From Planctomycetota bacterium (GTDB lineage Bacteria > Planctomycetota > SZUA-567): a stretch of DNA of 64,000 nt. Each line of letters opens with the position of its first letter. Position 1 is the stretch's first letter. Positions 1 through 64,000 of this stretch are shown one piece after another. Location of the stretch: NCBI GenBank assembly GCA_031269935.1, contig JAISYL010000177.1, forward strand, positions 5,433 through 69,432, written 5' to 3'. A model generated the notes under the pieces. That model was not told the DNA's origin and did no database searches. It worked only from the letters and a program-made list of their open reading frames with translations. A program made the position numbers and the translations under genes.

Positions 1-1191
1 GGCGGGGTGGCTGCCGGCCGCCATGAGCAGGTGGTTGATTTGCATGCGGGACAGCGGCGGGAGCCGATTGGCAAGCGCGGGGGAAACGCCGTTCGCCGCC
101 TTGTCCCCCTCCTTCCCGCCCTTCGGAGCGCCGGTTGGAGAAACCTCGCCGCCCAGGCCCCCGGCCATCCCGTTTCGCGGCCGCCGTTCTTCGGCCGATT
201 CCGGCGAATTCCCTTCCGCCGGTTCAATCGGAGGCCGGCGTCCGCGCAGATACCTCTCGACCTCGCGATACAGAATCCCTTCCTCCTCCCCCGGGGTTAT
301 GCGGAAGGTCTGGGCATAGCGCGGCGGCAAATTGATGTTCACCAGGCTTCGGGTGTTCCGAATCATCACTTCGCCAAGAAGGCCGCGCAGCTTTTCGCGG
401 TTTTTGGGATCGCGCGGATTGCCGCGGGTGACGTAGTTCATCCTGAAATCGCGCTCGGTCTTGAGGTGTCCCGGCTCGAGCAGGGTCAGGAGGTTGTACA
501 TTTCGATCAGATCGTTCTGCACCGGAGTGGCGGTGAGGAGGAACAGGTGGCGGCGCTTGAGCTCGTTCACCAGTTTCCAGTTCAGGGTGTTCCGATTTTT
601 GCAATGGTGCGCCTCGTCGACAATGACGAGATCCCACCGGCAGGTGGTGACGGCCGCGAAATGCCGCCGGCTTTTCGCCAGGCCGATGGAGGACAATAAG
701 CGGTCGCTTGAAGCCCAGGCGTCGGCCGTTCCGTCCGGGACGGCGAATTCGAGGCCGAATTTCACCGCCAATTCCTCCCGCCATTGCGTCACCAAAGGCG
801 CCGGCGTCAGGATAAGAACGCGCCGGGCCAGTCCGCGCAGCAAGTATTCCCGCAGCAAAAGGCAGGCTTCGATGGTCTTTCCCAAACCGACTTCATCGGC
901 CAAAAGCACCCGTCCCCGGAAATACCGCAAGACCCGCCGCACCGTTTCGATTTGGTGGGGCATGTGCTCGACTCCGTGCAGGCCTTCGAGACAAAGGAGG
1001 TCGTCGAACCCCCGCAGGAGCTTGAGGCGGGCATGTTCAAGCCGGAGCGTCCAGCCGACCGGATCCGGCGGTTCGGAGCCGGGATTGAAGGGCGGCAGGG
1101 TCAGGCCGACGGGAATGCCGCCGGAAGTCCGGCCGATTGGAACGGCGTCGGCGTTGGGGGCAAGAATACGGGGCATCGAAGGGACTTTCAT
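1..1191 (-). CDS. SNF2/RapA-like superfamily-2 helicase, N-terminal part (gene runs off the left edge)
   Basis: Absent from the ORF track because no stop lies inside the window. Hand translation of the minus strand from ATG 1191-1189 stays open to nt 1. It reads MKVPSMP...LLADEVGLGKTIEACLLLREYL (motif I), WDLVIVDEAHHCKNRNT (DEAH, motif II) and LFLLTATPVQNDLIEMYNLL (motif III). Plus-strand ORFs 7..699 and 461..1243 are its shadows. Confidence 0.8.
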   Translation of the reverse strand, partial: MKVPSMPRILAPNADAVPIGRTSGGIPVGLTLPPFNPGSEPPDPVGWTLRLEHARLKLLRGFDDLLCLEGLHGVEHMPHQIETVRRVLRYFRGRVLLADEVGLGKTIEACLLLREYLLRGLARRVLILTPAPLVTQWREELAVKFGLEFAVPDGTADAWASSDRLLSSIGLAKSRRHFAAVTTCRWDLVIVDEAHHCKNRNTLNWKLVNELKRRHLFLLTATPVQNDLIEMYNLLTLLEPGHLKTERDFRMNYVTRGNPRDPKNREKLRGLLGEVMIRNTRSLVNINLPPRYAQTFRITPGEEEGILYREVERYLRGRRPPIEPAEGNSPESAEERRPRNGMAGGLGGEVSPTGAPKGGKEGDKAANGVSPALANRLPPLSRMQINHLLMAAGSHPA

Positions 1192-1420
1192 TTCCGTTCG
1201 CGCTTGGGGGGGGAGCCATGGACAACACCTCCCGGGCGCATGACCGGAAAACATGCAAAAATTATTTCGCGTCAATGCCTTGGAGCCGGCAAGGGAAAAC
1301 TCGGGGGGATCATAACGGATTTTCCGGGAATGTCCGTAAAATTTTACGGTTTTCATGGGTTTTATGATTTTCCCCGGCCGGCGAACAACGGCGCGAACGC
1401 CAAGCCATACGAGGCATAAG

Positions 1421-1563
1421 GGTTCGTCCATAAACAACTTATACAAGTTTATACCGCGTCACCAACGTCGCTCCCGCAAATTTTCGCCCAACCTCGAACG
1501 AAAATTTATCGCCGCGACTCGGTTCCTTGTCCAAACATGTATAAGTTATTTATGGACAGAACC
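1421..1563. repeat. Imperfect ~30-bp inverted-repeat pair around an ~80-bp AT-rich spacer
   Basis: Left arm ggttcgtccataaacaacttatacaagttt (1421-1450). The reverse complement of the right arm (1533-1563) is ggttctgtccataaataacttatacatgttt, giving 1 indel and 2 mismatches. An inner aaattttcg/cgaaaattt repeat lies in the spacer. Confidence 0.7.
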
Positions 1564-1692
1564 TAACCATGTCAACCTTATTTCTTTACGGGCCCCAAAG
1601 CGCGAGACCCGGGGTAATATACCCATGGCGAAGCGTTGGAAAATTTTCATTCGCGGAAGCCGCGAATGACCCGGGCGGCATCGCGGCAATGA

Positions 1693-1720
1693 TTGACGCC
1701 GGGGGGATTTCGCCTATAAT
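1693..1720 (+). promoter_or_regulatory. Sigma70-like promoter upstream of secA
   Basis: TTGACG (1693-1698), 16-nt spacer, TATAAT (1715-1720), about 50 nt before the secA ATG. GAGGA lies just upstream of the ATG. Confidence 0.45.
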
Positions 1721-1770
1721 TGTCGCGATTCGGCGTAACTCTTGATAAAAATTGAATTTGAGGATGCGCG

Positions 1771-4700
1771 ATGTCAATCAGCGATTCGATTCTTGAAAAT
1801 TTGTCCCGGGTCTTTTCGGTTGTTTTCGGTTCCGCCAATGATCGGGAATTGAGGCGGCTTTGGCCCCGGGTTCTGGAAGTGAGGGATGCCTGGGAAAAAA
1901 TACGCGGATTGCCGGACTCCGAAATAAAGGCGAAAACCTCCGAATTCCGCCGCCGGCTGTTGGCCGGCGAAACCGAGGACGCCATCCTGCCGGAGGCGTT
2001 CGCCGCGGTTCGGGAGGCTTCCCACCGCACCCTCGGGGGGGGAATGCTGGTGGATGCCGCCTACGACGAAATTGTCATGGAGGGGGGCAAATTCGCTTAC
2101 AAGCCGGTGGAGGGAAAAATACGCCTCTTCGCCCATTTCGACGTCCAGGTATTGGGGGGAATCGTCCTGAAGGAGGGGAAAATCGCCGAAATGGTCACCG
2201 GCGAGGGGAAAACCCTGGTCGCCACGCTTCCCAGCTATCTGAAGGCGCTGCGTCCCGCCGACTCCTGGATCAAGCTGGCCGGCCGGGAACAGGGGGACGA
2301 TTCGACGGGATGGATTTTCCAGCCCTACGGATTGTTCCGGGACGAAAACGGGGTCGAGGAATGGCGTTTGCTGGAACGTCTTTGGCCGGAGGCGGGCGAG
2401 GAGCGGATGTTTCGCCGGCCGGAGATCATCGTCCCCGTCTCCCGGGGGGTGCACGTGGTGACGGTCAACGACTATCTGGCCAAGCGCGACAGCGAGTACA
2501 ACCGGCCGCTTTTCGAATTTCTGGACATGCGGGTGGGCGCCATCCAATCCGGCATGGATTCCGAGGAGCGCTATCCCGTTTACCGGGGGGACGTGGTTTA
2601 CGGCACCAATTCGGAATTCGGCTTCGACTATCTGCGGGACAACCTCAAGGTCCGGGCCGAGGATCAGGTGCAGGCGGATCGCCATTACGCCATAGTCGAC
2701 GAGGTCGATTCGGTGCTTATCGACGAGGCCAGGACGCCGCTGATCATTTCCGGTTCGACCCACCAAACGGCCGACAAGTATTACGACGCCGACCGGGTGG
2801 CCCGCAAACTCAAGGGGGGCGAACAGAACCGGCTCGAGGACAGCATCGCCGAAATCATGCGGGGCGAGGGGCTGCAGCGCGAGGACGCCAGGGTCCGGGC
2901 CGAGGAGGCCTGGGACTACGTTTACTCGGAACGCGATCATTCGGCCAAGCTGACCGAACGGGGGATGCACCAGGTTCTCCGTCTCCTGGGCATGCGGGAC
3001 ATTTACTCCGGCGAGAATCTCGACATGCCGCACTACATCGACAACGCCCTGCGCGCCCACGCGCTTTACAAAAAGGATCACCACTACATCGTCCGCGACG
3101 GCGAGGTGTTCATCGTCGACGAGTTCACCGGCCGGGTCATGGAGGGCAGGCGCTGGTCGGACGGCCTCCACCAGGCGGTGGAGGCGAAGGAGCAGTTGGC
3201 CATAAAGGAGGAATCGCAGACCGTGGCCACCATAACCTACCAAAACTTCTTCCGCCTCTACGACAGCCTGGCTGGCATGACCGGCACCGCCATGACCGAA
3301 GCCAAGGAATTCGATCGCATCTACCGCCTGGGGGTGGTGGCCATACCCACCAATCGTCCGCTCCGGCGCATCAATTATCCGGATCTGGTCTACGGCACCC
3401 TGGGCGAAAAATACAACGCCATAATCGAGCACGTCGCCGACGTCCACGCCTCCGGGCAACCCATCCTCATCGGCACCGTCTCCATCGAGCGGTCGGAAAT
3501 CATTTCCCAAATGCTGGACAGGCGGGGCATCGTCCACGAGGTGCTTAACGCGAAGAATCATGCCCGGGAGGCGCTTATCATCGCCGAGGCGGGCAAGATG
3601 GGCGCGGTCACGGTGGCCACCAACATGGCGGGGCGGGGCACCGACATCAAATTGGGAAGCTTCACCCGGAGCGAGCTGTTGGAGCATTGGCGGCGGCGGG
3701 ACATCGCCCCCAAAAAGGGGGCGGAAGCCGATTCGCCGCCCGAAGCCCTTAACCGGGTCCTGCTTGAGCATTGGGTCGACCATTACCTCCGCTTCCCGGA
3801 AAGCAAGTCCCGGGAGGTCAAATTCGCCGACCGGAGGCCGGACGAATGGGAGGCCGAACTCGGGGCGTTCTGGAGGGAATGCGGCGTACACGGGCCCGCC
3901 CTGGTCGAAACGGTGGCGGGGTTGGGAGGGCTCCATATCGTCGGAACCGAGCGGCACGAGGCGCGGCGGATCGACAACCAGCTTCGGGGCCGCTCCGGCC
4001 GCCAGGGGGATCCCGGCTCCAGCCGGTTTTTCCTCTCCCTCGAGGACGACACCATGCGCATGTTCGCCGCCGACAAGGTCAAGCGCTTCATGCAATGGGC
4101 CGGCTTGCGGGACGGGATTCCCATCGAGTCCAGGATGGTGAGCCGGACGGTCGAGAACGCCCAGCGCAAGGTGGAGGAGCGGAATTTCGAGATCCGCAAG
4201 AACCTGCTCGAATACGATCAGGTGATGAATGAGCAGCGCCTAGTGGTCTACGGCCTCCGGCAGCGATGGGTGGAGGGGGAAGGCCTCAGGGAATCGATCC
4301 TGGAATACTCGGCCAATTTCATCGCCCGCCAGGCGAGGGATCTGCTGGCCGCTCCGGCGGAGGAATGGGATTTCGTCGGGCTGGCCGAGCAATTGCGCAA
4401 TTTTTTCCCGATTGCCCCCGATCCGGAGAGAATGCGGGCCCTGGCCGGAGGCGGCGAGGAAAAACTTTCCTCCCACCTGACGGAATGCCTGGAAGAGGCC
4501 TATGCCGCCCGGGAGGCCCGGCTGGGGCCGGAGGTCACCCGGATGATTGAGAAACTGATCCTTTTGGAAACGATCGACCGCAAATGGATGGATCACCTTT
4601 ACGCCATGGATTTGCTGAAGGACGCCATACATCTGCGCAGTTTGGGGCAACAGGATCCCAAGACCCGGTACAAGATAGAGGGATTCGAAATGTTCCAGGA

Positions 4701-4980
4701 AATGTGGGGACATTTCGAAAACGAGGTGGCCCAGTTGGCGATGAGGGTTAATCCCGCCCCGGTCGACCGGGACATGCGGCCCAAGGAGAGGATCCGGGCG
4801 GCGGAGACGGCGCGGCGGGATTTCGCCTCGCGGGCGGATTCGGCCAACCAGGTCGGAGCCGAGGCGGGCGGACCGGGTCGGGCGACCATCCGCAACGCCG
4901 GGAGGAAAATCGGCCCCAACGACCCCTGTCCCTGCGGAAGCGGCAAAAAATACAAGAAATGCTGCGGAAGGAAGCGCTGA
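1771..4980 (+). CDS. secA: Preprotein translocase ATPase SecA
   Basis: 1069-aa ORF with [11 protein letters not shown] (Walker A), [53 protein letters not shown] and the C-terminal zinc finger [14 protein letters not shown]. Confidence 0.97.
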   Translation: [1069 protein letters not shown]

Positions 4981-6342
4981 ATGAATCCGCTCGATTTGGC
5001 CTATGCCCTGACCATCGGCCCGCATTTCTGCTGGCATCGCCTGATCACCGGACGCTATGGCCCCAAGGCCATGGAAAAAACCGGCCGGGTTCCCGACCGT
5101 TTCCGCTCCTCCGCCACGGCGGCCATGGGGACCGGGGCCAATTTCCGCGAATTCCCCTGCCTTTGGCTGCATGCCGTCAGCGTGGGGGAGGTGGTGGCGG
5201 GGGCGGAACTCGGCAAGATGTTCCTCGCCGACAACAGCCTTTGGGATATCCGCGTGTCCACCACCACCCTGACCGGCCGCCGGGTGGCGGAAAAGCATTT
5301 CGGCGCGGAAAACGTCGTTTACTATCCCCTGGACTTTTCCGGCATGGTCGCCCGCGCCTTCGACCGGCTTCGTCCCGCCCTGGCGGTCATGATGGAACTT
5401 GAAATCTGGCCGAATTTCCTGGACGAGGCGGCACGGCGCGGGATCCCGGTCGCGGTGGCCAACGCCAGAATCACCGAGAAATCGCTTCGCCGCCTGTCCC
5501 TGATCCCCCGGGTGGCCAGGCGCATGGCCATGTCGGTGTCCGAATGGTATGCCCAGACCCCGGAATACGCCGACCGGTTGAGGCGCCTCGGGGTTCCAGA
5601 AGGCCGAATCGAGGTGACCGGTTCGATTAAATACGATTCGGTGCCGGAGACCTTGAATCCGGAAGGCGGGAAATTTTACCGGAGACTTTTCGGTTGCGGC
5701 GATCTTTTTCTCCACGAGGGCGGGAAGACGGCCCTGGTCGTGGCCGGAAGCACCCATCCCGGCGAGGAGACGGCTTTTCTGGAGGCGATGCGCGGCGCCG
5801 TCCCCCCTGGCGGCGCCCGCCCGGCGGTTGTACTCGCCCCTCGGCATCCGGAACGTTTGGACGAGGTGGAAAGGGTTGCCTCCGGATTCGGCCGGGTGGC
5901 CCGGCGCAGCCGGCTAGGGGATTGCCCGCCGCCCGGCGGCAATCCGGAACCCGGGGCCGGCATATTTCTCCTGGATACCATGGGGGAATTGATGAATATC
6001 TACGCCGCGGCCGATCTGGCGTTTGTCGGCGGATCCCTCGTCAATCGCGGCGGGCACAATTTCCTGGAACCCTGCGGCTTGGGAAAACCCACCCTGGTGG
6101 GTCCGAGCTTGTGGAATTTCACCGAGCCGGCCGAGCTTCTCCTCGGGCTGGGTTTTCTCCGCCGGGTCGGCGGGGGAGGGGAGGAGTTGCGGCTGGCTTT
6201 GCGGGAATGGCTCGAACATCCGGCCGCGGCGGCCGCCCTGGGGGAAAGAGCGAGGGGCGAGCTTCTCAAACACCGGGGCGCCACCAGGCGCATGGCCGAT
6301 CGTTTGCGGAAATTGGCCGGGAGCCGGACGGCCGATGCCTGA
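4981..6342 (+). CDS. waaA: 3-deoxy-D-manno-octulosonic acid (Kdo) transferase
   Basis: The ATG abuts the secA TGA. Blocks LWLHAVSVGEV, MELEIWPN, VANARI and TGSIKYD align with E. coli WaaA/KdtA. Confidence 0.9.
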   Translation: MNPLDLAYALTIGPHFCWHRLITGRYGPKAMEKTGRVPDRFRSSATAAMGTGANFREFPCLWLHAVSVGEVVAGAELGKMFLADNSLWDIRVSTTTLTGRRVAEKHFGAENVVYYPLDFSGMVARAFDRLRPALAVMMELEIWPNFLDEAARRGIPVAVANARITEKSLRRLSLIPRVARRMAMSVSEWYAQTPEYADRLRRLGVPEGRIEVTGSIKYDSVPETLNPEGGKFYRRLFGCGDLFLHEGGKTALVVAGSTHPGEETAFLEAMRGAVPPGGARPAVVLAPRHPERLDEVERVASGFGRVARRSRLGDCPPPGGNPEPGAGIFLLDTMGELMNIYAAADLAFVGGSLVNRGGHNFLEPCGLGKPTLVGPSLWNFTEPAELLLGLGFLRRVGGGGEELRLALREWLEHPAAAAALGERARGELLKHRGATRRMADRLRKLAGSRTADA

Positions 6343-6477
6343 GGCGCTGTGGACGAATTGATATACCGGCCAAGGGCGCGGAAATAAGAGCCTATCCCAA
6401 TAGAGAGCTAATGATTCCATAACCATAGGCAAATACGCCAGTTGCCATGTGCAATATTCCCTATCGGGATAGGATCT

Positions 6478-6552
6478 AAATAACATTTGCCACTTCGGCC
6501 TGAAAAACCCCGCGGGCGTTGAACCGCCGCGCCCCAATGCAAGCGTTATTTC
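6478..6552. repeat. Short structured repeat, family 2, copy A
   Basis: Shares the blocks cttcggcNtgaaaa, ccccgcggg, gccgcgccccRatgYaa and ttatttc with 18301-18378. The ends (aaataa / ttattt) are complementary. Confidence 0.6.
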
Positions 6553-7443
6553 TTTAGGGACGAGCCCTTACGCGATCCAACGTCCTCGTGGCCGGCGTTT
6601 TCGGGTGCTAGCCATGAGCGCTTGAAGAACAGGCCCGCGGCTTCAAGATAGCCCCCCCCGCGAACTCACGGCCATTCCGGCCAGACTCAAGTCTTCATTA
6701 ATTCGAGGGAAAAAGGGAAAAACAAGGCGCTCAAATTGTCACTATGCGTTGGCGCGTAAATGGTAGCGTCAAGGGGGAAGGGATTGGGCAAAAAACTGAA
6801 ATAGGGCTGAATCGATTCGGTCTTTCCGGCCGATAAGAGAATTGAAGAAAGTTGAATCTGGTTGAAAACGAACGTCCCGCCGGGTCTTCGGTTTGTCGGC
6901 AAACCAGTCCGAACCGAGGGAAAATTTCTCAAGGAGATGGAGACGTGAACGAAAAAACCATGTCGTCTAAACTGGTTATACCCAGAGGAACCAAATTCCG
7001 GAAAATCAACCTTTCCCGCAAAGCGGCGCGTTGCCCGCGCTGCAATCAAATATCCAAAAGGCATTCCCTGGGACGCAGGCTTTTGCGGGAAGTGGGAATT
7101 TCCGGGCCCACCGTGCTGGAAGTCACTTACTCCAAACATTACTGCGAGCATTGCCAAAAGCATTTTTCCCTGCCCATGGATCACTTGGCGCTCCCTTCCG
7201 GCCGATTCACCAACCGGGTAAGGAAAACCGCGGTCGAACTGGTAATCAAGCAGGCGCTGACCCTGGAAAAAGCCGCGCAGCGCATGCGGCTCAAATATTA
7301 TGTACACATTCCCCCCACCACCCTGCATGATTGGGTGGTGGCGGAATTGACCTCGGTGTGATCATTTGAAACTCCCCCGACGGGCAACCGCCGCGCAATT
7401 TTAGGTTTCATGGTTGGATCGCGTAAAGAAACAACCGTTATGT
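6546..7443. mobile_element. Possible IS remnant bounded by gapped inverted repeats
   Basis: Left end is gcgttatttcttta[gggacgagccc]ttacgcgatccaac (6546-6583). The reverse complement of the right end (7411-7443) is aaacataacggttgtttctttacgcgatccaacc. These ends enclose the transposase-like ORF. No DDE domain and no clear target duplication were seen. Confidence 0.3.
6945..7361 (+). CDS. ISL3-type transposase N-terminal zinc-finger/HTH region only (no catalytic domain)
   Basis: AAGGAG 8 nt before GTG 6945 (an in-frame ATG lies at 6960). The pattern CPRCN...HSLGRR..REV...(x)...YSKHYCEHCQKHF, followed by RFTNRVRKTAVELV...TLEKAAQRM..., matches the zf-ISL3 plus HTH layout. The ORF stops after ~139 aa, whereas full ISL3 transposases are about 400 aa. 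Confidence 0.45.
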   Translation: MNEKTMSSKLVIPRGTKFRKINLSRKAARCPRCNQISKRHSLGRRLLREVGISGPTVLEVTYSKHYCEHCQKHFSLPMDHLALPSGRFTNRVRKTAVELVIKQALTLEKAAQRMRLKYYVHIPPTTLHDWVVAELTSV

Positions 7444-7501
7444 TTATACTCGCTCCCCCAAGTCCAAATCGAAGATTTGGACTTGGGGGAGCGAGTATAA
7501 A
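7443..7501. repeat. Perfect 28-bp-stem palindrome with 3-nt loop
   Basis: All 28 positions of 7443-7470 pair with 7474-7501 (tttatactcgctcccccaagtccaaatc gaa gatttggacttgggggagcgagtataaa). No T-run follows on either strand. Confidence 0.9.
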
Positions 7502-7579
7502 GTCGGACATTATAGGGGTCCCCTCAACCCGCCCAGGTTCGCACTCCGGCTTAAAACCCTTCCCAGGCGCGGTATAAGC

Positions 7580-7608
7580 TTGACAGTCCGCCCGCTTGCG
7601 CTTAATAT
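7580..7608 (+). promoter_or_regulatory. Sigma70-like promoter upstream of cheA
   Basis: TTGACA (7580-7585), 17-nt spacer, TAATAT (7603-7608). Confidence 0.5.
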
Positions 7609-7697
7609 ATCAACAGTAGATAGATACATTGTTTCCGTTCTTTACCGGCCGGAAACGGGTTTTTACATGGAATGTTTTCCAGGGGCGGAATCGCGTT

Positions 7698-10388
7698 ATG
7701 GCCAATATTCCCGAAGAACTGATGCAGAGTTTCATATCGGAAGCCTCGGATCTTCTTGATGATGTGGAACCTTCGCTAATCGAATATTCCCGCATGGGCA
7801 CCGCCGCGGACAGAACCGAAATAGTCAACCGGGTTTTCCGGCATTTTCATTCCATAAAAGGCAGCGCCGGTTTTGTTTGTCTGGATGACATTTCCCGACT
7901 GACGCATGAAGCCGAAACCCTATTGGAACTTTACCGCAAGGACTCCGAAAAAATAATACCCCAGGAAACCATAAATCTGCTTTGCCGAACCGTGGATTTC
8001 TTGCGGTTCTTGTTCGAACAGGAAGCCAGCGGCCTGCCAAAAAATGAAGCCGGTTTTGAAAATATCATAATTGAAATACGCAATGCCATAGCCGCCGTCA
8101 AAAAAACCAAAACCGACCTGTCCATGGTCAATTTAAGCGCCGATCAGCGGATGAACACGGATATAACCGGCGTTCGCCCGTCCGGTCCGGCGACGATCAA
8201 TCCAAGCCCGGGCGTTTCCGCCTCGCCGCCAACCCCCATGCCGGCCCAGCCCAAGGCGGAGAAGGCAAAAACCCCGACCCCGCACCCCGGAACGATTTCC
8301 CGCGGTTCAAGTTCGCACGATACGGCCCGGGTAATACGTTCAACCCAGGCGGGGACGAAAAAAGTCGATCCGGCCGAATTCGCGGGCCGCTATGTGTCGG
8401 AAGCCAATGAATTGCTGGAACAGATTGAACAGGCGTTTCTTTATGCCGAGCAACATCCGGACGCCTCGGAGGAATCCATCCGGGACGCCCTGCGTTTCCT
8501 CCATAGCTTCAAGGGCAATAGCGGTTTGATGCATTTGGTTGATTTGGAACGCCTTAGCCATCGGATGGAAACCGAGGTGGAAAGAAACACCTCCCGTTCG
8601 CTTGGCATTGATTCGCAGATCTTCGACGGATTGCTGCAAATGATCGATATCCTTCGCGAGGGCGTCCGCGATTATTCCTGTGGGGGATCCGGCGGTATTC
8701 CGGAAGCCGACACCTATATCGCCATGATGAACGAATACAGTTCGTCCAAAAGGGCGACCGACGTGGGGGTACGTCCTCCTTCGCCCGACACCGACATGAA
8801 GAAATTGATTAAAACCGTCGAAGCCGAACTCCCGGTAACCGACGCCGGCCAGTCCGGGGAAAAGAAAAAATCCCCGGAATCGGCGCCCAAAAATACGCTT
8901 TCCCCCTCCGGCGGCGAAAGCGCCGAAAAAAAACCAAGAAAAGACCCCAACAAGGATGACACGACCAGGGTGGTGTTGATAGGCAAAACCTCCTACCAGG
9001 AAAACCTGATGGCCACTCCCAGGCGAAGCGCCATCAACATGGATGCCGCCCTCGCTCCCGAATCCCCGGCCGCCTCCCTCCCGCCGCCGGCGAGGATCAA
9101 TTCCTCCCCGCCGCCGTCCCCGGACAACGCCGGGATCGGGAAAGGCAAATCCTCCAACGACAAGAGCGATACGATGCGCAGACGCAAGAATTCGGATCAA
9201 ATCTCCGGCCGGAACGATATCAGGGTGGATCTCCGCAAACTGGACGGCATACTCGATTTGGTGGGCGAGTTGGTTATCGCCGAGGCCATGGTGACTAGGC
9301 ATCCGGTGGTGTGGGACGCCGAGAACGAATCCCTGGAACGGGCGGTGCACCAATTGCGCCGGGTGACCAATTCCCTCCAGGACATGGCCACCTCGGTTCG
9401 AATGATTCCCCTCGCCCCCACCTTCCGCCGGATGACCCGATTGGTCTATGATCTTTCCGTCAAGGCGAGCAAGCAGGTGGACCTGATCCTGCTGGGGGAG
9501 GAGACCGAGGTTGATCGAACCGTCATTGAACGCATTTCCGATCCCCTGGTGCACATCATCAGGAACGCCATCGATCACGGCATTGAACCACCGGCCGAGC
9601 GGGTTGCCCTCGGCAAGCCGGAACACGGCAATGTAACCATAGAGGGACATCACGAGGGTGGCGAGGTTTGGATTGTGGTCACCGACGACGGACGCGGCCT
9701 GGATCGGGAAGCGATTCTCAACAAGGCCGTTTCCCGCGGCCTGGTTTCCGGCGACGGTTCGGAGTTGACGGACAACCAGGTGTACCACTTTATTTTCGAG
9801 CCCGGATTTTCCACCGCCGCCAAGGTGACCGACATTTCCGGCCGGGGCTTCGGGATGGACGTGGTAAAAAAGAATATTGAGAAATTGTCGGGAAAAATAG
9901 ATGTCCGCAGCCGCCCCGGCGAAGGTTTGGCCGTGGTGATGCGCATCCCCCTGACCCTGGCCATCATCGACGGCATGCTGGTGAGTTACGGCGGGACCCA
10001 GTACATCATTCCCCTTCTTTCCATCCGCGAGACCATCCGGCCCGACCTGTCCCAGGTATTCACCACCCCGGACGGACAGCAAATGGTTCGAATCCGGGAC
10101 GAACTCATTCCCATCGTCATGTTGAACGAAACCTTCTCCAGGGTTCATAAATCCCGGGAGTTGAGCGATGGCATTTTGATGATTGTCGAGGGGGAGGAGG
10201 GGGATGTGGTGGCGCTTTTCGCGGACGAACTCCTCGGACAGCAGGAAACGGTAATCAAGGGGCTTTCCGGCTGGTTGAAGATGTCCCGGGGGGTGTCCGG
10301 CTGCACCATTCTGGGCGACGGGGAGGTTGGCCTGATTCTGGACATCGGATCCATAGTTAAATTGGCGCGCCAGTCGACTCCGGTTTAG
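7698..10388 (+). CDS. cheA: Chemotaxis histidine kinase CheA with two HPt domains
   Basis: HPt motifs FHSIKGSAGF and FLHSFKGNSGLM. Dimerisation segment RVDLRKLDGILDLVGELVI. HATPase blocks DPLVHIIRNAIDHGIE, DDGRGLD and GRGFGMDVV. C-terminal CheW-like domain. The likely start is MANIPEEL at 7698 inside ORF 7629..10388. Confidence 0.92.
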   Translation: MANIPEELMQSFISEASDLLDDVEPSLIEYSRMGTAADRTEIVNRVFRHFHSIKGSAGFVCLDDISRLTHEAETLLELYRKDSEKIIPQETINLLCRTVDFLRFLFEQEASGLPKNEAGFENIIIEIRNAIAAVKKTKTDLSMVNLSADQRMNTDITGVRPSGPATINPSPGVSASPPTPMPAQPKAEKAKTPTPHPGTISRGSSSHDTARVIRSTQAGTKKVDPAEFAGRYVSEANELLEQIEQAFLYAEQHPDASEESIRDALRFLHSFKGNSGLMHLVDLERLSHRMETEVERNTSRSLGIDSQIFDGLLQMIDILREGVRDYSCGGSGGIPEADTYIAMMNEYSSSKRATDVGVRPPSPDTDMKKLIKTVEAELPVTDAGQSGEKKKSPESAPKNTLSPSGGESAEKKPRKDPNKDDTTRVVLIGKTSYQENLMATPRRSAINMDAALAPESPAASLPPPARINSSPPPSPDNAGIGKGKSSNDKSDTMRRRKNSDQISGRNDIRVDLRKLDGILDLVGELVIAEAMVTRHPVVWDAENESLERAVHQLRRVTNSLQDMATSVRMIPLAPTFRRMTRLVYDLSVKASKQVDLILLGEETEVDRTVIERISDPLVHIIRNAIDHGIEPPAERVALGKPEHGNVTIEGHHEGGEVWIVVTDDGRGLDREAILNKAVSRGLVSGDGSELTDNQVYHFIFEPGFSTAAKVTDISGRGFGMDVVKKNIEKLSGKIDVRSRPGEGLAVVMRIPLTLAIIDGMLVSYGGTQYIIPLLSIRETIRPDLSQVFTTPDGQQMVRIRDELIPIVMLNETFSRVHKSRELSDGILMIVEGEEGDVVALFADELLGQQETVIKGLSGWLKMSRGVSGCTILGDGEVGLILDIGSIVKLARQSTPV

Positions 10389-10445
10389 GCGGGCCTTTTT
10401 TCGCGGGCGCCCCGAAGGCGCCCGGTCGGTTGGGAGGAAACGGTG

Positions 10446-10952
10446 ATGCGGCAAACCATGCTGGACGATTTCTGGGGGGATGACGACGAGGATGACGACA
10501 CCCAGAAGGACAAATATCTCACCTTCCGGCTGGACGTGGAGGACTATGGGCTGGAGATCCGGCATGTCAAGGAAATCATAAGCATCCAGAAGATAACCGA
10601 AGTTCCGGATCTTCCCGAATTCGTCAAGGGGGTGATAAACCTGCGGGGCCAAATCATTCCCACCCTGGATTTGCGGATGCGTTTCGGAATACCCCCCAAG
10701 GATTACGACGAACGGACCTGCATCATCATCACCCATATGAATGAAATACCGGTCGGGGTCATCGTCGACACCGTAAACGAGGTTCTCGACATACCTCCAG
10801 AAATGATTTCCCCCCCCCCGTCGGTTCAGAAAGGGATGGCGCATCGCTTCATCCAGGGTCTGGGGCGGGTCAGGGACGAGGTCAAAATAATTCTGAACGC
10901 CGAAAAACTTCTACACGACGAGGAACTCGAGGCCTTGGAGGCGGCGCAATGA
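10446..10952 (+). CDS. cheW: Chemotaxis coupling protein CheW
   Basis: YLTFRLDVEDYGLEIRHVKEII...VKGVINLRGQIIPTLDLRMRFG is a typical CheW core. GGAGG lies ~8 nt before ATG 10446 (GTG 10443 is an alternative start). Confidence 0.9.
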   Translation: MRQTMLDDFWGDDDEDDDTQKDKYLTFRLDVEDYGLEIRHVKEIISIQKITEVPDLPEFVKGVINLRGQIIPTLDLRMRFGIPPKDYDERTCIIITHMNEIPVGVIVDTVNEVLDIPPEMISPPPSVQKGMAHRFIQGLGRVRDEVKIILNAEKLLHDEELEALEAAQ

Positions 10953-11018
10953 TTCATCCAGGCCGACTCCGGATGTCGATGAGGCTGTGTCCAGGGGCGG
11001 AAATAAGAGACCAATGAC

Positions 11019-12698
11019 ATGAATGGAGCTAAAATGAGGGGCAGGATATCCTCCAAGCTGAAGAGTCTTTCCATCATCCTCGGATTGGAGCTTTTGGCTT
11101 CCCTGCTGGCGGCCTTTCTGGTTATTCCCTTTTTGTCGGCCGCGGGCAACTGGGGCGGGGGAGACCTGGCCGCCCTGGTTTTCGTATTCGCCGCCGTTTT
11201 TTCAATCCCGATTTACCTGTTGAGCAGCGGGAGCGGGGTCCGGGTTCACGATTTTGTCGACGCCATGGCGTCCCCGGCCGTGGTTATCGACGCCAACGAC
11301 TGTTACGCATTGATCAATCCCCCCGCGGCGAATATGCTCAATCTCAACAAAAACGACGCCCTTGGCAAAAAAGCCGATTCCCGGTTGTTGAACCTATTGA
11401 GGACGAAATCGTCCAACCGGGATTTGTTTTCCTCCCAAAACATCCTGAAAATCGGCAACCGCGGCTTCAAGGTCCTGGAGCATGGCCTTCCCTTCCAGGA
11501 AACATCCGGCCCCCAAGCCCGGGTGTTGGTTTTTCACGATGTGACCAGCCTGATAAGTCTGAAGTCGGCGCTCCGGGAAATCGACGGCAATGTCGAAAGC
11601 CTTTCCGAAAACGCCACCAAGCTATCCAATTCGTCCATGAATCTTTCCCAGAGCGTGACCGAGCAAGCCGCTTCGCTTTCCGCAATCTCCACCGGCATGA
11701 ACCAGGTAAGCGGCCAAATCCAGGGAAATGCCGAATCGGCGGTCAAGGGTACCCAGTTGGCGGCCCAGGCCAGGGAGGCGGCCGAAAGATCGGGCAGCGA
11801 AATCACCAATGCGCTTTCGGCCATGACCGATGTCCAGGAAGCCGGCATCCGCATAGCCCGCATTGTCAAATTGATTGACGACATCGCCTTTCAAACCAAT
11901 CTGTTGGCCTTGAACGCGGCGGTGGAGGCGGCCAGGGCGGGGCGGCAGGGAAAGGGATTCGCCGTGGTGGCGGACGAGGTGCGAAACCTGGCCGGACGCA
12001 GCGCCAAGGCGGCCAAGGATACGGCCAGCATGGTCGAGGACGTTACGGAACGAATCGGGAACGCCGGCGCCTATATATCCAAACTCAAGGAAATACTTGG
12101 CAATATTGTCCAGGACGCCATTCACATGGCGGATTATTCCGCCGCCTCGTCGGCCACCTCCACCGAACAGGCGTCCAGCATTTTGTCCATCAATCGCGAA
12201 TTGGGACAGATGAATACGGCCAACAATTCCATTATCGGGGTGGCCGAACAGTCGACCTCCGCGGTTGTCATGTTGACGTCGCAGATCAACGCCCTGAAAA
12301 ACCATTTCAATTCAATCAATCAAAACTTCTTTACCGTCCTTGACCGCAATGAATCGCCCTTCGCCGATTCGGCTCCGGACAATTCCCCCATCAATCTCCT
12401 GGAAAAGCCCGATTCCTACGATTGGAAGACCAACCAGTTGTCCGACAACTATTTCGGCGGACAGAATCCCGGAACCGGCGATCTGGAATTTTCCGGGGAT
12501 TTCGGCAATGACCGCCAACCTAATTGGCTGGCCGGAGGCGGATTCGCCAATCCGTCCGGCCCGGGAGGGGCAGGGGGCAAACCCCTGGTTGCGGATGCCA
12601 ATTTGCGCGTGGGCGAGGGCAAAATCCAATATGGGGACAGGATGGTGCGTCCAAGTCAGCACATTGTCCTGGACGACTCGGAATTCGGCCGCTATTGA
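11019..12698 (+). CDS. Methyl-accepting chemotaxis protein
   Basis: N-terminal TM segment and the highly conserved signalling hairpin [47 protein letters not shown]. Alternative start at ATG 11034 (MRGRISSKL). Confidence 0.9.
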
Positions 12699-12704
12699 GG
12701 AAAT

Positions 12705-13694
12705 ATGATAACCTGGCATGGCCTTGATGAAGCGGGGGGACTGGCGGCGATCCCGTTTTTCCCGGACGCCCTGGAAACGGAATCCCGCGGTTTCTGGCTG
12801 GACGCGATCAATCCCGACGCCGGGGAGTTGAAATCCCTCGGGGCGGCGCTGAGAATTGACATTCCGGATCGCCAGGATATGGCGGAGATAGAGCTTTCCA
12901 ACCGCCTTTACAAGGACGGCGATTCCCTGGTGATGATCGCCAGCCTGATACCCAAGGCCGAGGAGGGACGTTTACCCCCCACCCGTCCCGCCACCTTCAT
13001 TTTCAGGGATGATTTATTAATCACCGTCCGTTTTTGCGATTTCTTCTCCTTCGAGAGAATGGTCGCGGAAATGGCGAAAAACCGGCAAATCAATTCGGCG
13101 ACGGCGGTTTTCTTCGGGCTGCTGGAGGAAATGGTCTCGGATCGGGCGGACGGCCTGGAAAGGTCCATGCGCCGCCTGGAAGAATTGACCGCCAAGCTGT
13201 TCCTGCCTTCGCCGGAGGTGAAAACCGTTTCCCCCGGCGGCGATGATCTGGCCGCCGTCATCAAGGGCATCGGGGCCTTGGGCGTGGAGGTGTCGATCAT
13301 CAGGGAAAGCATCGCCTCGCTCCAGCGGATGCTTAATTTCGCCAAGGCGCATCTCCCCGTCGAACGCCGGAGCGGCATGGCCGGCGTCATGGATTCGCTC
13401 AAAAACGATCTCACCGCCCTAGCCGACGAGGCGTCGTTCCTCATGAACAAGCTTTCCTTTAATCTCGACGCGGCCCTGGGCATGATAAACCTGGACGAAA
13501 CCAAGGTGATCCGCCTGCTCTCGGTGGTCACCCTGATACTTTCCCCGCCCTTGCTAATCGCCGGGATTTACGGGATGAATTTCCGCCATATGCCGGAACT
13601 GGGCTGGGAATACGGTTATCTCGCCTCGCTTGCCCTCATGCTGTTCACCGCCGTGGCCTCAATCCGGTACCTGCGGTGGCGAAGGTGGCTATGA
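12705..13694 (+). CDS. corA: CorA-family magnesium/cobalt transporter
   Basis: 329 aa with two C-terminal TM helices and the signature YGMNF (IAGIYGMNFRHMPEL). Confidence 0.85.
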   Translation: MITWHGLDEAGGLAAIPFFPDALETESRGFWLDAINPDAGELKSLGAALRIDIPDRQDMAEIELSNRLYKDGDSLVMIASLIPKAEEGRLPPTRPATFIFRDDLLITVRFCDFFSFERMVAEMAKNRQINSATAVFFGLLEEMVSDRADGLERSMRRLEELTAKLFLPSPEVKTVSPGGDDLAAVIKGIGALGVEVSIIRESIASLQRMLNFAKAHLPVERRSGMAGVMDSLKNDLTALADEASFLMNKLSFNLDAALGMINLDETKVIRLLSVVTLILSPPLLIAGIYGMNFRHMPELGWEYGYLASLALMLFTAVASIRYLRWRRWL

Positions 13695-15437
13695 TCCGGG
13701 GACGGCGCCCCTCCCGGCGTATTCGTCGACCAATTCGCAAAGAATCGGCATGAGCTGCTTTTTTCGCGATACCACATCCTTCATGAGGTAAACCGCGTCC
13801 TCCTGCCTGGGCAGATTGATTCCTTGAACGAAATCCGGCTTTCCCGCCAGGATCATGAGGCTGGTCAGCAAGGTTATGTCGGTTATCAGGATGGCGGAAA
13901 AAAGCGCCTGATGCGCCGTCCTTTCGCGTTCAAGAGCCTCCACGAACTCGTCCTTTCGGCTTAACGCCTCTCCGGGATCCCCCACCTCAATCTGGCTTAC
14001 GGTGAAGCGCTGGCCGCATTCGTTGTATATTTTCATGTCCTGGCGAACCAATTCCCCGGCGGGAAGCCCGGACATGTTTGACGCCGCCAGCATCAGATCC
14101 CCCCCCAGGGCCGAGATCTCGAGATTGGCGATGTTGGCCAGATCCTCGGACATTTCCCGGTCCGCGGCGGTGGTGGTCGACGACTGGAGGACCAGGGTGT
14201 CGGCAAGGATGCCGCAAAGAAGAAGCGAGGCCATTTTGGCGGTCAGGGGAATGTGGTTTTCCCGGTAAAGGCCGGCGATAATGGTGCTGGTGGCCCCCAC
14301 CGGCTTGTTGATGAAAGTAATGGGATGGCGCGTATGCATCGCCCCCAGCCGGTGGTGATCGATGATTTCCAGGATCCGGTAATTCTCGACGCCTTCCACC
14401 GCCTGGGACGCCTCGTTGTGATCGACCATGATTATTTCAATGCTGGGATCGTGGTAAAGATCGCTTTCCGACAGCACCCCCACCACCACCCGGTCGTCAT
14501 CAACCACCGGCAGGGATTTGCCGGGGGCGTTGGCCAAGGCGGGGGCGATTTTACGCAGGGCGTCGCTCCTCAGGATCGGCTTGACGTCCGCGTTCGCCAT
14601 GGCGGAAACCGGCATGGAATAAATGAGGAGCATGGTGGTCGAGGAAGTGTCGTATGGGCTTATCAATATCGAAATCCCCTTCCTTTCCGCCAACTCCCGG
14701 CACGGCCGGCCGGGCATGTCGCCATTGGTGATCACTAGGGCGCGAACCCCGCTTTCAATGGCGAAATTATGGATTTCCTCCCGATTGCCGGTTATGACGA
14801 TGGTGTTTTCGGGCGGATAGGTGGCTAACAGGGTCTTGAAAGTTTCAAACTTGGCCGAGGCGATGACGATGGGGCTTTTGCTGATTTCGTCGGCCCGGTC
14901 CAGCACCAGGGTCTGGGCGTGCAAAACCGAGGCCAAAAGATTGATGCTGGTCCGGATAGCCGTTTTTTGCCGGGGATTGCTTAACCTAATGATGTTTTGC
15001 GCGAAAAAACGGTAATGCAGCAGGGCTTCGTAGCGGCCCTCCGAATCCACCACGGGCAGGGCCGAAGTTTCGCTGGTTTGCAGAATGCCCATGGCGTCCC
15101 ACACCGACATGTCGCGATTTATCGTTTTGCAATGCGGATTGTAATAATACTCGACCTTGGGAAGCAAATCCGGGATGAACTCCGGAAGCGGGGTTTTAAA
15201 ACGGTTGAAAACATAGTCAATCTGGGGCGACGTCTTTCCGGCCCGGGCGGCGAAGCAATTTTCCATCCCTTGCGCCCGCTTCAATCCGGCGTAGGCCGCG
15301 GCCGATACCACCGAGTCGGTGTCGGGGTTGCGATGGCCGAAAACATACACCCTCTTTTCCCTCCCGGTCATTCGAAAGATTCTGGTATTCAGGGCGGATT
15401 CGCCGTTCGGAAAGACCGGATACGCCTCCTTTTTCAT
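13689..15437 (-). CDS. ppaC: CBS-domain family II (DHH) inorganic pyrophosphatase
   Basis: VFGHRNPDTDSVVSAAAYA, MVDHNEASQ and IIDHHRLG (DHH/DHHA2 signatures of family II PPase), with a large CBS/DRTGG-like insert between them. Confidence 0.8.
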   Translation of the reverse strand: MKKEAYPVFPNGESALNTRIFRMTGREKRVYVFGHRNPDTDSVVSAAAYAGLKRAQGMENCFAARAGKTSPQIDYVFNRFKTPLPEFIPDLLPKVEYYYNPHCKTINRDMSVWDAMGILQTSETSALPVVDSEGRYEALLHYRFFAQNIIRLSNPRQKTAIRTSINLLASVLHAQTLVLDRADEISKSPIVIASAKFETFKTLLATYPPENTIVITGNREEIHNFAIESGVRALVITNGDMPGRPCRELAERKGISILISPYDTSSTTMLLIYSMPVSAMANADVKPILRSDALRKIAPALANAPGKSLPVVDDDRVVVGVLSESDLYHDPSIEIIMVDHNEASQAVEGVENYRILEIIDHHRLGAMHTRHPITFINKPVGATSTIIAGLYRENHIPLTAKMASLLLCGILADTLVLQSSTTTAADREMSEDLANIANLEISALGGDLMLAASNMSGLPAGELVRQDMKIYNECGQRFTVSQIEVGDPGEALSRKDEFVEALERERTAHQALFSAILITDITLLTSLMILAGKPDFVQGINLPRQEDAVYLMKDVVSRKKQLMPILCELVDEYAGRGAVPGS

Positions 15438-18188
15438 TTAACTCTCCAGGCTGTCCCTGAGTTCGGTCAATTCCCCGGCTTGCCGCATGAGTTCGCCCAG
15501 CCGCGCCTTTTCCCGTTCAACCACTTCCGCCGGGGCTTTCCCCAGAAACTCGAGGTTGTGCAGCTTGCGATTGAGATCATCGCGGCCCCGCAGCCTTTTG
15601 GAGAGCTCCTTTTCAATGCGCAACCGCTCGACTTCCACGTTCATGAGACCGGACAGAGGCGCATACACCTGGGCTCCGTCGATAATCTCGGTGGCGGTTT
15701 GACGGGGTTTTTCCAGATTCACGCCGAAATCAAGGGACTCTACGCCGGCCTGGTCGCGAATCATCATCCCCAAAGGAACGACGCTTTCCAGATAATCGGC
15801 CTTGGCCGCGCTCACCAGTACGGCCAACCGCAATTTCGGCGGCAGGTTGAACTTCGCCCGGATGTTTCGTACCGCCCGGACGATGTTCATGGCCCTGTCC
15901 ATGTCGCGTTCAATCGCCGGATCCCTCCAGCGCGAGGCGGCCTCGCAATCCGGCCAGGAGGCGCGGATAAGCAGGGGTTCCGCCGGCCGGATGTCCTCCA
16001 AGCCCCGGGCGGGCGCCACTTCGGCAAGCAACCGCCAAACCTCCTCGGTGAAAAAAGGCGTGGCCGGATGCAGGACCCGCAGGATATTGTCAAGCGTCCA
16101 GGCAAGTATTCCGGCGGTGACGCCGGCGGCGGGGCCGCCCTGGTTCAGGTAAGGCTTGGCCATTTCCAAATACCAGTCGCAAAAATCCCCCCAGGCGAAT
16201 TCATAGACGGTTCTCGCGTATTCATGGAAACGAAAAGCCTCCAATTGGCCGCTCGCCCCGGCGACGCACGCCGCCAGGCGGGAAAGTATCCAGCGATCGG
16301 CCAGGGACAAGTCGGAAGCCTTCGGCATATCCCCTCCGGCCGGCGTTTCGGACAGGCGGATAAGAACAAACCGGCTGGCGTTCCACATCTTGTTGATGAA
16401 ATTGCGGCCCATTTCAAAGCGGGAGGGAGCGAGCTTGATATCCTGCCCGTCGGTGGTGAGGGTGCAGAGGGTATAACGCACCGAATCGGCGCCATAGCTG
16501 TCGTAGGCGTATTCCTTTCCGAAGCGCCGCTGCTTTCCCCCCTGGATCATCACCAGCGGATCAATGCCGTTTTCCTTCGTTTTCGACATTCTGGCCCCGT
16601 TTTCGTCCAGGATGGTTCCATTGATGTAAACCTGGCGGAAGGGGACTTCGCCCATGAAGTGAAGTCCCATCATCATCATCCTGGCCACCCAAAAATAAAT
16701 TATGTCCCGGGCGGTGACCAGAACCTCGGTGGGGTAATAGAAGTCGAGTTCCGGAGTCTTGTCGGGCCAGCCCAGGGTGGAGAACGGCCAAAGGGCGGAA
16801 CTGAACCAGGTGTCGAGAACATCCGGGTCCTGGACAAGATTGGGCGAACCGCACTTGCCGCAGGCCGCGGGAGCCTCGAGGGCGGCAATCATTTCATGGC
16901 ATTGGCCGCAATACCAGACCGGAATGCGGTGTCCCCACCAAATCTGGCGGGAAATGCACCAATCGCGGACATTTTCCAGCCAGGAAAGATAAACGCGCTC
17001 CCAGCGGGAGGGAGTGAATTTCAATTTGCCTTCCTTGGAGGCCTGGATGGCCTTGTCCGCCAGCGGGCGCATGCGTACGAACCATTGTTCCGAAAGAAAG
17101 GGCTCGACGGGGGAATCGCAACGGTAACATTGACCCACCGCGTGGCGGTGCTCCACCGTTTGCGCAATGGCCTTCAGTTCCGCCAAATCCTCCAGGATCT
17201 TGTCGCGGGCCCGAAAACGATCCAGGCGGGAATACTTGCCGGCGGCGGCGGTCATCATGCCGTCCGGGCCGATGACGGTTATTTGTTCCAGATCATGGCG
17301 CAAGCCAACCTCGAAATCGTTGGGATCATGGGCGGGAGTTATCTTCAACACCCCGGAACCAAACCCGGGATCGACCATGGCGTCGGCGATTACGGGAATC
17401 TCCCGGTTCATTATGGGCAGAATCGCCGTCTGCCCCACCAGGTTGCGGTAGCGGGCGTCATCCGGATGGACGGCGACGGCGGTGTCCCCCGGCATGGTTT
17501 CCGGGCGGGTGGTGGCCACCACGACGCTTCCCCGCCCGTTTTTCAACCGGTAACGGATGTGCCAAAGTTTGCCTTCGCGTTCCACATGTTCCACCTCGTC
17601 ATCCGACAGGGCGGTATGGCAACGAACGCACCAGTTTATGAGGCGGCGGCCGCGGTAGATCAGTCCCTCCCGGTAAAGGCTGACGAACACTTCGCGGACG
17701 GCGCGGGACAGGCCATCGTCCATGGTGAAGCGTTCGCGCTCCCAATCGCACGAACAGCCGAGTCGCTTCAACTGGGTGATTATGGTGGAACCGTATTTTT
17801 CCCGCCATTCCCAAACCCGCCGAACGAATTTCTCCCGGCCGATGGCGTTGCGGTGCAGGCCTTCATCCGCCAGGGAACGCTCCACCACGTTCTGGGTGGC
17901 TATGCCGGCGTGGTCGGTGCCCGGCATCCAAAGGGTTTCCAGTCCGCGCATCCTGGCGTGGCGGATGAGAATATCCTGGAGGGTGTTGTTCAGGGCGTGG
18001 CCCATGTGCAGGATTCCGGTGACGTTCGGGGGCGGGATGACGATGGCGTACGGATGGCGTCCCGAATCGGGAACCGAATGGAACGCGTTCGAATCCAGCC
18101 AGTCCTGAAGCCGGCGCGGCTCCACCTCGGAGGGGGAATAGTGCTTGGGGAGGCGGTCGGCCAAGTTCGGGGGGATTGGGTCGGACAT
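15438..18188 (-). CDS. valS: Valine--tRNA ligase
   Basis: 916 aa with PPPNVTGILHMGHALN (HIGH region), KMSKTKENGIDP (KMSKS) and a C-terminal coiled coil. The stop abuts the ppaC start. Confidence 0.96.
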   Translation of the reverse strand: MSDPIPPNLADRLPKHYSPSEVEPRRLQDWLDSNAFHSVPDSGRHPYAIVIPPPNVTGILHMGHALNNTLQDILIRHARMRGLETLWMPGTDHAGIATQNVVERSLADEGLHRNAIGREKFVRRVWEWREKYGSTIITQLKRLGCSCDWERERFTMDDGLSRAVREVFVSLYREGLIYRGRRLINWCVRCHTALSDDEVEHVEREGKLWHIRYRLKNGRGSVVVATTRPETMPGDTAVAVHPDDARYRNLVGQTAILPIMNREIPVIADAMVDPGFGSGVLKITPAHDPNDFEVGLRHDLEQITVIGPDGMMTAAAGKYSRLDRFRARDKILEDLAELKAIAQTVEHRHAVGQCYRCDSPVEPFLSEQWFVRMRPLADKAIQASKEGKLKFTPSRWERVYLSWLENVRDWCISRQIWWGHRIPVWYCGQCHEMIAALEAPAACGKCGSPNLVQDPDVLDTWFSSALWPFSTLGWPDKTPELDFYYPTEVLVTARDIIYFWVARMMMMGLHFMGEVPFRQVYINGTILDENGARMSKTKENGIDPLVMIQGGKQRRFGKEYAYDSYGADSVRYTLCTLTTDGQDIKLAPSRFEMGRNFINKMWNASRFVLIRLSETPAGGDMPKASDLSLADRWILSRLAACVAGASGQLEAFRFHEYARTVYEFAWGDFCDWYLEMAKPYLNQGGPAAGVTAGILAWTLDNILRVLHPATPFFTEEVWRLLAEVAPARGLEDIRPAEPLLIRASWPDCEAASRWRDPAIERDMDRAMNIVRAVRNIRAKFNLPPKLRLAVLVSAAKADYLESVVPLGMMIRDQAGVESLDFGVNLEKPRQTATEIIDGAQVYAPLSGLMNVEVERLRIEKELSKRLRGRDDLNRKLHNLEFLGKAPAEVVEREKARLGELMRQAGELTELRDSLES

Positions 18189-18300
18189 GGATGTATTTTC
18201 CTTTTTTCGCCGTCTGGTCGTGCCGGCCAGAAACCGCTACGGAGGTTTCAAGCCGGCGCCGATGAAACCGAAATTCAAAATGGCTTCAGCCCAAGTACGC

Positions 18301-18378
18301 GGAAATAAATAAAATCCACGGCTTCGGCATGAAAACGCCCCGCGGGGCCGCGCCCCGATGTAAAAGCCAATTATTTCC
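18301..18378. repeat. Short structured repeat, family 2, copy B
   Basis: ggaaataa...ttatttcc terminal pairing and a central palindrome gccccgcggggc. On the minus strand this reads as a GC hairpin followed by gtttt. It lies 13 nt downstream of the stop of gene 18391..19026. Confidence 0.6.
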
Positions 18379-18390
18379 AGACCCCGACCG

Positions 18391-19026
18391 TCAACGGATG
18401 AAGTTGGTCATCACTTTCTTTTGAAATTCCGGGGGGGGAAGGGTGTTTCGGCAGTTGTCGATGATTTTGAGTAGCCAGGCAAGATTGGCGGCAAGCACCC
18501 GGAGGCATTGCATCCCTTCGCAATCGCCGGCAACTTCCCCCGGAGCCATCCCGTAAACCATGCTCCAATAATTGCTGCCGGGGATGAACATTTCGGAAAT
18601 TCCGAAAAACTTGTTCAGTTGATCCAGGGCGGTGGCGGCGCCGGCCCGGCGAACCGCGACTATGCCGGCTCCCACCTTGTGGCGGAAAAGGCCGCCATTG
18701 GCGCTGGCCACGAAAAAGGCTCGATCCAGAAACGCCTTGAGCGAGCCGTTGACGCCGGCATAATAAACCGGGGAGCCCAGAACCAGGCCGTCGGCGGAAA
18801 ACATGGTTTCCAGCCAGCCGTTCAGCGGATCGTCATTCTGGATGCAACGGCGGTTGGGGTTTTGCCGGCAGGAGCCGCAACCCAGGCAGCCATGCAGGGC
18901 CGCGGCCCCGATCTCAATCCGTTCCGTACTTATGCCGTTCCGGTTCAGCGTTTCGGAGACGACGTCGAGGGCGAGGGCGGTATTGCCGTTTTTCCTGGAA
19001 CTTCCGTTAACGGTCACCACTTTCAT
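18391..19026 (-). CDS. NADPH-dependent FMN reductase / iron-sulfur flavoprotein-like
   Basis: MKVVTVNGSSRKNGNT flavodoxin-fold start and a CLGCGSC cysteine cluster; 211 aa. Confidence 0.7.
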   Translation of the reverse strand: MKVVTVNGSSRKNGNTALALDVVSETLNRNGISTERIEIGAAALHGCLGCGSCRQNPNRRCIQNDDPLNGWLETMFSADGLVLGSPVYYAGVNGSLKAFLDRAFFVASANGGLFRHKVGAGIVAVRRAGAATALDQLNKFFGISEMFIPGSNYWSMVYGMAPGEVAGDCEGMQCLRVLAANLAWLLKIIDNCRNTLPPPEFQKKVMTNFIR

Positions 19027-19156
19027 TTCGTTCTCCCGCGAATGGAGTTCGGGGGGCCGCCAAAAAAAGGCAAATATCGGCCCACCCCCCCTTGATTATG
19101 GGAAAAACCGGCGCCAAGCGGCATTCAAGCGTTTGCTGGCTACCGGCGGGCTTTCG

Positions 19157-20236
19157 TCATTTATTGAAGCGGACCACCACGATGTCGCCGTCCTTCACCA
19201 CGTAATCCTTGCCCTCGATCCTCTTCTTGCCGCTCTTGGCCACCGCCGCCTCGGAACCGAGCCGCAAAAGATCATCGGCCGTCATCACTTCCATGCGGAT
19301 GAATCCCTTTTCCATGTCGGAATGGATTTTCCCCGCCGCCCGCGGCGCCAGGGAGCCGGCCTTGCAGGTCCAGACATGCACCTCCTTGGGTCCGGCGGTG
19401 ATGAAATTCACTAGGCCGATTGTTTTGTAGGCGGCTCGGATCAGGCGTTCCATCGACGATTCGTTCAATCCAAGTTCGGCCAGGAAAACCCTTCGGTCCC
19501 CGGGATCAAGCCGGGCGATCTCGGCTTCGTCCCTGCCGACCACCAATACCATTTCAGCCTGTTCGGACTTGGCCAATCTCTCCAGCGCCGCGACCCGGGG
19601 GTTGGCGGAGTCCGATACCGATTTCAGGTTTCCCACATAGAGAACCGGCTTGAGGGACACCAAATTGCAGTCGAATACGGCCGCTCGGTCCCGTTCGTCA
19701 AGGTAAAGCTTGCGGGCCGGCCGGCCCGAATTCAAGCCTTCGGCGATTTTTTCCAGCGAAGCGAGGTCGCGCCTAGCTTCGGCCTCGCCCGATTTGGCCT
19801 TCTTGGACAGGCGTTCAATCTTGTTTTGAACCGTCTGGACATCGGCGGCCACCATTTCCAGGTCGATGGTTTCAACATCCCGAACCGGATCGGGCGTTCC
19901 GGATTCGGGGGAAACGGCCGGATCGCCGAAGCAGCGCACCACCTGGATGACGGCGTCGACATCCTTGATATGAGCCAGCAACCGGGAACCCCGGCCGCCC
20001 CCCGCGGTGGAGCCGGCCTTGAGGCCGGGAATGTCGACCACCTCCATCTGGGCGGGGATTGTTTTCGCCGTATTGTAGAGGGCGGCCAGCGGGGCAATGC
20101 GGTTGTCGGGAACCGACACCGTGGCCCGATTGGCCTCGTCCCCTCCGAACCCTTCGGCTCCGGCGGCGGTAATGGCGTTAAAAATGGTCGTTTTGCCCAC
20201 TCCCGGCAGGCCGACTAGGCCGCAAACAAAACTCAT
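19157..20236 (-). CDS. ychF: Ribosome-binding ATPase YchF
   Basis: GLVGLPGVGKTTIFNAIT P-loop, a TGS-like C-terminus (KDYVVKDGDIVVVRFN) and AGGAGG before the ATG. Confidence 0.93.
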   Translation of the reverse strand: MSFVCGLVGLPGVGKTTIFNAITAAGAEGFGGDEANRATVSVPDNRIAPLAALYNTAKTIPAQMEVVDIPGLKAGSTAGGGRGSRLLAHIKDVDAVIQVVRCFGDPAVSPESGTPDPVRDVETIDLEMVAADVQTVQNKIERLSKKAKSGEAEARRDLASLEKIAEGLNSGRPARKLYLDERDRAAVFDCNLVSLKPVLYVGNLKSVSDSANPRVAALERLAKSEQAEMVLVVGRDEAEIARLDPGDRRVFLAELGLNESSMERLIRAAYKTIGLVNFITAGPKEVHVWTCKAGSLAPRAAGKIHSDMEKGFIRMEVMTADDLLRLGSEAAVAKSGKKRIEGKDYVVKDGDIVVVRFNK

Positions 20237-20274
20237 TTCCCCTCCTGGCCGCCCGCGAACCCGGCTGGGAGCCG

Positions 20275-20414
20275 GTTGACAAATTGCCGGATCGTCCGGA
20301 TAGGCAAGGAAAAAGACGCCGGCGGGATGATTTTTGTCCGGCGGTCAGGGATAAAAATCATCCGGGAAGCGGCTTTTGACGCGGTAACCCCGGGCGAAAC
20401 GGCAATTTGTCAAC
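20275..20414. repeat. ~140-nt foldback repeat, family 1, copy 1
   Basis: Perfect 15-bp terminal inverted repeat gttgacaaattgccg / cggcaatttgtcaac and a central ggatgattttt / aaaaatcatcc hairpin. Clearly homologous to 47258-47400 and 54663-54815. Confidence 0.9.
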
Positions 20415-20420
20415 AGTCTC

Positions 20421-21167
20421 CTAGCCAAAATACATGCCGCCGTTTATGTCAAGCATCAGCCCGGTGACGAAGCCGGATTCGGAAGCGGCGAGATAGGAGG
20501 CCGCGGCCGCGATATCGGCCGGGACTCCCAGACGGCCCAGCGGGATCCGTTGCCTGAGCCGCTCCCTCGCCTCCGGGGTATAATCCTTCAAGATATCGGT
20601 GTCGGTGGTACCGGGGCATATGGCATTGACGGTGATTTTGAATTTGGCCAACTGCCCGGCCAGGGCATAAGTCAGGGCTATCACCCCGCCCTTGGAGGCG
20701 GCATAGGACACGCTCGATTCGAATCCGCCCATGCGCCCGGAATTCGACGACATGTTTATGATTCTGGGGGCGGCGCTTTTTTTAAGATGGGGAATGGCCT
20801 GCTGGCTAACCAGGAAAACGCTTCGCAGATTCACCGCCAGCACCAAGTCCCATTCTTCCGGGGCAATCTCCTCCAAGCGGGTTGAGCGCAGTATCCCGGC
20901 GTTGTTGACCACGATATCCAATTGGCCGAAACGATCCACCGTCCTGCCTATCATGTCCTTGACTTCGGGAAGCCTGGAAACGTCGGCGCCGACGCCGTAC
21001 GCCTCGAATCCCCCCTTCACCAGTTTTTCCGCCGAAATTCCCGCCAGTTCGGCGTTGACGTCGGCCAGCGTCACTCGGGCCCCGTCCCTGGCCAGCCGTT
21101 CGGCTATGGCGAAACCGATCCCCTTGGCGGCGCCGGTCACCAGCGCCACCCGATTGTCAAGCCCCAT
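20421..21167 (-). CDS. Short-chain dehydrogenase/reductase (FabG-like)
   Basis: TGAAKGIG cofactor motif, NNAG and the YAASKGG catalytic region; 248 aa. Confidence 0.85.
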   Translation of the reverse strand: MGLDNRVALVTGAAKGIGFAIAERLARDGARVTLADVNAELAGISAEKLVKGGFEAYGVGADVSRLPEVKDMIGRTVDRFGQLDIVVNNAGILRSTRLEEIAPEEWDLVLAVNLRSVFLVSQQAIPHLKKSAAPRIINMSSNSGRMGGFESSVSYAASKGGVIALTYALAGQLAKFKITVNAICPGTTDTDILKDYTPEARERLRQRIPLGRLGVPADIAAAASYLAASESGFVTGLMLDINGGMYFG

Positions 21168-21197
21168 GTCTTTCTCCTGATAGGAAAAGATCCGGTC

Positions 21198-22250
21198 TCA
21201 TGTCCAACGCGAAGACAACTTGTCGGAAGCGTAAACCTCCAGCGGAGCCCAGCCGGTTTCCGCGAATTGGGACAAAAGCTTCTGCACCACTCCGAAAGCG
21301 ATATATTCGTCGGGGGCAAGCCCATCCGGCTCGTAGGCTTTGCGGAATTCCCTCAATTTCAGCAACCGGTCCAGCACATCCTCGCCGATGGGCGCATCCA
21401 CCCGTTCCTCTTCCTTCAGGTCCGTCTCCAGAATCATTTTCTGCACCCGCGGATGAATTGAAAAGGTGAAGGCTCCGCCGGCCAACTCGGTAACATGGTA
21501 GGTACCCCTAAGGCCGGCCGGCATGATGACGGCCCGATAGTTCCTTTCCCGGAAGATCCGGTAGGTACGCTTGGCCATGGCTAGGCCGGAAAGCCTGACG
21601 TCCTCTTCGCGCACGTCCGATTTGGCGTCCCTGGCGATGTCACGGATATAATCGTCCACCCGGCCGACCTGTTGAACCACTAGGCAAAGGGGAGGGGTCC
21701 GCCCGGCCGCTTCCGCCTTTTTGGCCCCCTTTTCGTAGGCTTCGGCCACCGACACGGCCTGGGCAACCGAGACGTTAATGGTGGCGCAAATCGGAATCCC
21801 CTCTTCCGCCAGGCATTCGACCACTTCGATTCCGGAACGGGTGGCCGGCAATTTTATGGCCAGGTTCGGAGCCCAGCCGTGATATCGCCGGGCCTGGGTC
21901 AACATGCCCTCGGCGTCGCCGGCCCGGGCCGGATTCAACTGGCCCAGGGCGAGGCCGTGGCGGCCTCCGCTCGCTTCAAATACGTCCCGGAACCGATCGG
22001 CGGCGAAGACCGCGACCAACCTCAAAAGCGCTTCCGCCCGCTCCTCGAATTCCAGGCCGGCCGGGATGGCCGCCACCTTGTCCTTCCAGAAGTCGGGAAC
22101 GGCCAGGAAACTTTTATAGGTGAGAACCGGATTGGTGGTGACTCCGAGGGCTCCTAGCTCGCGGGCGGCCAGGATTTCCGCCGGTATAGCCGAATCGTGC
22201 CACCAACGGGTTGGGGTTTCCTTCGCCAACCAGTCGAAATATCTTTTCAT
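21198..22250 (-). CDS. Transaldolase-family protein
   Basis: Start moved to MKRYFDWL (AAGGAG upstream) inside ORF 21198..22367. GVTTNPVL motif and TIM-barrel-length product. Confidence 0.75.
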   Translation of the reverse strand: MKRYFDWLAKETPTRWWHDSAIPAEILAARELGALGVTTNPVLTYKSFLAVPDFWKDKVAAIPAGLEFEERAEALLRLVAVFAADRFRDVFEASGGRHGLALGQLNPARAGDAEGMLTQARRYHGWAPNLAIKLPATRSGIEVVECLAEEGIPICATINVSVAQAVSVAEAYEKGAKKAEAAGRTPPLCLVVQQVGRVDDYIRDIARDAKSDVREEDVRLSGLAMAKRTYRIFRERNYRAVIMPAGLRGTYHVTELAGGAFTFSIHPRVQKMILETDLKEEERVDAPIGEDVLDRLLKLREFRKAYEPDGLAPDEYIAFGVVQKLLSQFAETGWAPLEVYASDKLSSRWT

Positions 22251-22339
22251 ACGGGGACTCCTTGTTTTTTGGGTAACATTCCTGAATATGCGCCGGAAGT
22301 CCTTGCCTTCGCGAAGGCAAGGCGGCTTCTCCGCGGCCA

Positions 22340-23392
22340 TCAAGGTATGAATTGGGCTTTCATGCAAACATGGCGATCCCCGGCGGTGGCGAAGGCCTGA
22401 TCCGCCTCCTCGAATTTGAATTGCCGACTCAGAAGGGGTTGCGGATCGATGCGCCCGGTCTGGATCAGGTTGACGGCGATTGCATATTCCTGGTTGAACT
22501 GGCTGGAGCCAAGAACATTTATTTCCTTGGACTGAAAATAGATCCAGGGAACGGAAAGACCTCCCGAGGGCGTTGTCCCGAGTTGCGCCATGGTTCCTCC
22601 CTTGCGAAGCGCCTCAAGACAGTCGAGCAGGGCGGGTACGGCGCCGGAAGCCTCTATGGCCGCATCCACCGGGCCAATCTCCGCCAGGGCCTCCGCCAAT
22701 TTCTTTTCCTTGGTGTTCAGGACGGCGTCGGCTCCCATGGTCTTGGCTATCGCCAAAGGCTCGTCCACCACGTCGGTGACGATCAAAAAACCGGCGCCGA
22801 CCGCCCGGACCGCCGACGCCGCCAAGACGCCGATGGGACCGGAACCGGTGACCAGCACTTTTTTCCCGGCCAGGTTGCCCAGTTTCAAAACGGCGTGAAG
22901 GGTACAGGCCAAGGGTTCGGCGAAGGCCAGCCGGTAAAGATCGGTACTCTCCGGGACCTTCAGGCACAAACGGGCTTGGGTTTCAAAATATTCCCGGAAG
23001 AATCCGTCGACATGGGGATAAATCATGGCTGAACAGGGAAAACGTTTCTTGACGCAAAGATTGGCTTCTCCCCGCTGGCAGGCCGGGCAAAAGCCGCAGT
23101 TCATCACCGGGTTCACCGCCACCTTGTCTCCCGGCCGCAAGCCTTCCACCCCGGGCCCGACTTCCGCGATGGTTCCGGAAGCCTCGTGGCCCATGACCAC
23201 GGGATTTTTCAGGGGATAGCCGACATTGGCGAACTCCTTGTAATAATGCAGGTCGCTCCCGCAAATGCCGCCGGCCGCCAGGGCCACTCGAACCCAACCA
23301 GGTTCCAGGGACGGCGCCTCGCGGGTTTCCACCGAAACCTTTTTTTTGTCCGACAGCACCACCGCCCGGTATTCTTTTCCAGTCAGCGTCAT
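22340..23392 (-). CDS. Zinc-dependent polyol/sugar alcohol dehydrogenase (MDR family)
   Basis: GICGSDLHYY, VMGHEASG, the structural-zinc cysteines CGFCPACQ and a GSGPIG Rossmann motif. Confidence 0.85.
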   Translation of the reverse strand: MTLTGKEYRAVVLSDKKKVSVETREAPSLEPGWVRVALAAGGICGSDLHYYKEFANVGYPLKNPVVMGHEASGTIAEVGPGVEGLRPGDKVAVNPVMNCGFCPACQRGEANLCVKKRFPCSAMIYPHVDGFFREYFETQARLCLKVPESTDLYRLAFAEPLACTLHAVLKLGNLAGKKVLVTGSGPIGVLAASAVRAVGAGFLIVTDVVDEPLAIAKTMGADAVLNTKEKKLAEALAEIGPVDAAIEASGAVPALLDCLEALRKGGTMAQLGTTPSGGLSVPWIYFQSKEINVLGSSQFNQEYAIAVNLIQTGRIDPQPLLSRQFKFEEADQAFATAGDRHVCMKAQFIP

Positions 23393-24552
23393 ATGGCTCC
23401 TCCCGAATTAATTAGATAATACCCCAAGGCGGCGACCGCCGCTCCGGCCGCCAGAACGGCGAAGGCGATTTTCCAGACGCTCCAAGGACGATCGCCAATC
23501 GCCTCCCCGGTCTGGGCGTTAATCATGAACCGATAGATTGAACCTCCGTAGGCGTAGGCCGAAAGCCAGACCGGCAACAAAATATGCTTGTAAGTAACGT
23601 TGGAATAGCTGGTGTCCGAGGATTCTATTCGCTGTTCGTCCCCGCCGATATCCCTTCGGACGGCTTCTCCGATTTCCGGCCCGACCCGGAGTTGGGCCGC
23701 CTTAAAACCGTCCTTGATCCCAACCTGATAGCTTTCGGTGACAAAACCGGCCAGGAACTCCTCCTTGAAAGGAAGCAGTTTGTCGAGATTCCAGGGTTCC
23801 AGCTTGTTTTGCAAGTGTTCGGGAAGCGATTTAGAAGCCGGAATAAGGATGTCGTCGAAAAAAATCTCGACCTCCCCGGAAACTCGGGTCCAGCGTATTT
23901 TGCGAATCTGGCGGGGTTCCAGGCCGCGTTTGCCGTTATGCTCGACCATCACCATCCGCGTTTCATAGTATGCGTCTCCCCGCTGGCCGGAATAGCGGGT
24001 GTTGGTCCGGGCGTCATAGGTCCAATACGGCATATAGAGGCCGTTCATGGTTTCGGAACGGGTGGCCCGAAGCCGGAAGTCATTGGGGGCGAACCAGCGG
24101 GTGGCTATCCATTCGCGGTAGGCCGTCAACGCCTTTTCGGAATCGACGGCGAAGGGCAAAACCGCCTGTACGTTCAGGCGAAATGAATTCCGGTTCTGCG
24201 TGGACAGGGGATTGCCGCAATAGGGGCAGCAATCGGAACTTCGTTGGTTCCCGAGGCTGACGACCGCGCCGCAACCGCGGCAGGAAACGGAATCGGCGGA
24301 CGGGGCGGTTTCTCCGCTTTTTTTTTCCTCCTCCTCCATGGCGGCAAGGAAATCGTTTTCCTTCAGGTAGGAGGATTCCCGCAAATTGAGCGCAATCGTA
24401 TTTTCGGTTCCGCAATATGGGCATTTAAGGCTGGTGGCGCCGGGATGGAACAGCAGGGAGCCGCCGCAATTGGAGCAGGGAAATTGCCGAACCCGGGAAT
24501 CGCCGTTGTCCCGTTCCTCCTTCCCGGTGGATTTGTCTTCGATTCCAGGCAT
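23389..24552 (-). CDS. Double zinc-ribbon protein with C-terminal TM anchor, function unknown
   Basis: CSNCGG...CPYCG and CRGCGA...CPYCG ribbons. A hydrophobic tail WKIAFAVLAAGAAVAALGYYL. The stop overlaps the downstream ADH start by 4 nt. Confidence 0.7.
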   Translation of the reverse strand: MPGIEDKSTGKEERDNGDSRVRQFPCSNCGGSLLFHPGATSLKCPYCGTENTIALNLRESSYLKENDFLAAMEEEEKKSGETAPSADSVSCRGCGAVVSLGNQRSSDCCPYCGNPLSTQNRNSFRLNVQAVLPFAVDSEKALTAYREWIATRWFAPNDFRLRATRSETMNGLYMPYWTYDARTNTRYSGQRGDAYYETRMVMVEHNGKRGLEPRQIRKIRWTRVSGEVEIFFDDILIPASKSLPEHLQNKLEPWNLDKLLPFKEEFLAGFVTESYQVGIKDGFKAAQLRVGPEIGEAVRRDIGGDEQRIESSDTSYSNVTYKHILLPVWLSAYAYGGSIYRFMINAQTGEAIGDRPWSVWKIAFAVLAAGAAVAALGYYLINSGGAI

Positions 24553-24565
24553 GCCGGGTATTTCC

Positions 24566-25693
24566 TCAAGCCGGCGGCAGCGGGGGAGGGACGTTGGCGA
24601 AAAGTTCCGTCAGTTCGCCAATTTCACCCGCTTTTTGCCAATCCCGCATCCCTTGCCGCCACATCAGGGTGTCGCGGGTAATCCCCCCGGCCGCCGACTT
24701 GGCGGCAAGGGCGGCGGCGTCCAGGGGGCCTTCCTGTTTGCCGTTTATTCCGGCAAACCAGGGGGAAGTCCCCGGCAGGGGCGGGGGAACCCCGGCCGGG
24801 GGGGTCGGAGCCTGGGCCGGGGTGAAAGCGGATTGAAGATTGCCGCCCATTACCCCTCCGAGATTGACCCCGGCCAGCATCCCCATCATATTGCCGGCGG
24901 CGCCGGGATTTTTGGCGGCATCCCCCAGGGCGGTGGCGGCCTGGAACTGGGTGTATTTGTTCAGGTCGCCGAGGATCCCCATTTGGGTTCTCTTGTCGAG
25001 CGCTTGTTCCACCTCGGGAGGGAGGCTGATGTTTTCGACCAGGAACTTGTTGAGGGCGACTCCGTATTCGTCGAAATCCTTTTGGAGAAGATTTCGAAGA
25101 TAATCGCCCATCTCGTTGTAGTTGGCGGCCAGATCCAAGGCGGGAATCTTGGCTTCGCCCAGGGCGTCGGCGAAGCGGCTGACCAGGATGTTTCGCAGTT
25201 GGCCGGAGATGTCTTCGGAAACCAGAACGGGATTGGTGCCCGAAAGGGTGAAAACGAACTTGCCGGGATCGGCCACGGAAAAGGCGTAAGAGCCGAAAGC
25301 GCGCAGGCGGACCGGGCCGAATTCGGCGTCCCGGAGCATGATGGGATTCGCGGTTCCCCATTTCTGATCGGTGAACTGCCTGGTGTTGACAAAATAAACG
25401 TCGGCCTTGAAAGGGGAATTGAAGGCGTAACGCCAACTTTTCAAGGTGGTGAGGATGGGAATGTTATTGGTGGAAAGTTCGACGCGCCCGGGTTTGTAGA
25501 CGTCCCCCAATTCGCCCTCGTGCAGAAAAACGGCGGCTTGGCTTTCCCGGACGATAAGCTGGGCCCCGTTCTTGATTTCGTTGTCCCCCCGGGGAAATTT
25601 CCAGACCAGGGTATTCCTGGCGTCGTCCACCCATTCGATGACATCAATAAATTGACCAAAAGCCTTTTCCTTGATGGCGCCAAATATTCCCAT
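24566..25693 (-). CDS. SPFH/band-7 protein (YdjI/COG4260-like) with C-terminal GYF_2-like domain
   Basis: Start moved to MGIFGAIKEK. FIDVIEWVDD..TLVWKFPRGDNEIKNGAQLIVRESQ...FNSPFKADVYFVNTRQFTDQKWGT matches the COG4260 family. A proline-rich linker is followed by TLMWRQGMRDWQKAGEIGELTELF. Confidence 0.8.
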   Translation of the reverse strand: MGIFGAIKEKAFGQFIDVIEWVDDARNTLVWKFPRGDNEIKNGAQLIVRESQAAVFLHEGELGDVYKPGRVELSTNNIPILTTLKSWRYAFNSPFKADVYFVNTRQFTDQKWGTANPIMLRDAEFGPVRLRAFGSYAFSVADPGKFVFTLSGTNPVLVSEDISGQLRNILVSRFADALGEAKIPALDLAANYNEMGDYLRNLLQKDFDEYGVALNKFLVENISLPPEVEQALDKRTQMGILGDLNKYTQFQAATALGDAAKNPGAAGNMMGMLAGVNLGGVMGGNLQSAFTPAQAPTPPAGVPPPLPGTSPWFAGINGKQEGPLDAAALAAKSAAGGITRDTLMWRQGMRDWQKAGEIGELTELFANVPPPLPPA

Positions 25694-25923
25694 CTTCGAT
25701 TCCTTTCCGATTCTCCGGCGATCGACATTTTTCCGGGCAAAGACAAAATTTTCATCAGTATACCATGAAGGCCATGACAGCGCAAGATGAATAAACCCCA
25801 ATGGCCGCGGGCGGTTTGTCCGGGGAAAAGGCAGTTTCCCCCCTGCCTTTCTACGTCCGATAATAAGTCTTATGTTGCGTTCATTTTGTGGTATATAGTG
25901 TATCAATATAAAATTTTTCCTAG

Positions 25924-25953
25924 TTGCCTTGATTGGCTGTTTTCCGCTATAAT
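25924..25953 (+). promoter_or_regulatory. Sigma70-like promoter upstream of alsT
   Basis: TTGCCT (25924-25929), 18-nt spacer, TATAAT (25948-25953), in an AT-rich gap. Confidence 0.4.
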
Positions 25954-26006
25954 TAAATGCAAGCTCAGTCGGGGTTATTCCCGGCGTCACCCAAGGGGAG
26001 AAAATT

Positions 26007-27392
26007 ATGGATATGAAGGTGGTGATGGATTGGCTGGATCAGATAGATAGCGTCATTTGGGGCGCTCCCATGCTGATCCTGCTCATGGGAACGGGGTTGC
26101 TGTTGACCCTGAGATTGGATTTGCTGCAGATAACCAGATTGCCGATGGCCTTGAAGCTGATTTTCACCGCCCCCAATGAAGGCGAAGGAGACGTGACCAG
26201 CTTCAAATCGTTGTGCACCGCCTTGGCGGCCACGGTGGGAACCGGCAATATCGTGGGGGTGGCCACCGCCATAGCCGCCGGCGGACCGGGCGCCATGTTC
26301 TGGATGTGGCTGGCCGCCTTTCTGGGGATCGCCACCAAGTACGCCGAAGGGCTGCTTTCAATCAAATACCGGATAACCGACGACAAAGGCGAAATTTCCG
26401 GCGGGCCCATGCGCTACATTGAATTGGGAATGGGAACCAAATTCACTCCCTTGGCCAAACTTTTCGCCTTTTTCGGGGCTTCGGCCGGCATCCTCGGCAT
26501 CGGGACCACCACCCAGGCCAATTCGGTGATTGACGCCTGCAATTCCTCCTTCGGGATCAGCCGGGAACTCTGCGCCGCCATTCTTACCCTGCTGGTCGCG
26601 GTTACCATTTTGGGAGGCTTGAAGTCGATAGCGGTGGTTTCCTCCAAGGTGGTGCCGCTGATGGCGGTGTTGTACTTCATTTTCGGAAGCGGCATCATTC
26701 TGTATCACATAGACAGGGTTCCGGCCATCTTCGATTTGATCCTGGCCAGCGCCTTCACCGGCCAGGCCGCCATCGGAGGTTTTGGCGGCGCCGCTTTCGC
26801 CAACGCCATTCGCAACGGAGTGGCCCGCGGCATTTTCTCGAATGAGGCCGGCCTCGGCTCCGCCCCCATCGCCTCCGCCGCCGCCACCACCAAATGGCCG
26901 GCCGAGCAAGGGCTTATATCAATGACCGGCACCTTTCTCGACACCATCGTAATTTGTTCCATCACCGGCTTGTCGCTACTCCTGACCGGAGCCTGGACCG
27001 GGACCCTTAGGGGGGCGCAAATGACCCAGGCGGCCTGGGCCGACGTCTACCCGCTTTCCGGCTCCTATATCATGACCATCTGCCTGGTGCTTTTCGCCTC
27101 CACCACCATCCTGGGCTGGGCTTACTACGGCGAGCGCTGCATGTCGTACCTGTTCGGGGTAAAATCCACCCTTCCCTACCGCATAGGCTGGGTGATTGTG
27201 GTGGGAATCGGCCCGTTCCTTCCCCTGGACGTGGTTTGGCTGGTGGCGGACATCACCAACGGACTCATGGCGTTTCCCAACCTTATCGCCCTGATTGCCC
27301 TTTCGGGGGTGGTGGTGTCGGAAACCCATGCCTATTTCAAGCATGTGAATGATCTGAAAATTTCCGGGGGAAACTCTGGAACCAGGGGATGA
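26007..27392 (+). CDS. alsT: Sodium:alanine (AGCS family) symporter
   Basis: 461 aa, polytopic. The N-terminal IDSVIWGAPMLILLMGTGLLLT and TALAATVGTGNIVGVATAI blocks are typical of AGCS transporters. Confidence 0.85.
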   Translation: MDMKVVMDWLDQIDSVIWGAPMLILLMGTGLLLTLRLDLLQITRLPMALKLIFTAPNEGEGDVTSFKSLCTALAATVGTGNIVGVATAIAAGGPGAMFWMWLAAFLGIATKYAEGLLSIKYRITDDKGEISGGPMRYIELGMGTKFTPLAKLFAFFGASAGILGIGTTTQANSVIDACNSSFGISRELCAAILTLLVAVTILGGLKSIAVVSSKVVPLMAVLYFIFGSGIILYHIDRVPAIFDLILASAFTGQAAIGGFGGAAFANAIRNGVARGIFSNEAGLGSAPIASAAATTKWPAEQGLISMTGTFLDTIVICSITGLSLLLTGAWTGTLRGAQMTQAAWADVYPLSGSYIMTICLVLFASTTILGWAYYGERCMSYLFGVKSTLPYRIGWVIVVGIGPFLPLDVVWLVADITNGLMAFPNLIALIALSGVVVSETHAYFKHVNDLKISGGNSGTRG

Positions 27393-27475
27393 CGGTAGTA
27401 TTGGGGGAATTAAAGTAAAAGAAAATCCGCGTCTTCGGCAATTAGGGCAGGTTGTGTATTGCCGGAGATTCGCCC

Positions 27476-28951
27476 ATGAAACGCGCAAGTCTAATCGGAG
27501 TTGGCATCGGCCAGGGGCCGGCGGACTGGCAAATAATCCAGCGCCGCCTGGACAATTCCGCCGACATCCCGCTGGCGGGAACTTGGCTCGCGCCAGGCGA
27601 TCGCCTGGGCAAGGTGGAAGTGCGGCTGGTTGACGAGACGCGGCAATGTCCCGTCACCGGGAATCTTGATTGGAGCGACGCCGATTCAAACCCCAATCAT
27701 ACCTGGCGTCATGTAATCGAGAACGTACCGGCCGGCGGCCCCTACCGATTGGAAACGCGCCTCAGGTTGGATGACGATCCCTGGCGGCTCGCCGGGGATC
27801 AAATCCATTATTTGGGCGTGGGCGATCTCTGGATTATCGCCGGCGACGACAACGCCCTGGGTTTCGGGCGCGGCTTTGTCGACGATCCTCCGGAGCTTGG
27901 CGTACATCTTTTTCGCCTGAGCGAACGCTGGGAATTGGCCAGCCATCCCTTGCACGACAGTACCGCCATCCGGGACGGCAATTTCTTTTCCCCGGGATCG
28001 GCCGGCCATTCCCCTTGGCTTAGTTTCGCCCGCCGGCTTCGAAAGGCGACCGGACTGCCGATAGGCCTGATTCCCGCCGCCCGGGAAGCTTCCCCCCTCG
28101 AGGTCTGGCATAATCGGAAAAAAACCGGGAATCCCCCCGCCCTAGCCAATCTTCTCCATCTGGTTCATCTTGCCTCCTCGCTGCATGATTTCAGCAAGTT
28201 CAGCCTCCATGACGGTGCCATTCAAAAATTGGAAAAACCGAAGGAACCCCCCGGTCCCGTCGCCGGTTGCGTTTGGTATCAGGGCGAAGCCGATTGTCGC
28301 CGCGAAGGCTGGGCGAGAAGCTACGGAACCGGGTTCCGGGAATTTGTCGAGCGGCTTCGGAATGGCTTGGCGGCCCCTTGCCTGCCCCTGGTGGTCTGCC
28401 AGCTTAACCGGGTTGTCGGAGTGGCGAGGGCGGGAGAAGCCAATCTTTGGGGACTGGTGCGCGAAGCCCAGAGGGCCGCCGGACACGACCTGGATTATCT
28501 TGCGGTTGTGCCCACCCTCGACGCCGCCCTCTCGGACGGCATTCACAATTCCGCCTCCGGCAATTTGCTGATTGGCGAAAGGGCGGCCAATTCCGCCTTG
28601 GGGCTGGTTTACGGAAAGGACGCGGCCTGGCGCTTTCCCGATTTTCACGACGCCTGGCTGGAGGAGGGAAGGCGGGATCGGGCGATAGTCGAATTTTCCC
28701 ACATTTCCGGGGAATTGCGTCCGGTGGCGGGGGAAATGCCCGCCTTCGGCATCGCCGACGCCCAGGGCGGCGCTCCCATCCGCAAGATAAAACTGATCGG
28801 GAAAAACCGCATCTGGATTCAAGTCAACCGCGAACTCGGGGAAAAGCCGGTGATCAGCCTGTGCGCCGGCCATAACCCGGTTATCGCCCTGGTCGACGAC
28901 AACAACTGCCCTCCCCTGGCCTTCTCCGGGATTGCTATCCGGGAGGACTGA
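27476..28951 (+). CDS. SASA/DUF303-type carbohydrate esterase-like protein (sialate O-acetylesterase family)
   Basis: CVWYQGEADC and LSDGIHNS blocks of the SGNH/SASA fold. The position expected for GQSNM reads GDDNA (27842-27856). Start uncertain (27452 or 27476). Confidence 0.6.
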   Translation: MKRASLIGVGIGQGPADWQIIQRRLDNSADIPLAGTWLAPGDRLGKVEVRLVDETRQCPVTGNLDWSDADSNPNHTWRHVIENVPAGGPYRLETRLRLDDDPWRLAGDQIHYLGVGDLWIIAGDDNALGFGRGFVDDPPELGVHLFRLSERWELASHPLHDSTAIRDGNFFSPGSAGHSPWLSFARRLRKATGLPIGLIPAAREASPLEVWHNRKKTGNPPALANLLHLVHLASSLHDFSKFSLHDGAIQKLEKPKEPPGPVAGCVWYQGEADCRREGWARSYGTGFREFVERLRNGLAAPCLPLVVCQLNRVVGVARAGEANLWGLVREAQRAAGHDLDYLAVVPTLDAALSDGIHNSASGNLLIGERAANSALGLVYGKDAAWRFPDFHDAWLEEGRRDRAIVEFSHISGELRPVAGEMPAFGIADAQGGAPIRKIKLIGKNRIWIQVNRELGEKPVISLCAGHNPVIALVDDNNCPPLAFSGIAIRED

Positions 28952-29032
28952 CGGTTGCGAAGACGGCGCTAATGCGGCAAGCTGTCCGCTGCGAAACGGC
29001 GATCCGTAAAGAGATATGGATAGTCCGTTCCT

Positions 29033-29695
29033 TTATTCCTGCGTTAATCCTCCCTTGACGGTTAAAACACCGTCAGCATATCCGGCGGTCAATATCCCCT
29101 TGTATTTACGGCTTGCACCGGCATCGGCGGTATCCGGCCTCCACTGGATTTTGTTCCAATCTAGGGAATTCCAATCCGTGGCCCTGCCGCCGGGCAATAG
29201 GTATTGGGACCGCAAAACGACGGGCGAGAGTGAATTGTCCACGGCTATTTCAGGTGCCTTGAAAAAGGCTTTTTTCAAGGCAATTTCTCTTCTGTCGTCA
29301 CTCAGGATTTGATATGCCGTACCATTCAATATAAAACGGATGACAAGCCTTTGGCCTTCCTCAAGTACCGTTAAATGAAAAAGATTCGTGTACCTTTCCG
29401 GGCATATCGGGAACAACAACAACTGCCGAAGCGCAACCGGAATTGCATATTTTCTGGTCTCCGGCGAGTCGTACCGGAGATCGTCAAGTTCCCTGGTTGA
29501 TCGCGCCTTGCTCGCGCCGGTTGTCGCGTCCAAAGAATCCTTTATATTTCGGCCGTCAATTGACCAATTGAGATAATTTCTTGCCGGATCCGGTCTAAGG
29601 ACATTGTACCGCATGTCGATGGTGACTTCTTGCGCCATTGCTGAAAAACCGCCGACCAACATCAAACCAATACCGATGAAAAATGGTTTTTTCAT
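29033..29695 (-). CDS. Secreted hypothetical protein
   Basis: Start moved to MKKPFFIGIGLMLVGGFSAMAQE (signal peptide; GGAAGGA upstream). Lies in AT-richer DNA. No recognisable domain. Confidence 0.55.
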   Translation of the reverse strand: MKKPFFIGIGLMLVGGFSAMAQEVTIDMRYNVLRPDPARNYLNWSIDGRNIKDSLDATTGASKARSTRELDDLRYDSPETRKYAIPVALRQLLLFPICPERYTNLFHLTVLEEGQRLVIRFILNGTAYQILSDDRREIALKKAFFKAPEIAVDNSLSPVVLRSQYLLPGGRATDWNSLDWNKIQWRPDTADAGASRKYKGILTAGYADGVLTVKGGLTQE

Positions 29696-29854
29696 TTTAC
29701 CATCCTTCCTTGTCCGGGTACGTAACTTGCCTTGCGGACGTTTTTGAAAGCGTAAAAACAGCATGCAATCATCAAATATATGCTTTATGCGGTCGGCAAC
29801 CGCGAAAACGAAAACCGCTCAATGGGATAGGCTCATAACACCCCATTTTTCTTT

Positions 29855-30232
29855 TCACCAAACCAATTTCTTTTCCGCCGATAAAACAACGGTGCCATAG
29901 TTCGCTATCTTGTAATCAAGCTTTTTCAGTATTTTTTGCAGCTTGGCTATCTGTTCCGCCAGTTGGTCCCGTTGTTCCTTAAGGAGTGATTTTCGGTCTT
30001 CCTGCGTACTTTTCCCTTCCTTAAAAAGGTTCACATACTTAACCAAAACTTCAATGGGAATGTTCGCTATCCGCATGCATTTGATGAATCCGACCCATTC
30101 TATATCCTTATCGCTATAATCCCTCATGCCGCCCTTGCCCCGCCTCACCGGCGGAATCAAGCCGGCACGCTCATAGTAACGCAAGGTATCTATCGATAAT
30201 TCATAGTACTTGCTCACTTCGGCTATGGTCAT
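29855..30232 (-). CDS. MerR-family transcriptional regulator
   Basis: MTIAEVSKYYELSIDTLRYYERAGLIPP..R...G.RDY HTH, followed by a coiled-coil dimerisation helix; 125 aa. Confidence 0.85.
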   Translation of the reverse strand: MTIAEVSKYYELSIDTLRYYERAGLIPPVRRGKGGMRDYSDKDIEWVGFIKCMRIANIPIEVLVKYVNLFKEGKSTQEDRKSLLKEQRDQLAEQIAKLQKILKKLDYKIANYGTVVLSAEKKLVW

Positions 30233-30918
30233 TTTCTTCCTCGAAAAAATGTCTCATGCGAAATCCCAAGCATCATGATATCATCCAACGATGAACGGCA
30301 TCGGGCGATATATAATAATTTAACGCTTCAAAGCGCTTACCCATGCTGTTACTTTTTCGCTTTTTTCCCTATCAGCGGCGACGTTATTAAAATTGAAGCC
30401 ACATGTACAAATGCATCTCCTGTTATGGCGAAAGCGTTTTGGCTTTCGGACAACCGTCTATCCCAAGCCCCAAGCGCGCGCAAGGGTTGGGGAACAAGAA
30501 CAACCGAAAACCATGCGCGCTTGAGTATATTCCGAATTGTACCGGCTGGAGTCAACTCCATGTCAAGTACTTTCTGCCGCAAATCCTTAAAAATTCATAG
30601 GTGTAATTTGCGAGCGGACTTATGCGAAAATTGATTTCGCCCCTTGAAATATGGATGTGGGTAATTCTTAATCGAACAATCGGGCGGATGACCGGCGGCT
30701 TCATGCCGAACAGATAATTTAACCGTCCCCGATTTTGCCGATGATTCCGCAAAATCGGGCAACCGTACCAAAAGTCATGGAAAATGCGGCAGATTGTTAT
30801 CCAGGCGTTTACAGAACGGATCGGCGGGTAACCTTCGTCGGGCGGGAGGGGAATATCCGGGAGGCGGAAAGTGGGGAACGGGGAAAAGACTTTTCCCTGG
30901 CGCTGATTGGGTATAGCC

Positions 30919-31452
30919 TCATTGCCGCGGCTCGTTCTCTCCACCTTCCTCCGGATCCCGCTCTTCGCCCGCGAGAAGCAGAATCAACTTTTTCCTGGCC
31001 TTTTCCAATTCTTCCCGGTCCGCCTCGGGGACGCTCACCTCCAGGATTCGGCCGCCATTGCGGCGGTCCCTCAGCACCAGGCGTTCCTCCCCCGAATCGC
31101 GGTTCGAACCCGTGAGTCCTAGCCGTCTTCGCCGCACCAGAATCAGGGCCAGCAGGTAACGGAGCAGGCGGCTATCCGGATCGTCCGCCCCTTCCAGTCC
31201 CTCGAAAATATCCTGGAGGCGGCTAAAATCAATCGGCGCCGGCTTGGGAACACCCCCCCCGCCCTTGTTTTTCCAATAAGAATGAAAATCCTCCCTGGCC
31301 ACCTCCAACCAAGCCTCGGAGGAAAAATCCATCCGTCTGAAGGAACCCTTGTCCTCCAGCAGGGCTGAAAAAAAAGGCCGGGAACCGTCCAGCGCCACCC
31401 CGGAACGGGCGCAAAGACGGGAACGCCTGGGTATGCGCCAGTTTTTCCCCAT
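30919..31452 (-). CDS. Hypothetical protein
   Basis: 177-aa ORF with coding-like composition downstream of folE2 and the small zinc-ribbon ORF. No motif recognised. Confidence 0.5.
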   Translation of the reverse strand: MGKNWRIPRRSRLCARSGVALDGSRPFFSALLEDKGSFRRMDFSSEAWLEVAREDFHSYWKNKGGGGVPKPAPIDFSRLQDIFEGLEGADDPDSRLLRYLLALILVRRRRLGLTGSNRDSGEERLVLRDRRNGGRILEVSVPEADREELEKARKKLILLLAGEERDPEEGGENEPRQ

Positions 31453-31495
31453 TTGGCTTTATCCATCCTCCCTTGCCGGCGGACAAATAGCCGGT

Positions 31496-31708
31496 TTAAC
31501 CGGCCTGGAAGATCCGTTGGTCCGAACCGGTCCCGTCCCGGCTTATCTTAACTTCCACTTTGCCCAGACAACGGGGACAAAAACCGCTGTAAGCGGTACC
31601 GGCCCGGTTTCTATAAATATAGCCGTAGACGTGGCAACAACGGAAAAAAATGCCCAAATGACCGCGCCCCCCCGTCCGCCCCTCGACCTCGGCGCGTTCC
31701 CGGTTCAT
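31496..31708 (-). CDS. Small cysteine-rich (zinc-ribbon-like) protein
   Basis: 70 aa, FFRCCHVYGYIYRNRAGTAYSGFCPRCLGKVEV. Its ATG overlaps the folE2 stop (4-nt ATGA overlap). Confidence 0.45.
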   Translation of the reverse strand: MNRERAEVEGRTGGRGHLGIFFRCCHVYGYIYRNRAGTAYSGFCPRCLGKVEVKISRDGTGSDQRIFQAG

Positions 31709-32526
31709 GGATATTCCCCCTCCCCTTCTCCGTTCCGGCGGCGCCAGACAATATGGGCGAAGGCATTGTGATCATGGATGCTTTCCATGGTTTCGGCCCG
31801 CACCCCCAGCCAGGCGACCCGGAAATCCCGGCGCAATTCCACCACCACCCGCCGGACCACATCCTCGACGAAAACCGGATTGTCGTAGGCGCGCATGGTC
31901 AAATGCCTCTCGTCCTCGCGCTTCAGCAACGGGAAAACCGGCGCCGAACCCGATTCCTCCCCCACGGCGGCCAACTCCTCAATCCAGATCATCCGGGGAA
32001 GTCCGCCGGATCCCCGTTCCGCCCTGACCTCAATGTCCACATACCCCCGCTGGTTATGGGCTCCATAATCGGAAATCGCCCGGGAACAGGGGCAAAGGGT
32101 GGAAACGGGTACCCGAACCCCGACCAGGAAATCATCCCCTCTCCCGTTCACCTCCGCCAGGAATCGGCAATCGTAGGACATGAGCGACACCGCCCCGGTA
32201 ACCGGCGCCCGCCGCTCGATGAAATAGGGAAAGCGGACCTCTATCCTCGCCCGCTCGGCCTTGAGGCGTTCCCGCAGCCGCCGGATGATGGCCGGAAGCG
32301 TCTCCATGTCCACTTGATCCCGGTGTTCATGCACCACCTCGATGAACCGGCTCATGTGGGTTCCTTTGAAATGCTGGGGCAAACCCACCGACAGGGACAT
32401 CTCCGCCACCGTCATCTGCCGGCGGCGGGCCTTATCCCGCACGGTTATCGGATACCTGAGACCGTTGACCCCCACCAAGTCTATCGGCAACTCCCGATCG
32501 TCCGGACCGGCCTGCACGTCTTCCAA
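31705..32526 (-). CDS. folE2: GTP cyclohydrolase FolE2 (type IB)
   Basis: LSVGLPQHFKGTHMSRFIEVV and CPCS blocks characteristic of FolE2/MptA. Confidence 0.88.
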   Translation of the reverse strand: MEDVQAGPDDRELPIDLVGVNGLRYPITVRDKARRRQMTVAEMSLSVGLPQHFKGTHMSRFIEVVHEHRDQVDMETLPAIIRRLRERLKAERARIEVRFPYFIERRAPVTGAVSLMSYDCRFLAEVNGRGDDFLVGVRVPVSTLCPCSRAISDYGAHNQRGYVDIEVRAERGSGGLPRMIWIEELAAVGEESGSAPVFPLLKREDERHLTMRAYDNPVFVEDVVRRVVVELRRDFRVAWLGVRAETMESIHDHNAFAHIVWRRRNGEGEGEYP

Positions 32527-32574
32527 GCATTCTCCCTGTCTTGCCGACTGTTAAAGGAAATCAAACCAACCGCC

Positions 32575-34893
32575 CTATTGGAGATCGGGAGGCGGCGGTT
32601 CCGGAATCGGAGCGGTCGGTGCGAGCCCCGGCACCCTTCCGGGAAGCCGGCCGCCCCGCAGTAAAAATCCGGGCGCCGGCGGGGCGGGTCCCTCATCCGC
32701 TCCGGTTGGCGCGGGGGCGGCGGAGAGATCGCCGAAACGAATAACGCCATACAGGCCGGGGCGGGAGTTGTCGCCGGCCGTGGCCACCCATTGGCCGATT
32801 TCCGGCGCCCCGGCGGCTCCGGCGGCCGGCCGGCGGCGTTGGGATTGTTCCCGGGAACGTGAATAATCCCGATGGACCAGTTGAAAGCCCCATTCGCTTC
32901 CGGGCGGCGGGGGGCCGGCAAGTTCCAGGGCCTCCCAAGGAATCAGGATTTCCGCGTCCCAAGTTTCGATTGCCTCCACTCGCCCGAAACGGACGGCATG
33001 CCGCCAAACCGGGTTGTAGGCGATCCCGATTCGGCTGGATTCGTCCAGGATCACGTTGCGGGGATTGATGGCGAAATGGTAATAGTCGCGGCCGCGGCGA
33101 TTCGGATCGATGAAAATCTCCAGCGATTCGTCGGCCAGCACCGCCCCGTCGCGGTCGGCCTCCGGATCCCCCGCCGCCGGAGACGCCGCCGAGACCAGCT
33201 TGGCCGCCAGGGACGCCGCCAGGATCAGGCCGATCCGGTCCGCGGTTATCCTGACCTCCACGGGATTGGCGGCTGGGATCCCCTCCGGGGTGGAAAATTC
33301 GCTCAGGACCGGTAGCGTCCGCCAATATTGCTTGTCCCGGAACCGGGCGTCGAGTCGTATCGCCTCTGGAGCCGGATGGACCTCGTAGCGCTTTTCCGGA
33401 GTTAGGACAAGGCTGTCCGAGGCGGTGCCGACATCCTGGCCGGAGGCGGTCAGCCGGGGGGACGAAGAAGCGGCCCCGGGGGTGACGGCGAACCTGGCCG
33501 CCGCCCCCTGCCCCGGCAACAGATCGAAAGGCAGCTCCGGCGGCTCCAGCCTCCAGCCAGACCCCGGGGGGACGGACCAGGACAGTTCGCCGGCAAAACG
33601 CCGGGTGGTGGGATTGGCGAAATAGAGGGTGAGAAGCGGCGGATGCGAGGGATCCGGAACCGCCCGGGCCGCCTGGCGGACGATTCGCAAAATTTCCTTT
33701 TGCAGGGTGAGGGCCGCCTGGGCGTCGGCGTCCACCTCCATCCGGGACAAAATCGGTTCGGAGGGAGGCCGGCGGGCGTCAAGGGTAAGGACGTCAATTG
33801 GGTTGCCCGCCAGATCGAGAACCCTCCATTCTAGAGACCCCTCGTCCGCCCATAGCCGGGCGACCTGCGGTTCGTCACTGGCGACCGCCACATATTCCCG
33901 GGGGGTGGAGGCGGGAACGGGGGAGCGGCCGGAGGCAAGGGAAATGTATCTGGTCTGGCCCGCCCCGGCGATGGAAAATGGATGGGTCCGCAGGTACCTT
34001 TGCCCGGCCCCAATCACCAGGTCGACACCACCAAGTTCCAGGCGATCTCCCAGGGCGGTGAGGATACGGCCGTCGCCGACCCGGGAATCGAAGGCGGCGC
34101 GGGAAAGAACCACCACCGTCCAGGCGCGTCGGGCGTGTCCGGGATCGAGATCCCGATCCAGCCTGGCCAGAACCGCGTTCCGGGAACGGGGAAAGGAAAA
34201 AGCCCGGGCGTCCATCCCGATCAGGCGGAGGACCCCAAGATCGCGTTTCCAATATCCGCCCTCCCCGGCGTGTTCGGGGAAGAGTTCGGCCGGAAGATCT
34301 CCCCCCGGGACCAGCCACAATGGCCCCAAGGCCACCTTATCGCCCAAGGGGCCGAAAAATTCGTTTTCCCAGTCCGCGGGTTCGATTTCCCGGCCGGGGG
34401 GAAAGGGGGGGGAGGCGAATACCACCGCGTCCGGTTCCAGAGTACGCAAGCGATCGGCGGCAAGGGAAAGATCGGGCCCGGTGGCGGCGGCAAAGGCGAC
34501 GATTGTGGTCTGTCCCAGCCGGGGCAATCCCCGGACGGCATAGGCTCCGCCGTCAAGATCGTCAAGGCGCAGGCGATAATTGCGGATCCGGGATGGCTCA
34601 AGTTCTGGAATGGCCAGGGAATGGAACAGGCTGAACGATCCCCGGCGATTGACGTGACTTCTTCCACCCGGCCGGTTGTCCGCCAATTGGATGCCGGCGA
34701 CACAACGCCGGTTGGACACGAAACGAAGAAACGGCTGCATGCCATCGCCGCTGGTCAAGTAGGGTCCGAGGACAATGGAAGCTTGGCCAATGGGTTGCTC
34801 CTCCCCCGGGGGAGGTTGAATCACCGGCATGTCGGCGCAACCGTTTACGGCCAATATCGCCAGGATAATCGCCGCCGGCAACCGGATCCTCAT
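32575..34893 (-). CDS. Secreted multidomain protein: purple-acid-phosphatase-like N-terminus, degenerate metallophosphoesterase core, CBM9-like C-terminus
   Basis: Start moved to MRIRLPAAIILAILAVNGC (signal peptide, weak lipobox). An LGPYL N-domain is present. The central region lacks clear GDxHG/GNHE metal motifs. The C-terminal LEIFIDPNRRGRDYYHFAINPRN...WDAEILIPWEAL resembles carbohydrate-binding family 9. Confidence 0.6.
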   Translation of the reverse strand: MRIRLPAAIILAILAVNGCADMPVIQPPPGEEQPIGQASIVLGPYLTSGDGMQPFLRFVSNRRCVAGIQLADNRPGGRSHVNRRGSFSLFHSLAIPELEPSRIRNYRLRLDDLDGGAYAVRGLPRLGQTTIVAFAAATGPDLSLAADRLRTLEPDAVVFASPPFPPGREIEPADWENEFFGPLGDKVALGPLWLVPGGDLPAELFPEHAGEGGYWKRDLGVLRLIGMDARAFSFPRSRNAVLARLDRDLDPGHARRAWTVVVLSRAAFDSRVGDGRILTALGDRLELGGVDLVIGAGQRYLRTHPFSIAGAGQTRYISLASGRSPVPASTPREYVAVASDEPQVARLWADEGSLEWRVLDLAGNPIDVLTLDARRPPSEPILSRMEVDADAQAALTLQKEILRIVRQAARAVPDPSHPPLLTLYFANPTTRRFAGELSWSVPPGSGWRLEPPELPFDLLPGQGAAARFAVTPGAASSSPRLTASGQDVGTASDSLVLTPEKRYEVHPAPEAIRLDARFRDKQYWRTLPVLSEFSTPEGIPAANPVEVRITADRIGLILAASLAAKLVSAASPAAGDPEADRDGAVLADESLEIFIDPNRRGRDYYHFAINPRNVILDESSRIGIAYNPVWRHAVRFGRVEAIETWDAEILIPWEALELAGPPPPGSEWGFQLVHRDYSRSREQSQRRRPAAGAAGAPEIGQWVATAGDNSRPGLYGVIRFGDLSAAPAPTGADEGPAPPAPGFLLRGGRLPGRVPGLAPTAPIPEPPPPDLQ

Positions 34894-35200
34894 GATTTGT
34901 CCATCTCCGCCGCCTCCCGTACATCCGTTCCGGCTGTCCCCCGGATCGTACCGAATCATTGGTTTTGCCTATTTCGTCGATAATTGCAAGTGTTATTTTC
35001 CCGAAAACCCTTGCTTTAATCAATGCCTCGGGTTATTTTATCAGCACCGGTCCAGGAGCGGGCGGCCATAAACCTGGCCGTAATGAAACCATCGGACGCC
35101 GAAGGAAAAGCATCCCGCGTACAAGGCGGAAAAGTCACTGTTCCCCGGCCGGCCTCGGGTGAAACGTATGGGCGGAGCCGGTCGCTTCCGGGAGAAAAGC

Positions 35201-38200
35201 ATGCCAGATTCCCTACCCAGGATGTGGATATCTGCCTTGTCGATTCTATTGTTGTCGTCCCTGGCGCCGACGAGGCCGATCAGAGCCGGCGAATTGTCCC
35301 GGCCGGTCCCTCCCGACGCCCAGGTTACCCGGTTCACCCGCTTCAATTTGAGGTATTCCCTGCGCGAGGTTGGGGGTGACGACATTCAGTCGGTTGAATT
35401 TTACCTTACCGAAGACATGGGGAGGACTTGGCGTCTCTATGGCGCCGACCCGGATCGCATCCCTCCGATGACTGTGGAAGTTCCGGGAGAAGGGGTGTAC
35501 GGTTTCGCCAGCGTGGCCACGGATCGCTTCGGCAACCGAGAGCGGGAGCCCGTTCCCAGGACCCGGCCGGAAACCGTAATCGTGGTTGATCGTACACCTC
35601 CCCAAGCCAAATGGCTGTCGCCATTGCAAAATATTCTTGGCCAAGGCGGCGGAATTGAATTGGCTTGGGAGTCAAGCGATCCCTACCTCCTTCCCCAGCC
35701 GGTGAAAATCCAGTTCTCGGCCGACGCCCGGAACAATCATGATCGCGACGCGTCCTGGACCAGTCTCCGGGAAGGGCTTCCGGCGTCGGGAAGAATCGAC
35801 TGGCAACCGCCCGGAGGCGCCTCGGGGCGCTACAATTTCCGCCTGATCGCCGAGGATCGGGCCGGCAACTATACAGTCGCCTATTCTCCGGCCATAATCA
35901 CCGTCGACAATACTCCCCCGGTCATTTCCTCGGTGGAGCCGCTCCGGTCCAACAAGTTGGAAGTGCCGATCCGGATTGAGGCCGACGATGGTCCGACCGG
36001 TTCCGGAGTCAGGGAAATTTCCCTTTACGTATCGGAAAACTCCGGCGTTTCCTGGAATCTGCTCAAGGAAGGCGGCCAAGCCGGCGAATCGGGACCGGTG
36101 AAAAGGAAATCGGGCGAGCCCATCGTCTTTACCGCCTCCCGCCCCGGCGATTATCCTCTCTGTCCGGTGGTTTTTGATCGGGTCGGCAACGCCACTCCCC
36201 TCCCGTCCGCGGGAGTTCCCGGTCCCTTCATCCTCACCATCGACAACGAGCCGCCGGTGGTCAGCCTGCAAAACTCCTTTCTCATGGGCAGATCGGTGAT
36301 TCTAGCCAATGAATCGCGCAGCGTTTCCTGGACGGCCTACGATCCGCACATCCTTGACAACAGTGCCGTCATCGAGCTTTCCCTCGACAATGGAGGCCGG
36401 TGGCAGGAACTCCGCTCCGGCCTCCCGGCCACCGGATCCGAAACAGTTTATTTCCCCTTCGGGGCCATCAGCGAAGAGGCGAAACTTAGAGTTACCGTGG
36501 CCGACGAATTCGGGAATATTGGGGAAAGCCAGTCGGAAACCTTCAGGCTTTCCGGCGCAGAAACAATTATTGATTCCGTTACCCCGGTCCAAGCCAATTC
36601 CCCCGGGGCATTCGATGAATTGTTGGGAGGCGACCCCGGTCCGCCTCCCCGGGTGCCGCCTCCCGCGCCCGAACCGCCGATGCCGGGTTATCCCCAGCCT
36701 CCGCCCCCATTGCTGCCGCCCACCAATCCGTTCGATATGGGCTATCCCCCGACCCCGCCGCCGACGGGATCCTTCGGGGCCGGCTATCCGCCAATCCCCC
36801 CCCCGGCCGATTCTTCAGGCGCCGGCTACCCGCCGACTCCGATCTTGCCCAACGATTCTTTCAATTTAGTCTATCCTCCGGGGCAATCCGGCGATCCCGA
36901 AGCCATCCGGGTACCTCCAGACAGCTTTTACCCGCCGCCGGCCGCCGCCAGTCCCTATCCTCCGGACGGTGGTTATCCAAGCGGGGAATCCACCGCCCAA
37001 TCTCTTCCGCTGGCCATGCTGGGGCTGGGCGCCCGGACTGATTCGCCCGGCCAGCCCGATCCCTATTCTCCATCCGCCCGTCTCCCGTCGCCTCCGAGTT
37101 CCTCCCTGGAGCCCCAGGCATCATCCTTCGACTGGACGCCGACCCCTGGTTCCAATTCCCCGGGCGCCCAACCGCCCGCGGCGGCAAATCCCGATCAACC
37201 ACCCCCGTTTTCCGGTTCGGCGCCTTCGGAGGGGGGGACGGGGACCCTAAGACCGCCGCCGGCGAATTGGGAAACCCCGCCCGCTCCGGCCGATTCATTG
37301 GATTTCGGCAATCTTTGGCCGGATGCGGGAACCGGCCTCACCCCTCCACCTCTGCCCGGCCTCCCGACTCCCCCCGGGGAAGGCGGCCAGGAATCCCCTT
37401 GGGATAATTCTCTATTCAACAACCTTCCCGGCAATCCGATTCCGCCGGCCCTTCCGGCTGAACCCGCCGGTCCGATCGCGCCTCCATTCCCGGAGACCGC
37501 CGGTCCGGAACCGTCCCGGCCGGCAACACCCCTGGCAAATCCGCCCGCCGCCCTGCCGCCCTTGCCGGGTGTGACGGAAATCCCGCCAAACATCGCCCCG
37601 CCGCCCTTGTCCCCTCCCGCCATTCCCGTCCGGCCGGACAACCAGCGGCAATTGTCCGATCGCCACATCGCCGAATCCAAGCGCCTGCTTGAAGAGGGAA
37701 ACCTTAATTTGGCCATGCAAGAGGCGACCGCGGCCCTGAACGCCGACGAGGGAAACTACCGCGCCTACATGGCGCTGTCCCAGATCTACGCCGAGCAGAA
37801 TCCCGAAATCAACAATTTCGCCCGCGCCGCCACCTTGGCGAAGGAGGCCACCAACATCGGCCGGGGCGAGTGGGATGCCTGGTTGAATTGCGCCGATGTG
37901 TTCTATCGCTGGTCCCATCGGCGCAATCTTGACGCCCAGGCCCTGATCCGGGAAGGCCGGCGCCCCTCCGTGGACATAATCGACGAAAGGAACCAGGCGC
38001 TCAGCAATGCCGCCATCGCCATCGGCAATTCCGCCACCTTGGCGCAGGCGGCCGGCGAGCCGGAACGAAAAAAAGTGGCGGTGACCCAGGGGTTAATCGC
38101 CTATCTCAAGGCCCTGACCATTTCAGAACCCGCCGCTCCCCCGGCTGAGGCGGGCCGGGAAGCGCTCGACGCCCACAATAGGGAGTTGGCCGCCTATAAA

Positions 38201-38620
38201 ACTGCGGTTTCGCCCCTCCTGGTCGAAGCCCTGCCCTATTTCCAAACCGCCATGGGGATGGGAGCGCCGGGATACAAGGAAACTTTCCATTTGGGCATCA
38301 TCAATTTCCGGCTTGCCGGCTTGGAGAAGAGCGGCGGCAACCTTGCCCAAGCGACCGCCTACTACCAGCAGGCCGCCCGCTATCTGGACGAAGCCACCAC
38401 GGTGGCCGACAGCCCGCCGGGGGGGCCGCGGGAAGCTTACTACATGCTGGCCTACTGTTACGATCTAATGGCCGAGCAACCCGGGCCCGGCCGGGCGCGT
38501 AACAAGGAATTGGCCTTGCGCTACTGGCGTCAGACCGCCGATTTCTATACCGCCGATTCGGCGTACCGCAATTACGCCATCCAGCGGATTGAAGCCCTGT
38601 CGGCGGAAATGGGACGATAA
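35201..38620 (+). CDS. Giant secreted protein: four Asp-box modules, ~440-aa proline-rich spacer, C-terminal TPR-like region
   Basis: Signal peptide MPDSLPRMWISALSILLLSSLAPTRPIRA. Asp-box-like TEDMGRTW, SENSGVSW and SLDNGGRW. Repeated AGYPP(T/I)PPP units. Helical repeats in the last ~330 aa. Confidence 0.7.
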   Translation: MPDSLPRMWISALSILLLSSLAPTRPIRAGELSRPVPPDAQVTRFTRFNLRYSLREVGGDDIQSVEFYLTEDMGRTWRLYGADPDRIPPMTVEVPGEGVYGFASVATDRFGNREREPVPRTRPETVIVVDRTPPQAKWLSPLQNILGQGGGIELAWESSDPYLLPQPVKIQFSADARNNHDRDASWTSLREGLPASGRIDWQPPGGASGRYNFRLIAEDRAGNYTVAYSPAIITVDNTPPVISSVEPLRSNKLEVPIRIEADDGPTGSGVREISLYVSENSGVSWNLLKEGGQAGESGPVKRKSGEPIVFTASRPGDYPLCPVVFDRVGNATPLPSAGVPGPFILTIDNEPPVVSLQNSFLMGRSVILANESRSVSWTAYDPHILDNSAVIELSLDNGGRWQELRSGLPATGSETVYFPFGAISEEAKLRVTVADEFGNIGESQSETFRLSGAETIIDSVTPVQANSPGAFDELLGGDPGPPPRVPPPAPEPPMPGYPQPPPPLLPPTNPFDMGYPPTPPPTGSFGAGYPPIPPPADSSGAGYPPTPILPNDSFNLVYPPGQSGDPEAIRVPPDSFYPPPAAASPYPPDGGYPSGESTAQSLPLAMLGLGARTDSPGQPDPYSPSARLPSPPSSSLEPQASSFDWTPTPGSNSPGAQPPAAANPDQPPPFSGSAPSEGGTGTLRPPPANWETPPAPADSLDFGNLWPDAGTGLTPPPLPGLPTPPGEGGQESPWDNSLFNNLPGNPIPPALPAEPAGPIAPPFPETAGPEPSRPATPLANPPAALPPLPGVTEIPPNIAPPPLSPPAIPVRPDNQRQLSDRHIAESKRLLEEGNLNLAMQEATAALNADEGNYRAYMALSQIYAEQNPEINNFARAATLAKEATNIGRGEWDAWLNCADVFYRWSHRRNLDAQALIREGRRPSVDIIDERNQALSNAAIAIGNSATLAQAAGEPERKKVAVTQGLIAYLKALTISEPAAPPAEAGREALDAHNRELAAYKTAVSPLLVEALPYFQTAMGMGAPGYKETFHLGIINFRLAGLEKSGGNLAQATAYYQQAARYLDEATTVADSPPGGPREAYYMLAYCYDLMAEQPGPGRARNKELALRYWRQTADFYTADSAYRNYAIQRIEALSAEMGR

Positions 38621-38629
38621 CCGCCTCGA

Positions 38630-39439
38630 ATGCTTATAGCCCACTTCAGCGACCTGCACCTGGCCCGAAGGCCGAAGGCGGGCGAGTTTAATCCCAAGCG
38701 ACTGCTGGCTTGGCTCAACCACCGGCTTTTCCGGGGCTTCAGCCACCGAGAGGCCCGGGCGGCGGCGGCGGTGGCGGAACTGGCGGCGGCGGCCCCCGAT
38801 TTGGCCATTTTCACCGGGGATTTCAGCCAGCATGGACTGGCCAGCGAATTCGCGGCGGCGGCCGAGCTTCTTTCGCCCCTGACCAGGAAAAAAATCCCTA
38901 TTCTCGCGGTGGCGGGCAATCACGACTTTTACGCCGGCCCCTTCCCCGCCGGATTGGCCGGGCTAATCCGGCGGCTGGCCAGGGATGTCCGCGCCGATCC
39001 CGACGGCATCGTCCGGCTCTCCGGGGTGGAAATACTTCCGCTGGCGCAGGCCGGCCCCACTTGGCCGCTGTGCTCGGGCGGCCGGCAGGATGCCGCCGAA
39101 TTGGCCCGGGCCGCCCCCGCCTGGGCGAGAGCTTCGTCCCGGGCCATGCGCCTGGTATGCGGGCATTATCCGATTCTAAGGGATTTTCCTGGCCGGCTTT
39201 TCCCTCCCCGGCGGTTGCGGGGAGCCGGAAATTTGGCTGAATTCTGCCGTCGGGTCGGAGCGGCGGGTTATTTCTGCGGACATGAGCATCGGCGCTTTGA
39301 GGCCGATATCGGGGGCGGTTGCCGGCAGTTCGCCGCCGCCGCCCTGTCCCGCGCCGGTTTCGGCGGAATCGGGATATACCGTTGCGGGCCGGGGCTGGCC
39401 CGGCCGATCGAAATCCCTCCGCCGCCCCGCCCCTCCTGA
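38630..39439 (+). CDS. Metallophosphoesterase
   Basis: FSDLHL, GDFSQHG, VAGNHDF and GHEH motif series. Starts 9 nt after the stop of the giant protein gene. Confidence 0.75.
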   Translation: MLIAHFSDLHLARRPKAGEFNPKRLLAWLNHRLFRGFSHREARAAAAVAELAAAAPDLAIFTGDFSQHGLASEFAAAAELLSPLTRKKIPILAVAGNHDFYAGPFPAGLAGLIRRLARDVRADPDGIVRLSGVEILPLAQAGPTWPLCSGGRQDAAELARAAPAWARASSRAMRLVCGHYPILRDFPGRLFPPRRLRGAGNLAEFCRRVGAAGYFCGHEHRRFEADIGGGCRQFAAAALSRAGFGGIGIYRCGPGLARPIEIPPPPRPS

Positions 39440-39459
39440 AAGGCCGCCGGCTGGTTCCC

Positions 39460-40224
39460 CTACCTTTTTTCGGTCCAGAACAGGACCCGCTTCTGGACAC
39501 GGTCGAAAACCACCATGATCATGACCACCACTCCGGACAGCCAGAACATTCCGCCGATTACCCGATCATATTTGGCGAAGTCGGCGTAATATTGGACGAA
39601 ATACCCCAGCCCCGACTCGGCGCCGAACATTTCCGCGACCGTCAGCAGCAAAAAGCTCCGGATCAGGCTGGTGTTGATGCCGGCCATGATATAGGGCATG
39701 GCGCCGGGCAGAACCACCTTGAGGATCAGCCGCCGGCCGCGGAGATTGAGGCAGAGGGCGTTTTCCAGCCAGCGCGGTTCGAGAAAAACCACCCCGTACA
39801 GGGTATTCATCAAAATCGGCCATACCACCCCGATGAAGATAAGCGAGGCCGAGGAAAGCCAAAAGCCCGGCATCACTGCAATCGAGTAGGGAATGAGCAT
39901 GGTCGCTGGAACCGCGTTGAAAGCCCTCAGGAGCGGCATGAACAGCCGTTCCGTCCTTGGGGACAGGCCGATGAGGATACCGGCCGCCACTCCGACGACA
40001 ATCGCGGCGGCCACCGCCGGGATCAGAAGCAGTAGGGAACTCAGGAGCCCGTTGAGAAATTGCGGAATCGACAGGTACATGGCCGGAAGAATCTTGCCCC
40101 AGCCGGGAAAAATCATCGGATTGGGAATGGCCAAAACATCGGTCAGCACCGCGTAGGCGGCCATGAGCCCGAGGAAAATAAGCAACGCCCCCGGTATGCG
40201 TTCAGGTTGCTGTTTTGCTTTCAT
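39460..40224 (-). CDS. ABC transporter permease (NitT/TauT family)
   Basis: 254 aa with six hydrophobic segments. Its start overlaps the ATPase gene stop by 4 nt. Confidence 0.8.
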   Translation of the reverse strand: MKAKQQPERIPGALLIFLGLMAAYAVLTDVLAIPNPMIFPGWGKILPAMYLSIPQFLNGLLSSLLLLIPAVAAAIVVGVAAGILIGLSPRTERLFMPLLRAFNAVPATMLIPYSIAVMPGFWLSSASLIFIGVVWPILMNTLYGVVFLEPRWLENALCLNLRGRRLILKVVLPGAMPYIMAGINTSLIRSFLLLTVAEMFGAESGLGYFVQYYADFAKYDRVIGGMFWLSGVVVMIMVVFDRVQKRVLFWTEKR

Positions 40225-41057
40225 ATCCCGCCTCCGTCCCCGGTGACTTCCGGGGAAGCCAGTTGGCTGTCTATAACCCGGTTAAGTTCGACCAGCAGCG
40301 AATCCCGCAGCCGGGAAAAATTTTCATGGCGCAAGGCGGCGCTCCGGGAACGCGGCCGGGGCAAGTCGATCGCGACCTCGCGGACGATTCGGCCGGGCCT
40401 GGAGCCCATGACCGCGACCCGGTCGCCAAGAAGGATGGCCTCGTCCATGTCATGGGTGACGAAGAAGACGGTTTTGCCGGTTTTCTCGCTCCCGATGGGC
40501 GCTTGCCCCCCTTGCCAGAGTTCCAGGAGAAGATCTTGCTGACGGGCCCTGGTTATTTCGTCCAGGGCGCCGAACGGCTCGTCCATGAGAAGAATCTGGG
40601 CGTTGACGGCCAAGGCGCGGGCAATGGCGGTCCTCTGGCGCATGCCTCCGGAAAGTTGTCCGGGGAGTTTGTGCCCGTCCCGGCGCAGACCGACCAGATC
40701 CAGGTAACTGTCGGCGATCTCCTCGCGCTCTCGCCGATTGGCCCCCAATCCCGCCTGCTCCAAGGCAATCACTATATTTCCCCGGCAACTCATCCAGGGA
40801 AAAAGGCTGTAATCCTGGAACACCACCGCCCGATCCAGGCCTGGGCCGGAAATGGGGCGTCCCATGCTGGAAAGGGATCCCCGGTCCTGCCGAAGCAGGC
40901 CGGCGAACATTTTCAGCAAAGTGCTTTTTCCGCACCCCGAAGGTCCAATAACGGCGACGAACTCGCCCCGGGCCAGGGAAATATTCACTCCTTCGAGAAT
41001 CCGGTGATCCGCGTCATAACCAAAGCTGACATCCTTGGCGCTCAAATAATCGGACAT
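40221..41057 (-). CDS. ABC transporter ATP-binding protein (NitT/TauT family)
   Basis: GPSGCGKSTLL, VFQDYSLFPW, LSGGMRQR and LLMDEPFGALD. Start preferred at MSDYLS (AAGGAA 6 nt upstream) rather than 41078. Confidence 0.88.
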   Translation of the reverse strand: MSDYLSAKDVSFGYDADHRILEGVNISLARGEFVAVIGPSGCGKSTLLKMFAGLLRQDRGSLSSMGRPISGPGLDRAVVFQDYSLFPWMSCRGNIVIALEQAGLGANRREREEIADSYLDLVGLRRDGHKLPGQLSGGMRQRTAIARALAVNAQILLMDEPFGALDEITRARQQDLLLELWQGGQAPIGSEKTGKTVFFVTHDMDEAILLGDRVAVMGSRPGRIVREVAIDLPRPRSRSAALRHENFSRLRDSLLVELNRVIDSQLASPEVTGDGGGI

Positions 41058-41085
41058 GTAATTTCCTTGCTGGATCATGGCATAT

Positions 41086-41120
41086 ATTACTTATCATATA
41101 GATTATATATGATAAGTAAT
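41086..41120. promoter_or_regulatory. Perfect 15-bp palindrome (candidate operator) overlapping the ABC-operon promoter
   Basis: attacttatcatata (41086-41100), gatta, tatatgataagtaat (41106-41120). On the minus strand TTGACT (41128-41133) sits 18 nt from TATATA, which lies inside the palindrome. Confidence 0.5.
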
Positions 41121-41152
41121 CATAAAAAGTCAAACCTTTTCCCGGAAAATTG

Positions 41153-42283
41153 TTATTTTTTAAAAATTTCTTCCAGGCGGCCGGCAAGCCGTTTAGTCTG
41201 CCATTCGGGGAGGTGGAAGAACAAATAGGGGCGGGAAATCAAACGAGCCCAAAAGTCATCGCCGGCCTGAAACAAATCCATTTCCGTCCGTTCGCCGGAG
41301 GTGGTTTCCCAAGCGCAGGAAAACCTTGAGGCCGGATCGACGGGAATTCCGTAAGCCACCCCGTCCGAATGGATCTTGGATAAATCGGCCAACCAAGCGG
41401 CGAAAGCCTCCTCCCTCCATTCCCGGAAATCGCCGGCGAACCCTTCGATAGGCCGCCATTTTCCGGAGACATCCCTTTCAATACGGAAAAGATGTCCAGG
41501 CAATCCTTCTTCGGCGACAACTCCGTTCTCCCCGGCCAATGGGGCGGGCAGGGCCAATTCCAGGGAGGTCAAGCCCTCGGGATCCTGATCGAACAATCGG
41601 GTTTTTAGCCAGGGCCGGCCGTCCGGCCTAGCTTCGGAATGGTTGTCCCATAAGCCCAATTCTCCCCGGATATCGCAGTCCAGCCGAAAAACGGAAGAGG
41701 CCAAATCCCGCCGGGCGTAAACCGAACGGTAATCGCGGATCGGCCGCAACCCGAATTCCAGGCGAAAAACCCCGGCCCCGTCCTCCTGGAATAATTGGAT
41801 GATCAGACCCTCACCGGACGTAAAGCCGGCGGTGGCCTCCTCTTCCGGGATCGGCCGCTGTTCGGCGGTCCGCAAACGGTTCAAAAAACGAAGAATTTTG
41901 GCGGAGTCGGCCGGAGCGTCAAGAAGGGAAGTCAATCGCCAATTCCCGTTTTCGCGACGAACATCCAGCCAGACTTTTCCAGCCGAATCGGACACCGTCA
42001 GCCTCCGGATTTCGTCGCCGCTCCAGGCGGGAGATTCCGGTTGCCCGATCCGGCTTTCCGGTTCCATTGGCCTTGTCTCCGAATCGCCGCCCATGGGAGC
42101 AACCCGTTCAACCGTACCGGCGTGGATTTCCGGCACCCTTCCGTCAACGTCGGGCGAATCCGGAATCTCTATCGTAACCGCGGGGATTGTGGCGTTTTTT
42201 TCCGATCTTCTTTTGACCTCATGGATAATCTGCGCCAGAATCAAGGCGAGGATGGCCAAACCGGCAATTGTTTTGATCCTCAT
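41153..42283 (-). CDS. Membrane-anchored hypothetical protein
   Basis: N-terminal TM helix MRIKTIAGLAILALILAQII, followed by a ~350-aa soluble part with no motif I can name. Confidence 0.55.
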   Translation of the reverse strand: MRIKTIAGLAILALILAQIIHEVKRRSEKNATIPAVTIEIPDSPDVDGRVPEIHAGTVERVAPMGGDSETRPMEPESRIGQPESPAWSGDEIRRLTVSDSAGKVWLDVRRENGNWRLTSLLDAPADSAKILRFLNRLRTAEQRPIPEEEATAGFTSGEGLIIQLFQEDGAGVFRLEFGLRPIRDYRSVYARRDLASSVFRLDCDIRGELGLWDNHSEARPDGRPWLKTRLFDQDPEGLTSLELALPAPLAGENGVVAEEGLPGHLFRIERDVSGKWRPIEGFAGDFREWREEAFAAWLADLSKIHSDGVAYGIPVDPASRFSCAWETTSGERTEMDLFQAGDDFWARLISRPYLFFHLPEWQTKRLAGRLEEIFKK

Positions 42284-42365
42284 CGCGACTCCTGTACCGG
42301 CAAGGTTGGCGACCCGGCGGCCGTCGCCATGAACGAACTCTTCCCGATAGCGATTGGCGGTTTAT

Positions 42366-43142
42366 TCATACCGGCATTTCCCGCCAGCGGCGGACAAACC
42401 CGTCGTAATCCTCGCGGGTGTCGATTCCCTTGGGCGGCTGCTTTTCCAGGACAAGGGCGTAGATGCTCATGCCGTTTTCCAGGGCCCGCAATTGCTCAAG
42501 TTTCTCGGTTCTTTCCAGGTTGCCCGGAGGCAGGGAGACAAATAGTTTCAACGACTCGCGCCGATACAGGTAAATGCCGACATGGCCGTAAGCGGGCGGG
42601 GTCCAGGGACCTTCGCCGCGGCGAAAGGGAATGTCGGAGCGGGAAAAATAAAGGGTCCGGCCGCCCGCGCCCAACACCGCCTTGACCAGGGCGGGATTTC
42701 CGCGTTCAGCCTCGGAAGTAACGGGGTAGACCAGGGTGGCGATGTCGGCTCCGCTCCTGGCCATGAAGTCGACGAGGCCGATGACGTTTTCCGGCGGCAG
42801 TTCCGGTTCATCACCCTGGAGGTTGAGGACGGCATCAATGTCGGCGCCAAGCCGCTCCGCCGCTTCGGCGATGCGATCCGAACCCGACTGGTGGTCGCTC
42901 CGGGTAAGCATCGCCCGAACAGCCAGCCCCTTTTCCCTCGCCAATTTATCCACCGCCTCGACCAATTCGGGATGATCGGCCGCCACCATCACTTCGATGA
43001 AAATTCCGGGTGCGGCGGCCATGACGGACGCCGCCATGATCGCCGTGTGGCAGATTAGCGGCTGGCCGGTTTCGGCCAGAAGCAATTTGCCGGGCAACCG
43101 GCTCGATTCCAGCCTGGCCGGGATGATTATCGCCGCCCGCAT
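42366..43142 (-). CDS. kdsB: 3-deoxy-manno-octulosonate cytidylyltransferase
   Basis: Start moved to MRAAIIIPARLESSRLPGK (AAGGAG upstream). DHQSGSDRIAEA, LQGDEP and EQLRALENG blocks align with E. coli KdsB. Confidence 0.9.
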   Translation of the reverse strand: MRAAIIIPARLESSRLPGKLLLAETGQPLICHTAIMAASVMAAAPGIFIEVMVAADHPELVEAVDKLAREKGLAVRAMLTRSDHQSGSDRIAEAAERLGADIDAVLNLQGDEPELPPENVIGLVDFMARSGADIATLVYPVTSEAERGNPALVKAVLGAGGRTLYFSRSDIPFRRGEGPWTPPAYGHVGIYLYRRESLKLFVSLPPGNLERTEKLEQLRALENGMSIYALVLEKQPPKGIDTREDYDGFVRRWREMPV

Positions 43143-43246
43143 TCCAACTCCTTTCCGGGATTGTGGAATGGCTCCTGTACATGAAAACCCGGACATTCAG
43201 GCTTGAATTGTCCGGGGTCGTTTCCTGGTCGTTTTCGTCCGCCGCC

Positions 43247-43723
43247 TCACCAGGCGAAATGGGCGAAAGCCTTGTTTGCCTCGGCCATGCGATGGGTGTT
43301 TTCCCGCACCGTCATGGCGGCGCCCTCGCGCTTGAAGGCGTCGATGAATTCGCCGGCCAAGCGCTCGCTCATGGGTTTGCCCTTTTTCTTGCGGCTGGCC
43401 TCCAAAACCCAGCGGATGGCCAGGCTTTGTTGCCGATTGGGGTTAACCTGAATGGGAACCTGGTAGTTGGCGCCGCCCACCCGGCGGGACTTGACCTCGA
43501 CCAGCGGCTTGATATTATTGATGGCGGTCTCGAAAACCTTGACCGGAGTCTCCTCGGGAAGCCGCTTGGCGATAATATCCATGGCTCGGTAAAAAATAGC
43601 CTCCGAAGTCGCTTTTTTGCCGTCGTACATCAGGCAATTGATGAATTTGGAGGCCAGAAGGGATCCGTATCTGGCGTCCGGCTTGATGCCGGGACCGGTG
43701 ACGTTGGTGCTCTTGACCGACAT
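43247..43723 (-). CDS. rpsG: 30S ribosomal protein S7
   Basis: PDARYGSLLASKFINCLMYDGKKA...VEVKSRRVGGANYQVP...REGAAMTVRENTHRMAEAN. Confidence 0.95.
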   Translation of the reverse strand: MSVKSTNVTGPGIKPDARYGSLLASKFINCLMYDGKKATSEAIFYRAMDIIAKRLPEETPVKVFETAINNIKPLVEVKSRRVGGANYQVPIQVNPNRQQSLAIRWVLEASRKKKGKPMSERLAGEFIDAFKREGAAMTVRENTHRMAEANKAFAHFAW

Positions 43724-43775
43724 GTCTTTTTCCCCGAATCAAAAGCGGCGCCGGCGGCGACCGCCAATCCGATCA

Positions 43776-44150
43776 TTATTTTTTCGGTTGCTTGGAACCA
43801 TATTTGGAGCGTTGCTGGCGGCGATTCTCGACCCCGGCGCAATCGAAAACGCCGCGGATCACATGGTAACGCACGCCGGGAAGATCGCGGACTCTGCCGC
43901 CGCGAATGAGGACGATGGAGTGCTCCTGGAGATTGTGGCCTTCCCCGGGAACATAGACCGTCACCTCCTTGCCGTTGGTAAGGCGTACGCGGGCAATCTT
44001 GCGCAAGGCGGAGTTGGGCTTCTTGGGCGTGGTGGTCTTGACCTGAACGCAGACTCCCTTTCGCTGCGGGCAGGATTCCAGCACCGGCGATTTCGATTTG
44101 TACCTGGGCTGTTTGCGCCCCTTGCGAATCAATTGATTGATTGTAGGCAT
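43776..44150 (-). CDS. rpsL: 30S ribosomal protein S12
   Basis: [12 protein letters not shown]...[50 protein letters not shown]. Confidence 0.97.
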
Positions 44151-44456
44151 ATTTCCTCTTGCGTGAGCCTTACGAAAAAAACCCCGCCTCCCAAAGGCAT
44201 CCTTCGGGCCAAATGTTCAGAAAATCCCACACTCCGGCCTCGCGGCGTTCATGACCACGAACTCCGGCGTCTATCGCAACCTTGATCGGCCCGCCATCGT
44301 CCACGGCGTCCGGGGAATAAAAATACCATGTTAAACTTCCGGGCCGGTCAAGGCAAGCGAAAAATCCCGGCCACCGATATTTTCATTTTTGCCAATCAAA
44401 CAGTTTCAATACCGACTGTCTGCTATCCCGAAAAACAACCCGCCGGGAACGCCTCC

Positions 44457-47126
44457 CTATTTCGCCAGGATGTTGACCAGCCGCCCCGACACCGTCACCA
44501 CCTTGGCCACGGTTTTGCCGGCGAGCCAGTCCCGGATCCGGGAATCGGACAGGGCCCGCCGCTCCAATTCCCCGGGCGGCAGATCGGGCGGGACGGTCAG
44601 CCGGGCCCGCAGCCTGCCGTTCACCTGGACCGGAATTTCCGTTTCCTCCTCCCGGGCCGCCGCCTCGTCGCATTCCGGCCAGGATTCCTCGAAGATGCTT
44701 CCGGAATGCCCCAAACGCGACCAGCATTCGTCGGCGAAATGGGGAATTATGGGGGACAGGGCGAGAATCACCACCTCCAGGGTTTCCCGCATCACCGCCG
44801 GATGCGCCTGATCGCGGACGCCTCGCAGAAGATTAAGAAGCTCGTTGGTCCGGGCGATGGCGGTGTTGAACTGGTAGCCGCCCTCAATTGATTCGGTGAC
44901 CTTCCGGACGCACTGGTGGGTTTTCCGGCGGAGGCTCCGGTTGACCCCGTCAAGCGTGGCGGGAATGGGCGTCCCCGGAGGGGAGATCCTTTCCAGCCCC
45001 TCCATGACCAGCCGCCATAGCCGGGTGAGGGTGCGCCAAGCGCCGTTGATCCCGTCCTCGGTCCAAATCTGCATGCGGTCGGGGGGGGCGTCGGAAAGCA
45101 TGTAAAGGCGCACCGTGTCCGCTCCGAACCGATCCATTATGGCGTCGGGATCGACGATGTTGAGTTTGGACTTGCTGATTTTGGTCATTTCGAAGCGTAC
45201 CGGCCGTCCGCACCGGGCGCAAACCGCCCGGAAGCCCTCGGCCGCCAATCCGGCCTCGTCCAGGCCCTGGTTCTCCATTCGCTTGAAAAGCGTCCTGGCC
45301 TCCTCCTCCGGGACCGGGTCTCCGCCAGGCCCGACAATCCCGACCTCTTCCGCCGGCAGCCATTTGCAGTCGTCGCAGCGGTAGGCCAGCTTGCAAACCA
45401 TGCCTTGGCAGAACAGGCGGGTAAAAGGCTCGGAAAAATCCACCAGTCCCAGGTCGCGCAGGGCCATGGCGAAGAACCGGGCGTACATCAGGTGCATGGT
45501 GGCGTGCTCGATGCCGCCGATGTATTGGTCCACCGGCAGCCACTTGGCCGCCTTGGCGGCATCCCAGCAGGCCCGGTCGTTCCGGGGGTCGGCGAAGCGG
45601 ATATGGTACCAGGACGAATCGACGAAAGTGTCCATGGTGTCGGTTTCCCGCCGGCCCGGCCCGCCGCAGGCCGGACAGGCGGCGTCGACAAAGGATTTCG
45701 CCCGGGCCAGGGGGTTGCCCGAACCGCGGGCGAAATCAATGTCGGCGGGCAGGAGTACCGGCAGATCCTTTTCGGGCACCGGGACCAGGCCGCAACGATC
45801 GCAATAGATGATGGGTATGGGCGCCCCCCAATAGCGCTGCCGCGAGAGCAGCCAGTCCCGCAGGCGGTAGTTGGTTTTCCGCCGGCCACGGCCCTCGGCC
45901 TCCAGCCATTCGATAATCCGGGGGATGGCCTCGAAGTTGTCGGGTTCGCCACTGAAGGGTCCGGAGTTGACTATTTCCCCGGCCCCGGTGAACGCCTCCG
46001 GCCAGGCTTCCGGCCCGGAGGCGTTAGGGGCGCGGATCACCTGGCGGACGGCTAGCCCGTATTTTTCGGCGAATTCCCAGTCGCGCTGATCATGGGCCGG
46101 AACCCCCATCACCGCCCCGGTGCCATAGCTCATCAGGGCGAAATTGGCGATCCAGAGCGGCGCCACGCCGCCGTCGACGGGATTGATTACGTGGAAACCG
46201 GTGAAAATACCCTCCTTTTCCCGTTCCGCCTGTTCCCGGGCCGAGGTGCCGCCCGCGCGCATCCCCCGGATCGCCTCCCGGATCTCCGTTTCGCGGGGGG
46301 AACCCGGAAGAAGCTTCTCCAGCAACGGATGTTCCGGGGCAACCGACAGGAAGGTGACGCCCCAAAGAGTGTCCGGACGGGTGGTGAAAACCGGGATGGG
46401 CTCCCCCGTCTCCTTTATCCTGAACTCCACCTCCGCCCCCTCGGACTTCCCGATCCATTCCTCCTGCATGGCCAGGACCGCGTCCGGCCATTTGCCGCGC
46501 AGTTCGTCATGCCCGGCCAGCAACCTTTCGGCGTAGGCCGAGAGGCGGAAGAACCATTGGTTCATGTCCTTCTGCCCGACTTGGGAGCCGCAGCGCTCGC
46601 ATTCGCCGTTCTTGACCTGCTCGTTGGCCAGCACCGTCTGGCAGGAGGAACACCAGTTGACCGGGGCGTTCTTCTTCACCACCAGGCCGCGCTCGTGGAA
46701 CTTCAGGAAAAACCATTGGGTCCACCGGTAATAGTCGGGGTGCGAGGTCGCCAGTTCCCGGCCCCAGTCGAAACCCCAGCCGGCCCGCCGCATCTGCCCG
46801 CGCATCCTGGCGATGTTTCCCTCGGTGAATTCGTGGGGCGGAGTCCCGGTACGGATGGCGGCGTTTTCGGCCGGCAATCCGAAGGAATCCCAGCCTATGG
46901 GGGAAAGAACGTTGTAGCCCCGGAGCAATTTGTAGCGGACCATGACGTCGCCCAGGGTGTAGTTGAGGAAATGCCCCATGTGGAGCACCCCGGAGGGATA
47001 GGGATACATGTTGAGGACATAGAACGGCGGCCGATCCTCGCGCCGGTTGCGGAACAGTCCGTCCCTTTCCCAGCGTTTTTGCCACTTTTCCTCGATTTTC
47101 GCGAAATTGTATTCCACCTCTGCCAT
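44457..47126 (-). CDS. leuS: Leucine--tRNA ligase
   Basis: Start moved to MAEVEYNFAKIEEKWQKRW inside ORF 44457..47333. YVLNMYPYPSGVLHMGHFLNYT (HIGH), KISKSKLN (KMSKS-like) and the CP1 editing domain are present. Confidence 0.95.
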   Translation of the reverse strand: MAEVEYNFAKIEEKWQKRWERDGLFRNRREDRPPFYVLNMYPYPSGVLHMGHFLNYTLGDVMVRYKLLRGYNVLSPIGWDSFGLPAENAAIRTGTPPHEFTEGNIARMRGQMRRAGWGFDWGRELATSHPDYYRWTQWFFLKFHERGLVVKKNAPVNWCSSCQTVLANEQVKNGECERCGSQVGQKDMNQWFFRLSAYAERLLAGHDELRGKWPDAVLAMQEEWIGKSEGAEVEFRIKETGEPIPVFTTRPDTLWGVTFLSVAPEHPLLEKLLPGSPRETEIREAIRGMRAGGTSAREQAEREKEGIFTGFHVINPVDGGVAPLWIANFALMSYGTGAVMGVPAHDQRDWEFAEKYGLAVRQVIRAPNASGPEAWPEAFTGAGEIVNSGPFSGEPDNFEAIPRIIEWLEAEGRGRRKTNYRLRDWLLSRQRYWGAPIPIIYCDRCGLVPVPEKDLPVLLPADIDFARGSGNPLARAKSFVDAACPACGGPGRRETDTMDTFVDSSWYHIRFADPRNDRACWDAAKAAKWLPVDQYIGGIEHATMHLMYARFFAMALRDLGLVDFSEPFTRLFCQGMVCKLAYRCDDCKWLPAEEVGIVGPGGDPVPEEEARTLFKRMENQGLDEAGLAAEGFRAVCARCGRPVRFEMTKISKSKLNIVDPDAIMDRFGADTVRLYMLSDAPPDRMQIWTEDGINGAWRTLTRLWRLVMEGLERISPPGTPIPATLDGVNRSLRRKTHQCVRKVTESIEGGYQFNTAIARTNELLNLLRGVRDQAHPAVMRETLEVVILALSPIIPHFADECWSRLGHSGSIFEESWPECDEAAAREEETEIPVQVNGRLRARLTVPPDLPPGELERRALSDSRIRDWLAGKTVAKVVTVSGRLVNILAK

Positions 47127-47257
47127 AAGGCCGTCCCTTTCCGGCGCGACCGGGTCCCCGACGCGGATTGCCCATGATATGACAACCGGGCGGCCGGCGC
47201 AAGAGGGTTGGAGAGGGGGCGGGGCGATCCGGCGATTTGGCGACACGCTATCATAGG

Positions 47258-47400
47258 CTGTTGTTAAATGCCGGATCGTCCGGGTTGGACAAGGAAAAAG
47301 GCGCCGGCGGGATGATTTTTGGCCGGAGGTCAAGGGCAGAAATCATCCGGGAAGCGACTTTTGACGCAGTACAACCCGATGAGACGGTATTTAACAACAG
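47258..47400. repeat. ~140-nt foldback repeat, family 1, copy 2
   Basis: Terminal pairing ctgttgttaaatgccg / cggtatttaacaacag with one G:T. The internal sequence is nearly identical to copy 3. Confidence 0.9.
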
Positions 47401-47404
47401 CATC

Positions 47405-48436
47405 TCAGGCGTCCGGGGCGATGTCGATCGCGACCTTCATCACGGTGGCCGGGTTGTCGTCCACGTATTGGTAGGCTTCCCCCATCCGGGACAGGGGAAA
47501 ACGCCGGGAAATCACCCCGTCGAGGCGGACCTTCCCCTTCGCCAGGAGTTCGATGGCTTCGACGCTGCTTTCCTTCACCGTCCCCATGACGCTGAGAATC
47601 GCGATTTCCCGGCGTTGGAAGGAGGGGATTTCGAAAGTGACCGCCTCCTTGAAGTTCGCCACAATCACCACCCGGGAGGCGTTGGCGGCGACCTCCAGGG
47701 CGGAGTGGATGGAGGCGGGAACCCCGGCGCAGTCGAAGACGAGGTCGGGTGGATTGCCGGCGAAGGCTTGGCCAATCGCGTCCTTCAAGCCAAGTTCCCG
47801 GGTGTTAAGGCAATGCGGTATGCCGTCGCGTTCGGCGATTTCCAGTTTCTCCCCGGCGATGTCGGTCACCAGGACGTCGGCGGCGCCGAGCGCCAGGCAA
47901 ACCTGGGCGGTAAGGTTGCCGATGATGCCGGCGCCGAGGATCACCGCCCGTTCGCCCGGCCGGATCCGGGCCACCCGGGCGGAGTTGACCCCGACCGAAG
48001 TCGGCTCCACCAGCATTCCCCGGTCGATCCCGAACCCCTCCGGAAGCTTGATGACGTTCCAGGCCGGGCTCAGGAAATATTCCGTGAACAGGCCGTCGGC
48101 CAGGATGCCGATTCCCTTGAGGGAGAGGCAAACGTTGTGGCGCCCCTTTTTACAGGCATAACAGGAGCCGCAGGCGAGTTGCTGCTGGATGTTGACGTAA
48201 TCGCCCCTTTTCACGTGGGCGACCCCGGCTCCGGCCGCCTCGACCACCCCGATGCCCTCGTGGCCCTGGACAAGGGGGAATTTGGCGTATTTATGCTTGC
48301 CGTGGTAGACTTGCACGTCCGAGGCGCAGATGCCCACCGAAAGCATTTTCACCAACACCTGCCCGGGTCCGGCGGCGGGGATCGGCGATTCGTGGATTTC
48401 CACCTGGCCGGGAGCGATTGTTCTGGCCGATTTCAT
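47405..48436 (-). CDS. Zinc-dependent alcohol/polyol dehydrogenase (MDR family)
   Basis: Start moved to MKSARTIAPG. GICASDVQVYHGKH, QGHEGIG, CGSCYACK and GAGIIG motifs. Confidence 0.85.
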   Translation of the reverse strand: MKSARTIAPGQVEIHESPIPAAGPGQVLVKMLSVGICASDVQVYHGKHKYAKFPLVQGHEGIGVVEAAGAGVAHVKRGDYVNIQQQLACGSCYACKKGRHNVCLSLKGIGILADGLFTEYFLSPAWNVIKLPEGFGIDRGMLVEPTSVGVNSARVARIRPGERAVILGAGIIGNLTAQVCLALGAADVLVTDIAGEKLEIAERDGIPHCLNTRELGLKDAIGQAFAGNPPDLVFDCAGVPASIHSALEVAANASRVVIVANFKEAVTFEIPSFQRREIAILSVMGTVKESSVEAIELLAKGKVRLDGVISRRFPLSRMGEAYQYVDDNPATVMKVAIDIAPDA

Positions 48437-48601
48437 GTCTTGCCTTCCGTTGCCGGCGGGAGGAACCGTCCCCGGGAAACGACGCCGGGGGCGTGCCGCC
48501 CCCGGCGCCGTTTCCCGTTCAACCGCCGCAGGTTTATTCTGTCGCCGGGCGCCCGCCCGCAAACGGGGAGGTCCCGTCCTTCCGCCCGCCGTCCCCCGCC
48601 C

Positions 48602-49834
48602 CTACTTCATGGGCGCGGGATAAATCACCTTGTTATCGGTCTTTTCGAAGGGCCAAATCGTGACATATTTGCCGTTTTGAATCTGGGCCACCGTGGTGAT
48701 GGCGTTGTAATTGAGGTTGGTGTGCTTGATGCCGTTGAGATCGATGTCGACGAAGGCGATCTCGTCATAGGGAAGAATTATCTCGGGGCCGTTGGGGAAT
48801 TTCTTGATTATCCTGGTGTCCTTGAGGGCTTGGCGGATTTTGTCCCGATCCGGGGAACCGGCCTTCTCGATGGCGGTTTTCAGCACCCAGGTGGCGGTAT
48901 AGGCGTTGGCCGAATGGCCGTTCATGTCGATATTGTAGACTTTCCTGAAAGCGGCGTTGGTTTCGGCCCCGTTGGACATGTCGGGCGCCCATTCCAGGGC
49001 GGTGGTGATGCCGTTCGAGAGGGCGCCGACATTCGGGATGTAGGTGGGATCGATGAAGCCGGTGGCCTTGCCGATGACGATGTTGGGGCGGAAATTTTGT
49101 TCCCCCATGGTTTTGGTGAGAAGAATGCAATCGGAAATGTAGTTGTCGGATATCAGGATGTCCGGTTTCGACGCCTTGAGCGACAGCACTTCGGAAGTGA
49201 GATCGGCGGCCCCCCGCATGTAGAGAACGACGTTGATGACCTCGAAGCCCAGTTCCTTGCACCAGTATTCGCCCCATTCCTTGGTTTCCTGCCCCAAGAG
49301 GGTATTGTCGGCGACGATGGCGGCGGTTTTCAGCCTTCCCCCCAGTTCCTTTTGGTTGTAGTCGCTGACGAACTGCATCATGCTCTTGAGAAAGGCCATG
49401 TTGGTGGGGGCAAGCCGGAAGAAGTATCGGTATCCCCGGGTGGTCAATACGTTGGCGGTGGAGATGGCGGTGAGGAAGGGAGTCTGGTAGCGCTCGGCTA
49501 CCTGCGAGACCACTTCGGTCACGGCGGACTGGTAGGCGCCGAGGATGCTGGAAACGTTGCCGCGGGTGATCAGGCGCTCGGCCTCGGACATGCCTATTTT
49601 GGGGTCGCCCTGGGTATCGCCCCAAATCATTTCGATGGGACGGCCGAGGACGCCGCCCTGGGCGTTTATCTCGGCGACGGCGAAATCAATGCCCCGCTTG
49701 ATGTTTTGTCCTATGGCGGCCACATCGCCGGTAAGCGGGTAAATGCCGCCGATGCGGACGGGTTCGGCGCCGGAAAGGGCCGAAGCCGCCAGGGCCAGGC
49801 AGAGAGACGCCGACAAACCGAGTTTCCCAATCAT
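48602..49834 (-). CDS. ABC substrate-binding protein, branched-chain amino-acid (LivJ/K-like) family
   Basis: Signal peptide, then VRIGGIYPLTGDVAAIGQ and the periplasmic-binding type I fold. Adjacent to livHMGF. Confidence 0.85.
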   Translation of the reverse strand: MIGKLGLSASLCLALAASALSGAEPVRIGGIYPLTGDVAAIGQNIKRGIDFAVAEINAQGGVLGRPIEMIWGDTQGDPKIGMSEAERLITRGNVSSILGAYQSAVTEVVSQVAERYQTPFLTAISTANVLTTRGYRYFFRLAPTNMAFLKSMMQFVSDYNQKELGGRLKTAAIVADNTLLGQETKEWGEYWCKELGFEVINVVLYMRGAADLTSEVLSLKASKPDILISDNYISDCILLTKTMGEQNFRPNIVIGKATGFIDPTYIPNVGALSNGITTALEWAPDMSNGAETNAAFRKVYNIDMNGHSANAYTATWVLKTAIEKAGSPDRDKIRQALKDTRIIKKFPNGPEIILPYDEIAFVDIDLNGIKHTNLNYNAITTVAQIQNGKYVTIWPFEKTDNKVIYPAPMK

Positions 49835-49865
49835 TTTCGTTCCTCCTCGCGGAAATAAAATAAAA

Positions 49866-50576
49866 TCAAAATCCCAGATAAGCCTTTTTCACCTCCTCGT
49901 TGTTCATGAGCGCCCCGGCGGTCCCTTCCATCCGGACCGTCCCGTTCTCGATGACGTAGCCGCGATCGCTAATCCGGAGGGCCTTGCGCACATCCTGCTC
50001 GACCAGCATGACCGTCATTCCCCCGATCGCCAGTTCCTTCACCACCTTGAGGATATGATCGACCACGTTGGGGGCCAGGCCTAGCGAGGGTTCGTCCAGC
50101 AGCATCAATTTCGGCCGCGACATGTAGGCCCGGGCGATGGTCAGCATCTGCTGTTCGCCCCCGGAAAGGGTTCCGGCCGACTGGTCCCGGCGATCCCGCA
50201 ACACCGGGAACCATCCGTAGACCCGCTCCAGCGATTCGGGCAGGCGCTTGCGCGCCTCCCCGCCATAGGCGCCCATTTCCAGGTTTTCATACACGGTCAT
50301 GTCGCGGAAAAGCTGCCGCCCTTCCGGGGCGTGGGCGATTCCGGCCCCCAGGATTTGCCGGCAAGGCCGGTTGGTTATCTCCCGCCCGTCGAACCGGACG
50401 ACCCCGCCGAGCGAGGGGACCAAGCCGGAAACCACCCGGATGATGGTGGTTTTTCCCATGCCGTTGGAACCGACAATGGCCACCACTTCGCCCCTGGCCA
50501 CCTCCAGGCTCACTTCCCACAACACCCGGGTGTCGCCATAGGCGGCGCTAAGCCCTTCAATTTCGAGATATGCCAT
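49866..50576 (-). CDS. livF: Branched-chain amino-acid ABC transporter ATP-binding protein LivF
   Basis: GSNGMGKTT, LSGGEQQML and LLDEPSLGLAP; 236 aa. Confidence 0.88.
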   Translation of the reverse strand: MAYLEIEGLSAAYGDTRVLWEVSLEVARGEVVAIVGSNGMGKTTIIRVVSGLVPSLGGVVRFDGREITNRPCRQILGAGIAHAPEGRQLFRDMTVYENLEMGAYGGEARKRLPESLERVYGWFPVLRDRRDQSAGTLSGGEQQMLTIARAYMSRPKLMLLDEPSLGLAPNVVDHILKVVKELAIGGMTVMLVEQDVRKALRISDRGYVIENGTVRMEGTAGALMNNEEVKKAYLGF

Positions 50577-51297
50577 TCTCGTCGTCTTTCCCCAAGTAGA
50601 CTTCGATAACCGTGGGATCGGTCATCACCTCTCCGGGGGTGCCGAAGCTTATTTTTTCCCCGTGATGGAGAACCACGATTTCCGCGCAGAGGTCCACCAC
50701 CGCCCGCATGACGTGCTCGATCATGAGGATGGTGATGCCGGAACGGTTGATCGAACGGATCAAATCCATGGCCTCGTCGGTTTCGGTCGGGTTGAGACCG
50801 GCCATCACCTCGTCCAGGAGCAGGAGGTCCGGCCGGGTGATCAGGGCCCGGGCCAGTTCCAGGCGCTTTTTGTCGGGAGTTCCCAATTCCTTGGCCAGGA
50901 AGTCGCGGCGATCGGCCAGGCGGGTGAGCTCGAGTATTTCCAGCGCCTGTTCCCGGGCGCGGGCATAGCCCCGGTTGGGATTGCGCCCGAAGAAGGCGCC
51001 GGAAATCACGTTGTCGATGACGCTCATGTGGGCCAGCGGCTTCATGATCTGGAAGGTGCGGGCGATGCCCTCGTTGGTGTATTTGTGGGGCGGCAGATTC
51101 GTGATGTCCCGCCCCCGGTAGAGCACCCGGCCGGAAGTGGGCTTGAAGGAGCCGCTGATCATGTTGAAAATGGTGGTCTTGCCCGCCCCGTTGGGCCCAA
51201 TCATGCCGGAAATCAGCCCTTCCCGGATTTCGAAGGAGACGTTGTTCACCGCCTTGAGGCCGCGGAAAATTTTGGTCAGGTTTTCAACCTTGAGCAT
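50557..51297 (-). CDS. livG: Branched-chain amino-acid ABC transporter ATP-binding protein LivG
   Basis: FRGLKAVNNVSF, GPNGAGKTTIFN and LLLDEVMAGLNP. Confidence 0.88.
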   Translation of the reverse strand: MLKVENLTKIFRGLKAVNNVSFEIREGLISGMIGPNGAGKTTIFNMISGSFKPTSGRVLYRGRDITNLPPHKYTNEGIARTFQIMKPLAHMSVIDNVISGAFFGRNPNRGYARAREQALEILELTRLADRRDFLAKELGTPDKKRLELARALITRPDLLLLDEVMAGLNPTETDEAMDLIRSINRSGITILMIEHVMRAVVDLCAEIVVLHHGEKISFGTPGEVMTDPTVIEVYLGKDDENGISRN

Positions 51298-52291
51298 GGG
51301 CTTCCCCCCCGGGGTCGGGCGCCGCCGGCTTTTTGCGCTTCCGGTTGGCGGACCACTCCTGGTGCCAACCCAACAGTCCCGACGGCTTCAGGAAGATGAC
51401 CAGGATGAGAATCACCGCGTAGACGATGATGTTGATTCCCGAAACCGTGCCGGCGAAATGGGCGCGCAGGAATTCGGAAAGGGGGATAATCAGGATCGCT
51501 CCGATAAGCGGCCCGCCCACGAAGGACACCCCGCCGATGATGGCCGGAAGGACGAATTCGACCGAGAAGACGGTCATCATGATCTCCGGATCTATGAACC
51601 GGAGGTATTGGGAATAAAACGCCCCGGCCACCGCGCTCAGACCGGCCGAAAGGAAGGCGGCGTAGAGCTTGTAAAGAGTGGTGTTGATCCCGATGGCGTT
51701 GGCGGTGTCCTCGTCCTCGCGGATGGTCTTGAAGGCGTAACCCCATTTGGAGCGGTCCAGCCGCCAAATCGCCAGCGAAACCAGGACCAGCATGGCCAGC
51801 GACATGTAGTAATAGGGAATTTTCGACAGGAAGCGCATGGCCAGGAAGTCGTCGCCGCCGAAGGGCATTAGCAGCCCCTGGCCCTGCCCGACGTAGGGCC
51901 AGTTCATGAGCAGGTTGCGGAAGGTTTCGCCGAAGGCGATGGTGGCCAGGGTGAAATACGGCCCCCGGAGGATGAAGCAGGGATAGAAGATGATCGCCGC
52001 TATCAGCCCGACCCCGAAAAACGATATCGCCATGCCTATCCAAGGCGAAACATCGACCTTGATGAGGAGGACCGCGGTGGTGTAGGCGCCAAGCCCCATG
52101 AAGGTGGCGTGCCCCAGGGAGAGCTGGCCGGCCATGCCGCCCAGGATGTTCCAGGCCATGGAAACCGTGCCGATGTAGAAGGACATGATGAAAATGTGGA
52201 TTATGTAGGGCTCGTTGCCGATTAACAGGGGCGGCAGGCAGGCCGCCAGAATGGCCGCGACGACCAGGACGGTTTTTTTGGACTTGGACAT
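51284..52291 (-). CDS. livM: Branched-chain amino-acid ABC transporter permease LivM
   Basis: 335-aa polytopic protein with GQLSLGHATFMGLGAYT, characteristic of LivM. Confidence 0.85.
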   Translation of the reverse strand: MSKSKKTVLVVAAILAACLPPLLIGNEPYIIHIFIMSFYIGTVSMAWNILGGMAGQLSLGHATFMGLGAYTTAVLLIKVDVSPWIGMAISFFGVGLIAAIIFYPCFILRGPYFTLATIAFGETFRNLLMNWPYVGQGQGLLMPFGGDDFLAMRFLSKIPYYYMSLAMLVLVSLAIWRLDRSKWGYAFKTIREDEDTANAIGINTTLYKLYAAFLSAGLSAVAGAFYSQYLRFIDPEIMMTVFSVEFVLPAIIGGVSFVGGPLIGAILIIPLSEFLRAHFAGTVSGINIIVYAVILILVIFLKPSGLLGWHQEWSANRKRKKPAAPDPGGEAHAQG

Positions 52292-52295
52292 GGGG

Positions 52296-53180
52296 TCACC
52301 TGGCCCTTCTCAGGGCGAGCCTCTGCCTGGCGATCAGGATGAGAATGAAGGTTATGAAGACGATGGAGTCCTTGAAGGCCGGCCCCGCCGCCAACGCCCC
52401 CAGCGTTTCCATGAGCCCCAGGGCGAGGCCGGCGGCGAAGGCGCCCCGGATGCTCCCGAGCCCCCCCATCACCACCACGATGAAGGCCCTGAGTTGGAAG
52501 GTGGCCCCGACCATGGGATGGACAAAGTAAAACGGCATGAGCAAACACCCGGCGATTCCGGCAAGAGCGGCGCCAAGCCCGTAGATTACGATATAAATCC
52601 ATTTTATGTTGACGCCGGTCAGCCGCGCCCCGATTTGGTTCTGGGCGGTGGCCCGAATCATCTTGCCCGGGCGGGAATACTTGAAAAACAGGAAAAGCAG
52701 GGCCGTGACGCAGAGGAGGGTGATCAGGCTCACCAGCTTTGGATAGCTGATCGACAGGTTCATAAGGTGGATGACGTCCTGGGCGTATGGGGTCCGGATG
52801 GAACGGTAATCGGCCCCGAAGCCGATAAGCGCCAGGTTTTGGAAGAGCATCCCCAGCCCGGCGGTGAGAAACAGGACATTGATGTCGGCGTCGTCGCGGT
52901 CAAGGAAGGGGGTGATGAGAAAGTTCTGAAGAACCCCGCCGAAAACGAACATGGCCGCCACCACCAGGGGAACCGCCAGGTAAGGATCCAGCCCAAAATA
53001 AACATAGAGGAAATAGGAGAGGTACATCCCCGCCATCAGCAATTCGCCCTGGCAGAAATTGACGATGTTCATGACCCCGAAAATGCAATTCAACCCCATT
53101 CCGATTAGGGCGTAGAATCCGCCGATGAGTATGCCGTTTATGACGGCCTGCATCACCGTATCCCAAAAAACGCCATTCAC
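52296..53180 (-). CDS. livH: Branched-chain amino-acid ABC transporter permease LivH
   Basis: INGILIGGFYALIGMGLNCIFGVMNIVNFCQGE matches the LivH N-terminal block. Confidence 0.85.
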   Translation of the reverse strand: MNGVFWDTVMQAVINGILIGGFYALIGMGLNCIFGVMNIVNFCQGELLMAGMYLSYFLYVYFGLDPYLAVPLVVAAMFVFGGVLQNFLITPFLDRDDADINVLFLTAGLGMLFQNLALIGFGADYRSIRTPYAQDVIHLMNLSISYPKLVSLITLLCVTALLFLFFKYSRPGKMIRATAQNQIGARLTGVNIKWIYIVIYGLGAALAGIAGCLLMPFYFVHPMVGATFQLRAFIVVVMGGLGSIRGAFAAGLALGLMETLGALAAGPAFKDSIVFITFILILIARQRLALRRAR

Positions 53181-53661
53181 GGCAGCCTCCCCAAAATGAT
53201 ACGCCGTTCAAACGCGCCACCCGCGGGGGATGGCGGACGGATTGGGAAAACAAGAAAGCGGCAAGGGCGCGAGCCAAGGGATCGGGGGATCGAATCGACT
53301 TCCAACAAGCCCGATTAATGCCGTGTCCAGCCGAAATCGTGGATTTAGGCTGGACGGGGAGTCGCCCCGGTTCATCCAGCTTCCGCCGAGCGTTGGAAAC
53401 GGCGTTTTGGCGAAACCGCGAAAAGTCCCGCCAAATGGCTTCTTTCGCTCGTGAATGAATATCGCGACCAATCATAGGGCAAGGCGCAATCCTGTCAACT
53501 AAAAAAGGCGCGGCGAATTTGTGGATAAACGGCTAACGCGCCCCGCGACGGTTGCGGAGGAAAATGTCCGATTATGGGGGGATCCACAAATTCGGAAGAA
53601 CGGAATCGAATTGTTTTTGGGGGGCGGCTGCCGGAAGGTTGGGGAATGGAGGCGGCCGGGG

Positions 53662-53868
53662 TCAGGCAACCCCCAATCCGGGAATGTAAACTTCAAGTTT
53701 CCAGCCAAGTTTTTCCATCAGGGTGTAAACATCATCCCGGCCGATGTTGAAATGCTCGTGTTCGGCGTATTCCAACAAAGTCAGGAGAATCCCCTTTTCA
53801 TCTCCGGAGTTGGAATTAAGGACATACCAATACCCCTTCTTGCGCATTATCATGGTTTTTTCAAGCAT
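53662..53868 (-). CDS. Small hypothetical protein
   Basis: 68 aa starting at MLEKTMIMRKKGYWYV (GGGAGG upstream). No recognised family. Confidence 0.35.
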   Translation of the reverse strand: MLEKTMIMRKKGYWYVLNSNSGDEKGILLTLLEYAEHEHFNIGRDDVYTLMEKLGWKLEVYIPGLGVA

Positions 53869-53974
53869 GGGCGATCCTCCCTGATTCGCTCCGGAAAAAT
53901 CCCGGCCGCCAGCAATTGCCATCCGTGAAACTTTCCTTTCGGATCAATTTCGTTTATTCTTCAGGGAAAAACGC

Positions 53975-54002
53975 TTGCAATGCCCGGGGCGCCCGATATA
54001 CT
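53975..54002 (+). promoter_or_regulatory. Sigma70-like promoter for tRNA-Arg
   Basis: TTGCAA (53975-53980), 16-nt spacer, TATACT (53997-54002), about 30 nt before the tRNA 5' end. Confidence 0.5.
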
Positions 54003-54035
54003 ATGTTGTTTGCTTGATTGTCTCCAGGACCTAAC

Positions 54036-54112
54036 GCGCTGGTAGCTCAATTGGATAGAGCGTCAGACTACGGATCTGAAGGTTAGGGGTTCGACTCCTC
54101 TCCGGCGCGCCA
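54036..54112 (+). tRNA. tRNA-Arg (anticodon ACG)
   Basis: Hand-folded cloverleaf. Acceptor GCGCTGG/CCGGCGC, D-stem GCTC/GAGC, anticodon stem TCAGA/TCTGA with loop CT-ACG-GA, T-arm AGGGG-TTCGACT-CCTCT, discriminator G, encoded CCA. Confidence 0.93.
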
Positions 54113-54662
54113 ACCCTCCATCCACGCCAACCCCTTTTAATTCAATATGTTCTGGATTTTGCCGCCAACCTGGATGGGATGTTGATTTCCTGTCTGAAAA
54201 AAACACGCCGCCGCACCTTGTCCTTGCCGAGGGTTTTCGCGAATTTCAACAAAAGGAGGTTCTTCGGAAGAATTTGTGGATGATTTAAGACAAACCACTC
54301 CCTCTGCCTCCGGCTCCAGGGCTTCGAGGGATCGCCCTCTCCACACCCCGTCACCATCCCGGCCCAGCCTAAAGTGCGACCGACGCCGATGGTGACGGGA
54401 ATCCGAGGGCTCTAACCCAAATCCCGCGTCTTTGACGCGAAAGGGAGCTGGCGGCAAAATAGGGTTGGACTGCCCTTGCAACAACATCGCGCAAAGTCAA
54501 AACTGCGCCGAAAATGCTCTGATGAAATCATAATGTTTTGCCGTTGAATAGATTATCGACAATAATGATCCGCCAAGGTTAAATTGGATCCACGAATTAT
54601 TCCGAAGAAGCCAAAAAATAAATCGCAATTTCAAGACGCGACCAGTATATTATTAATCAATT

Positions 54663-54815
54663 AGAGCGTGTTGTTAAATACCGGATCGCCCGGGTTGGAC
54701 AAGGAAAAAGTCGCTGGCAGGATGATTTTTGGCCGGCGGTCAGGGGTAAAAATCATCCGAGAAGCGGCTTTTGACGCAGTATAACCCGACGAGACGGTAT
54801 TTAACAACACGCTCT
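54663..54815. repeat. ~140-nt foldback repeat, family 1, copy 3
   Basis: Perfect 21-bp terminal inverted repeat agagcgtgttgttaaataccg / cggtatttaacaacacgctct and a central ggatgattttt / aaaaatcatcc hairpin. Its last base is the first base of the stop-codon triplet of gene 54815..55480. Confidence 0.9.
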
Positions 54816-55480
54816 TAAAAGTCGGCCAAGGGATGGGCGGTGACCCTATGCGGGTTTACAAAACCTTGAACGGTCACCCCCGACGGGGTTTTGCCTTCCC
54901 ATTTATTGTACGGCAACATCGCCTTGCCCGGACCATCCCAGGCGGCCTGGACTTCGAGCTTGATCCTTTCCGCGGTCCAATCCTTGGGAAACATCGTCGT
55001 TATTCCATTATTGGAAACCTTCCGCACCCAGCGATCGGCGGCTTTGTCGTATATTTCTATCGCCGCCTCATAGACGCCGTTGGCGTCGGGGGCGCCCTCG
55101 GTTCCGGGAACAATCCTTACGCCGCCGGTGGTCAGCGAATGCCCGCCCGCGGCCTTGCCCGCCTTGTTGATTTCCCCCCCCGCCATATGGTTGAAATCCA
55201 AGGGGGAATTGGCCGGATTGGGCAGGGCCCGGATTGATCGCGGGCGGCGTTCGGAGCGGTTTTCGGCCGCGCTTACGCCGATGCCGCCCCCGGTTTGGGC
55301 CGGCCGCCCCCCGCTGGCGGAAGCGCCGTTCCCCGCCGTCGATTCCGCCCCCGCCGGCGTCCGGCTTCCCGAAGCCGCGGGATCCGCCGCGATTCGGAAA
55401 TCGCCGACCCTGGCCAGGAACCATCCGGACAAGAGCAGGAAAACCAGCAACCGGATCCCGGCGGACATTTTTCCGGACAT
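54815..55480 (-). CDS. Secreted EndoU-like (bacterial EndoU nuclease domain) toxin candidate
   Basis: Signal peptide MSAGIRLLVFLLLSGWFL and a Gly/Ala/Ser-rich linker. These are followed by NHMAGGEINKAGKAAGGHSL...TTMFPKDWTAERIKLEVQAAW...GKTPSGVTVQGFV...VTAHPL, which follows the pattern I recall for Pfam EndoU_bacteria. Confidence 0.55.
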   Translation of the reverse strand: MSGKMSAGIRLLVFLLLSGWFLARVGDFRIAADPAASGSRTPAGAESTAGNGASASGGRPAQTGGGIGVSAAENRSERRPRSIRALPNPANSPLDFNHMAGGEINKAGKAAGGHSLTTGGVRIVPGTEGAPDANGVYEAAIEIYDKAADRWVRKVSNNGITTMFPKDWTAERIKLEVQAAWDGPGKAMLPYNKWEGKTPSGVTVQGFVNPHRVTAHPLADF

Positions 55481-55652
55481 GGCGATACGCTTTCTAGCGG
55501 TCGGAAAAGGCGATAAGAGCGAGAAAATGAATAAAACTTACAACTTCGGCGTCGAAGCGCCATGCGGGCATTGAACCATCGCGCCTCAATGTAAACGTTG
55601 TTTTTTTATGCGATCCAGGTTGATTTTTAACCGGATCGCGTAGGCGCCGCAG

Positions 55653-56132
55653 TTATTCGCCCACCTCGGCCAAGACCGCTTGAATGATGCGTTTCGAATA
55701 CCAAGCCCCTTCCGCGGTCAGCTTGTCGGTCATCGGCTTGAGGCGGGGAATAAGGCCGAGCGTCTTTGCCTTGCCCAATAACGCCAACAGCCCCATTACC
55801 TTCAAACCGACAGATTCAGCGATCTTTCGGCCGCGTAAATCGTCCAGACACACCCGGGCGATGCGGTTGTTAAGGGCAAGCTGGATGGCTTCGGCTTCGC
55901 CCGGATCGAGAAATTGGCGAATCATGGGAGAGACGGGGAACGACAATTCCTTGAGGATAAGCCGATTGGAAGCGATGATGCGGCGGCCCAAGCGTATTCC
56001 GGCATCCAATTCCATCCGCACCGCCGGCGGATAAATGAACCGGTACGGCAGCCGGTCAAGGATATTCAAGGAGTCGATGCGATCTAGTAGAATCAGTGGC
56101 CCGCTGTTGATGACAACGGGTTCATTTTCCAC
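55653..56132 (-). CDS. DUF3368 PIN-like toxin
   Basis: VVINSGPLILLDRIDSLNIL...LDPGEAEAIQLALNN...VCLDDLRGRKIAESVGLKVMGLLALLGKAK matches DUF3368. GTG 56132 is preferred (11-nt overlap with the antitoxin stop); ATG 56171 is the alternative. Confidence 0.75.
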   Translation of the reverse strand: MENEPVVINSGPLILLDRIDSLNILDRLPYRFIYPPAVRMELDAGIRLGRRIIASNRLILKELSFPVSPMIRQFLDPGEAEAIQLALNNRIARVCLDDLRGRKIAESVGLKVMGLLALLGKAKTLGLIPRLKPMTDKLTAEGAWYSKRIIQAVLAEVGE

Positions 56133-56385
56133 GGATGAACTCCAATTCGTTTTCGATGTCGTCAGGACCAAGATTGCTCATCGGGTATCCATGTCTGGGC
56201 AACTCGTGGAGAAATTGGATTTTTTCCATGCCGCAAAGCCTAGCCGCCTGGCCGGCGGTAATTTTACCGTCCATCCATAGTTTGGCCGCCACGGTGAATC
56301 TGGTGATGTCAATGAATTCCTGGGAAGTCAGGTTGGCCATCAACAGGACATTTTCATCAAAAGGCACGGTAAAATGCCGATCCAT
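56122..56385 (-). CDS. UPF0175-family antitoxin
   Basis: Start moved to MDRHFTVPF. AAKLWMDGKITAGQAARLCGMEKIQFLHEL is the UPF0175 HTH block. Confidence 0.75.
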   Translation of the reverse strand: MDRHFTVPFDENVLLMANLTSQEFIDITRFTVAAKLWMDGKITAGQAARLCGMEKIQFLHELPRHGYPMSNLGPDDIENELEFIRGK

Positions 56386-56590
56386 CGCTTCGTCTCCCCC
56401 GACTCCATGCCATTTCCCGAACAAACCATGGACTCCGGCATTATACCGCCGGTTTCGTTTCAATGGATCGTTTTTTCGTCAGCGCGACCCAAACCGGCGA
56501 CATGGCAAAAAAAACGGCTGCTCTGGAATCGACCCCCATTGCCGAAGGGGAATCGCTTCCCCGGAGGCGGAATTGGATGAACCGGGGGCG

Positions 56591-59500
56591 TTACCCCTCC
56601 GCCAATTTTTCCGCTTCGTCCCGGTCCGGGGGGACCGGCGAGTGGCGCGAGAGGCACGGGGAGGCCTGGATCCGGAAGGGCTCCCCCGGGAATTCCCCCG
56701 ACTTCAGGTAAAACTCGCCGACTCCGAGCCTGCCCACCACTCCCCGCCTTTGCAGGAGGCCCTCCGCCGCCTCGATGGCGGCGGGGGAATTCTGGAGGCC
56801 GAAAAATTGGCTGTGGCAGCTGTTTATCGCCCGGTTGTCCAAGCTTTTCGGCTCCCGGCCGGTCAGGACCAGCCCCATTCCGTACTTCCGCGCCCGGGAG
56901 GCGAACCGGATCGGCGCCTCCTCGCCGGGGGTAGATCCTCCGGAGGGGACGAAGTCCCTCGCCTCGTCGATCACCAACAGGCTCCCCAATCCCCGGGCGG
57001 GATGATCCCGGATCCAGCCGAACAGGGCCATGACCAACTGGCTGACGAAAATCCGCCGCGCCTCCTTCCCGTCCAGGGCGGAAAGGTTCACCACCGACAC
57101 CCGGGTTTTCCCCCCGGCGCCCCGGAAGAGATCGTCGACGGGGTCCGGCCCGCCGGCCGAACGCAGCAGGGGATTGACGGCCAGGGCCCCCCTCAGCTTT
57201 CCGGCCAGATCGGCCCCCCAGCCCGCCGCCCGGGCGCGGTTGATTTCCAGCGCCCCGGAATCCCCGGGGAGGTCGGCCAATATTCCGGCCAGGGTCTCCA
57301 AATCCCCCCCTCCGCGCCTCGCCATCCATTCCAGGCATTTGGCGACCACCCCCGCCCGGGCCTGGTCGGTGTCGCGGAGGGACAGCGGTCCCCGGAGGGC
57401 GGCCAGGGCCAGGGTTGTCGCCTCGGCCAATTCATCCCCGTTTTCCGCCGCCGCCGCCAGGTCCGGAAGCGGGCGAAGGCGCAGGGGATTGCCGCCCGGG
57501 CGGCCGGGAGTCCATATTTTCACCTCGACCCGCCTGAAATAGCGTTCCGCCCGCTCCCGGTCGCCTTCCTCCCAGGCGGCGGGCGGCTCCGGCCAGGGCT
57601 GCCCCAGCCGGGAAAGATCGTTGGCGGAGTCCACCACCACCGAGGGGACTCCCCGGAGGGCGGCCTCCTCCACCAGGCGCCTCACCAGGACGGTCTTGCC
57701 CGAGCCGCCGCCGCCCAGGATGGCGACATGCCTTTTCAGGGCTTCCAGGGGCAAGGCCGCCGGCTCGCCCCGGACCCCGCCCGCCAGCCTTCTTCCCAGC
57801 GGGATCGCCGAAGGCGGCTCCTCCCCCCTCTCCGCCCTCCCCGGGCTTTCCGGAAGCGGGCCGTCCCCGGCCCCGAGGTCGATCAACTGGACCGCCACCT
57901 CCGGGACTTCGGGGGCATCCCCTTCCCCGGCCGGGGGGGGATTCCCGCCCAGGAGCCAGGACAACTCGTCCTTCAGAAAATCGATGCCGTCGAGGGGCCG
58001 GGTTTGCCGCAGCCATTGGCGCCAGTCGCGGGGGAAGCGGCGCTCGACCTCGGCCAGGGCGGCCAGGGAACGGACGGTTTCGTCCGAGGGGCCAATCCAG
58101 ACCCCTCCGGAGCCGGCGAACTGGTCCAGCAATTCCCGGGTTTTGGGGCCGCCGGGAAAGGCCCCGAACCGGATCAAGGCCAATTTCCTGAAGGTAAGGC
58201 GGCTGTCTATCCCGGATTGGGTCATGGCCGCCTTCAGCCGGGTCTGGAAGGCCCGGAAATGGGGATGCAATATCGCCCTGAGCCCCAACTGCCGGTCGCG
58301 TCCGCCGGGCCCGATCGCCTCGAACCTTATCCGGGCGTGGAGAAGGGGGGACTTTCCCTCCCCCCGGCGGCCGTCGCCGTCGTCCACATAGAGGTTCGCC
58401 TCGGTTAGGGCGCCCCGCTGATGGCAAAAAGCCAGGGCGAAACAGGAGAGGGAGCGGCTCCAAAAAACCTCCTCCCGTCCCTTCTCCCGGAGTTTTTCCG
58501 GGTTCGCCGCCGCCTTCGCCTCCAGAAAGATCCGGCTTAGCGAATCCGGGCGGCCGGGCCGGGCCCCGTCCTTCCCGGTTCGGCCGCCCGGATCCGGAAG
58601 GCCGGCCTCCCGCGCCTCCCCGGCGGCCAGGCAACGCTTGACATGCCGGTCGCAAAGCTGCAACACGTCCCGGGGATACCTCCCCCCCAGTCCGTCCAGG
58701 AAGGCGGGCGGAAACGGCCAGGTGGGGTAGGGAGGAACCTTTCCGGTTTTTTCGAAGGCGGGGAGGACCCGCGCGGCCACCAGGCTCCGAATCTGGGTCC
58801 CATCCTCCAGGACAGACAATTTGAAGGGTTCCCGAAACCGGTCCCGGGCGGTCTTGAGCCCGTGGCCGGTCAGAATCCCCCACGAGTCGAAAAGGCAGGA
58901 CAGCACCACCAGGCAATTGCGGGTAAGGTCGGGGAGGGAGACGAGGCCGGCGCAAATCCCGGCGACGATACCCCGGGCGGTTTGGGCCTCCCCGGCCCCG
59001 GAACCGCCTTCGGGAAGGAGGGGCGGCTTGACGATGCCGTCAAGCTGGTCCAGGGCGAACACGGAAAAGCCGCCGTCCAGGGACATGAGCCAGGACAGCC
59101 CGGCGATCACCGCCTTCGCCTCGCCGCCGGCCTGGCGGAAGCCGAGGGAGCTGGCCGTCTCCGCCTCCAGGGGCGGGCCCTGGAGCCATTGGCGCCCGCA
59201 TTCGGAAATGTCCAGATCGCCGGAGGCCAGCAGAAACAGGGCCCGGATCACGTCCCGGTATTCCCGGGCCTGGTCCCGGTAAAGCCCGAACAGGCCCTTC
59301 ACCGTCCGGTCGGCCGCCCCGGCCAAATCGTCCCGGAACAGGGTGGGGACGGCTTCGGGATCGACCCCGGCCCGGGAAGCGGCGGCGATTTTCGCGATCA
59401 GGCGCGGCAACTGTGGGTTTTCGACCGGCCGGGAAAGGGAGCGGACGGCGTGGAGGAGCAGGGTGTCCCAGAAATCCTTGACCCCGGTCATGTCGACCAG

Positions 59501-59752
59501 GACGAAGAAGCCCTTCCCGGCCAGGGTCTCCCGGCGAAACGACCCCAGGATATGGGTTTTCCCCGACCCGCCCAGGCCGGTCACCACCCAGCCGAGGGGG
59601 GAGGACGCCCTTCGGGGAAGCTCGGCCGCGGCCTTGGCGAAGTGGCCGCGGATATCCCGGTTGATTTCCGGGAGGTCGGCCGAATCGCCGCCCCAAACCT
59701 CGTCGAGGCGCCTTACCCAGTCGAAATCCATCGCCTCCAGGACATCCAGCAT
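56591..59752 (-). CDS. 1053-aa dual P-loop protein: N-terminal Orc/STAND-like ATPase fused to C-terminal HerA/FtsK-like (DUF87-type) ATPase
   Basis: Walker A GLGGSGKTH (aa 59-67) with VFALDQLD (231-238). Second Walker A LGGGGSGKT (679-687), Walker B LLVIDEARDF (925-934) and GMGLVLTGREPKSLDNRAINSCHSQFFG. No nuclease or other effector motif seen. Confidence 0.7.
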   Translation of the reverse strand: MLDVLEAMDFDWVRRLDEVWGGDSADLPEINRDIRGHFAKAAAELPRRASSPLGWVVTGLGGSGKTHILGSFRRETLAGKGFFVLVDMTGVKDFWDTLLLHAVRSLSRPVENPQLPRLIAKIAAASRAGVDPEAVPTLFRDDLAGAADRTVKGLFGLYRDQAREYRDVIRALFLLASGDLDISECGRQWLQGPPLEAETASSLGFRQAGGEAKAVIAGLSWLMSLDGGFSVFALDQLDGIVKPPLLPEGGSGAGEAQTARGIVAGICAGLVSLPDLTRNCLVVLSCLFDSWGILTGHGLKTARDRFREPFKLSVLEDGTQIRSLVAARVLPAFEKTGKVPPYPTWPFPPAFLDGLGGRYPRDVLQLCDRHVKRCLAAGEAREAGLPDPGGRTGKDGARPGRPDSLSRIFLEAKAAANPEKLREKGREEVFWSRSLSCFALAFCHQRGALTEANLYVDDGDGRRGEGKSPLLHARIRFEAIGPGGRDRQLGLRAILHPHFRAFQTRLKAAMTQSGIDSRLTFRKLALIRFGAFPGGPKTRELLDQFAGSGGVWIGPSDETVRSLAALAEVERRFPRDWRQWLRQTRPLDGIDFLKDELSWLLGGNPPPAGEGDAPEVPEVAVQLIDLGAGDGPLPESPGRAERGEEPPSAIPLGRRLAGGVRGEPAALPLEALKRHVAILGGGGSGKTVLVRRLVEEAALRGVPSVVVDSANDLSRLGQPWPEPPAAWEEGDRERAERYFRRVEVKIWTPGRPGGNPLRLRPLPDLAAAAENGDELAEATTLALAALRGPLSLRDTDQARAGVVAKCLEWMARRGGGDLETLAGILADLPGDSGALEINRARAAGWGADLAGKLRGALAVNPLLRSAGGPDPVDDLFRGAGGKTRVSVVNLSALDGKEARRIFVSQLVMALFGWIRDHPARGLGSLLVIDEARDFVPSGGSTPGEEAPIRFASRARKYGMGLVLTGREPKSLDNRAINSCHSQFFGLQNSPAAIEAAEGLLQRRGVVGRLGVGEFYLKSGEFPGEPFRIQASPCLSRHSPVPPDRDEAEKLAEG

Positions 59753-59762
59753 TCCCCGCCCC

Positions 59763-60386
59763 TTACTTGATTAGCGCGGTATAGACGTTCCTTCCCCCCA
59801 CCTCCAGCGCCGCCGCCTCGTCCTCCGGGGTTGTCCGGGAGGGATCGTCGAACGAATAGAGGACGATTTTCCCCTCCCTTTGCCAGGAACGGAGCGTTTC
59901 GTCCAGGGCTTCCCGGGGAACGCCGGCCAATTCCTCCCGCAAGTCGCGGAGCCGGATTCCTCCGTCCGGAAGGCGCCGCCCCTCCCAGGCCCGGAAAAAG
60001 CGCCGCCATAATTCCCCCTCCCCGAGGGCGGGGGCGGGAAGGGGAAAAACCTCGGACAGCCGGATTCCCCGCGCCCGCATCAGCCGGTCCAGGGCTTTCA
60101 GGACCTCCCCCAGGATCGGCCCGGCGGCGTGGCCGCGCGTCTCCAGGGGATCGCCCAGGCGCTCGGACAGGAAGCGCCAAGCGTGATCGGTAAGTTCCAG
60201 GAGGATTTGCGGGCGGATGGCCTTGACCCGGATCAGGTCAAGCTCCAGGTAGGCCAGCCGGTGCCTTTTTTCCATGGCCGGGCGGATTTCCCCCTGCCGG
60301 GCCTCGCCCCCGTGGACGAGCAGGTACCAAAGGCGCAGCAAATCCGGCGGCTTCAATCCGGCTTCCTTCGCCAGTTCGCCTTCCAT
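59763..60386 (-). CDS. Winged-helix-like protein, first gene of the ATPase operon
   Basis: 207 aa with helix-rich halves LLRLWYLLVHGGEARQGEI and IRLRDLREELAGVPREALDETLRSWQREGKIVLYSF. The stop lies 10 nt before the ATPase ATG. Confidence 0.6.
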   Translation of the reverse strand: MEGELAKEAGLKPPDLLRLWYLLVHGGEARQGEIRPAMEKRHRLAYLELDLIRVKAIRPQILLELTDHAWRFLSERLGDPLETRGHAAGPILGEVLKALDRLMRARGIRLSEVFPLPAPALGEGELWRRFFRAWEGRRLPDGGIRLRDLREELAGVPREALDETLRSWQREGKIVLYSFDDPSRTTPEDEAAALEVGGRNVYTALIK

Positions 60387-60596
60387 CTTTATTTTCCCGG
60401 TTCGTTCCTTTTTAAGTTATTTTTGGGCGGACCCTAAGCTGGATTCCAACCGCCGGAGAAATACGCCTTTTCCTCACCCGCCTTGGGGTCATTTTACCAC
60501 AAAAGGAGATTGCGCCAATATCGAAATGGTTTTGATCGGGCTTTTCAATTAGACGGCAAGTATCCGCCGTCCCTTTCCCCGGATCATTTGAAAACA

Positions 60597-61187
60597 CTAT
60601 GGGATAACCATAATTGGGTTCTCTCGCCATTCTTGTGTCGCGTATGTATACCGAATTGCGAGCCGACCGCCAAGGCCGGGAAAAAAACCGCGAAATATGT
60701 CGCTCAATTCACGGACGCTTCGGGAATGGTCCGGCGGGTTCCCGCTTTCCCGAACCGGCAAGATGTTTGCCGGCATGTGGAAGGGCAAGGACGCGGAAAT
60801 GATTCGGCGCGACATGAAAGCCGCCGGAATACCGGGAAGGGATGAAGCCGGGCAATCGCGGGACTTCGGATTTACCCGCGAATCAAAAGGATGGAGTGGT
60901 TCGAATACGGAGTGGGCGGAATTTTGACGAATCGAACAGGGAAAATTTGCCGCTCGGACAAGAGGAAAAGAATGCAAGAATTCTCGGGACGGCTCCGCTT
61001 CGGCCAGCATCTTCCTCAATTCTTCCGGCGAGAGCATGACGGTCTCGCCGTCCTTTCGGGAAACCATCGGCACGCCCGCCTGAATATGCCGCTTCATGGC
61101 CTCGTGCGCTCCGCGCCGCATGGCGTCCCTAACCGGCTCGCCCTGGGCAATCAGGGCATCAATATCGACGACTCTGTTTTCAGCCAT
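60597..61187 (-). CDS. ORF overlapping the zeta-like pseudogene stop; only the first ~65 aa look protein-like
   Basis: MAENRVVDIDALIAQGEPVRDAMRRGAHEAMKRHIQAGVPMVSRKDGETVMLSPEELRKML looks coding. The rest runs antisense through the integrase remnant and looks non-coding. ATGGCTGA overlap with the upstream ORF. Confidence 0.3.
   Translation of the reverse strand: MAENRVVDIDALIAQGEPVRDAMRRGAHEAMKRHIQAGVPMVSRKDGETVMLSPEELRKMLAEAEPSREFLHSFPLVRAANFPCSIRQNSAHSVFEPLHPFDSRVNPKSRDCPASSLPGIPAAFMSRRIISASLPFHMPANILPVRESGNPPDHSRSVRELSDIFRGFFPGLGGRLAIRYTYATQEWRENPIMVIP
60650..60927 (+). pseudogene. Remnant of a tyrosine recombinase/phage integrase
   Basis: Two frames carry integrase-like fragments. KAGKKTAKYVAQFTDASGMVRRVPAF resembles N-terminal arm-binding regions. 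DAEMIRRDMKAAGIPGRDEAGQSRDFGFTR resembles the ...AGIP..D..G...DFH.LR catalytic-domain block. Over 80 percent of a normal gene is missing. Confidence 0.35.
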
Positions 61188-61590
61188 TGGCGAAATCCGC
61201 TTTCAGTTTTTCAAAACGCTCCGCACCAGCCACGCAAATAGTATAGCCGTCGCTCTCCGCGATGCCCACTGGCTTGCCGGGAGTCGAGTTGTCGTATATT
61301 TTCCAGGACGACACAACCGGCATGTACAATTGGAAAAGATTCTTCAAACCAGCCGCAAACCGCCTTCGAATGACCGTCTCATCGATGGCATGGCCACCGA
61401 GCCCGACCCGGGTGGCAGCCCGGTTGATGGCGAAATCCGCATCCGGAAGGGTCAAAAACACCAGGTGCGCACGGTGCCCTGATTCCCGCAATCAAGCCGG
61501 CCAGGGCGCGAATGACCGCGATGCGAGCGTCGTCTCGAAGAAAATCAAACGGTGGTTCGTTTGATTTCCTTTAGATGCGACCTCAGGAAA
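61180..61590 (-). pseudogene. Zeta-toxin/COG4185-type P-loop kinase pseudogene (N-terminus lost, in-frame TGA)
   Basis: Hand translation gives ...RLIFFETTLASRSFAPWPA*LRESGHRAHLVFLTLPDADFAINRAATRVGLGGHAIDETVIRRRFAAGLKNLFQLY...WKIYDNS. The stop is TGA at 61492-61494. No Walker A is found upstream. Confidence 0.55.
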
Positions 61591-61610
61591 TTCACCGCTT
61601 CCACCGGAAA

Positions 61611-61745
61611 ATGAGCGATGCCGAATTGAATGCCCTGATTGCCGAAGGGGAAAAGGAATCGGGCGATCCTGGAATCGAGGCGCAGTTGCGGGAAATGGAT
61701 GATGATAAATTATGTATCCTTATTCTGGAAGGGGAACGGGCATGA
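61611..61745 (+). CDS. Small ORF (44 aa), hypothetical
   Basis: MSDAELNALIAEGEKESGDPGIEAQLREMDDDKLCILILEGERA. Its stop overlaps the next ATG (ATGA). Confidence 0.3.
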   Translation: MSDAELNALIAEGEKESGDPGIEAQLREMDDDKLCILILEGERA

Positions 61746-61957
61746 ATCTTGCGGCCAGGGTTGAACGATTGGAAGACTCGGCGGGGCATGACCGCGAAGG
61801 CATTCCTCCCATCATGCTTGATTTCATCGAGCCGGTCCTGGGCGAAGACGGGATGATGCGTCCGGGGAGATGCGCGGGCCATTTGCGGCTGGCTTTCGGC
61901 GAGCCGCCGCGATGGTTCGACGCAGACATGAATCCGATTCCCCGATGCCCGGCATAG
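61742..61957 (+). CDS. Small ORF (71 aa), hypothetical
   Basis: MNLAARVERLEDSAGHDREGIPPIMLDFIEPVLGEDG... Followed by two hairpins and a T-run. Confidence 0.3.
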   Translation: MNLAARVERLEDSAGHDREGIPPIMLDFIEPVLGEDGMMRPGRCAGHLRLAFGEPPRWFDADMNPIPRCPA

Positions 61958-62001
61958 CCGCATTACCCTTACGATTGATGAGGGTAATTCCGGCAATGGC
62001 T

Positions 62002-62033
62002 TCCCGCCCTTTCACCGGGGCGGGATTTTTTTT
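62002..62033 (+). terminator. Intrinsic terminator
   Basis: tcccgccc (62002-62009) pairs with gggcggga (62018-62025), followed by T8 (62026-62033). It is preceded by the hairpin attaccct/agggtaat. Confidence 0.7.
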
Positions 62034-62114
62034 CGAGGAGCCAACGCGCAATCGGCGTGTTGTCATATAGATGCGTTTGAATGCGACGGGGCGGGGAGTT
62101 TTCGAAAGCAATAA

Positions 62115-62142
62115 TTGACATATTTGCTAATAAGTATATAAT
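62115..62142 (+). promoter_or_regulatory. Sigma70-like promoter for higBA
   Basis: TTGACA (62115-62120), 16-nt spacer, TATAAT (62137-62142). AGGAGG at 62152-62157 precedes ATG 62164. Confidence 0.6.
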
Positions 62143-62163
62143 CTTGTTATCAGGAGGCGGGAT

Positions 62164-62442
62164 ATGATCAAATCATTCGGTTGCTCCAGGACGGAAGCCA
62201 TTTTCAATAATGAGCGCGTCAAAGAATTTCCGACAGGCATAATCAGGTCCGCCCATCGGAAACTGTTGCGATTGGAAGTCGCTCCTAGTCTTAACTATTT
62301 GAGTGTTCCCGCCGCGAACAGGCTGGAGAAATTGAAGGGCGATTTGGCCGGGTATTGGTCCATTCGCATCAATAGCCAATACAGAATAATTTTCCAGTGG
62401 GACGGCGATGCCCACGATGTCAAGATTGTCGATTACCATTGA
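62164..62442 (+). CDS. higB: HigB-type (RelE/ParE superfamily) toxin
   Basis: 92 aa. NRLEKLKGDLAGYWSIRINSQYRIIFQWDGD.AHDVKIVDYH is the plasmid-maintenance killer HigB signature. Confidence 0.85.
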   Translation: MIKSFGCSRTEAIFNNERVKEFPTGIIRSAHRKLLRLEVAPSLNYLSVPAANRLEKLKGDLAGYWSIRINSQYRIIFQWDGDAHDVKIVDYH

Positions 62443-62453
62443 GAGGATTGGCA

Positions 62454-62777
62454 ATGATTCCAAAAAAGGGAGTCACCCCGCATCCCGGCGAAATGTTGTC
62501 CGAAGAATTTTTGAAGCCGATGGGGATTACACAGGCTGCGTTTGCCCATCATATCCGAGTTGATGTCGCCACTTTGTCGGCGGTGATAAATGGCCGACGG
62601 GACATGACGCCGGCCATGATCATGAAAATCAGCATGGCGCTTGGCGTCGAGCCTGAAACTTGGCTGCGGATCCAATCCATGCACGATTTCACCAGGACCC
62701 GCGAAGCGCTTCGGGCAAAACGTCAACTGCCGAAAATCAAGCAGATGAAGGAATCGCTGGAACTGGTCGAGGCATGA
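62454..62777 (+). CDS. higA: HigA-type HTH antitoxin
   Basis: Start moved to MIPKKG. HPGEMLSEEFLKPMGITQAAFAHHIRVDVATLSAVINGRRDMTPAMIMKISMALGVEPETWLRIQ. Confidence 0.85.
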   Translation: MIPKKGVTPHPGEMLSEEFLKPMGITQAAFAHHIRVDVATLSAVINGRRDMTPAMIMKISMALGVEPETWLRIQSMHDFTRTREALRAKRQLPKIKQMKESLELVEA

Positions 62778-63094
62778 TGCCCCCGCCAATGCCTCACAAG
62801 CGCCCCGGGAACGCAACGGATTCTCCGGGAAGGAAATCCTTGGCTTGTCGGCCGAACGGCCTTAGAACGTCTTTATTCGCCCCGTTTGGTCGCGGAATTA
62901 CTCCCGACCCCGAAGGGAGGAGGCGACGGACGGCCCATTATGGTATCGGCCAAGACGGCCGGAGAATCGAAGGGAAGCGCCATGTTGAAAAAAGAATCGC
63001 CCGAATGCTTCGCCCATATCGCGAATGCCCGCCAGGATTGCCTGGCTTTGCCTTACGCGGCTTCGAACGAAGACAAGGCGGAATAATTCGCCCG

Positions 63095-63775
63095 ATGAAT
63101 CAACTAGACGGAAAATATACCGGCCATTCGATTCGCGATCTTTTTTTGAAGACACGTTCTTTTACGGCAACGCTGTCGTATCTCATCGAAATCGAGAAAA
63201 TTGAATCCATCGAAACACGAAAATCGAAATTCCTTTATCTGTTGAAAGCATTCCTACACGACTTCAATCACGTCTATTCGCTGTCAAATATTGTTAACGA
63301 AAAAACGGAAATCGAGGCGTCCGCCTGGAAAACAATTAAACTTTTTACCGACCAGAATGATGTATTTTCCTTCAAGAATGCCGGCATGATTCTGGAACAG
63401 TATTTTTCAGCCAAGAAATTCAATGAGCTTGTGGCTTGGATCGATTCTGAATTATCGCGTCTCCCGCCATTACCAAAATTGAATGCCGCACCCATCGCCG
63501 ATGGGGGCGCCAAGCCTGGGGCCGAGGCCGCGCCCGACAAGGAGGACACCGATTCGAAAGAAACAGAACTGGTGCCCGGCAACTTGGATGAAGACGGTTA
63601 TTTCACTCCGGTCGCAATCGCAAAGAGATACGGCCTTGCGACGGATATGGTTCGGAAACGACTGGACAAGTATCGGAAGAACAACGATCTTGGATGGCAA
63701 GAGAACGCAAACAGGAGGCCGAGGGAATCAATGTTCCTATATCAATGGCGAGCAATCAAACACCTTTTCGAATAA
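63095..63775 (+). CDS. Hypothetical protein, AT-rich, possible C-terminal DNA-binding helix-turn-helix
   Basis: Start moved to MNQLDGKYTG; the first 145 codons of ORF 62660..63775 overlap higA out of frame. The C-terminus is YFTPVAIAKRYGLATDMVRKRLDKYRK. No family recognised. Confidence 0.5.
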   Translation: MNQLDGKYTGHSIRDLFLKTRSFTATLSYLIEIEKIESIETRKSKFLYLLKAFLHDFNHVYSLSNIVNEKTEIEASAWKTIKLFTDQNDVFSFKNAGMILEQYFSAKKFNELVAWIDSELSRLPPLPKLNAAPIADGGAKPGAEAAPDKEDTDSKETELVPGNLDEDGYFTPVAIAKRYGLATDMVRKRLDKYRKNNDLGWQENANRRPRESMFLYQWRAIKHLFE

Positions 63776-63833
63776 TTTTTTGGCTGGAAAAATTCCAGCT
63801 AAATTCCAGCGAACATTTTTTTGAAGTTTTTTT

Positions 63834-63868
63834 GCCCGTCAAACAAGGCTTGACGGGCTTTTCATTTT
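63834..63868 (+). terminator. Intrinsic terminator
   Basis: gcccgtcaa (63834-63842) pairs with ttgacgggc (63850-63858) around a 7-nt loop, followed by ttttcatttt. Confidence 0.7.
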
Positions 63869-64000
63869 CCAGCCAAAATCTTCTGGCAACACCAAACACA
63901 AACTCTCCATAAACTTTCCATCGTCGGCGACCGGCAATCCCGATATGAACTTTAAAAGGCGCAAGCCTTTCCCTTCCCCCTCCCGCCGGTCGCCGGGAAG

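Follow-up and report, generated by a model that had tools for sequence, protein, structure and literature searches.

A probable truncated copy of a predicted HerA/FtsK capture cassette in a Planctomycetota genome

In a 64,000-nucleotide stretch of a Planctomycetota contig (JAISYL010000177.1; hereafter the window), two adjacent genes encode a winged-helix protein and a large double ATPase, raising the question of whether the pair is a self-sufficient anti-mobile-element module, a piece of a larger system or a relic of some other process. A preliminary description proposed a candidate anti-mobile-element module, and as a category this remains the best supported, although the pair is not self-contained. 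We consider it fairly probable, short of confident, that the locus represents, in truncated form, a horizontally mobile cassette of the "HerA/FtsK capture" class and that this copy is most likely a non-restricting remnant. What is new here, as judged from sequence, would be a degenerate member of a computationally predicted kind of defence system; in the literature, we found no experiment tying the family or its Orc/CDC6-coupled class to defence.

Layout and domain organization of the operon

The coordinates of the two-gene minus-strand operon with its 10-nt gap are confirmed, as is the single promoter-like site upstream (Table 1), TTGGCG-16-TGgTAAAAT, which is the sole match in 56300-60900 where shuffled sequences lead one to expect 0.3. 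The GC content of 0.67-0.73 in the operon drops to about 0.52 just upstream of the 207-aa gene, with the break near 60400.

Table 1 Features of the locus, with positions in the window.
Feature	Positions	Strand	Basis
Candidate sigma-70-like promoter, extended -10, within low-GC DNA replacing the nuclease gene	60491..60518	-	
GC breakpoint, the DUF559 nuclease gene's place in complete cassettes	60387..60600	.	GC profile
Gene for 207-aa tandem winged-helix protein, the cassette's middle gene	59763..60386	-	ORF call, AlphaFold model
Inter-gene spacer, 10 nt	59753..59762	-	ORF coordinates
Gene for 1053-aa Orc/Cdc6-like AAA+ / HerA/FtsK fusion ATPase	56591..59752	-	
N-terminal AAA+ (Orc/Cdc6/STAND-like, AAA_16), aa ~40-380	58613..59635	-	Pfam AAA_16, aa 47-141
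AAA+ Walker A, aa 59-67	59552..59578	-	
AAA+ Walker B DQLD, aa 235-238	59039..59050	-	
Alpha/beta domain, candidate inactive restriction-endonuclease fold (iREase), aa 424-553	58094..58483	-	Model topology
Predicted disordered linker between ATPase halves, aa 604-647	57812..57943	-	pLDDT <50
HerA/FtsK module, aa 649-1030	56663..57808	-	Pfam DUF87, PADLOC mad8, Foldseek
Barrel-like N-terminal strands of HerA/FtsK module, aa 649-668		-	
HerA Walker A, aa 679-687	57692..57718	-	
Four-helix insert of HerA module, aa 772-859	57176..57439	-	Model
HerA Walker B, aa 925-934	56951..56980	-	
Deviant HerA-core segment: Q953R, A964T, T965G, Q966R	56855..56896	-	Family alignment

Pfam and Foldseek back the division of the 1053-aa protein into an Orc/STAND-like AAA+ and a HerA/FtsK NTPase module, and the motifs reported for it, GLGGSGKTH (59-67), VFALDQLD (231-238), LGGGGSGKT (679-687), LLVIDEARDF (925-934) and GMGLVLTGREPKSLD, all lie at the residues given. 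The C-terminal module matches DUF87/HerA in Pfam at 35.8 bits (cut-off 23.2), and the best Foldseek matches of the ATPase model are to HerA (4d2i, E 3.8e-12), further ones being to SIR2-HerA, DUF4297-HerA, HerA-NurA and TdpAB complexes and to TrwB. Its insert is modelled as helices 772-790, 797-812, 818-826 and 839-859. The N-terminal AAA_16 match, at 32.5 bits, falls just short of the cut-off (32.6), which relatives exceed, and the family profile aligns ALDQLD with IIFIDQID of chains of the AAA+ protein Msp1, although the PDB matches are weak (E 0.0055). All 77 members carry D-Q in this Walker B motif, and R305, R328 and R361 are conserved.

Between the two modules, the model orders residues 424-553 as helix-strand-strand-strand-helix-strand. 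The family conserves H472, R474, E486-x-H488 and R492 here, with D486 and Q488 in the window copy; across the family alignment, the D...(D/E)xK signature is absent from this region, and its sequence profile found no match in the PDB. From the secondary-structure order and the description in PMC10853773, the region is a candidate iREase domain.

The two winged-helix halves proposed for the 207-aa protein are borne out by its AlphaFold model (pLDDT 91.4), in which residues 1-75 and 123-207 are joined by a long helix (88-106); Foldseek matches it weakly to winged helices of MarR, PadR, ArsR and ScpB (E>=0.04, with probabilities reaching 1.0). As the preliminary description had noted, neither protein has an effector domain detectable by Pfam, PADLOC or NCBIfam.

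A three-gene cassette and the missing nuclease gene

The 1053-aa protein has 46 homologues at 26-51% identity, those named coming from Planctomycetota, cyanobacteria, Ectothiorhodospiraceae and Candidatus Adiutrix, and the wider family comprises 1403 cluster representatives at E<=1e-30; such homology marks the long ORF as a genuine gene. In 81 of 83 homologous loci, a gene for a homologue of the 207-aa protein immediately precedes that for the ATPase; the remaining two have almost no DNA upstream of the ATPase gene.

The locus had been described as an orphan two-gene operon, but it corresponds to the distal two-thirds of a conserved cassette: in 70 of the 78 assessable homologous loci, from many phyla, the pair is preceded by a third gene, whose 340-430-aa product carries a C-terminal DUF559 domain of Vsr-like restriction-endonuclease fold. 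The full order is thus DUF559 nuclease, tandem winged-helix protein and Orc/Cdc6-AAA+ / inactive-REase-like / HerA-FtsK fusion, and at either boundary the genes most often overlap by 4 nt. The same order recurs in L086, L088, L089, L090 and L092 (Tsukamurella), annotated in RefSeq as [quoted passage not shown]. A complete cassette of Rhodopseudomonas palustris BisB18 spans about 1287220-1292235 of NC_007925. The DUF559 domain profile matches PDB 3hrl (5.7e-6), and D289, E300, H307, D316, R317, R319 and D320 of the domain are invariant, D302 nearly so (L004 numbering).

A tblastn search of the whole window with three DUF559 partner proteins did not find this gene, the best E value, 0.25, lying elsewhere. 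Eight other homologous loci (about 10%) also lack it, one of them (L087) having a gene for a PRiA4_ORF3 protein in its place. In the ATPase tree, the window and these eight loci form no clade; since each sits on a separate terminal branch, the nuclease gene was lost repeatedly. The sister sequences of the window ATPase (L004 and L032) both retain the nuclease gene.

The window ATPase also departs from its family in the HerA core, where AQARKYG...ATQxPK reads SRARKYG...TGREPK. None of the 76 other members compared departs from Q953, A964 or Q966; three such unique violations occur in only 2 of 77 sequences, and 61 of 77 have none. Of 161 sites with conservation of 90% or more, the window copy deviates at 16 (median 6). 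The three unique substitutions hint at decay and, together with the loss of the nuclease gene, make a non-restricting remnant the most likely reading. Some function may nevertheless persist, because neither ORF is shortened and the invariant positions are mostly kept, including all four Walker motifs.

These intact features, with the upstream promoter-like site and the eight other nuclease-less loci, could also be expected if the winged-helix protein and ATPase were a working variant without a dedicated nuclease, which might act on invading DNA by pumping or stripping it, enlist a nuclease from another locus, or sense and regulate. We regard such a variant as unlikely, while giving it some weight. 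The single terminal branches are better explained by recent losses than by a variant that is maintained, the window copy has unique changes at invariant HerA-core sites, and the longer members of the ATPase family have no alternative effector domain fused to them.

Genomic context and distribution of the family

Of the surroundings listed in the preliminary description, the EndoU, DUF3368, UPF0175, HigB and HTH_3 antitoxin genes, the tRNA-Arg (54036-54112) and a zeta-toxin fragment (61180-61491; tblastn 1e-19) were recovered, whereas the decayed integrase was not confirmed. Among homologues, neighbourhoods are not conserved, with 143 Pfam families matched by 142 nearest ORFs, and defence genes (Zorya I beside L090, BrxA, DruE, Uma2, PIN toxin-antitoxin pairs) are sporadic and only weakly enriched.

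This context bears on the competing proposal that the genes remain from a DNA-transfer or replication module (a translocase of FtsK/TraB/TrwB type with a winged-helix regulator) of a decayed integrative element next door. The tRNA-linked island, the structural match to TrwB (about 3e-9) and weak Pfam and NCBIfam matches to TrwB, TraD and FtsK would suit this proposal, although the latter cover only the P-loop and HerA ranks above TrwB structurally. However, no relaxase, T4SS, replication or integrase gene lies beside the eight loci with Pfam- or RefSeq-annotated genes or appears in the 25 commonest of the 143 neighbour families. Homologues occur in none of 50,697 phage records and in only three of 72,556 plasmid records, two of which look chromosomal, and the conserved partner is a nuclease. 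The proposal is thus largely refuted, and we consider it very improbable.

An accessory DNA-repair or recombination role, in which the HerA-type translocase and nuclease act in end resection rather than defence, is suggested by the HerA-NurA complexes, which share the pairing of ATPase with nuclease and are among the top structural matches (HerA fold, 4d2i and 9x1m), and by the many loci among housekeeping genes. The family nuclease, however, is DUF559 and not NurA, and no NurA, Mre11 or Rad50 partner appears in the neighbourhoods listed. Confirmed loci number 311 among 185,579 species genomes and come from unrelated phyla, a patchy spread that looks horizontal, and the unconserved neighbourhoods, the repeated nuclease loss, the Zorya and toxin-antitoxin genes adjoining some loci and the cassette's foreign GC in the window further argue against this role, which we hold to be improbable.

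Proposed mechanism and relation to known systems

The preliminary description could match the module to no named system, but its class is not undescribed, the domain combination having been reported computationally: Orc/CDC6-coupled HerA/FtsK capture systems are predicted to act against invaders (Krishnan et al., Nucleic Acids Res 2024;52:1005, PMC10853773; cited again in PMC12839542). They share with our family the order of Orc/Cdc6 AAA+, alpha/beta domain without canonical nuclease motif, helices and HerA/FtsK with a four-helix insert, as well as a separate active REase-fold nuclease gene, a fast-evolving multi-winged-helix gene and mobile neighbourhoods. The family is placed in this class by domain description; the supplement of PMC10853773 holds no matching text, and membership in its Figure 7 is unconfirmed. 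That paper names neither DUF559 among its two nuclease families nor a universal D-Q Walker B, and the window copy differs in lacking the active nuclease gene and in its HerA-core substitutions.

In the mechanism proposed for the complete cassette, gene overlap suggests that the three proteins are produced in a constant ratio, and these would join in a single complex. Its HerA/FtsK modules, at the C terminus of the ATPase, would assemble as a ring translocating double-stranded DNA with ATP. The N-terminal AAA+ modules, given the Gln that replaces the Walker B glutamate in every member, would bind ATP with little or no hydrolysis and, instead of driving movement, would switch assembly or DNA loading. 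DNA would be recognized by the tandem winged-helix protein, and the DUF559 nuclease would cut what is reeled in. In the window copy, with the nuclease gene gone, the two intact ORFs would be driven by the promoter-like site in the replacing DNA, within a tRNA-Arg-linked island that is itself decaying and carries toxin-antitoxin fragments.

No named system matches, as had been stated: PADLOC returned a partial mad8 match and weak HerA matches, and NCBIfam nothing near its cut-offs (HerA_antiphage, 21.8 bits against 800). The two-gene anti-phage systems DUF4297-HerA and SIR2-HerA (Nezha) likewise combine a HerA-family ATPase with an effector gene, and their HerA chains are among the best structural matches (8wod, 8zit, 8sub); however, SIR2 and DUF4297 genes are missing here, a third, winged-helix component is present, and the ATPase, with its added AAA+ half, is twice as long. 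MADS (mad1-mad8, Pseudomonas aeruginosa) is approached through mad8, which matches the C-terminal ATPase half (5.4e-16 in the window, 2.1e-27 in the R. palustris member) but is a 314-position profile without the AAA+ half. Detection of MADS needs mad6, mad7 and mad8, and the system has a methylase, a specificity subunit and a kinase (bioRxiv 10.1101/2023.03.30.534895); in contrast, PADLOC assigned no other mad component to either window protein, and Pfam no methylase or kinase to ORFs around the operon. DndFGH differs in its DndF and DndG, of which we found no homologues, and in phosphorothioate modification genes, likewise absent, and PADLOC matches to DndH are marginal (E about 0.02-0.05). 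With DndH/DptH and with TdpAB, itself a structural match of the window ATPase (8wfd), the family shares a HerA/FtsK motor, an REase-fold nuclease and winged-helix DNA-binding partners.

Gene organization of the operon and domain architecture of its ATPase

The preliminary description placed two minus-strand ORFs 10 nt apart behind a promoter-like sequence, and both features were recovered. The spacer between the 207-aa and 1053-aa genes is 10 nt, and the upstream sigma-70-like site with an extended -10 (TTGGCG-16-TGgTAAAAT) is the sole match across 56300-60900, where 0.3 matches are expected from shuffles; each quoted protein motif was also found at the residue given for it. At 67-73% GC, the operon DNA gives rise to many spurious long ORFs. 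One of 757 aa lies antisense to the ATPase gene; its Pro/Gly/Arg-rich translation makes it look like a by-product of this composition and not a gene, and several further long antisense ORFs overlap the operon. Despite the high GC content, the 1053-aa ORF is a genuine gene. A protein identical to its product is on record at NCBI ('DUF87 domain-containing protein', Planctomycetota MAG), and 45 other homologues share 26-51% identity with it. ATPase loci were confirmed at 311 positions in 185,579 species genomes, and 1403 cluster representatives among 1.84 billion (clusters at 50% identity) matched the ATPase at E<=1e-30.

Coordinates of the operon, of the domains of its ATPase product and of nearby features (nt, window positions; aa, residues of the window ATPase)
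Feature	Position	Strand	Details	Basis
tRNA-Arg	nt 54036-54112			
Inverted repeat	nt 54663-54693 / 54785-54815		31 nt, 87% complementary	
EndoU gene	nt 54815-55480	minus	nuclease domain aa 95-219 of its product	Pfam
Antisense ORF	nt 56135-58408	plus	757 aa	
ATPase gene	nt 56591-59752	minus	1053 aa	ORF call
Altered HerA core motif	nt 56855-56866		'TGREPK'	
Winged-helix gene	nt 59763-60386	minus	207 aa	ORF call
Sigma-70-like site	nt 60518-60491	minus	extended -10	
Unmatched ORF	nt 60597-61187	minus	196 aa	
Zeta-toxin fragment	nt 61180-61491	minus	103 aa, C-terminal part	tblastn
Low-GC ORF	nt 62660-63775	plus	371 aa	
AAA+ core	aa ~40-380		Walker A 59-67, helical insertion 94-227, Walker B 231-238, lid helices	model
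Alpha/beta domain	aa 424-553		helix 424-446; strands 452-457, 473-479, 486-493; helix 499-513; strand 522-527 (helix-strand-strand-strand-helix-strand)	model
Helices	aa 557-600		C-terminal of the alpha/beta domain	model
Disordered linker	aa 604-647			model
HerA/FtsK module	aa 649-1030		barrel-like strands 649-668 at start	model
Four-helix insert	aa 772-859		between HerA core strands	model

The larger product had been read as a fusion of an Orc/STAND-like and a HerA/FtsK-like P-loop module, and Pfam, the AlphaFold model (pLDDT 82) and Foldseek between them recovered both an AAA+ and a HerA/FtsK module. For the latter, Pfam DUF87 scores above its cut-off, and the best 50 Foldseek matches of the model all fall on the C-terminal half, headed by Sulfolobus HerA (3.8e-12) and including TrwB and the HerA chains of SIR2-HerA, DUF4297-HerA, HerA-NurA and TdpAB complexes; a sequence search against the PDB gave weak HerA and TrwB matches only. 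Throughout the family, G681-K686, D929-E930, R955 and Q966 are conserved and strands precede the core, so that the HerA-clade features (Walker A, Walker B hhhhDE, polar Gln sensor, later arginine and barrel-like N-terminus) are all present. In the HerA-FtsK superfamily, the conserved polar Gln has a functional role as a sensor.

The N-terminal module belongs clearly to the AAA+ class: it has a Walker A motif, lid helices and, in R305, a candidate arginine finger. Its profile matched classic AAA+ proteins of the PDB weakly and no Orc/Cdc6 chain, and the Orc/Cdc6 clade is a candidate assignment drawn from Pfam AAA_16 at about threshold (aa 47-141; 32.5 bits in the window ATPase vs a cut-off of 32.6, and 35.5-36.0 bits in the relatives P0189 and P0205). 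In STAND NTPases, an NB-ARC/NACHT-type NTPase precedes sensor repeats (TPR, WD40 or LRR) at the C-terminus. Membership of this group is not supported, since no such repeat domain was found in the ATPase and the Pfam NACHT and nSTAND matches, below their cut-offs, lie on the HerA P-loop (aa 673-717) and not on the N-terminal module.

In all 77 ATPases compared, the Walker B motif of the AAA+ half reads D-Q-[LIM]-D. The family profile aligns it, in weak matches, with 'IIFIDQID' of PDB chains of the AAA+ protein Msp1, which we take to be Walker B Glu-to-Gln trapping mutants; from this alignment, the AAA+ half appears to be a natural equivalent of a trapping mutant. As Walker A and the candidate arginines R305, R328 and R361 are retained, this half probably binds ATP and oligomerises, with poor hydrolysis. 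In the alpha/beta domain that follows, the family has no D...(D/E)xK motif and carries H472...E486-x-H488 instead, and a profile of this middle region found nothing in the PDB. Its secondary-structure order, taken with the missing canonical catalytic motif, makes it a candidate inactive REase-fold domain. Most members share a polar set within it (E445, D453, D/E457, H472, R474, E486, H488 and R492), with H472 and H488 each kept in 74 of the 77 ATPases; these residues could form a metal- or ligand-binding site rather than a dead scaffold. Unusually long members of the ATPase family were found to contain no extra effector domains.

A three-gene cassette with a predicted DUF559 nuclease

The two genes had been taken for an orphan operon with no visible effector. 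The second part of this description stands, as Pfam, PADLOC and NCBIfam detected no effector or nuclease domain in either protein, but the first does not: the pair makes up two of the three genes of a larger cassette. Gene tables of the homologues show a constant order, in which the first gene encodes a protein of 300-401 aa that ends in a DUF559 domain (PF04480), the second a protein of ~200-230 aa and the third the ATPase; the Tsukamurella copy is annotated in RefSeq as 'DUF559 domain-containing protein / hypothetical protein / DUF87 domain-containing protein'. Scanning 83 homologous loci with profiles made from the cassette partner proteins, we found the DUF559 gene in 70 of the 78 assessable loci and a homologue of the 207-aa protein in 81 of 83; in the two exceptions, L034 and L066, hardly any sequence precedes the ATPase gene. 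At each of the two gene boundaries within the cassette, the junction seen most often is a 4-nt overlap, which points to coupled translation. Cultured carriers include Rhodopseudomonas palustris BisB18, Xanthobacter autotrophicus, Kolteria novifilia, Tsukamurella tyrosinosolvens and several cyanobacteria. All three cassette genes are present in R. palustris BisB18 (NC_007925, about 1287220-1292235), X. autotrophicus 7C and Tsukamurella (NZ_LR134464, 180907-185875).

The DUF559 domain has invariant D289, E300, H307, D316, R317, R319 and D320 (numbering of the homologous locus L004), D302 being nearly so, and its profile finds 3hrl, a DUF559 protein of solved structure, at 5.7e-6. On the strength of these residues and this match, the domain is predicted to be an active Vsr-like endonuclease. 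The N-terminal ~230 aa of the same protein gave no matches.

For the 207-aa protein, Pfam, PADLOC and NCBIfam were all without match, and its family profile found nothing significant in the PDB. An AlphaFold model built from 51 homologues (pLDDT 91.4) predicts one winged-helix half at aa 1-75 and another at 123-207, with a long helix connecting them, in keeping with the two halves suspected from the sequence; Foldseek matches to this model are weak (E>=0.04, probability up to 1.0) and include MarR/PadR/ArsR-type winged helices and ScpB. Mean column identity within the family is 37-41%. PADLOC detected no relationship by sequence to DndG/SspB (0 matches).

Variants of the cassette were also seen. 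In L087 (7132-15388), a 661-aa PRiA4_ORF3 (PF07929) gene replaces the DUF559 gene upstream of the winged-helix gene, and a gene for an LRR-Roc-COR protein follows the ATPase gene; an LRR protein gene likewise lies directly downstream in L057. In L090, two separate genes (647 aa and 376 aa) encode the ATPase, with a DDE transposase downstream.

Nuclease loss and probable decay of the window copy

A tblastn search with three DUF559 partner proteins found no DUF559 gene in the 64-kb window. GC content is 0.67-0.73 within the operon but drops to ~0.52 just ahead of the 207-aa gene and to ~0.53 downstream, and the core genome left of tRNA-Arg has 0.60-0.63; by this contrast with both flanks and core, the operon pair is compositionally foreign, and its 5' GC boundary coincides with the expected position of the nuclease gene. 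Nine loci, the window and eight homologous ones, lack the nuclease; in a neighbour-joining tree of the 77 ATPases each of them is a terminal branch of its own, and the sisters of the window ATPase, L004 and L032, have the nuclease. Because these branches are scattered and the sisters bear the nuclease, the gene has been lost repeatedly and recently, and on this tree the nuclease-less copies do not form a maintained lineage. The effector is thus missing from the operon because its DUF559 nuclease gene was lost.

The window ATPase keeps all four Walker motifs. Of the 161 sites with conservation of 90% or more, it departs from the family at 16, where the family median is 6. Three changes, Q953R, A964T and Q966R, are found in it alone, at sites identical in all 76 others; such unique violations number zero in 61 of the 77 ATPases and three in the window and one other. 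They turn the 'ATQxPK' of the family's HerA core into 'TGREPK', with Q966R replacing the conserved polar Gln, and H488 of the middle domain is Gln.

The surroundings agree with most of what had been described. EndoU, DUF3368, UPF0175, HigB and an HTH_3 antitoxin (Pfam) were found near the operon together with the tRNA-Arg gene and a zeta-toxin fragment (1e-19 by tblastn to plasmid 'zeta toxin family protein' genes), but the decayed integrase was detected neither by Pfam at E<=1 nor by tblastn against plasmids. A 196-aa ORF overlapping the zeta-toxin fragment ORF has no family match, and with these two ORFs the region from the operon to HigBA looks like a patchwork of gene fragments. Within the window, no repeat of the tRNA-Arg 3' end delimits an island, and the repeat families seen in 53500-64000 resemble what chance would give. 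Most likely, the window copy is a remnant that does not restrict, lying in a tRNA-Arg island in decay.

Two neighbouring features of this region deserve mention. The EndoU protein opens with a hydrophobic, signal-like segment and has a Gly/Ala/Ser/Pro-rich stretch ahead of its nuclease domain, features that give it the look of a secreted toxin; no immunity gene was identified adjoining its gene, and an inverted repeat abuts the 3' end. The 371-aa ORF lies in low-GC DNA (0.46-0.55), overlaps the 3' end of the HigA-like gene and, even at E<=1, matches no Pfam family.

Relation to known systems and genomic context of the cassette

PADLOC, NCBIfam and Pfam matched neither window protein to a named system, as had been anticipated, and the cassette family has no name in NCBIfam release 20.0, PADLOC-DB 2.0.0 or the RefSeq product names examined; the class itself, however, has already been described computationally. 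'HerA/FtsK capture systems' were defined through comparative genomics (PMC10853773; Nucleic Acids Res 2024;52:1005), and one class couples HerA/FtsK with Orc/CDC6 AAA+ ATPases that carry an inactive REase between the AAA+ core and a C-terminal winged helix. This class further comprises an active REase from one of two families, a winged helix and the HerA/FtsK domain, which in one subset has a four-helix bundle insert and no FtsK-alpha domain, and a subset has a separate fast-evolving protein with 2-4 winged-helix domains. A 2026 paper repeats the description (PMC12839542). The cassette family fits it domain for domain, with the REase fold and the Orc/Cdc6 clade as candidate assignments. The HerA/FtsK domain with its four-helix insert is present in the window ATPase (DUF87, Foldseek and model), the 207-aa protein, modelled with two winged-helix halves, corresponds to the multi-winged-helix partner, and the active REase-fold nuclease has its counterpart in the family's DUF559 protein, though not in the window copy. 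The idea of an ATPase-based module against mobile elements is upheld as to category, as a candidate anti-invader system. Our literature search found no experimental test of the Orc/CDC6-coupled class or of the cassette family, and nothing relevant on DUF559 with HerA, DUF87 or anti-phage.

Other defence systems fit less well. No SIR2 or DUF4297 effector gene is adjacent, and NCBIfam HerA_antiphage and HerA_antiphage_2 score 21.8 and 14.2 bits vs cut-offs of 800 and 850. The best PADLOC match of the ATPase, on its C-terminal half only, is mad8 of MADS, a system whose detection requires mad6, mad7 and mad8 and which includes methylase, specificity and kinase genes (bioRxiv 10.1101/2023.03.30.534895); PADLOC matched no other mad component, either in the window pair or in the full R. 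palustris cassette with its three proteins.

In the published proposal, Orc/Cdc6 localises the apparatus on DNA, and HerA/FtsK intercepts invader DNA or pumps it towards the nuclease (PMC10853773). A bolder scheme, which we regard as improbable, is that the fusion of a hydrolysis-dead D-Q AAA+ module with HerA/FtsK builds a stacked double ring of an unseen kind. Its HerA ring would draw foreign DNA in for a detachable DUF559 nuclease, with the AAA+ ring serving as a nucleotide-gated clamp or sensor, and nuclease-less copies such as the window's could persist by excluding or silencing invader DNA through the winged-helix protein and the double ATPase. Four points are new here: the family's full gene content, with DUF559 as its predicted effector; a D-Q Walker B in the AAA+ half of every member compared; recurrent loss of the nuclease gene; and the list of cultured hosts carrying the complete cassette. 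The predicted effector, the D-Q motif and the nuclease loss are each directly testable in a family that is widespread and includes cultured strains, and the window cautions that an 'effector-less' defence candidate can be a mere truncated copy.

The competing reading, a leftover DNA-transfer or replication module, is unsupported. Pfam TrwB and FtsK stay below their cut-offs and cover the P-loop only, and no relaxase, T4SS or mobile-element replication genes adjoin the homologues with annotated genes. A homologue occurs in 3 of 72,556 plasmid records, one of them an 11.85-Mb record and one with ribosomal protein operons around the cassette, and in none of 50,697 phage records. The 142 nearest ORFs from 40 homologous loci matched 143 different Pfam families, mostly housekeeping, and relaxase, T4SS and replication families are absent from the 25 commonest. 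Defence neighbours occur sporadically (Uma2 three times by Pfam; BrxA, DruE, PDC-S02 and AriA-like models by PADLOC), and for this reason we claim no enrichment. PIN toxin-antitoxin pairs flank the cassette in L002 and Tsukamurella. The context is that of a small, self-contained, horizontally moving cassette, unlike a conjugation or replication module.

Individual loci add some detail. In Tsukamurella tyrosinosolvens NCTC13231 'plasmid 22' (NZ_LR134464; L092:2492-8212), the full cassette is accompanied by a PIN-VapB pair and a DEAD/DEAH helicase gene and is inserted between rplN and rpsQ, within a ribosomal-protein gene cluster; given its ribosomal protein operons, the 224-kb 'plasmid' may be a chromosomal piece. 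The L004 cassette is followed (12750-18508) by a gene run that encodes dCMP deaminase, a dCTP deaminase/dUTPase-like protein, ThyX, an ATPase of T2SSE type and an SMC_N/AAA_23 protein and could be a nucleotide-modification or defence cluster. In L090:1-7400 (ENA ERZ25039533 contig_45267), a complete type I Zorya system (ZorA-like, OmpA-type ZorB, EH_Signature ZorC and SNF2+Mrr_cat ZorD) lies directly upstream of the full cassette in divergent orientation.
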